Origin: Pseudovirgaria hyperparasitica
Taxonomy: Eukaryota
Length of the DNA: 64,000 nt
Assembly (NCBI GenBank): GCA_010093815.1
Contig: ML996589.1
Direction: 5' to 3' (one strand)
Under the pieces are notes generated by a model. The model was not told where the DNA came from. It did no database searches and saw only the letters and a list, made by a program, of their open reading frames with translations. Below are positions 1 through 64,000 of the stretch, in pieces. Every line of letters starts with the position of its first letter. Position 1 is the first letter of the stretch. A program made the translations under genes and the position numbers.

Positions 1-249
1 TAACTAAGCTTATATTTAGTTCTCTTATTCTAAATTTTCTTCTTTAATATATCTACCTTACTCTTAAGATAAGTTATTAATTTATATACTATCTTCTTTA
101 GTTTAGATCTATTTAGGTCTAGAGTAGTCTATTCTTATTAGAGCTAGTTCTATATAATCTATTCGCGTTATTATAGTTACTAATTTAGCTTCTTTAATCG
201 CCTTTAAGGCTAAACGGATATTCTACTATTAGATCTCTAGCTAATATAT

Positions 250-3200
250 ATATATAGATATCTAATACTAGTTCTATTTCTAAGTCTATCTCCTCCTCTT
301 ATAAGACTTACTCTAAAGGGATTATCTCTACTCTAGCTATACCGGCTAAAAAATCCACTTATTATAGTAGTATAAAGGCGTACTCTAAGTTAGAGAAGAA
401 GATAGCTAAGGCTACTACTACTATTACTACTAATATAGCTACTAGTCACTCTAATCTAGGTAATTCTAGTACTAGTATTATAGAAGAGATAGCTATAAAG
501 CCTATCTATATCTACTTACGCTATCTATCTACTCTACCTTCTTTAGAGAATAAAGAAGATCTTATTATAGATAATAATTAAGAGTTCATACCTTCGCCGC
601 CCCGCTCTAAACGCTATTTCTCTTTTTAGTCTAATATAGACTAACTTAGTTACTCTAGGTTCTTTAAGGACCTTAATATTTACTCTAAACCTAGCTCTAG
701 TAATAATAAGGTCTAGGTTACTAAAGATACTAAATATAGTTACGGTTTACGCCATAGAAAAATAGTAAACTATAGTTTAATATACTTTAAGTATATTAAG
801 GCTTATATAACCGGCTCTAAATATCTCTTCTACTCTAACTCTAGTATTAGCTACTACTCTACTAACTATAATAGGTCTATATATCTAATCTTTAAGCTCT
901 CTACCCGCTACCGCTACTATACTATCCTTAGTAAAGTTTATCTTTAGGTAAGTCTATTAGACTATTTTAGTCTAGAGTAATCTAAAGTTATCTATACTAA
1001 TATATTTTTAGGTTTCTATTTATATATAGAATATATATAATAATCTTCGCGTCTATAAGACTCTTAGTAGTTTTAGTAATTATCTAGCTTCTATAATAAT
1101 AATAATAATAATATTATATAACTAGGTAGAGTAGTACTCTACAGGCCTATGCCTCCTCTAGTCTAAGCCACTATGTAAGAAGAAACCCCATAGGGAAAAA
1201 CTTCCTTATGTCTATAACTACATCTCGTTAAACCTCTGTTTCGTCTTAAGTATATAGCTATAGGGTACGCCTATTAGCCTATAGCCTATATTACCGTTAT
1301 TTTACCCTTAGGCAGCACGTGTAGATGCGGAGGTTATTAGTCAAGGGCTGCCCTTAACTAATAATCGGGGTTCTCCCGGGGTTCTTCCGGTATATGTCGG
1401 GTTACTACTAGCGTATGCCGGGTCTCTTCCGGTATATATTTCCGGGTCCACTAGTACTAGAGGAGTAGTAGATATATAAGTATCCATCGGGAGACGTCCT
1501 TAGAGTACTTATTAAGCTATCGTGTAATATCTAAAGTCTTCGTGACGTGGATAAGCTATTACCGTTATATATAGAGGTTAGGGTATATAGCTAGATAGTG
1601 GCGTATTATATCTCTCCGGCCGCACGCCTTACACCATAGAGACACGTTAGGGACGCCTCTCTTATAGAGGTAGTATAGGAGTTCTATAGCGCCCGTTCGG
1701 GCTTAGATAAGTATAGATGCTTAGGCTTTCGTTAGCCCTTTATATATCTATTTACTCGGTTCCTTCTATAGCCCTCGAATCTACTCTAGGTACCTATTCT
1801 ACTAGGAGGTCTAGTAGGCACGGAGTGCCTCTTTCTACTTATCTTAAGTCCACGACCGCATGTTTTTCACGAGTTCTTAAAGGCTCTACCGGTCTAGGAG
1901 AGCGTCCGGGTTATCTCGGACTTCTTATACTACTTAGCTAGAGTCGGCTTCTATTAAGCACCTGTACCGTATTCGATTCCGGCCTATATATAGGAGTGCG
2001 CGGTAATATATGCTGATTTATGCGCGTAGCGCGGCGAAAGTGTATTCTACGTTTCCTATACGTTTCTATACTTATTATTTAGTAAAGTATACCACCCTCT
2101 ATGTCTAGTAGAAGTTATATATACTTATAACGTCTGTCTCGCGTCGTAGTAGCACCGTGTTAGTAGCTTTATATGCGCCTAATATAAGACGGAGTATACG
2201 GTTCTATATGGATTCGAGCTTTATTCGCCTAGTCTATATAAGGGCCGTGTACTAGCACTCGTGTCTATACGTAAAGGCGGGTCGTGCTATAGATATATAT
2301 AGCTAGCGTACCTTATCCCGGGCGGTTCCCTATATGGAGACTATAATCTATCGTATGGCGGCTTCTACCCGGAGGGCCCTAGAGACGGTGTATACTACTT
2401 ATGGTCCCCATTTAAGCTTGCTATCTAGTATAACTCCGAGCGCGTGTATACTTTATACTAGTAGTTCGTTAAATGCGTCGATTCGGGGGCGTCGTTCGCC
2501 TTCCCTAGTTATCTATTTCCCTTAACGATTGATAAAGTGTATAAGCTAGTATTTCTCCGGGGCGAACTTTGCTCCGTGGCGTTTTACCTACTAGAGGCAC
2601 CTCTTATAGTCCTATTCTAGTCTTCTACACGTTCGGTTAGTATTATTATCGATAGCTAGGAGGTATGTATTATCAGCGTATCCAACTACCTCTATATACT
2701 TCATTCCTTAAAGAAGGTCTACCATAAAGAAGAGGAATAGGATTAGAGAGATGGTGCTCCCTTATAGGATGCCGTATACCGTCTCTTTATATTCGCTTTG
2801 GTATCTAGGGATATATATCTAAGTTGTTCTTCCTATGAGGAATGACTATATAAAGCGTGTAATCTATTCTAGTATTCGTCTTATCCGGAGGTTATGAATA
2901 AGTCTTATATGGTTTACCTTATTAAACGCTCCGGCCATATCGAGGGAGAGGAGCGATACTACCCGTCTCTACTTCTATGCGGCCTAGACGACTTCGATAA
3001 TATATTAGATAGCTATTATTAGGGAGCTATCTACCTTTACCTTCTAGTTCGGAGGGAGGAGATTATGTTTCTATGTCGCGGTGCTTATCTTCTTCGCTAT
3101 TATAGTCTCTAGTATCTTACCTAGGTAGAAGAGAAGGGCGATTAGTCTCCATCCCTTTAGGGAGTTAGGGCTCTTTCCTAGTTTCGGGAGCATAATAGTA

Positions 3201-6200
3201 TGGGCGACTCGGAAGTACTAGGGGTAGTACCCCTACGTGACGCATGCTTGGAATATACGAGTAATAAGCGGTAGGGTCGCCTTTATAGTTCTTTTTAGGC
3301 ATCGATTTAGAATTCCATCTGGTCCGGGTGCTTTGTTATTTAGGAGTATCTTAATAATGTTAAGTATATCCTCCTCCGTAACTTCTTCGGGGATATCTAC
3401 TATATATAGGTATTCGGCGTCGTGAACGTCTAATAGGTCTACTAGTTCTAGGAGAGGGAACATGGCCTCCTGTAGGGCCTTAGTTTTCTTAAGGCTCGTG
3501 GAGTATGTTCTCCCCTAATATATTAGGGGAGGTATAAGTGGCGGGGGTGTCGGAGTATCTACGCCCTTGGCCCATTTCGCTATACGCTATAGCCCTATTA
3601 CGTGTCGTGTCTATTAACTAGTAATTATACGCTACTATTTACGCCTTTTGTTACGGAGGACTTTATCGCGTTATCGTATCGCTTCCTTCTATTCTTCCTA
3701 CGACTCGAGTGTTCTCATACGGTATATACGTCTATATAGCCTTCGGGCGTCTTATCTACTTTCCTATACTTAAGGAATCCCCTTTACTTCCGGGGGCTAG
3801 TATATTTGGTATAGTACGTGTTTATTTCTCGCATTCTAGTATATTTATAGGAGTGTCTATACGGCCTGGTCTATGGCTAGGTTATTAGATACATCGACTA
3901 TAGAGGGATCTAAGATCGCTGATTCTAGGTCCTTTAGGTACTTTTCCTAGTCGGTGTCCTTCTATATCCATCGTCCCCGTTATTTATTCGGGGTATATAC
4001 GTTTATTACGGTTTCCATATATTCGTGGTCGGAATCCGTCTATACCTAGCCTAGGCGGTAGTATTAGATCCGGTGACTAATGTACTCCGTGGCGAAGGTA
4101 AGGTTAAGCGTAGACCCGTCTTCGTCCTATTTATGTTTTTTCTATATAACTTATTCTATAGGTGTAAGTAGGTATAGGAAGTCGTGGTAGCGGGTGTGTA
4201 GTTCCCTTACTCTAAGTTCTTCCCTAACTACGGCTAGGCCTCCCTACTATCGGTAGTAGAGGTTAAAGTCTCCTAGGAGGATGTGTTACCCTGGTTCCGT
4301 GGTACCCTCGAGCATCTCGTCTAGTATAAGTATACGTTATTAGTTATATATATTATATATATATAGGGGGCCTATATCTATTTATAGGTGTAGTATTATC
4401 CTAAGGTTATCGCGCTCGGTGTACGACCATAATAAGAGTGGTATTGATCTATGAATATGGAAGAGGACTTGTCTTTCTAGTCCTAGAGGGTATATAGTAT
4501 GGTATCCGGGGTGTGTGGTTGGTTTACTCGTCTAGTAGTATTTATAGGGTTCCTAGATAGCGAGTATTATGGCCCTAGTCTCTTTAAGGAGCGTCGCCTA
4601 GTTCTCTCTTTTATATTATACGTTTATCTATATAATTTAGAGTATATTCTAGTCCCTTATTAGGTACTAGGGAGTATATATACCTATATACTTATTTCTC
4701 GGAGGCGCGACTATCCTCGCGCGGCAGCGGCTTTAACTATGCCTTTTAGTCGTCCTATCGTCTTCGGGATAATCTACTATCCCGCCTAACTACCTTCCGG
4801 AGGGGAGGTTAGGGGTGTTATAAAGGAAGGGCCCGAGGTAGGTGTTATATTCTATAACTATCTCGCGCCTCTCGCTTTTATCGTACGAATATATTCTATA
4901 ACCTATTTATGTTTTATACACGTTAACGACTATAACGGGTATTTCCCGTCGTAGTTTAAATACTATACTATGTCCCTGTTTCTTAGCCCTTCTCCTCGCG
5001 GTTTATAAGGGCACTCCTAGGTGGCGTGGTCCCCACGGCACTATCCGCACTTAGTCTTCTATAAGTACCTTTGTGTAGTATATCCATACCCTTAATAGTT
5101 AAAGTACTATATTATTGCCCATGCCCTATCCCATGGCTCGGCCATAAGGAGCTCTCCTTCTACTAGGAATCCCTCCTATATAATATGTTATGCGAGGGCG
5201 GGGTCTCGGAGCTCTATAATTATAGTAGAGTGTTTTTTCGCCGTCGTCTTAATCGCCTATAGATTCTTCTACCACGCTTTTACGATCTTAATCCCTAGGT
5301 ATTTTCGCGCGTTAGATTATTCTATACGCGTAATATCCTCCGCTCCGATAGCCTATCCCTACACGGGTACTAAGTGTATCTATATCGGGTATATGGCCGC
5401 CCTAATAGAGGCGCCTAGGAAGATGCTACTAATCGCGTTCGGATCGCGCGAGATAGTCTACTACGCGATATTTGTTATCGTGGTAAGTACTACTCCTCCT
5501 AGCGTGAGTTTAGCGGCAACGATATTTAACTATATTCCCTTTTATTTATTAATCTTACTTACTATGTCCTTTGGGGATGCTCGCTGGACCTATACTAGGG
5601 TATCCTTATCCTAGATTACGACGCGTATACTACACGCCGCGTCGCTAGTCCGGGGGGCCCGTGGTATAGCTTCCGGTGTTACTACTATTTATACCCATGT
5701 ACTAGGGCGCTTACCTTAAGTGAGTTCCTCCTGGATTCTATATAGGCTGGCCTCTATTTGGTCGAGCCTACCCTCCGGTCCTCCTGGTTATGTCTTCTTC
5801 TCCTCCTCTATAATTCCCCTTAGGTTCCGGATAAGGTTCTAGAATATATATAGGAGGGTCTTCTGGCCCTCTCCGGCTTCCTTCTCTATACGTGCTACCT
5901 AGTAGTTAATATAATCTAGGAGGGTTTCCCCTCTCGGGGTCCCCTTTATTCCGCCTATCTATAGCGGCGTGCGCCTTTAGGTGTGTTCTACGTTTTAGAT
6001 AGGTGTATAGCTACCCTTAGTAATATCGCTATATGGCCTTTTCTATCGTACCGGTAGGGGTATATCCGGTATATACCGGGGTATGTCGGTGCCTAAGGCC
6101 GCTATATTTATTAGTTAAGGGCTGCCCTTAACTAATAAAAGGGGGTCGGCGTGTCGGCGTTCTAGTAGCGTGGTCCGTGCCTCTATCTCCGTAAGGATTT

Positions 6201-6856
6201 TAAGAGGGTGTGTATGTATCTTTACACGGCGATAACGTCTTGGTTTCGACGCTGCACGTACGTGCGTGTGGTAGTAGTTAGTGTACTCGGTATACTCTAT
6301 TAATTGAGGTGTGTATCTCGCTATATTACCCCGAATGGACCAAGTTAGCCTCTTGCGTTCGGGTTTATCGAATTTATCTAGCTTCTATATATAGGGAGTT
6401 TAGGGAGCGCTATAAGCTCTTTCTAGAGGTTATTAAAGTATAAGTTTAGAAACCGTTAATTATTATTAACCTTAGCTTATAATTTTTAGTTACTACGAGA
6501 TTCCTAGTACTTAGACTATCTATTCTAGAGAGTTAGTTTTAGCTACTAAGGCCGCGGAAGAGATTTATACTATTTCTTTCTATCCGCCTTATACTACTAA
6601 CGGATCTTATAAGAGATCTACTAGTTCTTCTTCTAAGTTACCTTATAAGAGAGTATATATTCTATTCTAGATTATTCTAGACCGTGTTAGCTAACTTTAG
6701 ATCTAGTTACTCCGCTCTAGCGCTTAGTCGTTATCTTACTAGGCTCTAACTAAGCACGTAGTTACTCTAGAGGATAAGGTCTCTAACCTCTATTACTCTA
6801 TTACTTAGTTAGTTCGTTTACTATACTCTAAGAGTAATAATAAGATAGAGAAGTAG
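250..6856 (+). pseudogene. RIP-degenerate, apparently spliced ORF antisense to Gypsy pol (low-complexity N-terminus, putative Cys cluster, C-terminal coiled coil), split by LINE copy 1
   Basis: Long plus-strand frames at ~370-890 and ~6500-6856 whose stops are TAA/TAG (compatible with CAA/CAG). GTAAGT donor at 948, ACTAAT branch at ~996, TAG acceptor at 1009-1011. Start position approximate. Confidence 0.45.
1096..6373 (-). mobile_element. Tad1-like LINE, copy 1 (full length, RIP-degenerate)
   Basis: (AAT)n tail at ~1096-1113. 16-bp TSD ttatctagcttctata at 1080-1095 and 6374-6389. ORF1 with three CCHC-like knuckles; ORF2 with APE motifs (AI*EP, LLGDFNL, SDH) and RT motifs (KAPGPDGI in ORF 3233-3463, SLDMAGAF, GYADN at ~2670-2685). 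Reverse-complement match to copies 2 and 3. Confidence 0.95.
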
Positions 6857-7394
6857 CTCTATAGCTCTGTTTACTAGGGTTTCTATATAGTATATATTAG
6901 CTCTATCTACCTAGTTTCTATCCGTTTTAATCCTTTTTAGACTATTTAGATATCTATCTACTAGTTTTCTAGTAATTTAATTCTTAACTTAATAATATTA
7001 TATATATTCTTATTTATTCTATAACTATTAAATTCTAGGTTCTAATTTCCTTTAAGTTACTTAAGTATAGATATTATATATAAATTAATTTATCTCTCTA
7101 AATTATATTAGAGTACCTAAACTAGTAGCCTAGTAGTTATTAGTTTAGGTACTCTAACCTTTTATATTATATATCACGAGTTTAATTCCGTAGTAGGGTA
7201 CCTTTTTAGTTTCTTAGTTCTATATTCTTCTTATATATAATAGTCTATATTAGTTTATTCTAGACTTCTCTATATTATTCTATTATAATATATTATATTA
7301 TATATCTATAACGGTTATTTATATTTTCTTCGTGTTTAGTAACTATACGTCGCTTGAATTATAGGGCTACCCTATAGAGTTTTCCTAGTATACG

Positions 7395-10300
7395 TTTAGA
7401 ATTTATAATTCGATACTTCGTTCTCTATGGTATCCTTCTTCTTTTTATAACGGCCCCGATAGCGCTAGGTTTATAGTAGTAATATATTATTCTATAACCT
7501 CTATTTATATATAGCTATTACGGTACTTAAGATATATACCGTAGGTTTCTAGGTATTCTTATCCTTAGTATAGTTCTTCTAATAGATTTAATACTTTTAG
7601 ATACTATTCTTATCGAGCCTATATTTAATAATATAGTCTACTTTATATACGTCTAGTCTATCTTAGAGTATAATAGAGTATAATTATACGTTTATACGTT
7701 TATATATATTAGATTAAAACCTTTTAAGTAATAAGACGTGGAATATATTATAGACTTTTATATTATTTTCTAGGTTAAGCTTATAGACTCTTATACTAAT
7801 ATAACGTTTAATTTAGAAGGGACCAGCTATTTTATAATTAAGCTTTTTATTTACTCGCGATATTTATATATTATAGATATTAAGGAGGACTTTATCTCCC
7901 TTCTTATACGCTTAATCTTTAACTAATCTATTATAGTACTTTATATATAACTTATTTACTTACTAGATTATTATGTAATAGTTACGTATAGTTTTAAAGA
8001 TTTTAATTACTAGTTCCTATATATAGATATTAATATCTATTATTTAGTTGAACTAGACTATATAAGGTTTAAAACCTATTCTTAGACTATATTCTAGGTT
8101 TGTCTAGAAGGGTGTGACATCTATTATACTATAATAACTATTATTATATATAAATTCTACTATACTTAGTAGAGAGGCCTAGTTATCTTATTCGAAATTA
8201 TAGAATATACGAAGGTAGGCCTTAAGCGTTTAGTTCTATCGCTCTATCTAACTATCTATTTATAGATAAAATACTATTAATATATTTCTATTTATACTAG
8301 CTATTTCATAGAATAACGTCTAGAATTTAGATATAAATATACTCCCTCGGTCTATAACGATCCTTTTTAGTATACTATAGACCTTAATAATCTTATTCTA
8401 GAATACTTATGCTAGTTCTTTTAATATAATTATCTTCTATATAGGGATATATCTAGATATCTTTATAAGTCGATCTATAATAATAAGAATTAAATTATAA
8501 CTTATTCTAAGTATCTCGCTTAGAGGTAAGTTAACTATAAAATCTATAGTAATATCTTTCTATATAAAGAGGGGGACTAGTAGAGGCTATAAATTCCTAT
8601 ATAGCTTATACCTAGGTACCTTTATTCTTTAATAAATTAGATAAATAGCTATCTATTCTTCGATATACTTAGGTATATCTTTCTAAAAGTAGTACTAATA
8701 AATCGAGCTTAGAGTACGTATATACCCGAAATGTCCTACTAGGTTAGTATTATAGTATTAGCTAACTATAGTAAATCGTGTATTATCTATTAGTATATAG
8801 TACTTTCTATTATAGTAGAGTAAGCCGTCTATAAAGGTCTACTTATAGTCTACTTTAGTCTATAATAACCTATTTTACTATATTTTATATAACTTTAAAA
8901 CTATTAGGTCTATCTTTTATAGATCCACGATTAACTAGATAAGGTCTACTTAATATATACGCTAGGTACCATCGCCCTCTCTAATAGCGCTAATAAATAG
9001 CTCGCTAGGGACTTCGGTACTACGTCTTTAGTTACCGGCTTTAGTCTTATAAATTTAATTACTAGCATTAGTATTAGTATCTTACTAATTATTAGATAAC
9101 TTATTATCTAATCTTATTCTTAAGAGTTAGGCCTATAGCTACTCTAGGACCCTATAGCTACTATAATCCTAGGCGCCTTCTTTATAGTTAGGTCTTCTTA
9201 ATATTCTATTAGCTAGATTTATACTTCTAGATTAATAGTAGATTATAAAGTAGAAATTTATAAGCTACTTAGCCTATCAAACCTATTAACGATTTAAAAC
9301 CATTATACTTATAAACCCCTTTAAGTTATAGTAATTAGTTAGTAACTTAATATTATATATAGTACCTTTAAGATAATATCGCTACTACTTAAACGACTCT
9401 ACTATTACTAGTAGCTCTTAGTTATAAATAGTATATCTAGTCTTAATATTAGCTATCTTACGCGAGAAGAACGTAACTAGATACTATTAGATCTTTTTAG
9501 ACTCTATTAGTCTAGGCTAGAAGAGTATACCTAAGATTATAAATTCTAATATATTAGTTTTAACGTAAATAGATTTAGTTAGATTAAAGTATACTAGTAA
9601 TAGAGCGGTTATAAATGTCTCTTTGATTTTCTTAAAGGATATTCTTTCGACCTCTATTAATTTAATAGATTATAACTTAATATTATACTATTTCTATCTA
9701 CTATAGACCGTAATAGACGAATTAGTAGTAGTAGTATATATATTAAGTAGTGCGGCTAGATAGGAGAAGTATTTAATAAATTTTCGGTAGTAGTTAGTGA
9801 AGCTAATAAAGACACGTATATCTTAAATAGATTTTAGTTTAGGCTAGTCTATAATAGTAGTAACTCTATCTCTCTCTATAGTTATACTTTAATTAGTAAT
9901 AATAAAGCTAAGAAAGTTAATATAGTTCTAATAGAACTTATATTTAGATAGCTTAATATATAGCTTATACTTTTCTAGTCTATCTAGAACTATATATACG
10001 TACTAGATATACTCCTCCTTATTATCTAAGAAGATAAGAATATTATCTAGATACACGATATATATTATATCGAGTAGACCTACTAGCGCGTTATTAATAT
10101 ATACTTAGAAGGTATCTAGTACGTTAGTTAGTCTAAAAGGGACCACGGTATACTTAAAGTATCTATAATAGGTCCTAAAAGCCGTTTTCTATTCGTCGCC
10201 CTCCTTAATATAAAGGCGATAGTAGGTGTTATATAGATTAAGCTTAGTAAAGATCTTTATATATTCTAGTCTATTAATAGACTTAGAGATAAGAGGTAGT

Positions 10301-12578
10301 AGATAGTAATTCTTTCGCGTAATATTATTTAGGCTATAGTAGTTAATATATAGATAGAGGCTTCTATTCTTCTTCTTTATAAAGAGGATTAGAGCTCTAG
10401 CTAGAGATATACTAGGCCTAATCTATCCTCGCGTAAGGTTCTTTTTAATATATTCTTAAAGGACTTATAATTTAGGTTCTAAAAGAGAATAGATAGGTCT
10501 ATATAGAGGTTACTAGCCGTCTTTAAGATTAATAGTAAGGTTAGTAGATTAGTATTAAGGTAGTTTAGAGGAATCGATCGCTAATATAATATATTAGTAT
10601 ATTTTATACTAATATAGTAGGTTTTTATCTACTTTAATACTAAGCTCGCTATTTTATATAAGTAAGAGTATATAGATAGTAGAGATTGCCTTCTTATAAT
10701 CTTTCTAGAATTATTTATCGTTAATAAGCTATACTAGTTCCTATTAAGGTAGGTTTATATACTAGCTAGCTATCTTCTTAAGGAAGTCTAGTTTTAGATT
10801 ATATTTCTTAAGCTATAGTATATCTAGAATTATATTAAAGGGACTATCTACCACGATAAAGGTTAAGTAGTAGAGTTTCTATTTCCCTCCGCTATTCTAG
10901 ATACTATATTTAATAGTATAGGTACTATATAACTTAATAGGACCGTCAATACTATAGAATATAGTATCTATTAGAGCTTAGATATTAACATTAAGTTCTT
11001 ATACTTATTAGATCAATATAACATTAGTAGCCAAACTACTATTAAGTATTATAGTCTAATATTATCTATAAGGGACCTTAATAGGTCTAGCCTATAGTTT
11101 AATATACTATTTAGTAGATTACCCCTCTATTATAATCGCGTCTATAAGTCGCGAGGGTTTCTTATAGACTATTAGTTTTTTATATTCTATACTAGATAGT
11201 TAGGCGCGATATGTCCTAGCTACTAGTACTTATAGTATATAACTAGTTAGTTAGTTATATTAGTACTTAGTAGCTTCTCTAAATAGTACTCGGGTACTAT
11301 ATAGTCTATTCTACTATAGGTATAGTAAGTAACTTTAGGTCGTTTATACGAGTCGGTCCTTATATCTTAATATATTAATTAGTAGAGAGATCTATAATAT
11401 AATCCTTATAGTTTTAAATTTAAGGCGTAGTAGTAGTCTTATAATATTCCGTAAGATCTATTACTAAATCGGTTTTAGTTAGATAATTTTATATTAGATT
11501 AGATTATTAGAGATAGTTATATACTAGCGCGGTATTAATTATTTATTATATACTAGTATTACTCCGCGAGGTTTATAAGAGCTTAGAGATCTATAGAGAT
11601 TATCGTTATAAGATTAAGATAGTCCTTTATATTTAGAGTAAGGGACCGTTTAAAGTCGTCGTACTATTAAATTATATAATCTTCTTCGGCTTCTCTCTAG
11701 AGAGGCCGAAGGTATTTAAGAAGTTATAACGGTAACTAATTATCTTATTATCGAGTCTTAAAGATATAGCCCTAGGCCTAGTCGTGTTATTTAGCCCTAT
11801 TACTAAAATATTAGAGGAGAAATTTAGTAAACGTGTTCTAGTTATAGATATCCTTAGAATATTTAATTTAGTATACTATCTAACGTTCTAAAGGTATTAG
11901 ATTAAGGTAGTTCTAGGCGAATCTAATTTTATTACTATCGTTCGTAAATAGATAGAAGAATCGGCTATATTAGTAAGTCTATATATAGAAACTCTTTCTA
12001 CTTTTACTATTAAAGTAAGGTAGTTTCTTAGGTTAGGGTAATTAGGATAGTAGTAGACTAGAATAGACCGTTTTAGTTAGTATAGGTCTATATAAATATA
12101 GATTAGTTATTACTAGAACTAAAGTATATAATATAGCTTTAAGTCTTATAGTACGTCCTTAAGCTTTATTAAGTTTATATAGTTATTACTTAAGTTAAAT
12201 CTATTATTATCTCTCTTCGTATAGTCTAGTATACACGTTATTATAAGATATAGTTAATATTAGATAATTCTAATAGATTAACTCGCTAACGTTAATAAGG
12301 TCTAGCCTTATATTAAGGTTAGGTCTAGTATAGTTTAAACTAGACTAAGATAGAGTATAATAGACTCTATCCTCGTATTCTATAATATCTTCTATAGTTA
12401 TATAGAATATCGTATAAGTTATTAGTATAATAGTCTATAAGGTATAGTTATTAGTAGAGGTAGTTATAGATAGACTATTCTCCTTATTTAGATTAGGAGA
12501 AGGTCTACTATAAGAGGCGGTACTATAAGTATTATAATAAGTAGTTAGAGCTATTTCTATAAACTACCGTCGTGCTAT
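7395..12578 (-). pseudogene. Gypsy gag-pol, inactivated by RIP
   Basis: Motifs as listed for the element; many TAA/TAG stops at Gln/Trp positions. Ends approximate. Confidence 0.88.
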
Positions 12579-12676
12579 ATAAAGAGAAATTAAAATATAA
12601 GAATTATAGACGTAGAATAGTAGTCTAATAGGTTATAGAAGGATTTAGAAATATATTTAAAAGGGTAGTCTACTCT

Positions 12677-12826
12677 TATAATAAGATTAATTTCTAAAGA
12701 GTAGAAATTAAGTATATACGGTCTACTTATATAGTAGTCTCGCTTAATCTAGCTAACTTAACCTAGGTCCACCTATCACGGACCGTACTAGACTATAGTA
12801 GTCTAGTTAAGTCTATTCTAGTGTCA
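12677..12826 (-). repeat. Probable 5' LTR of the Gypsy element (~150 bp)
   Basis: Lies just upstream of gag. Minus strand begins TGACAC at 12826; the other end is tata (RIP form of tgta/TACA). The partner LTR is not in the window, so unconfirmed. Confidence 0.4.
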
Positions 12827-14082
12827 GCCCTAATACTAGTATAGTTTCTACTAGTCTAGTATTATTATCTATAGATCTAAACCTTAAGGGATACTTAAAA
12901 CAGCTATTTAAATTATAGAAGAAGTAAAGATAGCAAGGCCGTAACTAAGGAGTTATTATTAATAATATTTAGAGTAAGCTCTAGTATAGTAAGACGATAT
13001 ATATAAACTACTAAGGTTAGTACTATAAGATTATATTATCTAATAGAATACTCTACTATAAGGTAGATAAGACTATCTTAGAGCTATAGACTAATAATAT
13101 TATTAATAGCGTTTAAGGGGTAACTAAGAATAAGCTATTAATAGACTTATTCTATAAGATTATTACTTAATTGTACCTAAGAAAGTCTTGAACTACTAGT
13201 AGAACTAGTACCTCGTTAACCGCCGTTAATAGAAGTACTACTTCTATACTTAAGCGCCTTGAAATAAAGAGATTACGATATAAAGAGACTAAGTTAGATT
13301 ATAAGAAGTAGAATATAAGGCTTTAAGATAAGTAGATAAGATAGATAATAATTAAGCGTAAGAAGATAATAACGAGATATTATTAAGATAATAAAGATAA
13401 GCTCGTATATACTTAACTACTCTATTAGATAGAATTATAGCATTATAGATTTAATCTTATAATATCTATATAGATACCTACGTTTCCTTAACCTTAACCT
13501 TAATCTTATTCTCTATCTACTTATAGTTTGAATTATTTACTAACTTATAAGACTTATTATAAAACACCCCCTTAGACACGAGTTATAGAAACCTTTAGTA
13601 GTCTAGTATAACTAGGGCGTTACTAGGCGAATATAGTACTATTAGCTCTTAAATAGCGTAAGAAGATAGAGACTTATAATAAGACGAGGGCTAGGATACG
13701 TAAATTAAGACTATATATAGATAATAACTACTATACTTACTACTATATTAAGAAAATAACTCGGTCTAGAACTACTTATTATAAAGCCGTAAAGATAGTA
13801 GGTATTCTACTTAGTATTCTACTAGATATATATCTATACCTTCGTAAGTATAAGGAGTAACTTAAGGTAAGTAAGATAGCGTCCTTACTCTAGGCGTTTA
13901 CTATAACTAGTATAACTAGTATTTAGATAGGGATGGTATAGTATTTCTTAGAGTGTATTTAGGAGTATATATTTATATATTAAGACTATTTACTTAATGA
14001 ATAGTATCTAAAACGGATATATATATAGACTATTACTAGCTAGCTAAGCGACTTACTCGTTAGTAAGTTAATAACGAGTAAG

Positions 14083-15183
14083 TTACTTAATAAGTTCATA
14101 GAAAAGTCTCCTAATCTCCTTAACTTTAGTAACCTCTCTACTATCTCTATCTTATCTAAACCTCTCTAAATTAGTAACTACCTTCTACTAGAGCGTCTTA
14201 TTAATATAATATCTATCTATAGTATATTTAAAGAAGCGTAGAGCCTACTAATTAGTATAGCTATATATAAATATAATATAGAGAAAGTCCTTAAAAGTTT
14301 AAGATTACTAATATATCTAGATATACTATCTATAAATCCATGCCTTTATTACCGTCTATATAAGCTTAATAGAATTAAAGTTAGATAAGTATAGTAGCGT
14401 ATACTATATAATATAGCTAGCGCTAAGTATAAGTAGCTTAATCTATTAGTTTATATAAAGTGCGAGATTATCTATAATAATTATTATTATACGCCTAGGG
14501 TATTTTACCTTAAGGGTAGGTAATAGATATACTTATAGCTAGGTATAGAACTTATCCATTAAGAAATAACCTTCCTTTATCTAATAGTAGATAAAACCAT
14601 TAGCTATAATAGCTCTATATACACTATACATAGATCCTCAATTAAGAGTACTAATCTTAGTTAGAGTCTATCCTTTTAGTACTCTAGCTCAACACCTCTA
14701 TCTAATTTTCTTATTAAAAATAACCTTATCTAAGAAGACATATAAGTCTACTAGTAGCTCCATAATATCCTTAAGATATAAAGTATATACTATCTCTAAG
14801 CGCGTACTACTAATATATTTTAATAGCTTATAATTCTACCCTTACTTAGATAACTCTTTAGATAGAAGCTATTTAGATATAGTAAGATTAAACTCTTTAT
14901 ATATCTATCTAGCTATCTTATTAAGGTATAGCTAGCCCTTATAAAGTAGTCTCTTAAGTAGTTATTATATTATATAATTACTTAGTTAACGAGGTAGACC
15001 ATAATATATTAACTATAGTTTATTCCTCTATCTATACGTCTTAAGATTAAACCTTATTCTATATACTATATTCTTACTAACTTTAGTAATAGCGATAATC
15101 TTATTAATAGGTATATTATATTATAGAAGGAAGTCAATTTATCCGTATATAGAATCGGGATAGATAACGCCCTAGGGTACTAT
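14083..15183 (-). pseudogene. Tc1-like DD34E transposase (367 codons, RIP-inactivated)
   Basis: Reads VFLDKVIFNK (=VFLDE..F), IIIDNLALY (=VMDNLALH), YTLLYLSNFNSIK (=YTPPYSPDFNPIE). 34 residues lie between the second D and the E. The span from the presumed start to the stop is a whole number of codons. Confidence 0.88.
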
Positions 15184-15256
15184 ATATACACGCGTTAGTA
15201 AGTTAAAAACACTAAATATTATATATATTAACTCTTATATACTATAGTATATAGTT

Positions 15257-18200
15257 AAAACTTCTCATACCCTAACGGACTAAACTAGTTAATTCGGGGT
15301 AAAACAGCGATTTATATACATTAAACGATAGAGCATACCGAGTATAACAACCTCCGACACACGTATATACGTATAGCGTATAATACGCGACGATACCGAC
15401 GTATAGAGATACTATATATATACGCTTAAAGACTCTTTAATAATATAAGCATAGACTATATCTAATAAATACTAACACGCCGACCCCCTTTTATTAGTTA
15501 AGGGCTGCCCTTAACTAATAACTATAGCGGCCTTAGGCATTATAATACCCCGGTATACGCCGGATATACCCCTACTAGTACGGTAGAAACGGCCATATAG
15601 CGATATTAATATAGATAGCTAGATACCTATCTAAAATATAGGAACTAACTAAGGGTACGAAGCGCTATAGATAATCTAGACTAAGGGGACCCTAAGAGGG
15701 GAGACCCTTCTAGATAAAATTAAATACTAGGTAATACGTATAGAGAGGGACGCCGAGAAGGGAAAGAAGACTCTCCTTTATATATTCCGGGACCTTATCT
15801 AGAACCTAAGAGGAATTATAGAGGAAGAAAGGAAGTTACTATAAGAGGAACCTAGTAGTAGGCTCGACCGAATAGAAGCTAGTCTACGGAGAATCTAGGA
15901 AGAGCTATTCTAAGGTAAGCGCCCTAATACGTGGGCTTAGATTATAGTAACACCCGGAGCCACCGTACTAAGGACTACTAGAACCATAGATAGAGTATAT
16001 AGTATACGTATTATAATCTAGGATAAGGACACGCTAGCGTAGGTCTAATAGGCATCCCTAAAGGAAATTATAAATAAGATTAACGAATAGAAAGAAATAT
16101 AGTTAAGTATCATAGCTACTAAAGTTATACTAGGTGGGATAGTACTTACTACTATAATAAATACTATATAGTAAAACATCTTACGAGATCCGAACGCGAT
16201 AGGTAGTATCTTCCCTAGCGCGTCCATTAGGGTAGCTATATACCCGATTATAGTATACGTAGTACCTATATAGGGATAGGCTATCGAAGCGGAGGATATT
16301 ACGCGTATAGAATAATCTAATACGCGAAAATACCTAGGGATTAAAATCGTGAAAGCGTGGTAGAAGAACCTATAGGCGATTAAGACGACGGCGAAAAAAC
16401 ACTCTACTATAATTATAGAGCTCCGAGACCCCGCCCTTATATAATATATTATATAGGAGGGATTCCTAATAGAAGGAGAGCTCCTTATGGCCGAGCTATA
16501 GGATAGGGCATAGGTAATAATATAGTACTTTAACTATTAAGGGTATAGATACACTATATAAAGGTACTTATAGAAGACTAAGTACGGATAGTACCGTAGG
16601 GACCATGCCATCTAGAAGTACCCTTATAAACCGCGAGGAGACGGACTAAGAAATAGGGATATAGTATAGTATTTAAACTACGACGGGAAATACCCGTTAT
16701 GGTCGTTAACGTGTATAAAACGTAAATAGGTTATAGAATATATTCGCATGATAAAAGTAAGAGGCGCGAGATAGTTATAGAATATAACACCTACTACGAG
16801 CCCTTCCTTTATAATACCCCTAACCTCCCCTCTAGAAGGTAGTTAGGCGGGATAGTAGACTATTCTAAAGACGATAGAATAACTAAAAGGCATAGTTAAA
16901 GCCGCTACCGCGTAAGGATAGTCGCGCCTCCGAGAAATAAGTATATAGATATATATACTCTCTAGTACCTAATAAGGGACTAGAATATACTCCGAATTAT
17001 ATAGGTAAACGTATAATATAAAAGAGAGAACTAGGCGACGCTCCTCGAAGAGACTAGGGCTATAATACTCGCTATCTAGGAACCCTATAAACACTACCAG
17101 ACGAGTAAACCAACTATATACCCTGGATACTATACTATACACCCTCTAGAACTAGAAAGACGAGTCCTCTTCTACATTTATAGGTTAATACCACTCTTAT
17201 TATAGTTATATACCGAGCGCGATAACCTTAGGATAACACTACACCTATAAATAGATATAGGCCCCCTATATATATATAATATATATAATTAATAATATAT
17301 ACTTATACTAGACGAGATGCTCGAGGGTACTATAGAACTAGGGTAACATATCCTTCTAGGAGACTTTAACCTCTACCACTAATAGTAGGGAGGCCTAGCC
17401 ATAGTTAGGGAAGAACTTAGAGTAAGGGAACTACGTACCCGCTATCACGACTTTCTATACCTACTTATACCTATAGAATAAGTTATATAGAAAAAATATA
17501 AATAGGACGAAGACGGGTCTATACTTAACCTTACCTTCGCTACGGAGTACATTAGTTACCCGATCTAATACTACCGCCTAGGCTAGGTATAGACGGATTC
17601 CGACCACGAATATATAGAAACCGTAATAAACGTATATACCCCGAATAAATAACGGGGATAATAGATATAGAAGGATACTAACTAGGAAAAGTACCTAAAG
17701 GACCTAGAATCGGCGATTCTAGATCCCTCTATAGTCGATATATCTAACGACCTAGCTATAGACTAGGCCATATAGACACTCCTATAAATATACTAGAATG
17801 CGAGAAATAAACACGTACTATACTAAATATACCGGCCCCCGGAAGTAAAGGGGATTCCTTAAGTACGGGAAAGTAGATAAGACGCCTAAAGGCTATATAG
17901 ACGCGTATACTATACGAGAATACCTAAGTCATAGAAAGAATAGAAGGAAGTAATATAATAACGTGATAAAGTCCTCTATAACGAAAGGCGTAAATAGTAG
18001 CGTATAATTACTAGTTAATAGATATAATACGTAATAGGGCTATGGCGCATAGCGAAATGGGCTAAGGGCGTAGACACTCCGACACCCCCGCTACTTATAC
18101 CTCCCCTAATATATTAGGGGAGAACATACTCCACGGGCCTTAAGAAAACTAAGGCCCTACGGGAGGCTATATTCCCTCTCCTAGAACTAGTAGACCTATT

Positions 18201-20518
18201 AGACGTTTACGGCGCCGAATATCTACACGCGGTAGATATCCCTAAAGAAGTTATAGAGGAGGATATACTTAATATTATTAAGATACTCCTAAATAATAAA
18301 GTACCCGGACTAGATTAAATTCTAAATCGATGCCTAAAAAGCACTATAAAAGCGACCCTACTACTTATTACTCGTATATTCTAAGCATACGTCACGTAGG
18401 GGTACCACCTCTAGAGCTTCCGAGTCGCCTATACTATTATACTTCCGAAACTAGAAAAGAGCCCTAACTCCCTAAAGGGATAGAGACTAATCGCCCTTCT
18501 CTTCTATCTAGGTAAGATACTAGAGACCACGATAGCGAAGAAGATAAGTACCGTAGTATAGAAATATAATCTTCTCCCTCCGAACTAGAAGGTAAAGATA
18601 GATAGCTCTCTAATAATAGCTATCTAATATATTATTAAAGTCGTCTAGGCCGTATAGAAATAGGGACGGGTAGTATCGCTCCTCTCCCTCGATATAGCCG
18701 GAGCGTTTAATAAGGTAAACCATATAAGACTTATTTATAACCTCCGGATAAGATAAATACTAGAATAGATTATACGCTTTATATAGTTATTCCTTATAGG
18801 AAGAATAACTTAGATATATATCTCTAGGTACTAGAGTAAATATAAAGAGACGGCATGCGGCATCCTATAAGGGAGCACTATCTCTCCGATTCTATTCCTC
18901 TTCTTTATAGTAGACCTTCTTTAAGGAATAAAGTATATAGAGGTAGTCGGATACGCCGATAATATATACCTTCTAGCTATTAATAATAATACTAACCGAA
19001 CGTGTAGATAACTAGAATAGGACCACGAGAGGTGTCTCTAGTAGGTAAAACGCTATAGAGTAAAGTTCGCCCCGGAGAAATACTAGCTTATATACTTTAT
19101 TAATTATTAAGGGAAATAGGTAACTAGGGAAGGTAAATAACGCCCCCGAATCGACGTATTTAACGAACTACTAGTATAAAGCATGCGCGTGCTCGGAGTT
19201 ATACTAGATAGTAAGCTTAAATAGGGACTATAAGTAGTATACGCTATCTCTAGGGCCCTCTAGGTAGAGACCGCTATACGATAGATTATAGCCTCTATAT
19301 AGAGAACCGCCCGGGATAAGGCACGCTAGCTATATATATCTATAGCACGACCCGCCTTTATATACGGACACGAGTGCTAGTATACAGCCCTTATATAGAC
19401 TAGGCGAATAAAGCTTAAATCTATATAGAACCGTATACTCCGTCTTATATTAGGCGTATATAAAGCTACTAATATAGTACTACTATAACGCGAGATAGAC
19501 GTTATAAGTATATATAACTTCTACTAGATATAGAGGGTAGTATACTTTACTAAATAATAAGTATAGGAATATATAGGAAACGTAGAATATACTTTCGCCG
19601 CGCTATATATATAAATTAGTATATATTACCGCGTACTCCTATATATAGGCCGGAATTAAATATAGTATAGGTACTTAATAGAAGCTAACTCTAGCTAAGT
19701 AGTATAAGAAGTCCGAGATAACCCGGACGCTCTTCTAGACTAGTAGAGCCTTTAAGAACTCGTAAAAAATATATAGTCGTAGACTTAAGATAAGTAGAAA
19801 GAGACACTCTATGCCTACTAGACCTCCTAGTAGAATAGGTACCTAGAGTAGATTTAAGGGCTATAGAAGAAACTAAGTAAATAGATATATAAAGGGCTAA
19901 CGAAAGTCTAAGTATCTATACTCATCTAAGCCCGAACGGGCGCTATAGAACTTCTATACTATATCTATAAGAGAGGCGTTTCTAATACCTCCCTATAGTA
20001 TAAGACGTACGGCCGGAGAGGTATAATACGCCACTATCTAGCTATATACCCTAACCTCTATATATAACGGTAATAGCTTATCTATATTATAAAGACTTTA
20101 GATATTATATAATAGCTTAATAAGTACCCTAAGGACGTCTCCCGATAGATACTTATATATCTACTACTCCTCTAGTACTAGTAGACCCAGAAATATATAC
20201 CAGAAGAGACCCGGTATACGCCAGTAGTAACCCGATATATACCAGAAGAACCCCAGGAGAACCCCGATTATTAGTCGAGGGCAGCCCTTAACTAATAACC
20301 TCCGCACCTACACGTACTACCTAAGGGTAAAATAATAGTAATATAGGCTATAGGCTAATAGGCGTACCCTATAGCTATATACTTAAGACGAAATAGAGGT
20401 TTAACAAGATATAGTTATAGATATAAGGAAGTTTTTCTCTATAGGGTTTCTTCTTATATAGTAGCTTAGACTAGAGGAGGCATAGGCCTATAGAGTACTA
20501 CTCTACCTAGTTATATAA

Positions 20519-20578
<60 letters not shown>
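15257..20578 (+). mobile_element. Tad1-like LINE, copy 2 (full length, RIP-degenerate)
   Basis: (ATT)n tail at ~20520-20580. TSD tatagtatatagtt at 15243-15256 and 20579-20592. RT GYADN at ~18950-18965. Collinear with copy 3, differing mostly by transitions. Confidence 0.95.
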
Positions 20579-20582
<4 letters not shown>

Positions 20583-20716
20583 GTATATAGTTATAGACTC
20601 TATATACGCGTGGTGCGGCGACGATGTCGTAAAATGTCAATTACATACAAAAACGCGTGTTGGTGACACAGACGTGCATCGGGCGCCAAGCTTTCCCATG
20701 TAACTATGGACAAACG

Positions 20717-23700
20717 GATGGTCTGGGGCTGCTTGCGAGCTGTCTCTGTGACGAGGTCATGCAAGCATCGGTGTTTAGCTTCTGGAACGGCCGCATTCCA
20801 GCTCCATATATCAATGTGGTCTTGCTCATATAGCATGTTAAGCCTCGACAGAGATTTGCTCGCATTGCTTGGTGTACACAGCTGCTGAATGACGTGCTCG
20901 AGCTGCATTGCTAATCGTTGGACTCGGTCGGTGTCGAGCACACTCGCGTCATGTGCCGCTCGCAATCGCACTCCGTGCCTCTGAAGATCACATTCAAGTG
21001 TCAGAGCGTGTGTATCAGCCACTGTAACATGTGTATCGTCTGAGCCATTTTCATCTCGCTGACTAACAAACCAGCGGCTGCTTGTACATTGATGTCGCGC
21101 TTCGTTCGCCTCGACAGCGTGCACAACCAGCAAGGTCTGGAATTGGCATGCTCTTTCACCCTCTGGACTTGTACGTCGGATGTTCTGTAGGCCCATCTGC
21201 TCAAATGCAATCATGTTTGCTGATTGTGCCTGAACCTGCCGCAGCAGCTGTTCGACAGTCATCTGAGACCAGTCAAGAGTTATTCGTACAGGAACAGTAG
21301 CTATGGTTGGCCCGATCATCCGCTCAACATCTGTCACAGCAGCCTGTCGTCCGGCTACGGTGACTCTAAAAATAACTTCAGAGCTATCGGTATACTTTGA
21401 AGCCAATAGAGACCATGCTGTTCGCAATATACTGGACGGTGTGATTCCTGTGTCCGGCCAGTGCGGCACATGAAGGTTTCGCTTAATGAAGGCCTTACAG
21501 AGTGGCTGATAATTGTTTGAGGGTAGTTGAGGAAAATTCTGAGCTTCTAAGCCTTGGAACTGCTTCTCCCAGTACTTTGCTGTAGCGCCAATATCGATCT
21601 CAGTAATGTGTTTAACGAATCTCTGAAAGGGTGGCGGGGGAAGCCGAGGAGCTATAGAGCCTTCCAGTCGTTCCAAAATCAGAGGAATCGACCAGCTATC
21701 ATAGAGAGCATGATGTATGGTCCACACAAAGTACCAACTGCCGTCCTCAGAAGTCCGCAACACTGTATACCGTGTCAATGGGGTGCCTAGACCAGTGACG
21801 AGCTCGCAGTCTGCCTTTAGATAGGTGTGAAGAGTCATCGTGTCGTCCCAGCGGGCCCATTTAGCCTGCTGATTGAGGATAGTCTGTACAAGACCATGAC
21901 CCGAAAGTTCGACGACACGAGTACGCAATATGGGTGTCTCTTTAACGACTACCTCCCAAGCTTGCATGAACTGCTGGATATTCACAGTTGGTTGAAGTAG
22001 GTAGACGAACTGTGCGACGTAATCTCCGGAACGCCTACTCGTAAGTGCGAGCAACCCTTCTTGTAATGGTGTACAGGGAAAGGCATCTTCCACATGAGAA
22101 GCCTCTACATCATCAAAATGGCTCGCAATCTGCTGTCTCAAATACTCAACAGTGCTATCTTCCTTCAGAATTAGCGTGAAAGGCGCAAAACGCTCTGGTA
22201 TATGATTGCTCTCAAGGGTCTGAGCGGCAAGGGCCATTTCGCTCAAGACTGGGTGCTGAAAAACCTCTGCAACCGACAAGACAATAGCGTTCTTACGAGC
22301 AGCAGCGACAAGTCTCATGGCTGATATGGAGTCGCGGCCAATGCGCAAAAAATTGTCGGCCGTATTGATGTCCTTAGCTTCTAGACCCAGCACAGCTGCC
22401 CACAAGCTTTGCAGACATATTTCGACATCTGTTGAAGGCCGTTTTTTTTCTGAAGTCAGTAGATTAGAATTTCTGGCCGCTACTCCTTGGAAGCTCAATT
22501 GTTGAGCAACAGTCTGGAGTTTGCGCCGATTGGTCTTGCCACTAGGCGTAGTTGGAATACAGTCCAGCGGAATGTATGCCGAAGGAATCATATAAGCGGG
22601 CACTCGAGCTCTGAGTCTGCTATGAAGAACGTCCGTGACTTTCTCGAAGACGGCATCAAAGGCCATGTCATCGAACGAAGACAGCCTGGGAACTTTCAGA
22701 AAGGCAACGAGCACTTCCTTATTGCTTGCCTGCGGCTGTGCGACTGTGGCGACAACGTCGAGATCCTCCTTACTGTACTCCAGACATGCCTTGATGTGGT
22801 GCTCTATGTCACCCAATTCGACCCGCTGGCCATTTAGTTTCACTTGAGAGTCCTTCCGCCCGAGAAACTCTAAGGTGCCATCGATGTTGTACCTTGCGAG
22901 GTCTCCAGTCTTGTACAATCGGCTGCGACGACCTTTGGCACCAATATTTGTGGGACTTTCGAGAAGCCAATTTAAGCCGTTGACGAAGACAGTTACAGTG
23001 GCTGCAGCTTTACTAAGATATCCAGCTGCGACAAGTGGACCTTCAAGCAGGAGCTCTGCAATACAGCCTCTTGGCACAAGCTTGGAGTCATCGGACGGGT
23101 CCACCAGCCATGTGTTCAGACCAAGACCTTTACCAATGCTGATGCGCTTGAACGAAGTTTTATCGACCACCTGAGCTGTACTGAATGTTGTACACTCAGT
23201 AGGGCCGTATAAGTTTGTGACCACGGTATTAGGTGGCAGGCCAACACAGCTACTCATGGACAGTGGCTCTCCAATAAAAAACACATAGCTTAGGTTCTCG
23301 AGTGCCTTCATGTTAAGGCCACGAGCAACAGACAGTATTAGGATAGCTATGTTGACTAAGAGCCTGATTGCTGCGCCCACAATATCGTTATGTCGGTCGT
23401 CGTTGCTCGGGATATAGATGCAAGCTCCGGCTGATAGTCCCTGGATCAGATTGCACCACACGACGTCGAACATGTAGGATGCGAAGTCGAAGATGCGTGA
23501 CTTGCTGCTGAACCCGAGGCATCCTCTCTGGTGAACGATCGCATTGGTCATGTTTACATGGGTGATAACAACACCCTTAGGCTCGCCAGTGCTGCCAGAC
23601 GTGAAGACAAGATTGAGCATATCAGAGGGCAGTACCTGCGGTAGTGTGCGCCATGTGTTTAGAGTGGATTTATCCGTCAGTGGCTCATCCATAATTGCAA

Positions 23701-25399
23701 CCCGCCCAGTAGTCAAGCGATGGGCGAGGCTTTCGTTAGCTTCTGAGGTTAGTATAAGGACCGGACTTATTTGCCTTATAATGCTAAGGAGTCTATGCTC
23801 CGGTTGAGCAGAATCAAGGACGATCGATGCACCGCCAGCTTTCATAACCGCAAGCATGGCTACAGGCATCCATTTCGACTTCTCAATACACAGTGGTACG
23901 ATTACTCCGGGCTTTACTCCTTGATCCATAATCTGGTGGGCCAAACAGGTGGACAGCTCGTCGAGCTCAAGATAGGTCCATTCGCCGTCCCATGCACAAA
24001 TAGCCTGAGCCCCTGGTTGAGACCTCCTGGTTGAGACCTCGTTGTTTCGGCGATCAAACTATGTACGACGGAGCTCTCCGCATCAAATGGCACATTCTGG
24101 TTCCAGCGCCAAATCTGTTCGAGGTCCTATTGCGACACAAAGTCCAAGTTTTCGAGTCTTGTTTGGGTAAATCGGACATCGCACAGCTGATGCACGATAG
24201 GTCCTAGCTATTGAATGAGAAGTACCACTTGGTCGGCATCTAGCACGACAGAGTCGAATCGGACCGATGGATATCTCTACACTATCGTCATTTAGTTAGC
24301 ACTCCAAGGACAGCGTGTACGTGCGGAACTCCGCCACTTCATCCTTAAACCGCGCCCGATACTGACTGTCAGTCTTAAAAAGACTATCCAGGACATCTTT
24401 GTCCTCTCTTTCTATGCTAGGTTGAATTACAAGTAGAGAGTTAAAGTCGCATGCTCTTGCAGCCTGCGGGCTGACACGGCGGATTGTTTAAAGTCCAGTA
24501 TGTTCGTATTCGATCATGCTAACAGCCTAATACTAAATTTAAAGAAGAAGGTCTTACATACTCATAGCTGGATCCATAATAATTCTTAAAGGTACTGTAG
24601 CGATGGTCGGTCCGGTAAGCTGTTGTACGCCGGGAAAGGCTATCTATCTATCGCTCACAGTGACACCAAACAGAGTATCCTTTGAGTTAGTGTATTTCGA
24701 GCTTAGAATGCTCCATGCAGCACGAAGGACGACACTCGGTGCCACACCGGCTTGGCTTGGCCATTCTAATCCGTTAATAGCGACCGTTTTTGCCTCATTA
24801 GACCTCAGCTGATAATCTGGCGAAGGTAACAGAGGAAATAGTTCTGCCTTAAGATTCTCAAACTAAGAGGACCAAAACCTGGTTAGTTCATCCTCCGGTA
24901 GAGCTTTAATATGCTTTACGAAAGCCTGAAATTGAGGTGGTACCGCATGAGGCAATCCTTTGCTCGGGTCCTGTGCTAAATGATAGGCCGTGGCAAGTTG
25001 TTCAAAGAGAATGGTCTTCGACCAACCATCGTACACTGCATGGTGGAGTGTCTAAATAAAAAAGCTCTGCGACAGCTCCGCATCTGCGTGAGTTTCTTGC
25101 AAGACAGCAGATCGCACGAGTGGCAGTCCCAGACCCGTAAGTGCTGAGCGATCCAAGTCAAGATACTCAACAAGTATCATGTTTACAGTTTGGCAGGCGT
25201 GCAGTGTTGAATGTTTCGTGACCACCACTTGAACCAGTCCTCGTGTCGGGATATCAATAATTCGTGTGCGAAGTATCGGATTTTCTGCTACTACTCGAAT
25301 CCATGTGACCCGTAGACATTGAATGTCAATTATAGGTAACAATCGAAATGCATAGCGGGCGACGTAATCTCCTGGATGCTTTGCCGTAAGCGCAAGGAA
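20717..25399 (-). pseudogene. Non-ribosomal peptide synthetase fragment (C-A-T-C-start of next A), truncated at both ends
   Basis: A-domain cores FTSGSTGEPKG, NLYGPTE, YKTGDLAR, GRKDSQVKLNGQRVELGDIE. T domain FLRIGRDSISAM; C domain HHALYDSWS. The upstream C domain (ORFs 25052-25405, 24976-25173) has a frameshift and several Gln>stop codons. Homology starts at 'FLALT' and ends at 'RKQPQT'. Confidence 0.95.
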
Positions 25400-25736
25400 A
25401 TACATCTTCGATATCGGCAGCTTCGACCCTATAAGCGGTAATTACTACTAATTCCAAAGGAATCATAAAAAGATGCAATGTTTTCTCTAGCTCCCGCTAA
25501 TTAGCGCCCTCACCAAAATCACGTCGAAAAAACCACCTTTTGCGATATATTAAATTAACCACGCCCTTAATTAAAAGTTTAACCGACACGTCTATAGAGC
25601 TTTCTACGCCGTGTAATTCTATATACTTTTTACTATCTGCAGCCGCGTCGTCGCGGACGAGTAGGCTTTTTAAGCCTCGAGTATCGCGTTTGGTAGCAGG
25701 TTGAAAATTCGCACGTTAGCCGTGGATTTTCCGGTG

Positions 25737-25816
25737 TGCCTTAGTGCCTTAGTGTGCTAGTGTCTTAGTGCCTTAGTGCCTTAGTGTCTTAGTGCCTTAG
25801 TGCCTTAGTGCCTTAA
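25737..25816. repeat. Tandem array of ten 8-bp units (consensus TGCCTTAG)
   Basis: Read directly; variant units tgtgctag, tgtcttag and a final tgccttaa. Confidence 0.95.
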
Positions 25817-26207
25817 ATTAAGACTGCACGCAGTCTGCCGGCCGCAGGCCACCCTAGTAGTAACTAATATTATATGCTTAGTACAAGAGAAATACTTCGC
25901 GTTAGGTTTGATATTACAATCGCGTACTTTAATAGGCCATAGAAAGGTCAAAAGCTACGATAGAAAGAGTTAGAAACAGCGCCATAAAACACCGCGATGT
26001 TCAGTTATTCTGCTGCCGCCACTCCCTCCTACGGTCCTACCAGGTGTCTTGCATTTAAGAGCTTCTTCGTATTGAGTTTAATAGTACCGGAATGATTTTA
26101 ATCTATGAATGTGCTAGTAGCGCAGAGCTGTCAGGTCCTGCTGCCAACGTACGGATAGTAACATGCCTATTACCGCTTTGGAAACTGGCGTGTTCACCGA
26201 GCAGGAT

Positions 26208-27413
26208 CTAGTTCTTAGCCGTGTCTCTATTGTATCTATCTAAGTCCTTCTGAAGCTCCCGCTTAGCATCGTCTCCCAGGGAGAACATCGAGTGGTTAAT
26301 GATTTCGTCCCAATCTTCTTGATCGATTGGCCATAATCTTTCTAGGCCCCGTTGTAAGCAGAGACGTAGAGTTTTTTTTTTTTGCTCGGCATTCATCGTA
26401 CGCAGCCAGTGATAGTATCGAACTGATAGGAGGGGGTTCTGATATGGCAACTCCCATGCGATGATGTTAGCGTGCGACAAATTAACGACTACTACTTTGT
26501 TACACTCAGTTACTTCGATGTACTTTCTGCCAATCTGAAGGCCCTTATGTAGCGCCTGTAGCTTCTTCCACCGTGCCACTGTGGCGGACGACTTGCTGGG
26601 CATAATAATGTGATCCTCCTGCATGCTGCTATCGTCCACGCCCGTTTGCTGGAAGAGCTGATTCAAAAACATGGCCTGCGCTGAGAGCTCTGGCACAAAC
26701 TCACTAGCTCCCAGGTCCGCAAGCGATTTGCCGTCAATATACTCTCTGACAAGAGCAAAGATCCTGTAATTCGGCGCCGCATCATACCGTCGCGGCATAA
26801 GGAAGTGAGGATGGGAGTCCGTGCAGCTGGCGACCATGTACGAGCCGTATAGCTCTGGGATCAATAGACCCTGAAACCGCTGGAGTAATGTGTAGGCCTG
26901 AACTTCAGTAAAGTAGCTTTCCAGACGTACTTCAGGTTTCGTTGGGCCGAATACTTCTTTATCCGCATACCATAATTTGATAACCACCGGTCTTTCCCCT
27001 TGAATGTCCCCCAATTCATAGCCTCGAAAAATTGTGCACGGTTCGGTGTGTTGCTCGGGTAGATTAGCTTTGAGATGGTACCTCTTAGGAGGACCAGAGG
27101 TGGCGGCGGGCTTTGGGTCATATGGCCAGATTGTGCGATCATCGGGGATGAGTTCGATGATAGAATCGTGCTTGATACTGTACTAAAGCTTGGTAGTTAG
27201 TTTCCAAGCGCGATCCGAAGTGAAGGGATGGTTTCTTACATCATGAGGCCACTGCTGTGACGACTCGGTTACGGAATAGTTGGCTTGAGTAGGTGCATCG
27301 CACCCTGATCCTTCGGTCTTGAACTGCTGGGACTCTTCGTAAGTCAAGTGCGACGGCCGAGACTTGGCTAGGTCTACTACCAAGCTACTCGTGGGGAGTT
27401 GATACTGAGACAT
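26208..27413 (-). pseudogene. Fungal protein-kinase-like protein, probably a pseudokinase and frameshifted near 27015
   Basis: VVIKLW, EVQAYTLLQRFQGLLIPELYGSY and LVREYIDGKSL resemble kinase-like N-lobe/hinge motifs. The catalytic-loop position reads GVDDSSMQEDHI and the DFG position reads NLS. The upstream part lies in other frames (26861-27142, 27183-27413). Confidence 0.6.
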
Positions 27414-28272
27414 CTTTGTTAGTCAAGCTTCAATGACAAATATCATTTCCTACAGGATTGAGGTCCCCTCCATGACAGGGTACACTTCTCCTCTTATCGT
27501 CGTCGTGGATTATTTGGTCCTTCAATGTCAACCTCTATGCTACTAGCTGTGGTAATATCCGAGTGGATGGTCGTAGAGCTGCTAGCCTTCGAATTGTGGG
27601 ACATGTTGCTCGCAAAGCTGTCTTCTTGCATTATCCCCCGCAAGGTTGTGTTGCTACTATTATCCTGTGCCGTGTCCATTTTGTCGCGGAGAAAAGGCTT
27701 AGTATTAGTATGGGAGCCGGGAGGCTGTCTATTTAAAGACCCGACCGACATCGGCGATTATGTGAAGAGATTGTGGTCCGAGAAGTAGAAGGAAAAAGAA
27801 AAATACAGACATGCGGAGTGAATAAAGTACTACCGGAAGGACAAGCAAGATTGGTTTGCTTGTTGCGAGTTGCACAAAGTGGGGCGGCATCCGCCTTCAG
27901 TTACGTCTTTCCTAAGCTAGAATGAATAAAGCCAACGGTTGTGACTTGAGACCAAACACGAAACGCAATATGGCTAAAAAGAACGTAACAGATTTGTTGA
28001 AAACATGTATTTATCATGTTCTTCTATCTTTATCAGTTCTTTAAAATAATGCAATAGGTTTGTCTTTGTAAAGCATGTTGCAGCTTGGCTGTTTGATGTC
28101 AGGTATACCACAAGAAACGATGGTACAAGTGTCGTAAGCAAGCCGAGATCTTGAAACAATATCTACCGGACAAACAAATAACGCTGACAGATACGACCGT
28201 CAGACTGTATTCTAGGCCATGTAGCAATAATAGATAAGAATAGATCTCACGGACGTCTTGGGTCCATTGTAG

Positions 28273-29153
28273 GTGAAGAAAGAGGTTAACTTCAAGACCA
28301 GGCTCGTCATGGATGATCGTGAAGACAGCTTCATTTCTCTCTATGATCGGGTAGAGCACGGCCCCCCCATTATTATACCACGACTAGCCCCTGGGCTGAA
28401 AGACAAAAAGCATCATACCCACAAAACAACAGCACAACACTATGGGGCGCAATTCGCACCTTTATCGTGGTCGAGGGCTGATTACAGCTGGAAGTCTAGC
28501 TACCAAGACGAGAAGATGAAATATGTCTCGGTGGCAGGCAAAATTGAACAGCCACTCTACAACGAAAGCGACGTCGTTTTTGCAGGAGCCCTTTACATCG
28601 TCCATCCTGTAGTTCAGGCCCTGAACCTCATCTACCCCAAGGCGACTTTTACCGTCATGTCAGACTACGATCTAAGCCACTACTTCGTCGACGTCATGCT
28701 CGCGTATATAGATAGTAGTGGCGAATCTAAGCTGTTCGCTTTGCTTGAATCAAAACGACATGGTTCAATCGACGTAGAGGAATGGTTGGATGCCATGGAT
28801 AATAGGCCGAACCAACCGATACCACCGCAACGAAAGCGCCAAAGACGACACCCACAAGGAAGTACTCCACCGTCAAGAAACAGAAGTCTATTCGGGTCAA
28901 ATTCCAGCAAAATCATTAACCAGCTGACAGGTATGCGAAACTCTTCGGTCTACCCCGTGTCTATGTTGGCGTGACGGATTGGACAAACGCGTGGATTGGA
29001 CAGCTGCACATTGCTGATGATGAACCTTCCAAGGCACGTGGTACTCTTATGTCTACCAGAAGTGGTGGAAAGGAAAGGGCTATAAAGACTGTACTTGCAT
29101 GGGCGATAGAGGCATATGAACATGTGAACAAGGAGAACGGACAGCGAAAGTAA
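28273..29153 (+). pseudogene. PD-(D/E)XK-like hypothetical protein with a 1-nt frameshift near 28930
   Basis: Motifs NESDV, FVDV, LLESKRHG. After INQLT, the other frame continues YAKLFGLPRVYVGVTDW and joins ORF 28971-29153. Confidence 0.55.
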
Positions 29154-30285
29154 TGTTACCACTAACGTTTGAATCCTTCCTATCATAGAGGCATATAGTG
29201 ATATCAATAGATAAAATCGTAATAATGAGATATTAAGCTACATAGAGGAATGTGGCATTTGACTCAAGGAGACTATTGTTGTCTGAAGTGGAGAGCACTC
29301 TACGGAGAGGGTAATGGGTGCAGTGGTGAATTCGCCGTATAGACTTGTACTAGATACATGACATACTTGTGTGGTTAGACAACGGTAGGTGGCGATAGTC
29401 GAAGATGGAACAAGACTCATCCCCATGTTCACCCTCAGCACAAGGAGAGAACGCTTATTATGAATCTTCTACCCTTCCATACCCATAATCATATGCACAT
29501 GGCATTCATACCCACACATCTCTTCTTAGCCTTAAACTTCTTTTCGCATTTTAAGAATTGCAAGCCCATGTCTCTACCTTCCGATATTGTATGATGGCAA
29601 AAGGGAGAGATTAAAAGGAAAGAAGATGTCTTGGAGCAGATTGTAAACTATTGTGTGTTGGTCCCAAGCTTCTCGTAAAGACGATATTTCACATGGCGTC
29701 TATCATAGTGTCTGGTGCGCCAAGCTATCACACGGCACCTTCGGCTGTGGTTTGTGACGATAATCTATAACACACTGTTGACGAGCAGTTCGGAACCTTT
29801 CTTGGCAGGTCATAATCAATCACTATGTGCTATAACACACCAGTGAAATGTCGTCCGGCCGTAGGCGTTCGACAGTGACAAGCCGTGTGGAGGTTCATCT
29901 CTGCTCACGCTCTTGACGAAATTTACAATTAGATCAGCTAGCATGGTACCGCCCTAGCCTGCGAATCATGTCATATGTATACTCGGCCAATGGGAGAGGG
30001 GCATATAGTAGACGCCTTGTTCTTGAATAGTATAAAAGAATCGTACCATTTGTCCTGCTAGGAATAGTCCGCTTACATAATATACCTAGCCTCGGACCCA
30101 CGTGACGCGGGCTCTCCCTCCGCAGCCTACAGGATGGATGCTTACCGCTAGGTAAGTCGACGAGCAACGACAAAACCGCACTTCCACACCAACCCAACGA
30201 TCATAGCAGCCTGTACCACTATAGACAGCTGTGAAATAATCTTTGAATATCCTACAATCACGCTGCGGCGTCACAGCTTTACTTG

Positions 30286-31779
30286 ATGGTTAAGAAGCGT
30301 ACCTTAGACGAGAGTACCAGCGCGCCAGAGGAGCTTGATCCTCCTGTACTCAAGAAACAAAAGAAGGATTCATCACAGTATGGTATCGAATGCCGACTTC
30401 AAAACGCAAAAGCTCATGATGATAGATTCTGCGCCGCAGCTTTTCAGCAATCTCTTGCAACACCACACTTCCCTTCGCCCAACAGCCCGAACGAACTCTA
30501 CCCATCTCTCGATTGCGATAACATCTCCGTCGAATCATCCGCGCCTCTACCTATAACGCGCAATAACCTTGAACGGCTGCACAAAGAGCTGGAAGAAGGT
30601 AGACCTATGTCGGCTTTACCATCGAAAGAGTCAGCGTCGGATACCATGTCAAGCAAGAGTTCGCCTAACGTCTCAGATAACCTGGCGAAGCTCTCGGCAT
30701 ATGGTATTCTTGTCTGCCACAAGGCCACAATTCCCGCGGATGTGGCGGCGCTTATCAAGTCATTCGAGGAACAGATCCAAGGTCTCGGGAAGAACACACC
30801 GGAAAAGGTGGCAGAGGTCTACCAGCAGGCATACTATTCCAAAAACGAAGACGAGGGAATAAGTTACCTAGCGAAACTTCTACTCCCTCGAGGGGAAATC
30901 GCACACAAGAAAAAAGGGACGTCACTAATTACGACTAAGCCGGAACTCAACCTCAAGGAGACCTGGGTACCCATTACAGGTAGTAAGACTATCAAGACAT
31001 ACTTTGGATCATTATTCCGACCGAAGCCTGACCACGCTGCCGGATATGTGTCCGCTAGCGACGCAGAACGGGTATCGGTTGCAGCTCCATTCACTGGCGA
31101 GGAGGAGGCTTTGCTAAATCGGTACGTACGACTTGGAATGCATTAATCTAGGAGACCTAATTTTGATAGCATGAAATTGGCCGACCAAATACATTTTCCA
31201 TTCTTCACGGCGCAGTGGAAATCACAAGGCGGAGCCGAATCACACCTACATGCGCGCGTCCAAGGCGCTCGCGATGGCGCTACGATCATCAACCACATGA
31301 ACAAATTCTTCGTTGCGGCTGCTCATAATACTAAGCCGGTTGATACCTGTCACTTTAGCATGACGTGCGATATGGATTCGGTACAACTATACGTCCACTG
31401 GCGAGATATTAGCAGTGAAGGCTTGGAGCGATATCACATGGAGCTCATTAAAAGAACGTGGCTGGAGGAACCTACCGAAGTGAAGGACTATAAACGAGTG
31501 CTGCGAAACATTGTACATTGGGCAACAACTACTCGGCTCGAAAACATACGGTGCGCGCTTGTAAAGCTGCGCAATGTCAACGCGAGCCGGCTCCGAAGCA
31601 CGAGCAACTCCCCAATGAAAAATATGCCTTCAGTCACAGCCTCATCCCCATCATCATCGTCATCCCGAATCCCACCTGTACCCGCACCAGGTCTCGGAAC
31701 GTTGCCCACATTTCACCAGCTGAGTCCGCCGTTATCGATCGACGTTGGCGTAAAGAAGAGAAGAATGGATGAGGGCTGA
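30286..31779 (+). CDS. Hypothetical protein with a fungal PD-(D/E)XK-like domain (PKPD...FPF...WK pattern), one intron
   Basis: ORFs 30283-31146 and 31171-31779 join in frame through intron 31122-31169 (GTACGT...CTAAT...TAG). Motifs RPKPDHAAGY, HFPFFTAQWKS, ARVQGARDGA, HFSMTCD, LYVHW. Basic NLS-like ends. Confidence 0.75.
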
Positions 31780-33460
31780 TGAAGAACTGAAGACCCGGTC
31801 AGTCTCCGATAGACGTGGGACCAGGCTCTCAATGCTTTTGCATCAGTCATGTTTTTGTCACCATAATAGCGAAGGCATATGCACCGCACAGCCCATTATC
31901 CAACATGATCGCATCTTGACAGCGTCATGTTAAAGGAGTTCATTCTGGTAGCTCTAGTGCAGTCTAGCCTACAAGTGAAAGAACACGAGGGGACTTTGAT
32001 AGTGACGGGCCTATCTTTCGCGGAGACCCTACATATTGTCAATCACGCAGATCCGCACCGACACTAGCTAGCCTCTATTAAGAGTAGGAATTGAGTGATA
32101 TTATTACATCCTCCGATAATCACAGCCATCCATCCAATTACCATTTCGCCATCATCACGAGATCCAGGCCTACCTCAGGTGAAGCCATCTGCGATACCTG
32201 ATGCATTGTCAATTGATCCAAGTACAGGCAGGTAGAATGTTACATTTGATGGACAGGTTCTTGAATCGCTATAGACCACATATTTTCCAGCCATGCATGC
32301 TTTTGTCATAATCTAGATGATGTGCACCCATGGCTAGCATTGCATCCGCTGTTGGTCAAGGACATCCTCGTATGTTTGTACTCCTCATCGCGTGTCCACC
32401 AGGCACCGCCGCCACAGGAGTCCTCAACGAATGGTCTGGAAGCACTGTCATCAATTATAAAGAGGTCTTGTTCACGTTGCGTCGCATTCTCGCCACGAAT
32501 CATTCAACCACTTTCGTTCGACCAACTACTCTACGCACCCATCCTTCATGTGCTGATGATGCCCCTGACCATGAAACCTAAGGTTGGTGCCAGGGCTTGC
32601 GCTTCTTTCGCCGCAGGCAACGACGCGCTGAATTCTTCGCGAACGAAGCCAACAGCAGGTTCCGACGGGACAGACGCTTCGACTTTATCGTGCATCCGGA
32701 TGAGCATGCGTCTACAGTAGAAATTAGTAAGTCGTGCACTTCCAGCCGAAACGGCTTAACCGTGGGCCCGGTTCGCGTGGGCACTGTTGAACTGCTGAAT
32801 CGCTTCATACAGGCGTCCTGACTCTCCGGCGTGCATGAATACGGAACCGCACACAGACCCAGGGATGAATGCATTGGCCAGCCGCGTGTCACCAGGTAGA
32901 ACCCACATACTGACATGATGCGCTTTGACGATTCTTTATTGACTACTTTGGTACCTGGACAGGAACGTGTGCAAGAGTGTACTTGCTTTGTTGTTTAAGT
33001 GCAGATTGGTCTATGACCATCTATGGTACCAGGGAACAACTATTCGATACACATCACGTCGGGGCGTCCACTCATGATGCGTGTTGTCGCGCCATAGCCA
33101 TGAGATGCTGGAACGTATTAGGCACTAGCCATGCAGGCAGAGTCTTTTGACATGGATGGGAGCGAGATCCATGGATTGGGTCCGGAGAAACGTTCACCGG
33201 TAACCAGTCTGTCAACGCAAACGTTGCGCGTCGCGATTGTAGACTCCCAGACGCGGTACGACGCGGCAAGCTGGGAACCTGAGGTGGAAACTTTTGTTTA
33301 TCATTCATTGTCATTCACTGTTGTTAGCTCCATTCATTTTGCGTTTGTGTCTCTCATTGATCATATCATCACATTCCATCTATCATCCCGTCTCTTCCAT
33401 GTCTATCTTCCATTTCATCTTCCATCTTTCATGTTCCATCTCTTCTATTTTACCATCTTC

Positions 33461-33698
33461 ATCTTCTATCTTCTATCTTCTATCTTCTATCTTCTATCTT
33501 CTATCTTCTATCTTCTATCTTCTATCTTCTATCTTCTATCTTCTATCTTCTATCTNNNNNNNNNNNNNNNNNNNNNNNNNNNNNNNNNNNNNNNNNNNNN
33601 ATCTTCTATCTTCTATCTTCTATCTTCTATCTTCTATCTTCTATCTTCTATCTTCTATCTTCTATCTTCTATCTTCTATCTTCTATCTTCTATCTTCT
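33461..33698. repeat. (ATCTTCT)n heptanucleotide microsatellite spanning an assembly gap (N at 33556-33600)
   Basis: Read directly. Confidence 0.97.
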
Positions 33699-34202
33699 GT
33701 CTCTTCCTTCATGCTCATTGTGACCATCGTGCCTTTTTCTTGCCTCCCGTTCTGCTCTTGTCATGCTCGACCTGGTTGGTCGGTGTCCACGATGCTTACC
33801 TTCATCGTTACCACAGCGCATGGCTCACGGGTAGCAGCAGCAACAGCAGCAGCAAGTTGCCTACCGTCCTGCAAACCCAGCTTCACCCTGTTTGTCAACG
33901 GCCTGCGGAAGTTTGCGACAGGCGCATGGTTCATGATTCATGGTTCATGGTCTATACGCGTCGCATGCGTTATTCGCAGTATGTAGCTGATCCGGCCGGC
34001 TCTGAAGCGTCGTCTCGCCATCCATGCTGCTTTATCTAAACATGCTTCCGCTCACGCTCCGTCAAGACTCTTTTCCACAATCTGTCTTCCATTACAACCA
34101 GTCTGCGCCTTACTGCCTCTCCTCTTGTTTTCCTCCAGGTGCGGCATCACACACACATACACAGCATAGTGCCTCTGCCTGCTTGTGCACTACTGGACCG
34201 TC

Positions 34203-35475
34203 ATGTCCCACTCGGTTCATTTCCCTTCCCCTTCCCCTTCAATGACTCCCATATCAAATGCAGGAGGTGGCGATGAGGTGGTAATTGTGGGAGAATTGGA
34301 AGGAGCCACTGGACAATCAGTCTTGTCTCCCATTATAAAAGCATTCGACGCCGCCGGTATGCAACCTCAGCTTAGTGCTGTCGTCTCAGAAGCACCAGCT
34401 GTCAACACTGTAGACGCCAGTTCCAATACTCAGAGTGACGCACAAACGGCACCAGAGCTCGCATCCAGGCGTATGTCTGCTTCAAGTCCCGTATCTGTGG
34501 GCCTTCAATTGCTAATCCCCCATACCATCTCAGCCCTTTCACCAAACCCAATAGTCGCCAAAGCAACCGCTCTCCTCAAAACATATCGCGGCCCAGCCGT
34601 GCAACCTCAGACATCGCATCACGGCATCAACCAGTCCTTGCCACAACCTCCCTCTATGAGTAATACAGGTACGTCATCCGCTATGCCCGTCCATTATCTG
34701 CCAGCTATCTGATTCTCTTCAAGACGCCTGTCCTACGACCCAGCCGGATGCGAACGAGCTAGAGCGGACGTTACAGAACATGCAGCATTTAGAAGCAGTC
34801 ATTCAGGAGAAAGAGAAGTTGATTGAATCATTGCAAGCACGGCTCGACGCTAAGTATGCTACCATGTCGCATCCGGATGGCACCTCGCACCAGCCCACGG
34901 AGTCCGACGATCCAGTTCTTCTGGACATGTCCACTGTCGGTGATATCGCTCAAATACCATGGATGCCGTCTCATTATAGCAAACCTGAATGCTCTGTGCA
35001 AACACTGTATGCTCCAAATTATATTCTCGTCGACGATCTGCAACGGTCTGATGTGAAAGAGTATTTGCGAAGTCATGCCAAGGAAATCCACCCCCCGGAA
35101 CTAGGGTCAGATGGGCGTCTAAAGCAAAAGGTCGTATGGAAGGCGCTAAGAGAGGACGTCAAAGACATGCAAGAGCATGTCCGTGATAAGATCCTGAGGG
35201 AATTGCCTGCCCTATTCACTGCCCGCGACACCTCCGATGGTACCAACATCAGGCTTGGCTGGACCGGTAGTGAGATGCTAGACAAAAACCAGAGGCGCAA
35301 GATCGCGGAGGCGCTCAAAGAGCGACTAGGAAAGAAAGTACAACATGCAGCAACGAAAAAGTTGTCGGCGGTCAACTCGAAGATCACAAAGGTAGTCGAT
35401 TCGAAGATCACAAAGGCAGTGACGAACAAGATGTCGGCAGTTAAGCAGAAGCACAAATCCAGCTACAGCTCGTAG
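34203..35475 (+). CDS. Hypothetical protein (disordered N-terminus, coiled coil, Lys-rich C-terminus), one intron
   Basis: ORFs 34185-34712 and 34780-35475 join in frame through intron 34669-34723 (GTACGT...CTGAT...AAG). Confidence 0.7.
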
Positions 35476-36004
35476 AAAGGGAAAGGTATGTCGCCGACCG
35501 ATCATCTTGACCGCTGCCGCTGCCGCACTTCATCTCTTACACTCCATACCACTCCCCTACAGTATCTATCCCATAGCGTCCCATATCATAATCTCGGTAC
35601 TTTGTCCTAGGCAGGAGGCACTCACGCCTAAGTAGCTCATACTTGAACAATACACTCTGCTAACCCATTCCCTCTTCTAACCGCACTCTACTCTACTTCC
35701 CATGTACTAGTCTTTCACATCGCCCTCTAGCCTAAGACACTCACGTCAACTACATTAGCCATCTACCCAATTATATGAGCTCTCACCCCGCTACCTGTGT
35801 CTGAATTGCCCCAGTCATACTCCGTGTCATTCACATGTTAAAAGTCTCGCCTCTATCCAGAGCGAAGTCTCGGTGCGAGATGGCGCGCACTCGACGAGGC
35901 CATCCCGAGAAACAATTATCTAACAATCAACTCAGATCCTATATGTACCTTCGCTCCTCTCCAATCACCCAACCAGTTATCTCTCTACCACCAAAACCCT
36001 CAAG

Positions 36005-36617
36005 ATGGAACCTGCTTTGGCTAATATCATCCCGCTTCCGCCTCTGCCTAAAGTCGTACAATGGTTGCAGTCCACGGTGGCTCTCACCTACTTGGCTTCC
36101 GCCTATCCAAAACCAGGTCTTCTAAACTTTCTTGCTATCGGCATTTGGTTCTTAACCTCTATGATAACCTCGTGAGTCGGCGTGCTTCAAGTCGCGTACT
36201 ATATTAGGTAACAGCTGCTCTAGGAAAGTCTATAAGATCCTACGACTTGCGGGCGTCATCAACTTCTTGGCTTCGTAGTAGCCCTCTCGCCTCCGAAGTA
36301 AAGCCTACAAGGGGCTTCGTATCGGCCTTAACAGTCTCCACTTAATACTTGTTTTGCTATTCTTCATCCTGCGGTTGGTCCTAGAACAAACGCGACATGA
36401 AACGCAATCATTCTGCAGCCTTGCTTCTGTCATACGTCAGAACGACATGTGGTACAACAGAAGAATACGGACAAACATGGAGTTATGTTCATCCTTCAAC
36501 TTCGCTTTCACATCATTCAATACCAGCATCATCTCATAGCCTGAGTTACCATCCAACGCTCCAGCTGTACCATCGCATTTCCAATGTTATTATGACCTTC
36601 TAGCTCTCATACCCTGA
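36005..36617 (+). pseudogene. Degraded small membrane-protein gene, probable paralogue of 44975-45472
   Basis: Hydrophobic frame from ATG 36005 with several stops. A downstream frame has LASVIRQNDMWYNRRIRTN, resembling LAYVARQNGLYLSVRTN of the 44975-45472 product. Confidence 0.4.
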
Positions 36618-36713
36618 TTTCATATCCCTTTGACCCTCGTCAGGAGTCTTGAGCTCTCAGACTTTACATTTGCATTGAAATCAACCTATCCGCATTCACA
36701 AACACCATTAACC

Positions 36714-39700
36714 ATGCCAAAAGGTTCTCCTACTCATCTTCCTTACATCCATAATGGGTATCACTCTACCAATCCCGATCAAGGCTCTACGGACGATTTC
36801 TTCGATGACCACTTACCTCCACCTCCCATTGTCAAACGTCGACGTACAATACGCAGGCCCGACTCATGGGAGAAAAAGTGCGCGTACAAGACTGGTATGG
36901 ATGTCGAAGATATGCACAAGAAATCAGGAGCTCCAAGCTCAGCGACACTTGAGCGCGAAGTCATGGCCAATACCGAAGATGATAGGTCCGAAGGCGAGAC
37001 TTCACAGCAACCCTCATTGACGTTTAAGCGTATGGCGACTCTCTTGTCTTCTCTACGCTTCGTTGCACGCTTGAAACTAGTACAGAACGACCGATGGCCA
37101 ACTAAGTGGACCATACTTGTGACTCTCGCCCTTTACACCCTCTTACTTTCTGCCGTTTTTGAGACTGCTTTTGCATTACTGCCTCATATGTGCCTTTGGT
37201 TGGGACCGGAATGGTCTTGGTGCGCTTGGTACGAGATCTCGGATTTGTCTAGACATTTGCTTCTAATTTTGACTTGGCCAGCATGCTGGGTGACTGGGGG
37301 TTACTCATCAGCCGCATATTACATCGGGCACGCAGACCGTGAACCTTGGTATCCTTTCACGCCTCAAGCTCTTTTTCCGGGTCGCGCTCTGTTTGATGCC
37401 CAAGCAGCTCTCCATAATGTGTCATGCTATATTCCGTTTGAGTCACGACCAGAGGACCTCGTCCAAGACTGTATCGATAAATATCAAGACTTGTATCGAC
37501 GTCCAGATCTTGAGCTACAAATTGGACGAATCGACCACGTAATGCGCTTACCAGACTGCCGGAACGGTCATCTCATGATTGTACTCAGCGCCTTAGAGAT
37601 GCTGGCTCCGCTACGAGACTCATGGAACGAAACAGGGGCATGTGCTCGTGAAGCCAGCCGTCGTATCACCACCTCCCAGCAGGACTTCGGCATATCGAAT
37701 AATCGAGAAGACCTGGATGTTGAAGTTAAACACTTTCTGTCTCGCCTGCTCCAAAGGCCTTACTCCGTTGCAACTATCATTCAGGAAGTCTGGCGGCTTC
37801 AAAATGTCCTGCGTCAGCAACGGCCCTGCTCGGGCGCTAATATAGGACAGCTTGTTCACCTCACAGATCGACTCCTGGTCCAGGAGTCTATCGACTTTGG
37901 ACGGGCTCACAAAATTATAGATACATACCTCTCTAGTCTGCGAGAGCAGCGCGAAATGCTTTCACAGAATCCTAATGCGTCTGGAGCATGCGATTCTACA
38001 ATCGTGAACAACCTCATTGCCCATCGAAACCAGTTCTTGCATGACCTAACGTCGCTAGAGCGCATTAATCTGCACATAGGGCTCTATGACACAGATACAG
38101 ACTCTGCTCGTGCGACTGTGAGCTCTCCGTCGGCCGCCAAACACGAACCTCGAGTAGGTGATCATGCATTGAAGAACGACAGAACGCCGCTTCTACGTAC
38201 TATCACACCGATGTTAGATCATGGAACCTCTCTAAATCAGAAGCCACACACTTCCACCGTGCCACGCGAGAGGTCGAACGAAGACAAGTTACGAAGCGAC
38301 ATCATACCGCTCTCAAAACAATCAGCATTTCATAGTGATGACTGTAATCAGGTCTACAACCAACTTCAAGATTCAAGCATACTTCGTTCTCAAACGGCTT
38401 TATCAGCGAACGACCTACCAGAGTGAGTTCCCAAGACTATCCCTTTGAACTATGATCTGATCAGACCTCCAAGCACTCCCTTTTCGATGGCGAATACAGA
38501 ACAGCAAGGTCTGAAAGACTTTGGTGCGCCAGCCACTCGATATCCGTCTCAATCCCGAGCTACAAATACGTTGGACGATCTGCTTTGCGTAGATGAGGAT
38601 GCGCCTGGAATTGAACTAAAGACGGCCGACACAAGTAGAGAGTATACAGGTTAGTTCGCCTTTCGCCTTTCGCCATACAGCCTAGTCACAAGTCATCACT
38701 GCATACATCCACGCAGGTACCAGATGCTTAGTTTATGTTTTCCGTGGCCACCCATCATGCATCTCCGTCCTCCATGCTAATACCAGACCCAGCCTCCCCG
38801 TATCTAGCCTTGTCTAAACTTTGGCATCATTCGCTCTTCGTCATCATTCTAAGAGTCCTCTTATTAATCACAGTTGACAGCCATTGTTTCATAAAATGGG
38901 CCGGGATGAAGCTGGCCATGATAATCTGTATCTTTGGGCTCTGTTTTGTATTATTGCTTCTGAAGCGAAAGCAAGGCGCTGAGCGCGATGGACAAGATGA
39001 CGGCGATATGAACGAAGAAACATTGCTGGAGCGGAATGAGTCACGACCAGGACAAATGGCGAGAGCAGAGCTAGAAGTACTTCTAGCCCAGTCAAGCAGG
39101 ATGGCAAGATCATCACTGGAAGTCGTGTCCCCGACTGAGCCACAGGATAAGGAACAGACATCACACGAGAAGAGCGTGAAAAGGCGATTGGGCCATAACA
39201 CCCAGAAGATCCCAGCCTATAGCGACACCGTTAGAGACGCAGGCCAGGGGAAGGAGAAGAGAACGCATGAGGAGTCCATGGATTCGCCACCATTTCAAAA
39301 CCACGAGACCCCACCGAGTGGATATCTCGCAAAGGCTCGTGTTTGGTTCTCAAAACGTGCCGCTATGAGGCAAATGAATGCTCATCTTTCCGAGAACCAG
39401 AGCGCAGCGTCTGTCAGCACCACAACTCCAGACATACCACCAACGTCAACGGAAGCACCTATAGAGACACGAGACCTTGAGCTGATCGAGGATCAGAACG
39501 TAGCTACGGACACATCACTGATACAAATGAGTCCAATTACAAAGGATGCCGAAGATCAGTCAAGGATTTCCCAGAACTCAACATCTGTCAGTACCAGGCC
39601 TAGTCCCCCAGCGATAGCATCGTCAAAAACATCTACAGATACTCTAAGACCCTGCAAGTCGCCCTCACCAGACTCACTCTCAATAACAGCCGAAGCCAAC

Positions 39701-41844
39701 GGTGCAAAAAACAAGCTTCCAATATCCCTCGCATCCCCTGACATACAACTAGCATTTAACGAACTACAAGAGCCGAACTCACCCCCTCGGCCATGGGCAA
39801 GCTCACGATCAAAATACTCTTCACCAGCATTAACACAAACGACTCCAGAGCCTGTATTGCCTAGCAGGTCCTCTCTGCCACACCCACCGTCTACACCAAG
39901 CACAAACCCCGACCCCGATGATTGGGACATCGTACCGGAGCACCTCCCATCGCTCTCAGATAGATCTACAGCATCTGGTGCACTGCAGGGGAGAGATATG
40001 TATCCTCAATTACGTGTGATTGCCCAGAAAAGCACGCCTAAGGTGGCTGACGCCTCATTATCTACACATGAGACAGTAGAAGGTTTACAGAGTATCTCTA
40101 TCGTCTTAAAAGAGGGTGAGCAGGACAAGATCATTACGGAAGATTGTCTTGACACTGTCGCTGTGGATGATGATGTGCAAGACCAGATCGGAATATGTAG
40201 AGTGGTAAGTGGGACTGCATCAGGGGACAAATTATCCATGGCCACCTCGAATATTGCTCAGAAAGAGCCGAAGTTCGATCCGGTTGGAGAACCATCTACC
40301 AAAACTCGTAATAAAATCGTATCACGCAGTTATACTCCAAAACCTTATTCTCCCGCCTCCCAATATTCGTCGAGATTCCTAACAGACGATAAAACGAGCC
40401 CAACCATAGACGTTTTTGACGAAGCTATCCGTTCCACGACTCTCGAACCAACAGTAATATCTGACCCAAGTCCTGATTCCCCTGACTGTCGCTTCTCGTC
40501 GCCGAAACAACTAGTCCATGAGCATAGTCCGACCGCAAATATTCTTGCCGAGCTCAAATATTCGCTTCCCGAATCAACAGGCATATCTACTACGCCAACG
40601 CCTAGATCCACGATCTCCCGGATATCTTCACCAACCCAGCCAGATAACGCGCCCGCTAGTCCGATCGCACTTGTCCTAAATGATGCTGTCCAATCTACTT
40701 TCCTCGAACATCATCAGCTCGATGACACATCATCCTCTACTTCATTCACAACACCTTTGAACGAGCCTCAACAGGGTTTGTACAAGCCTAAGCCTGGCTT
40801 AGTCGCATCAATGGGTATGTCTACTCCATTGTCTAGTCCCCTACCTGTTGGCTTATATCACTAATTCAAATAGGTAATGCACCCAGTCTGTCTACTTTAA
40901 GGCCCAGTCTCCTCCCTACTCCATTCCTACCACCAATCCAAATAGCTAATAGGCCCAACCCAGCCAGAGAAGTCCCTGCTTATGTCCAGCCTCCTGTTCA
41001 GGAACTGTCTGAAATCGAAGAGGCCTCGTCTTCTGCTGGGACTGCAACAAGGGAGTCCCAACAGCAAGTTCCGGACACCGCAACGCCAACTACCTCGCAC
41101 CCTCAGCCCTCCTCACATCCACGAATAGATGACCCGCCTAATCGCGACCCAGACACCCCTGATAGTGTCCTATCTAACGTCGTTGAACATCATCAGCCTG
41201 AAAATGCCTCAAATTCCACCAAAGCAGGCTGGAAAAAGTCACACTGCACCCGACACAGCCTTCCACCTATTCATACACCAAACGAGCAAGACAGTCAAGA
41301 CATACCCTCTCAACACACCCCAACCGCTGCCTCATTCCCTAGGTCTGTCCAAGACCCCACTATCTCGGAACACAAAGGACATAGCTCGGCCGACGTCCCA
41401 GCCTGTCCGCAAGTCACATGTAGTTTTGTTCATGACCACGAACAGCATGAAGGGGGCGCTGATTCAATAACAGATAAAAACCCATATGCCAGCATACCTG
41501 ACGGGAAGCGTCTGTATATGGCCGAGGACGGGTATAGTCAGTGTAGGAGGCGATGTAGAGGTGAGACTGAGGGTTCAGAAAATATGGACTTGGATAATGA
41601 CCAGAAAGGGGCTAGACAGCTACAGAGTATGCAAGGTCTCGAGATCGACGATGCTAAACAATATGACCACACGGGTCATTCATCTACTGCTGCTGCTGCT
41701 GCGGGGCAAGAGCAAGTCCGGCCCAGCAACTCTCCACCGTTCAGTCCTTCAAAAAAACCGCACTGGCGTGGTGACCACCTAGTCGGCTATCAAGGTAACA
41801 TGGCAGGGAGGCCACGATGGCGGTATCCTGGACCGAGTCCTTGA
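36714..41844 (+). CDS. Large hypothetical membrane protein (~1630 aa model): N-terminal TM region, Cys-containing helical domain, two further TM segments, long S/T/P-rich tail
   Basis: Exons 36714-38422, 38465-38649, 38787-40814 and 40874-41844 join in frame (4893 nt). Donors GTGAGT, GTTAGT, GTATGT; acceptors CAG, CAG, TAG with CTGAT/CTAAT branch sites. Could instead be two genes (36714-38654 and 38735-41844). Confidence 0.6.
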
Positions 41845-42115
41845 ATCTATTAAGCTATATCTTTAGAGTATTTATAAAGCTATTGTAATATGTTAGAGAT
41901 CTATATAGTCTATATATATTCTAATTATTAAAATATAGATTAGAGTAGAGTATAAGATAGAATTCATCTTACCTCTTATACTATTGATATTATACTACAA
42001 AGATAGCACTTGAAAAGACTTCTTCATACTTTCTAAGAGACTAACTATAAGAATAGAGTAGAAATAGTCCTCTAAGAATCGTTTCTATAATATAAGTTAC
42101 TCGAAAACAGCCATT
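41845..42115. other. Short isolated AT-rich patch with RIP-like composition
   Basis: Abrupt TpA enrichment and CpA/TpG depletion relative to the flanks. Confidence 0.55.
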
Positions 42116-42529
42116 TAAGACACGATCTGTCCCTAACGGATGAACGGTTAGGTTAGCTAGATTTCGGACTCAACTCGCAGAGAAATCGACAATCAGTACA
42201 TTCATACTTCTATTACTACACCTAGATAGAACGGGGCTCTCGCGTAAAGAACGCCGAAAATATGACCAATTCGCAGCCCATGCCCCTTTATTCTAGACGT
42301 GTTGAAGATATTAAGAGTAGGAATAGTAAATGCTTCCTGGTCTATCTTTTTGTAACATTTTTTTGTTGCATGTTGTGTTGATTGGATTCCCGATTTGCTT
42401 CGGGCGACTTGTGCGAGGTGATATTTCATCTGCTTCCCTGACTAGAATGCTTCCGAAGCAGAATGAAGACAGTAAATACACGAAAGCATACATACTAGAA
42501 ACCAGGGGTTAGAGGCCCGAATCTACGTG

Positions 42530-42692
42530 TGTGAAAGCATAACGTGAACGCATAATGTGAACGCATAACTATGAAAGCAGCAAACCAAGAAACCATGACC
42601 GTGAAAGCAGCAAAACATGAAAGCATAAAAGTGAACGCTTAAACATGAAAGCATAAACGAGAAACCATGAATGTGAAGTAGAACTATGAAGT
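42530..42692. repeat. Degenerate 12-14-bp minisatellite (core TGAA[A/C]GCA)
   Basis: Repeated gtgaaagcata, gtgaacgcata, atgaaagcag and atgaaagcata units. Confidence 0.75.
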
Positions 42693-42853
42693 AGGGGCTA
42701 GCGAGCAGAAGCATATGCTAATACAAGGCATGGTAAGGATTAATGGATGATAGAGGCGTTACATACCAGACCGTAGCCGGAAAATGTTCATCTTTATATG
42801 CACTACAAAGCAGACATGTTCTCATCACATCTATGGCCACCTCCAGTATCCAA

Positions 42854-44380
42854 CTAACCCACGAAATTTTGCAGTCCATACCCTTTCTCATGATTGAACC
42901 TGTCGAACGGCCGAAACAACATCTCGACCTCAACCTTCTTGCATTGCTTTTCTGGCCCGCTTCTTTGGATTATAGCCCCTAGATCTTCTCGAACCTTCTT
43001 CAAGTCCGCCACCCATTGCATATGCGCCGCGCGAACAGTCGTAAGCTTTGTGACTGCAGGCTGAAGGGTACCGTTGAGTGACTTAAGGATAGGGGCAGCA
43101 TGGCTAGGAGAGCAGGCTGGGAACCCAGTGCGTCGCATGGGCCGGCCCCAACGGGCGAGTCTTTGGCGAAGTAGTGGCCAGATAGTGTATGTGGGCATGA
43201 ACGGCCAGGAGCTCACAGTGGTAGCCTGCATAGGGTACGGCAGGGTATACAAGTTGGAGGCGCGTGTGATACACGCCTCGGCGCTACGAAGTAAGGCCGT
43301 GTATGCATCAACGCTGGGCGATGTTTGCTGTTCGGGGTCGTATCTTAGTAAACCGTGGTTTAGTCTGTAAAGCAGGCTGTGCTGCGGTTCAAGCTTGTCT
43401 AGCATATTAAGCGCGTCGTTGAACCTGCCTATAGTGCAAGCTGGGGTGGAAGCGATTTGATTGACAGCGACTCGGAGATCTTCGCGGATGATATGCATTT
43501 GGGCCGTATGCACACGTTCGAAAAGTGCTACGCACTCTCTAAGAACGCGGTCCGGCTCGGGGTCAAGATCTATGAAGCATGTTTGATTATGGAGTGCCTT
43601 GAGGGATTCTCGGAGCGGGTGTAGAGGGGCCCAAGTCTGGATGAAATGGGTGTTTCGCTCAGCACCAACGCAAGGCGAGGGTGTGTTAATGAGGAAGCTT
43701 GCTGGGAGGTTGAGAGTGTCGAGGAGGGAGATGTATGAGGTGCTGCGGATCATGTAGCCACATTTTCTATCCCCAATGCAGTGTGAGTGCCTATCGACCC
43801 CGATAAAGGTGCAGAAAGCGCGTAATGTAAGTGAGGCGAAGAGGATATAGGCCGCGAAGCGTATCGTAGTTAGGAAAATCACAGGCGCAGAGTGAAGTGC
43901 CGAGACGGTTAGTTGAAGTGTGGCGACAATGGTGTCTGAAATGCCTACAAAGATGCCGGATGGGTGGTCTTCCTGAAGATGGCGATCATGGTCTGCGGGA
44001 AGATGGCGATCATGTCCGTCGCTCTGTGTATGGTCGTTGTTACCATCTCTGAATCTTAACCGTGTTTCTTTCGTATGACGTGAACTCTTGAGTGGAGGCG
44101 AATGCAATCTGGATGGGCGCGACTTCGCACGAGGTGTCTGTTCGTCAAAGTCGGAGCCACTACGTATATAACCCCGGATTCTCGAAATTCTCTCGGCGTC
44201 TAGACCACCCGGGATAACACCTCTTACTTTTGATGATCTCTGGATTATAGGATCCATAGTTGGCGATGGAGGAGAAAGTGGAGGGGTGCGTTCGCCGCTC
44301 GAGCTACCGGAGTCATCGCTGAAGGCTCGAGGTACTGATGCTCTTCCGGTGCGTTCTGGTCTTGCTATCTGATCAGACAT
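42854..44380 (-). CDS. Hypothetical membrane protein (508 aa), paralogue of the N-terminal part of the 36714 protein
   Basis: Long ORF with a disordered basic N-terminus, a hydrophobic segment, then Cys-anchored motifs collinear with the 36630-38426 ORF. Confidence 0.8.
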   Translation of the reverse strand: MSDQIARPERTGRASVPRAFSDDSGSSSGERTPPLSPPSPTMDPIIQRSSKVRGVIPGGLDAERISRIRGYIRSGSDFDEQTPRAKSRPSRLHSPPLKSSRHTKETRLRFRDGNNDHTQSDGHDRHLPADHDRHLQEDHPSGIFVGISDTIVATLQLTVSALHSAPVIFLTTIRFAAYILFASLTLRAFCTFIGVDRHSHCIGDRKCGYMIRSTSYISLLDTLNLPASFLINTPSPCVGAERNTHFIQTWAPLHPLRESLKALHNQTCFIDLDPEPDRVLRECVALFERVHTAQMHIIREDLRVAVNQIASTPACTIGRFNDALNMLDKLEPQHSLLYRLNHGLLRYDPEQQTSPSVDAYTALLRSAEACITRASNLYTLPYPMQATTVSSWPFMPTYTIWPLLRQRLARWGRPMRRTGFPACSPSHAAPILKSLNGTLQPAVTKLTTVRAAHMQWVADLKKVREDLGAIIQRSGPEKQCKKVEVEMLFRPFDRFNHEKGYGLQNFVG

Positions 44381-44472
44381 AACTTAGCATACAGGGGCCA
44401 AAGTAAAGGGTTGGACGGGTCTGCACAGCGCGACAACGGTGTCATTTAATGAACCGGCTATTTTGAAGGAAT

Positions 44473-44570
44473 GGTGTGAGATGTAGAGTTAGGAGAATGC
44501 TCAGCTGATGTAAATTAGGTGTGAGATGCAGAGTTGGGAATATGCGCGGCTGATATAGATCAAGTGTGAG
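44473..44570. repeat. Imperfect 45-bp tandem repeat (two units plus a partial) upstream of the 508-aa gene
   Basis: ggtgtgagatg(t/c)agagtt at 44473 and 44518, each followed by gctgat; agtgtgag at 44563. Confidence 0.75.
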
Positions 44571-44974
44571 CGAGCGTTGAGAAGGTAGATCGCGTGAAGG
44601 GGTTTTCAGCTTGTCCTTTGTGTGATCTAGAAAGAGGCTGCATGCAGTTTGTGCTGTGCGACGTCACGTCTATGCGGCACAGCACCGACATGGATAGACT
44701 CTACGTCCGTTGTAAGGTAGGAGGATACAAAGACGACGACAATGAGGATTACAGGGTAAGATATATGGGATGAAGGAACGCAGTACTTGAAGAATTGAAG
44801 ACGAGACGCGACGATCTATTGTTAATGTATAGTTACTTTGAAGGTTATTACTGTTATTGCCGAATCCGGATAAACGGTCCTCTGTTATAATACGCCTGAA
44901 GTTTGAACGGTTACGACCTACTACAAGATACAAGATACAATACATGTCCCGAACAATCCACTTTACTTTGATGT

Positions 44975-45472
44975 CTACTCTTCCGCCATCCATTGAGCCG
45001 TTGCTACAAATCCGGCAATGAAGGTGTTTGTTCTCACCGACAGATATAATCCATTCTGTCTCGCCACGTATGCCAGTCCAGTGAGTAAGCTTGCCGGCTG
45101 CCACGGGGCCCAGATCACTCTGTCATGTTTCTCATCGCCTATAATCGTTGCGAGTATATTCTCCCGGATCTGCACTACCATCAGACAGGTATGCCAGGTG
45201 AGTAAGGCGGCTTCATCCAATTCGAGGCAGAAGAGGTTGAGTGCGACGAAGCCAAAAAACTTCCATGGAAGGGCGGTGACAAGGAAGATGAGGGCGCGGA
45301 TTGGCGGGAGAATGATCGCGAATATGGGCTGGAGTTCGATGGTAATGTACTTAAGTGAGTAATAGATGAGCATGGAGAGGACGGTCATCCAGAGCACGAG
45401 TTCGAAGTCTGACATGGTGGACATGTTGAAACGAGAGATTGAAAGCGTATATTGGCTTCTTGTACGCGGCAT
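44975..45472 (-). CDS. Small hypothetical multi-pass membrane protein (165 aa)
   Basis: ATG-initiated ORF with several hydrophobic segments; divergent from the 45884 gene. Confidence 0.65.
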   Translation of the reverse strand: MPRTRSQYTLSISRFNMSTMSDFELVLWMTVLSMLIYYSLKYITIELQPIFAIILPPIRALIFLVTALPWKFFGFVALNLFCLELDEAALLTWHTCLMVVQIRENILATIIGDEKHDRVIWAPWQPASLLTGLAYVARQNGLYLSVRTNTFIAGFVATAQWMAEE

Positions 45473-45883
45473 GTATGAGGGTGATGGTGAGGGAGAGAGG
45501 AAAGGTGACGGGCGATGGTTAGAAGAGGAGGTGAGTCAAAGACAAAGAGCCATCATGTCGTACAATATCTCCGTTTGCGGTCGCGGTCACGGCTCCCTCG
45601 TTTCCTGTCAATCCGTCCAGCGCTCTGGAATGTGTTTGTTGTACCATGTCTGACCGTAGTAATCGAATACGGATACGCTGGATTGCGTAGCCAATTCACC
45701 CTATGCAGTCATGCCGCTTGTTGATCACTGCGAAACAGCGTATTTGAGTATAAATAACCGAGATGAAAATCCCAACTACCAACCCGAAAGTAAACTCCTC
45801 TCAGATCGAGCGTCCGCAACGAGGCAACTTCTCATCTACTCCTTGCAAACACGGTTCAGGCTGCGGTACATCCATCTGTCGTC

Positions 45884-47101
45884 ATGGACTCTAATATGGT
45901 CTTCGATCCCACGTCGTGGTTCGTCAACGAAGAGCCCACACAGGCGTTTGCATCAACTCTTAGCACAACCACTCCCACTGCGACATTGGTACCGGCAGCT
46001 ACCCCCTCTGCTTTCCTTGATATCATTGAGCGTACGGCCGTAAGTTATTTTGGTCCCAAATGGGACCTCATGTACGCCAAGATCGACACAGTCATCCTGT
46101 TCGGACAGGAGACAGCCCGGGCGCTCGCAGCCGCGAGGGACAATATAAAGGATAGCATTTGTGAGCTTCCCACCACGTGGTTGGACGCGGCAACGTGGAG
46201 GGCGTGGGCAATGGTGAGACAATCGGCGGTCAACTTGTCACTTGAGGCGCAGATCTTCTACGGCTCGCTTCTGCTATACTCCTTATATAGACGCAGCCGG
46301 AACGTGCAGAACCTGGTTGGGAATCTAGGAGCGGTGACTGGGAACGCAATTAGGTTGGTCGTCTTCGCAAGAGAAGATGTGCAAGTTCCCGTAGTGGAAG
46401 ATGGTATGTTTACCCTGCCTGGAACAATGACCACTCAAGGATTGCAGACTAACCCTTATATGGCGCCTATGGAAGGAGTAACATCACCAGCAATAACAGC
46501 TTCGCCAGTTTCACCAGTGACAGTCGCCGTGAAAACAGAAAGGGATGTTATCGGGCATGAAGAAGTCATGATGTTCAACCGAACTTTCACGGTACAAAAG
46601 CTGGTAAATGGACAGGTCCTGATCGGAATACAAATCGAACAAGACGACATCGTGGCGAGTCCATCTCTTCGGTCAGTATCCAAGTCGGTAAGCCCTCAGG
46701 GCGGTTCTTTGGAACATCTTTCAGACCATATTTCCAACCATGCCAGTGACCTGCAAGGTTTCAAAGAGTCCCTTGTGGAATGGGATGGACAGTCCAGGCG
46801 ACGTGCGTCGCGACGTTTAGCAGGCAAGGATCCAGAGGTTGATCCCGCCTTCAGCAACCTCCAACCTCTCGGCTCTCAGCGTAAGCGAAAGAACAGTGAA
46901 GTTGATGGCGATGAACAAATAGCCCGTCCTGCAGGCGATGAACAAATAGCTCGTCCTACAGATGGCACACAGTCCAAAAGACCAAAAGGATCAGCCAGTA
47001 AGGATTTTGACAGGGCCTCCGGCATCGCTCCGCCAACTCTTCAGCAATACAAGCAATACAAGCAACGCAAGCAGCGCAAGCAACGTCTACGAAGGAAATA
47101 G
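45884..47101 (+). CDS. Hypothetical protein (405 aa) with a basic C-terminus and internal peptide repeats
   Basis: Long ORF containing RRRASRRLAGKDPE, RKRK, GDEQIARP twice (27-bp repeat) and QYK/QRK 9-bp repeats. Confidence 0.75.
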   Translation: MDSNMVFDPTSWFVNEEPTQAFASTLSTTTPTATLVPAATPSAFLDIIERTAVSYFGPKWDLMYAKIDTVILFGQETARALAAARDNIKDSICELPTTWLDAATWRAWAMVRQSAVNLSLEAQIFYGSLLLYSLYRRSRNVQNLVGNLGAVTGNAIRLVVFAREDVQVPVVEDGMFTLPGTMTTQGLQTNPYMAPMEGVTSPAITASPVSPVTVAVKTERDVIGHEEVMMFNRTFTVQKLVNGQVLIGIQIEQDDIVASPSLRSVSKSVSPQGGSLEHLSDHISNHASDLQGFKESLVEWDGQSRRRASRRLAGKDPEVDPAFSNLQPLGSQRKRKNSEVDGDEQIARPAGDEQIARPTDGTQSKRPKGSASKDFDRASGIAPPTLQQYKQYKQRKQRKQRLRRK

Positions 47102-47449
47102 GAGGTGCGACACTATAAAAACAGTGAGCCAGTCTGTTAAGACAAGTTAGTGCATAGTGTTTTCTTGATGGAATAGATCCCATATTGTAGCTTTTACAGT
47201 CGTTGGAAACGATTGGAATGGAACGTACGAGGACGGAATACACTTGTGATGTTTCTAGTTTACATTGAGCCCTGGCGCTTCTGTACGTGTAAGCCAATAA
47301 TAGGTTATAGGTATTTTCGCGGAGCTAGGGCTCTGTCTTACAATGAATGGCGTCTCTTTATCCCCCTCTCGTACATATCTAGGTGAATTCCATCTCGAGA
47401 CTGGCGTATGACCCCCGCAAACGCAAGTCAAGGATACATTAGACTTATC

Positions 47450-49786
47450 ACATGGTTAGCGATACAACGACTTATTAGAGCAAAAATCCGTGGGCCATCC
47501 TGTCTTCATGGGAAAGGGGAGGCGACCCGGCGAAGGCGCAGGCACGCACTGAAGGAATGCCATAACTTTTAGAATCCTCCTATTGCAGCTGAAATCTCTA
47601 ACCGAAAAGATTGGCCTCCGTCTGAAGTCGTTGTAAGCGTACGTTTCATGTGCGCGCAAGCGTTCAGTCCTTGGCCATTGAAATGAGGACTTATCTCATT
47701 GGTGGCTACAACGTGCCGTTGATCACCCACATCTGCGGCCCAGATGGCAAAGCTTTGAAAATTGCTCGTCTGGTAGGCGGAAAAGAAGCTGTGCCTGATG
47801 CGAATACACTACGAATATAGGTATGCACATGGATATGGAGGAGCCAGTATTGTGTTGAACCAAGACAACCGACAGACCTGTGTGAATAAGACGGAAAGGG
47901 CAAGGCAAATTTATAGTAGCACCGTGTGATGCTTCTTGAGATTGTACTGCGGGTCGAATGCTCTTGATTTATCGGAGAGTGACCGGTTGATCGCCTCTGG
48001 CTGTCTACTTATCCAGTTTCTGGATATATGGCAACTGAATGTGGAGGAGGAGGCCGTCAGTGGCTTCTCTTTAACAGCATCCAATTCTGCGAAGCAACTG
48101 ACGTTCGTTTGTTCGAGGTCTTATGTACTAACGTAGAGAGGACCATACCTATTGGAAGATAATGATGGACTGCCAGGAATTCTCAGCCTGGATGGATCTC
48201 AGTAGCCATTCGCACTCCAGTCTGCGGTGTCCAGTCTGAGCTTGCCATCCCTTCCAGGTGTTCGACATGCGTGTTATGCTATTAGCGCTACCTAAAAATG
48301 ATAACGGATGCCCATCCATATACCCTCCTTCACGACTAGCAACGTCTGCCTCCCACGACATTTAGGATTCCAGGCAGATGACGCGCTGCTGCAAACCGGA
48401 GGACGCCGTTAACCTTGCTTGAGACCTCGGCGTTACGAGCATGCAGCGCTGCGGTTCCTTTGTGTAGTAATCTATCGGCCTCTGTGGTGGCGTATAACTG
48501 CTAGGCTGGTTATCCTAGTCAAAGATGGGTTGGGTTCCTCTCGCTAGAAACTGTTAAGCTGCGTATGCAATGCGCGGTATACGGATGCGATGTTTTATCG
48601 CCGTACATGGCTGCGGCGATGTTGTCGTGACGAGGGAGTGAGTCTACTGGCGGGCACCGCGACTATCCATCCATCCATGGATTCAAATTTGCATCCATCC
48701 ATCTTCATAGCCACCCCGGAGTTCTTCAAACAGCTTCCCGCACCAGGTAAGATAGCATGCCATTCATCACAATTACTCTCTGTCTCTGAGGCTGAATGTA
48801 GGCAAAGGTTGAGCATAATGTATTGTGCGCCCTTATCATTGTCAACGCCAGCGTGTCTCCGCGAAATCTCGAGCCCATGGCGCACCCGAGCAGCACCAGG
48901 TGTCCTAGATGCATCTCTACGAACTGCCATGCGATCTATTAGGCCTTCTTCGATCGTATCGTAGATAACGCGAATGACGCTGCGAGCAATATTCGGACAG
49001 CTGCGCGTCGATAGCACCGTTTTCACGGCTACTTGAACGAGCCTTGCTGCTTCATCCGCCGGGTACAAGACGATATCCTACATCTTCGAGCACATTCCTA
49101 TGGTGGGACAATTAGCAGATACTTACACCATGATAGCACGAGACGGTGATGCATGTGACGATGCATGTGGCCTCGTACGGGCAGCATCTTTGCTCTGGTG
49201 CTGACTGAGGACTAATTATGATCATCTAGAGGCCCACCATTCACGAAAGACCCATCCTACGTCCTACCATTCGAATCGGTCTCGTAGTAACCGTCCCGTG
49301 TCAGCTACATATGAATGATTATAAGAAGAGTCTAGGCTTCATGGATGATTAAGTGAACAAGTGTTCTCGGAAGGGATTGGATTAGCAGAGCTACAAAGGC
49401 GCTGGCAGACTACCCTCGTACGTATGCCCGACAAAACTTCTGACGTGCTCATTCGCCATCTTCTATTCTCGCGGCCTCGATAACATGGGCTACGTATATG
49501 TGCAACCCTCTCACGCGCCTACGATGTGTAAATAGCATTAGTTGAGGGCAAAAATGCGTGGACCATCAACGAGACCTTGTGGATTTGAGACAATCTCCAT
49601 GGAACAAGTCAAAGGACAGCGCGTCGTAGTTTTAGCTTAGTCGACTGCTTCCAACTGATGCCACTCGGAATGTGACAAGGCAGGCTACGCAAGGGGAGCC
49701 GTGAAGAGACGGAAACAAGACACAAGGAGATCATATTAGCGTACGGCGTGGACTGGACATGGGATTGAACCGAGAGTGAAGAGCTT
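47450..49786 (-). pseudogene. Probable degraded coding region, originally contiguous with 61109 onward before the Copia insertion
   Basis: Several broken minus-strand ORFs (48595-49068, 48149-48361). The ACGGA TSD shows the two flanks were adjacent. No recognisable domain. Confidence 0.35.
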
Positions 49787-49791
49787 ACGGA

Positions 49792-49953
49792 TATTATTAG
49801 TAGAAAGTAGACGTGATTGAGGTCATTGAATGTATTCTGTAATTGTGTGTAGAGAACTAAGTTCTGGGAGACAGAGTCGAAGCTATTTAACCGTTTAGAC
49901 ACTAGTCCCGTTTAGGAAGTAGTATCTCTTACTTAAAGTACCTTCCGATAACA
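49792..49953 (-). repeat. Copia 3' LTR
   Basis: Matches 60942-61103 with 12 differences, all transitions. Confidence 0.96.
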
Positions 49954-50318
49954 CTCCCCCATACTAAGTATATATATATATACTTAGTAATATTAGAATA
50001 AAGGAAAGCTTAAAGTAAGTAATAGTAAGAGATAGTACTAAAAGAATAAAGGAAAGAGTAGTACAAGTAAGATAACTCTACTATAAACTAATTATCGTCT
50101 TTATTTAATTTAGTAGTAGTAAGGGTAGTTCTTTTATTCCTATATTAGTAATATTATTATAACTTATAATATACTAAATAGATATAACTCTATTAGTAAA
50201 TAATTCTTAAACCGCGTAATAGTATATCGCGATATATTTAGACCGTACTATGATTTACTAGTTTCGGATAAGGGCTATTATAGCTTAATTATCCGTAAGA
50301 AGATAGAGAACTAGAATA

Positions 50319-51263
50319 ATAATAATAATATTAATATTAGTGTTTAACTAGGAAGAACTATATATATAGCCATATATATGCTCCATAGGCTTAGGCCTCC
50401 TCTAGTATTGGCTGCTATATATATAAGAAAACCTCCTATGATTAGCTCCCTAACTAGACCCTATTACTAACCTAACCTAGCCTAGTCTAAGTCCTCGAAT
50501 CCTATTAGGTGATAAACTTACTTCTTATCCTTATATTAGGCTTTTATTACTATATTAGTACCGGCTCTTAATAACGCCCTAACTAACTATAGTAGGTATT
50601 ACCTTTCTTATGATTAGGTAGGTCGCTAGGCTAGGCCTAGTCTTTTATTCCTATATTACCGTGTTTTTTCCTATCCATGGGAATATAGCTTTACGCCGGG
50701 TAGTAGTTATTAATTAAGATGACTAATGCCGGAGGGGGTATATATCTAATAGGTCCATGCCTTAGCACTAACCCTAGCTAGGCCGAATTCGGAAATTATT
50801 CTTCGGGGCTATATAATCGTCTATAGATAGGCGGGATACTTAATTAGGTATTACTATCTATTTCGTGGTTACCGAGCCGGAGTAAGCGCGAGCTAAGCCG
50901 GATTAGGGTGGACAAGGCCCTAGTATATAGTGAAAATTCTATGATTCGAGCTAAGCTAGTTATGGGTCTAGCTACTCTAGGCGTCGCTCTACCACTTAAG
51001 GTGGCTTAGTAGGTGGCTATATTAGGTAATTCTCATTATATAATAACGGTATAGTCATTTTCATATTACCTAATGGTCGCTTAGGACTAAGTAGTTATAT
51101 AACGGTAACCTTCACGTCACGTGCTCGCTTAGCCCCGTATACTTTTTAATAGAGTGTGCGAAAACTAGTACATAAAAAGGTGGCCGTTATAGGATTCAAA
51201 CCCACGACGTTGGATAACAAACGCTTCTAGTAACGTAGTACACTACCACTACGCCACCTGGCT
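50319..51263 (-). mobile_element. tRNA-derived SINE (~945 bp) with a LINE-like 3' end, inserted in the Copia RNase H region
   Basis: 12-bp TSD agaactagaata (50307-50318, 51264-51275). (ATT)n tail. Pol III A box TGGCGTAGTGG (51256-51246) and B box GGTTTGAATCC (51202-51192) at the 5' end. The Copia RNase H frame resumes across the insertion. Confidence 0.88.
51178..51263 (-). promoter_or_regulatory. tRNA-like SINE head (internal Pol III promoter, A and B boxes)
   Basis: Minus strand reads AGCCAGG-TGGCGTAGTGG-(43 nt)-GGTTTGAATCC-TATAACGGCCA. The acceptor stem is imperfect. Confidence 0.8.
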
Positions 51264-54016
51264 AGAACTAGAATATTATAATTTATAAAGATCTCTTTTA
51301 TATCTAGTAGAGCCTACTATAAGTAACTTATAGCCTTTAAGTAGGCTATATACTCTACTTTATATATCGACTTAGTAATATATAATTACCTCTTACTATT
51401 CTAGGCTACTAAGCTTCTATTTAATTAAAGAATATATATAGAGATAGACTTAGCGGTATTAGAATCTAAACCCTAAGAAGTATCTAAGAATATATTAATT
51501 TCTATTACGCCTTTAGACTTCTTTAGTATAAGATATTAGTCAATAGTATACTTAATATATTATAATATACTAAAGGCTATTTAAGTATATTACTCTAATA
51601 GATTCATATTAAAAGTAGCATATATTCTAACTATAAAGGCAAGATCTAGACGCGTACTAGTAACGAGATAATTAAGTAACCTAATTAGTTATATATATAT
51701 AAGCTAGCGTTCTTAATTAATAATTTCTTCCGATCTTATTAGAAAGGTATTTATATTAACTAGAGTCTTTCTACTATTATAATCTATTATACTAAACCTT
51801 TTTAGAATACGTTAAGAGTAAGCCTTTTAAGAAAGCTTAATTTAGTCTTCTTAAGATTAATTAATCTTAATATCTAATATTAAGCGCGCTTCTCTAAGAT
51901 CTTTATATTTTATATATTCTATAATCTATTACTTAAAGTATTGAATATAAGGTTTCTCCCCTATAAGTAGTAGGTTATTAATATAGATAGTAATAATAAT
52001 ATATCTAATAAAGATATATAGATTAAACTATAACTATTAGAATTTAAGAGATTAAAGGAGGTTACGTAAGGTATAAAACTATTTCTAACTAGATTATTTT
52101 AATCTATAAATTACCTTTTAGAGCTTAAGAATCTTACCTGGTTTTTTAAAGCCTAGCGGGTATCGTATATAGATATTTTTAGATAGACTACTATTTAGAT
52201 AGATAGTATTAAAATCGATCTAGTAAACATGCTTATTAAATTATACGGCCTATTAGAGTATAATATAAAGAGAATTATATTTAATAATAGATATAAAAGT
52301 TTTATTATAATTAAGACCGTATTTCTATGTAAAGCCCTATATAATAAGACGTACCTTATAAACTTTAGTATTATCCGTAGTAGTCTTAATATTAAATATC
52401 TATCTAGAGCTAACTATTATAGAGACATTTATAGTAAGCGGAGCTTCCTACTATAATTAATTAATCTTATAACTTCTTAGCTCTTTTTTAATAGCTATTT
52501 ATAACCAATACTAATTAGAAGAATTCCTAGTCTCTTTTAGGTTCGAAGGAACGTCTATATTTAAGGTAGTATTAACTAATAGGGTATAGATTATTTCCTT
52601 CTCTTCTATATCTACTAAATTTATAGAGTTATTAAAATAAATTATATACTTGCGTTTCCTCCTAAAACAAGATATATTAGAAGGTAATCTTAATAAATAT
52701 AGATTTTCGTGTAGTAGGTTATAGCTAGAGAAAGATTCGAATTTTAGTTAATTTACCCTAGGTATAGTAGAAGGCGTCCTACTATAAGAAAGGGTAGATA
52801 ATCTTCGTTAGGATATCTTAGTAAGACTTATTATATCTTCTATATAGAGCTAGAGGTTCTATATATTTTAGACTACGACTAGTATATTATAAGATACTCC
52901 TCTATTATCCGACTCTTCTTTAGAGCTATCTCTTTCTATAATAAATAAGGAAAGAGGTTACTATAGAAGTAGTCTCGGACTAAAGGGTACGAAAGTAACA
53001 TCTTATAACTTAATAATAACCTTACGGTTAGGAATATAGTACTTATAGATTTTATCTAATTTACTATAGCTAACTAGAATACCTTTCTCTAATCTATAGA
53101 GGAGCTTACTATCTAGCTTTTATACTTCTTTTAGGATATATATATACTCTAAATAGATATAAGTTTTAGATAGAAGGCTTCTTACTAAAGAGAGTATAAT
53201 ATAGCATGTTAACTATTAGAAGAGAGGTATATAGTATAATATTCTTAATAAACGTTATTATATAAATTACTTTAGCCTAGAATTTTAACTTAGTATTAGA
53301 AGAGAGAATAGATCTTACTAATGTCTAAACTATACGGTTAAACCTTTCGGCTATTCCGTTTAACTTATAAGAGTAGATAGAAGAGGTAATATATATAGTA
53401 CTAGTCTTATAAAAGAAGTCTTAAAGACTTTTAGTAATATACTTACCGCCTCGATTAGATACGAATTCTTTAATATCTATATTAAACTACTTCTTAATAT
53501 ATACGAAGAACTATATAATAATATTAGGAGCTTCTAACTTATACTTTATAAAGCGGACCTATATAAAGCGAGTTAATTCTTTAATAAAGGAGATATAGTA
53601 CTATAACCTATTTAGAGACTTATACGGTATTTTACTAGAGAGGTCGCTATAAACTCTACTAAACCGTGTCTTATATTACCTATTCGAGCTTAAAGGTTTC
53701 TTATATATAGATTTAGATATACTATAACTCTTATAGTAGAAGTTACTTAGCCGCTTAGGAATTATATTAAAATCTTTATAAAGTCTTTTAGAATTTATAA
53801 TATAATAATAATCTATAGTATAATAGAATTCTTTATATAATATAAAGTATACTATAGTATATAATAGAAGTAGAGAAGATATATAGCGTAGGTAAATCTT
53901 CATAAGGCCCTTATAGAATTTTACCTATATTACTTTAGATCCGTAGTAGTTATATAAGAAGAGGTTATTCCCTTTTACTCTTAAACTATACCCTTAATTT
54001 CTAATATATAACTAGG

Positions 54017-57000
54017 GAAACTTCTCACACCCTAACGGACTAAACTAGTTAATTCGGGGTAAAACAGCGATTTACATACATTAAACGATAGAGTATACCG
54101 AGTATAATAACCTCCGATACACGTGTATATATATAGTATATAATACGCGACGATACCGACGTATAGAGATACTATATATATACGCTCGAAGACTCTTCGA
54201 TAACACGAGTATAGACTATATCTAATAAACGCCGACACGCTAACCCCCTTTTATTAGTTAAGGGCTACCCTTAACTAATAACTATAGCGGCCTTAGGCAT
54301 TATAATACCCCGGTAGACGCCGGATATACCCCTACTAGTATAGTAGAAACGGCTATATAGCGATATTAATATAGATAGCCAGACACCTATCTAAAATATA
54401 GGTACTAACTAAGGGTGCGAAGCGCTATAGATAACCTAGACCGAGGGGACCCCGAGAGGGGAGACCCTCCTAGATAAAATTAAATACTAGGTAATACGTG
54501 TAGAGAGGGACGCCGAGGAGGGAAAGAAGACCCTCCTTTATATATTCCGGGACCTTATCCGGAACCTAAGAGGAATCATAGAGAAAGAAAGGAAGTCACC
54601 ACGAGAGGAACCTAGTAGTAGACTCGACCGAATAGAAGCCAGCCTACAGAGAATCTAGAAAGAGCTATCCTAAGGTAAGCGCCCTAACACGTGGGCTTAG
54701 ATTATAGTAATACCCGGAGCTACTATACTAAGGACCACTAGGACTATAGATAGAGTATATAGTATACGTATTATAATCTAGGATAAGAACACGCTGGCGT
54801 AGGTCTAATAGGCATCCCTAAAGGAAATTATAAATAAGATTAATAAATAGAAAGGAATGTAGTCGAGCGTCGTAGCTACTAAAGTTACGCTAGGTAGGGT
54901 AGTACTTACTACTATAATAAATACTACGTAGTAAAACATCTCGCGAGATCCGAACGCGATAGGTAGTATCTTCCCTAGCGCGTCTATTAGGGTAGCTATA
55001 TACCCGATTATAGTATACGTAGTATCTATACGGGGATAGGCTATCGGAGCGGAGGATATTACGCGTATAGAATAATCCAACACGCGAAAATACCTAGGGA
55101 TTAAGATCGTAAAAGCGTGGTAGAAGAACCCATAGGCGATTAAGACGACGGTAAAAAAACACTCTACTATAATTATGGAGCTCCGAGACCCCGCCCTCGC
55201 ATAATATATTATATAGGAGGGATTCCTAGTAGAAGGAGAGCTCCTCATGGCCGAGCCATAGGATAGGGCATAGATAATAATATAGTACTTTAACTATTAA
55301 GGGTATAGATACACTATATAAAGGTACTTATAGAAGACTAAGTGCGGATAGTGCCGTAGAGACCACGCTACCTAGGAGTACCCTTATAAACCGCGAGGAG
55401 ACGGACTAAGAAATAGGGATATAGTATAGTATTTAAACTACGACGGGAAACACCCGTCGTAGTCGTTAATATATATAAAATGTAAATAGATTATAGAATA
55501 CATTCGCACGATAAAAGCGAGAGGCGCGAGATAGTTATAGAATATAATACCTACCACGGGCTCTTCCTTTATAATACCCCTAACCTCCCCTCCGGAAGGT
55601 AGTTAGGCGGGATAGTAGACTATTCCGAAGATAATAGGACGACTAAAAGGCATAGTTAAAGCCGCTACCGCGCGAGGATAGTCGCGCCTCTAAGGAATAA
55701 GTATATAGGTATATATACTCCCTAGTACCTAATAAGGGACTAGAATATACTCCGAATTATATAGGTAAATATATAATATAAAAGAGAGAACTAGACGACA
55801 CTCCTCGAAGAGACCAGGGCCATAATACTCGCTATCTAGGAACCCTATAAATACTACTAGACGAGTAAACCAACCATACACCCCGGATACTATACTATAC
55901 ACCCTCTAGGACTAGAAAGACGAGTCCTCTTCTATATTTATAGGTTAATACTACTCTTATTATGGTCGTATACTAAGCGCGATAACCTTAGGATAACACT
56001 ATACCTATAAATAGATATAGGCCCCCTATATATATATAATATATATAACTAATAACGTGTACTTATACTAGACGAGATGCTCGAGGGTACCACGGAACTA
56101 GGGTAATATATCCTTCTAGAAGACTTTAACCTCTACTACTAATAGTAGGGAGGCCTAGCCGTAGTAAGGGAAGAACTTAGAGTAAGGGAACTACGCACCC
56201 GCTACCACGACTTTCTATACCTACTTACACCTATAGAATAAGTTATATAGAAAAAACATAAATAGGACGAAGACGGGTCCACGCTTAACCTTACCTTCGC
56301 CACGGAGTATATTAGTTACCGGATCTAATACTACCGCCTAAGCTAGGTATAGACGGATTCCGACTATGAATGTATAGAAACCGTAATAAACGTATATACC
56401 CCGAATAAATAACGGGGACGATAGATATAGAAGGATACCGACTAGGAAAAGTACCTGAAGGACCTGGAATCGGCGATCCTAGATCCCTCTATAGTCGATA
56501 TATCTAATAACCTAGCTATAGACCAGGCCGTATAGACACTCCTATAAACATACTAGAATACGAGAAATAAACACGTACTATACTAAATATACCGGCCCCC
56601 GGAAGTAAAGGGGATTCCTTAAGTATAGGAAAGTAGATAAGACGCCCGAAGGCTATATAGACGCGTACACCGTACGAGAATACCCGAGTTATAGAAAGAA
56701 TAGAAGGAAGTAATATAATAACGCGATAAAGTCCTCCGTAATAAAAGGCGTAAATAGTAGCGTATAATTACTAGTTAATAGACATGATATATAATAGGGC
56801 TATAGCGCATGGCGAAATAGGCTAAGGGCGTAGACACTCCGACACCCCCGCTACTTATACCTCCCCTAATATATTAGGGAAGAATATACTCCATAGGCCT
56901 TAAGAAAACTAAGGCCCTACGGGAGGCTATATTCCCTCTCCCGGAACTAGTAGACCTATTAGACGTTTACGGCGCTAAATATCTATATACGGTAGATATC

Positions 57001-59296
57001 CCTAAAGAAGTTACGGAGAAGGATATACTTAATATTATTAAGATACTCCTAAATGATAAAGCACCTAGACTAGATGGAATTCTAAATTAATGCCTAAAAA
57101 GTACTATAAAAGTAACCCTACCGCTTATTACTTATATATTCTAAGCATGCGTCATGTAGGGGTACCACCCCTAGAGCTTCCGAGTCGCCTATACTATTAT
57201 ACTCCCGAAGCTAGGAAAGAGCCCTAACTCCCTAAAGGGATAGAGACTAATCGCCCTTCTCTTCTACCTAGGTAAGATACTAGAGGCTATAGTAGTGAAG
57301 AAGATAAGTACCGCGGTATAGGAATATAATCTCCTCCCTCCGAACCAGAAGGTAAAGATAGATAGCTCTCTAATAATAGCTATCTAATATATTATTAAAG
57401 TCGTCTAGGCCGTATAGAAATAGGGACGGGTAGTATCGCTCCTCTCCCTCGATATGGCCGGAGCGTTTAATAAGGTAAACTATATAAGACTTATTTATAA
57501 CCTCCGGATAAGACGAATACTAGAATAGATTATACGCTTTATATAGTTATTCCTTATAGGAAGAATAACTTAGATATATATCCCTAGGTACTAGAGCGAA
57601 TATAAAGAGACGGTATACGGTATCCTATAAGGGAGCACTATCTCTCTAATCCTATTCCTCTTTTTTATGGTAGACCTTCTTTAAGAAATAAAGTATATAG
57701 AGGTAGTCGGATACGCCGATAATATATATCTTCTAGCTATTAATAATAATACTAACCGAATGTATAGACGACTAGAATAGGACCACGAGAGGTGCCTCTA
57801 GTAGGTAAAACGCTACGGAGTAAAGTTTGCCCCGGAGAAATACTAGCTCATGCACTTTATTAACCGTTAAGGGAAATAGATAACTAGGGAAGGCGAATAA
57901 CGCCCCCGAATTAACGTATTTAACGAACTACTAGTATAAAGCATACGCGCGCTCGGAGTTATACTAGATAGTAAGCTTAAATAGGGACCATAAGTAGTAT
58001 ACGCCGTCTCTAGAGCCCTCTAGATAGAAGCCGCTATATAATGGATTATAGCCTCCACGTAGGGAACCGCCCGGGATAAGGCACGCTAGCTATATATATC
58101 TATAGTACGACCCGCCTTCACGTACGGACACGAGTACTAGTATATAGCCCTTATATAGACTAGGCGAATGAAGCTCGAATCCATATAGAACCGTATACTC
58201 TATCTTATATTAGGCGTATATAAAGCTACTAACACGGTGCTACTACGACGCGAGATAGACGTTATAAGTATATATAACTTCTACTAGATATAGAGAGTAG
58301 TATACTTTACTAAATAATAAGTATAGAAATATATAGGAAACGTAGAATATACTTTCGCCGCGCTACGTGTACGAATTAGTATATATTACTATATACTTCT
58401 ATATATAGGCCGGAATTAAATACGGTATAGGTGCTTAATAGAAGCCGACTCTAGCTAAGTAGTATAAGAAGTCCGAGATAACCCGGACGCTCTTCTAGAC
58501 TAGTAGAGCCTTTAAGAACTCGTAAAAAATATACGGTCGTGGACTTAAGATAAGTAGAAAGAGGCACTCCGTGCCTACTAGACCTTCTAGTAGAATAGGT
58601 ACCTAGAGTAGATTCGAGGGCCATAGAAGGAACTAAGTAAATAGATATATAAAGGGCTAATAAAAGCCTAAGCATCTATACTTATCTAAGCCCGAACGGG
58701 CGCTATAGGACTCCTATACTATATCTATAAGAGAGGCGTTCCTAATATCTCCCTATAATATAAGGCGTACGGCCGGAGAGGTATAATATACCACTATCTA
58801 GCTATATACCCTAACCTCTATATATAACGGTAATGGCTTATCCACGTTACGAAGACTTTAGATATTATATAATAGCTTAATAAGTACCCTAAGGATGTCT
58901 CCCGATAGATACTTATATATCTACTACTCCTCTAGTACTAGTAGACCCGGAAATATATACCGGAAGAGACCCGGTATATACTAGTAGTAACCCGATATAT
59001 ACCGGAAGAACCCCGGGAGAACCCCGATTATTAGTTAAGGGCAGCCCTTAACTAATAACCTCCGCACCTATACGTGCTACCTAAGGGTAAAATAACGGTA
59101 ATATAGGTTATAGGCTAATAGGTGTACCCTATAGCTATATACTTAAGACGAAATAGAGGTTTAACGAGATGTAGTTATAGATATAAGGAAGTTTTTCCCT
59201 ATGGGGTTTCTTCTTATATAGTGGCTTAGACTAGAGAAGGTATAGGCCTATAGAGTACTACTCTACCTAGTTATATAATATTATTATTATTATTAT
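54017..59296 (+). mobile_element. Tad1-like LINE, copy 3 (full length, RIP-degenerate), inserted between Copia protease and integrase
   Basis: 15-bp TSD taatatataactagg (54002-54016, 59297-59311). (ATT)n tail. ORF1 knuckles at ~55285-55470, ORF2 from ~55745, SLDMAGAF at ~57445, GYADN at ~57710. Confidence 0.95.
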
Positions 59297-60941
59297 TAAT
59301 ATATAACTAGGAGAAAAGGTATATAGAATTTAGTTACTTACTAAAGAGGATATTAGTAAGTTTAACCTTTTTTATAGAACCGTCTAAGAGAATATAATCT
59401 AGGAAAACTATTCTAATACTATTAATAGGAATCTTCTAATAATTTATAATTAATATATTACTAGAGGTGCGTGGTTCTAGTAAGGTAAAGTTATCTATAT
59501 AACCCGATATATATCGTAATACACCTAAATCGAAGATCTAGTTATATACGTCTACGGTTACATTAGAATTCGTAAGAAGTCTAATAGCTTTAATACTTAG
59601 ATCCGAAAATATTACTAAAATAAGAGGCTAACTTACTACTCGAGATCGCTTACTATTTATATTAGCTTTAGTTACGAAGAAACTAACGACGTTATTATTA
59701 GAGTTAGATTCGGAATCTAAAATTTCGATAACTTTAGCCTTATTAGCTTTTTATCGCTTGCTTAAGAAGTCCTTTTTAGAAGACTTCTTATCTAACTTAT
59801 TTTTAGACTTATTATTATTCTTAGAAGCCTTAAGCTTACGGTAGTTCTAATACTTATAGCCTTTAGAAGAGAAGCCGCGTTTCTTATACTAGGTGCATTT
59901 AATATTAGAGATAGAAGCGGAGGTAGAGAAGGAGTTAGACTTCTTTAACTTAGAAGGCTAACTAGACTTACCCTTATAGCTTACCTTATAGCTAGTAGTA
60001 TCGGATTTAATACTATATTTCTTAGCTAGATTAAGTATCTTTAGCTCGATGTCTTAAAATTATAATATATCTTAAGTTAATAAATTATTAATAATATAGT
60101 CTATAGTATTAGGTAATAAGATAAGAAAGAATAAACCCTTAACCTCTTTAGACTTAAAAATTAGACGTATTACTTTTATGACTATATAAGATAAAGTAGC
60201 GTATCTTTTTACTATTTGTATCTAGGTATAATAGAAATTATTAATATATTTATAGATATCTTCTCTGTCTTTATAGCGGAGGTTAGCGAGTAATCTAAAT
60301 AGATATATTAAAGAATTACCTATATCACGGTCGAAACGTAATAATAGATAACTCTATATAGCTACTACTATATTATAGAAAGTAAGATCTATAATAAGAT
60401 CTTAATATATTAACGAGAGTAATATAATTATTATCTTATTATTCTTTATATTTTAATCTATTATATCTATATATAAATCCGTGACTCTAGTACTAAAGGG
60501 TCTAATAACCCTACTAGAGACTATTATCTATAATTATATATATTTAAATATAATTATCTAAGCTAATCTCTACTCGGGGAAATTCTCTCCTCTTAAAGAT
60601 AGCTTAGATAGAGAGAAAGGGTCGAGTTTGAAATTAATAGACATGGTTATTAACAAGTTTCTCGGGTTCCTTCTCTTTCTTTATATAGGACTTATTCTAA
60701 CTCTTTCTATTTATTACGTATTCGTAAGAAAGATAGTAAAGGTAAAAGAGATAGGAGGACGGTATAGAGGACGATATAGAGGCCGGGAGTTAATAAGGTA
60801 GTAGAATTAAAGTAAAACTTTAATAAGATTAATAAGACAACTAAGTTTTAGAGAAGGGACTTGCTTTTATTAAAATATAATAGTTTTTATTAATAAAGAG
60901 GTGTTTTAAGGCTTTTATAGTAAAGCGCCGGGCTTATAACC

Positions 60942-61103
60942 TATTATTAGTAGAAAGTAGACGTGATTAAGGTTATTAAATATATTCTATAATTATGTGT
61001 AGAGAACTAAGTTCTAGGAGACAGAGTCGAAGCTATTTAACCGTTTAGACACTAGTCCCGTTTAGGAAGCAGTGTCTCTCACTCAAAGTACCTTCCGACA
61101 ACA
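60942..61103 (-). repeat. Copia 5' LTR
   Basis: Minus strand starts TGTTGT; followed by the PBS-like motif and the gag ATG at ~60644. Confidence 0.96.
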
Positions 61104-61108
61104 ACGGA

Positions 61109-63279
61109 CATTAGTTGGCGACCTATAGCTGCCCGCGCATTACGAACACATTTCCGTCCATAAATAATATCTTCATCCTCAACCATATAGCATAACGTGT
61201 ACACACAGCGAGCACTGCTCTACCTAAGTCTTTATAATTAATTGGGCATTCCATGAGCGAAGAACCGGTCGTCGCCGCATCGCATCTCTCGTAGCTTAGG
61301 CCCCCCTCCAGAATCAAGAGACAAGTCTATGCTGAGAAGCAGTCCACCAACGACCCAGCGACGTCGTAATATATCCCAAACTCAGCTACGAGCGATTGTC
61401 ATGCTTAAATAGACAAAGACACCTAAGGATATTGTAATGGATCTCACTTGCAAGACGATAAAGATAACTGGATGCTTTCTGCGCAGAAAGATAACGAATC
61501 CGCAAGTGAGCACATTTCATTTCGAGATTCAAGCTGTCTCCTTATTTTCGCAAATATTGGCCCCAAATTTAACACCATCCTGGTATTCCCAACATGTTCT
61601 GAGAGCGTCTCGATCATGTCGAAATCGGAACGGTTAGTCAAGTATGGCTCTCACTTCTTTCGCGGAGTGCTTGCCCTCCATCCAATCATCTTCTTTACAA
61701 GGCCCGACATCAGTCCGTTTTCAGACTCATCAACTCGCGAAGAATTGTCTGCGTCGAAGACTTCTGACCCGTCTCGGTCGTCGAGGTCCCCTTCATCTCC
61801 CTCGTCTCCCTCGTCTCCATCGCTGTACTTAGAGTCACCTATATCTTCCTCCTCGTTGTTTTCCTCCTCGTCATCCACCCGTCCCTCTAGATCTTCTTCC
61901 TCTATGGACGATGCCGAGTCTTCGTTATTAAAATCGTCGACCTGGGATCTCATCTTTGACAGTGCGAAGTGAAGCAACCGGTTGGCAAAATCATTTAAAC
62001 CGGATACCTTGCAGAGCTGTGCAAGACCTGCTTGTGTGAAGTGGTCCTGGGCTTGTGGCCACCACTTTGTTCCGGAAAACGGGACCTCTCTCCAGAATCT
62101 ATGGCTTATTAGTATGAAGATATCATGGAATTTCATAGTGGTACGTGCTTCTTCAAGCTCAACTCGTCCTGGTGTCGGTTCAAATCGGCCTGTGCAAATA
62201 TAAACAAGCAACCAGGACCCCAGATTGAAACGAAGTGGCCCATACGCTTTCCAAAAGCTACGCTTTCATCAATCTTCTCCAGCGTCCTGAGCCGAAACCG
62301 AGGATCGTTCGGCCACAGCGACTCCAGGAAGTCAGCAATGGCATCTCGGGTAGCCTTTATCGGCTTCCTTGCGGCGGCACCCTGGCGAGAATTCGACACC
62401 GGGAAGAGCTTAAGAAACTCGTGGTATACCAGCCAGCAATAGTAGATACATGCTCGGACATGGACTGTCTGGTCTGTCAAGGAGTCGAGGAAGAAGATGA
62501 TTTCGCCAATGTTCGGGCCTACCGACAGCTTTCGAGTTCCTAAATCAAAAAATCGCTCGGGGGAGCCATTACACTTCCGCAGCAAGTTCTCAAGGGCGTC
62601 ATTTACTCCAGTCTCTCGCTTTAGTATGGTCCATGGATCATAAGCTGGACGTACAATCGGTGTAAATACCAATGAATTGCGTGACACACCAGAAGGTGAG
62701 CGGCCAGCAGAGTCTTCTACTTGCTTTGGCACCCTGCGTGGAGCCGTTGTGTTCTTTGCCATGGAGAATCTTTGGTAAAGGAATTTCAAGTTCTTCTGGA
62801 CCACAGCCGGAAGAATGATGTCAGATTCGAAGATCATCCTAACGGCCTGATTGTTGTCAGCCGACCCTCCTATTACGCTGTTCGTAGAGTTGTCTGTAGA
62901 ACACTCGTACCTCGTTGTCTGAGAGTAGCCGAATGAACGTCTCAGTGAATGAAGGAGCGTCATACGCGCCACTGTTTGGTTCATGGGCGTCACTCTCTGG
63001 TATGACGTCTTCGCACTCATCGTCGGATGGGCTTACACTTGGAGTTGGCTGTAGAGCAGCAGGTTCCTGCGTTGAAGGCTTTGGCGTTTGAGCTCGCTTT
63101 GGCGGTCGCCCACGCCTCGCTGGTGGAATAGGCTCTTGAGGTACTTGTGACTTTTCTGGCTCTACGGGCTGTGGTAGGGGAACCCTTGCTGGCTGCGAGG
63201 TACCATTAGCGTTAGCACTATTGTCGACACTTCGCTTGTTAATGCGCGTTAACCTAGAATTACCAGCCCGTGGAGGCAT
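61109..63279 (-). pseudogene. Frameshifted hypothetical gene(s): AT-hook N-terminus, helical core, acidic tract
   Basis: Overlapping ORFs 62857-63402 (MPPRAG..., RRGRPPKR), 62133-63020 (FGKRMGHFVSIWGPGCLF) and 61651-62211 (D/E-rich) hand over by frame changes near 62865 and 62190. Further fragments run to 61123. Confidence 0.55.
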
Positions 63280-63519
63280 TTTGACCGTCCACACAAATGG
63301 AGGTAGAAAATTCTGCGCAGAAATGGTGTCAAAGGGAGAGAATCTCATTAGGAAAGCGAACGAAAGATAGAAACCGCGCCAAATTTTAAGCAAACAATCC
63401 ATGTGGCATGGGCCAATGATCTACGTTACACAGTTGAAGTAATAATATATATTAAATCCGCCTAAGGAACTAGCAAGCTTACCGGGAGTACACATGCTCT
63501 AAAAAGTTTCAAGAGTTAA

Positions 63520-64000
63520 GAGGGTTTCTGTAGCGAAGTCTAACATAGAATAACTAATAATATCTTCTATTATTAAGCCGACGAAGGGCCTCTTGGCCGT
63601 ATTAAAGCCCTAGTACTATATATGACAAGGAGGCCAATAACGTGGATTCAGGCGTTAGTCTTAGCTAGATGCAACAGCCATCACATCGAACTTCATGACC
63701 TCTTCATCCTACGAGCTCTACCTTACGCATTTAATAATGCTTTTATAGTAGAGGTCATTGGCTTCTGCCGTTAATTACTATCGTTGCGCCCCCATTGACT
63801 AGACTCTTCTCTCTTACTAGAACTTAAGTATATACATGTATACATATTCTAAGCGTACTTGAATTCGCAAAGGGTTTAATCGAAAGGACTATAATTGGTA
63901 AATCTCGGTTACTCTAGGCTCTGATTATAACAAGGAAAATAATTTGTAACTTCTTGAAGTTTACTATTACTGAAACTCGGAGACTCCGGGCTACGATTTT
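63520..64000 (-). pseudogene. Partly RIP-mutated coding remnant running off the window
   Basis: Minus frame EANDLYYKSIIKCVR*SS*DEEVMKFDVMAVASS*D*RLNPRYWPPCHI, with TAG/TAA stops at likely Gln codons. Confidence 0.35.

Follow-up and report, generated by a model that had tools for sequence, protein, structure and literature searches.

The window, the whole 64,000-nucleotide stretch of Pseudovirgaria hyperparasitica DNA analysed here, carries a 945-bp SINE copy on its minus strand (51263 to 50319). We describe the insertion, the genomic family to which it belongs, and the features that tie it to a resident LINE. The element is very probably a tRNA-derived SINE mobilized in trans by that LINE, which encodes an APE endonuclease and a reverse transcriptase (RT). 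This reading builds on sequence comparison: the copies form a dispersed, noncoding family in which insertions have their own duplications, with internal promoter boxes of the type-2 Pol III kind at the 5' end and a 3' end homologous to that of the LINE. On each of these points, the evidence supports the original prediction, a SINE with a tRNA head and a 3' end related to that of a LINE. Few fungal SINE/LINE pairs are documented, to judge from table rows in PMC3747384, so that a pair with a near-intact LINE offers a testable case of 3'-end recognition. The family is relevant to repeat annotation and to SINE specialists.

The insertion is discrete, and its predicted coordinates are exact (Table). 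A 12-bp duplication flanks the copy, and the state of the site without the insert is preserved in paralogues of the host Copia. With the flank as query, we retrieved 11 non-self loci; one does not span the site, and the other 10, which represent 8 distinct places, contain the 12-mer once and no insert. Within the Copia, the SINE breaks up the terminal part of the pol frame, a region read by eye as RNase H. The host is delimited by its LTRs and a 5-bp duplication and encodes RVT_2 (E 2.9e-27); the same Copia contains a LINE copy, so the SINE and the LINE do lie within one element, as had been proposed.

Table. Features of the SINE insertion, its host Copia, and the resident LINE, in window coordinates.
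Feature	Position	Strand	Details
SINE copy	50319..51263	-	945 bp, subfamily 1; RIP-mutated, 67/109 CpA/TpG sites changed
Target-site duplication, 5' side	51264..51275	.	12 bp; single copy in 8 empty Copia paralogues
Target-site duplication, 3' side	50307..50318	.	12 bp
tRNA-like head	51181..51263	-	83 nt; complementary GGCC ends and discriminator-like A, T-arm; D/anticodon region is a predicted 12-bp hairpin
A box	51246..51256	-	intact in window copy; element positions 8-18
B box	51192..51202	-	C>T in window copy; element positions 62-72
T5 run	51174..51178	-	RIP-made from TTTTC; second native T4 10 nt beyond
Body	50434..51173	-	~740 bp; no stop-free frame over 90 codons; no LINE homology
Two predicted hairpins, body start	51084..51160	-	one on a CACGTG-type palindrome
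LINE-related 3' segment	50337..50433	-	4-bp hairpin 50387-50398; terminal hairpin 50352-50384; CCTAGTT motif
(TAT)n tail	50319..50336	-	native, not RIP-made
Host Copia	49792..61103	-	162-bp LTRs 49792-49953 and 60942-61103, 5-bp duplication; RVT_2 E 2.9e-27
LINE copy inside Copia	54017..59296	+	15-bp duplication; SINE-counterpart 3' segment ~59204-59285
Second LINE copy	15260..20581	+	RVT_1 E 7e-15; Exo_endo_phos_2 E 0.042 (below cut-off); RIP-broken
Third LINE copy	1093..6336	-	exact 3' string quoted in the original prediction

A genome search returned 36 matches at about 34 distinct loci, in two subfamilies. Among the matches are 23 full-length copies at 93-100% identity, two head-less copies, two copies cut by N gaps, two 3' stubs, and the second subfamily, at 71-83% identity. 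Target-site duplications of their own accompany 26 of the 29 distinct loci examined, namely 24 full-length copies, with distinct duplications, and the 2 head-less ones; the element is not a single-copy sequence. The loci without a duplication are L017, which has its 3' flank in common with L009, and L028 and L029; L026, a partial duplicate next to an N gap, was left out.

Differences among the copies are mostly RIP transitions. RIP indices and the nearest protein relatives both point to a filamentous ascomycete as the organism. Subfamily-1 copies differ by a mean of 2.75 transversions per pair, versus 31-60 transitions from L003. C>T changes amount to 55% in CpA context, 9% in CpG, 2% in CpC, and 1% in CpT, a partly circular measure that is taken against a RIP-reverted consensus. 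RIP is present in every SINE copy and has altered 16-93% of CpA/TpG sites. RIP acts above about 400 bp, according to a passage in PMC4522978, and at 945 bp this SINE is long enough for it; for a SINE above that threshold, RIP breaks the boxes and makes a stronger terminator. The consensuses of the two subfamilies are 23 transversions and 38 gap columns apart, and the family therefore spread in at least two waves.

The resident LINE is 5.3 kb long and present in three copies in the window. Genome-wide, it accounts for at least 150 RT hits (150 of 256 candidates scored), about 85 of them closely resembling the window copy and the others at 65-85%. Two copies, L158 (G000:C52) and L159 (G000:C39), keep a stop-free RT and are almost without RIP. 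Their 3' flanks agree, and both lack the same ~276 bp close to the end of ORF2, so that they probably stem from a single insertion that was duplicated or assembled twice. ORF1 of L158 spans 486 aa, with three Cys/His motifs recognized by eye (zf-CCHC E 0.045, below the cut-off), and ORF2 matches Exo_endo_phos_2 (E 1e-13) and RVT_1 (E 3e-33). Tad1-clade LINEs combine an ORF1 with CCHC knuckles and an ORF2 with an APE endonuclease and RT. The best named hits of the LINE are ascomycete ORF2-like proteins at 30-34% identity, and the best unnamed hits reach 37-38%. Domain layout and ascomycete neighbours make membership of the Tad1 clade likely; the earlier label "Tad-like" stands on these two grounds, not on a tree with named references. 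A search for RNase H gave no hit in L158, which has the ~276-bp deletion near the ORF2 end, and the 12 closest homologues of L158 are also without it. An RNase H domain is described for fungal superfamily-I elements in part of PMC4112212, where AAT tails are reported for such LINEs as well. A palindrome of about 31 bp occurs twice per LINE copy, at the ORF1 start and the ORF2 stop (window 15491-15521 and 20268-20298, 54251-54281 and 59028-59058; LINE positions 244 and 4761 in L158). It is absent from the SINE and is thus seemingly dispensable for trans-mobilization.

The 3' ends of the two elements are related. In natural copies with tails removed, the last ~100 nt of the SINE align to the 3' end of the resident LINE with a score of 65. 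Dinucleotide shuffles (n=2000) gave 26.0 +/- 4.8 with a maximum of 49, none reaching 65, and the rest of the LINE scored at most 30 against the same segment. Identity is approximately 75-85%, in two blocks, with an insert of about 18 nt in the SINE only; BLAST resolves one block of 53 nt at 77% and another of 36 nt at 86%, the second of which takes in tail repeats. A search with the last 146 nt of the SINE did not retrieve the LINE. Both elements end in the same TAT tail, in keeping with the LINE-like simple repeat noticed at the outset, and the barely mutated L158 has both this tail and the shared 3' motif, which are therefore native. The LINE 3' string that had been quoted belongs to the copy whose end lies near window 1090-1160, and the copy within the Copia carries RIP changes at this place.

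Both 3' ends can form a predicted 4-bp hairpin followed by a terminal hairpin, which in the SINE is longer and is extended by an AT palindrome. The 4-bp stem is kept, and its 4-nt loop differs among the LINE variants and the SINE. Neither fold is more stable than those of shuffled sequences (z -0.55 and -1.12). Support for the hairpins lies in conservation and not in compensatory change; MAFFT misplaced the hairpin insert of the SINE.

SINE and LINE also have a target signature in common. TAT opens the duplication at 24 of 24 SINE sites and at 23 of 23 LINE sites (43 LINE copies were examined, 20 of which gave no duplication), against a background of 41% per 9-nt window. The base after TAT is A at 20 of the 24 SINE and 18 of the 23 LINE sites, and the median duplication is 15 bp for the SINE and 13 bp for the LINE. 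RIP of the flanks could inflate the TAT figure; three SINE copies with little or no flank RIP (L003, L015, and L025) also lie at TATA. In two cases, as judged by eye, a SINE and a LINE are inserted at an identical base position in homologous repeats of the host (L008 with L073, and L014 with L170). SINEs sit inside LINEs at L006 and L012, and at L150 and L151 SINE 3' stubs of 54-59 nt stand head-to-head with LINE 5' ends; the active periods of the two elements therefore overlapped. The arrangement at L150 and L151 resembles the outcome of a LINE insertion into the TATA-rich hairpin of a SINE.

There is an outside chance that the tail donor and mover was a related LINE lineage, now lost or unsampled. 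The modest identity of the 3' ends, the hairpin extension private to the SINE, and the scoring of 150 of the 256 RT candidates leave room for such a lineage, as does genomic location: five small contigs, C23-C26 and C30, contain 23 of 34 SINE loci versus 40 of 150 LINE hits (Fisher p 1e-5, for a contig set picked after the data had been seen) and possibly form an accessory compartment. The target signature, duplication length, shared sites, and mutual nesting nonetheless fit the resident family, and all three sampled LINE 3' variants have the motif common to the SINE. Furthermore, a pattern for the tail spacing of the SINE gave 33 hits, consisting of 27 SINE-type and 6 LINE-type variants, and no other element carried the SINE spacing. 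A metagenome scan with a strict pattern produced a single match in which the tail is absent; it was judged to be chance and says little on distribution. Under mobilization by the resident LINE, which we favor, the ORF2 protein would bind the two 3' hairpins of the SINE RNA, nick a TAT(A) site, and prime reverse transcription on the TAT tail, giving rise to a duplication of 11-15 bp.

At the other end of the element, A and B boxes are found as predicted, the B box of the window copy bearing a C>T change. Each box matches its consensus in 16 of 25 full-head copies. The head is remodelled relative to a tRNA, in that its D and anticodon region is predicted to fold into one 12-bp hairpin in place of a cloverleaf. 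ARAGORN found no tRNA in the window, and relaxed ARAGORN made only inconsistent calls on consensus copies. Rfam searches with the window copy and five less-mutated loci yielded nothing credible (one hit at E 1.2 on the window copy), and thus no part of a known ribozyme, 5S, 7SL, or snRNA was recognized. A search for the parent among 49 genomic tRNAs, an incomplete set for which 63 of 937 candidates were scored, gave best scores of 58 versus 50.5, too small a margin to name one. The best match of the whole head is tRNA-Leu(CAG), and its 5' 19 nt are closest to tRNA-Ser(CGA) at 17/19, both by small margins within this incomplete set. A DNA search with the head as query returned SINE copies only. 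The head is tRNA-like in its boxes, its T-arm, its acceptor-like ends, and its length of 83 nt; no parent was found among those 49 tRNAs. The SINE may have originated from a tRNA gene or pseudogene together with its 3' trailer and flanking DNA, to which a captured LINE 3' end was joined.

The T5 run just after the head had been suspected of being a RIP product of TTTTC, and the alignment agrees: of 26 aligned copies spanning the site, 11 read TTTTC and the other 15 read T5. Native T4 runs at element positions 86 and 100 remain once RIP is undone, and the pre-RIP consensus has no T5 across 945 nt. Both boxes and T4C are kept in 7 of 25 full-head copies (L003, L015, L016, L018, L019, L022, and L023). 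Among tRNA genes of the P. hyperparasitica genome, T4 is the only kind of run within 40 nt at 13 of 49, and at 4 of 30 the next 150 nt contain T4 runs but no T5. In yeast, Pol III termination needs T5-T6 and read-through is frequent, according to a passage in PMC5356446. With two native T4 runs after the head and T4-only trailers at 4 of 30 tRNA genes, read-through is still needed for a full-length RNA. Pol III would start at G1, directed by the A and B boxes, and would sometimes read past both T4 runs and through the whole body. The leaky terminator would derive from a tRNA gene trailer and be strengthened by RIP; across the family, RIP has disrupted boxes and has converted TTTTC to T5 in the 15 copies. 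With its broken B box and T5, the window copy is probably dead.

Truncated copies bear on this boundary. Both 5'-truncated SINE copies with a verified duplication start close to it, at 88 and 89, within 6 nt of the head end; for five truncation points, the probability of two landing in a 12-nt window is about 0.002, with a window chosen after the data had been seen. The plain reading is that reverse transcriptase stalled at the folded head. It is conceivable but doubtful that the SINE RNA was cleaved by tRNA-type 3' processing where head and body meet, or stopped there at the T4 run, and that the head-less body was itself retroposed. If true, this would combine with RIP-written T5 terminators and a RIP-multiplied TATA preference into a concise account of the life cycle of a long SINE exposed to RIP. 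Four sequencing runs compared with the head-less locus L156 showed no joint that would mark an empty site. Contigs of the runs X3 and X4 span the head-less junction of L156, and these runs may be the source of the assembly. The runs X1 and X2, whose kind is unrecorded, gave one long SINE contig on L156, with a loose 3' end that matches the L015 flank; their depth over L156 is very uneven, unlike that of X3 and X4, and is not interpretable as expression.

The retroposed RNA might instead be a Pol II product, made by read-through from the flank or from a promoter in the CACGTG hairpin, with the head as a passenger or as the source of a separate short Pol III RNA that would end at the T4 runs. 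The native T4 runs at 86 and 100, the four T4-only tRNA genes, and the two copies that begin right at a T4 run speak for this account. We consider it improbable: 23 of 23 full-length subfamily-1 copies share their start base, 7 nt before the A box in a Pol III-like position, the pre-RIP consensus is free of T5, and the yeast enzyme, in the passage cited above, needs T5-T6 and often reads through.

Between head and tail lies the body, which had been called unrelated and about 730 bp long. It has no long ORF: in the consensus and the three least-mutated copies, the longest stop-free frame is 90 codons and the longest from an ATG is 37. A genome search for its origin returned family members only. 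Against the near-intact L158, the body has no blastn match longer than 19 nt, and tblastn finds nothing in ORF1 or ORF2, which for this LINE family answers the earlier concern that it might be a truncated LINE ORF2. That the whole element is an internally deleted or truncated LINE derivative and not a SINE is extremely improbable. It has the 3' end and tail in common with the LINE, but neither the body nor the 31-bp palindrome connects the two, and its 5' end is tRNA-like, unlike that of the LINE. The first ~80 nt of the body are predicted to form hairpins, with z = -2.28 in the natural copy L156 and z = -2.3 and -3.5 in consensus windows.

The P. hyperparasitica SINE is a further case of a published kind of fungal SINE/LINE pairing. 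Two table rows of PMC3747384 list the pairs Mg-SINE/MGL and SINE2-1_BG/Tad1-24_BG. Mg-SINE of Magnaporthe grisea is likewise a multicopy tRNA-derived SINE that shares its 3' end with a resident LINE, MGL/MGR583 (PMC3747384 and PMC5063351, in part); compared by description, it is 472 bp long with about 100 copies and a cloverleaf, whereas the present SINE is 945 bp long with about 34 loci and no cloverleaf. SINE2-1_BG of Blumeria graminis resembles it in having a tRNA head and a 3' end paired with a Tad1-clade LINE, Tad1-24_BG (same rows of PMC3747384), but is given as tRNA-Gly-derived in a passage of PMC5063351; here, the head is of Leu/Ser length and all copies are RIP-mutated. AfuSINE2-1a of Aspergillus, set beside I-4_AO and I-1_AF, is similar in its A and B boxes, short duplications, and lack of a cloverleaf, and its 3' end resembles a Tad1 LINE 3' UTR (PMC5063351, in part). 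It is much shorter, with its LINE-like part at 210-335, whereas the present family has many independent insertions and a target signature shared with the LINE. Compared by length, mgsr1 (800 bp), Egr1 (700 bp), and EGH24 (900 bp) belong to the same 700-900-bp class, and the introduction passage of PMC5063351 gives no LINE partner for them. The novelty first claimed was thus overstated, since fungal tRNA-SINE/Tad1 pairs (rows of PMC3747384) and fungal SINEs of 700-900 bp (passage of PMC5063351) are already published. No prior description of this particular family was found in the open-access papers searched.

Several further features accompany these repeats. The SINE copy L029 (L154:2217-2794) contains a TRIM-like insert of about 580 bp that splits the SINE 3' hairpin; the insert is bounded by direct repeats of 140 bp that are 89% alike and comes with a 5-bp duplication. 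In the window, a 1152-aa NRPS frame with A-T-C domains (20600-24058, minus strand) stops right where the tail of the LINE copy 15260-20581 lies, and may have been truncated by that insertion. An 8-bp array of 10 copies occupies 25736-25815, and a 7-bp tandem array surrounds an assembly gap at 33402-33702.
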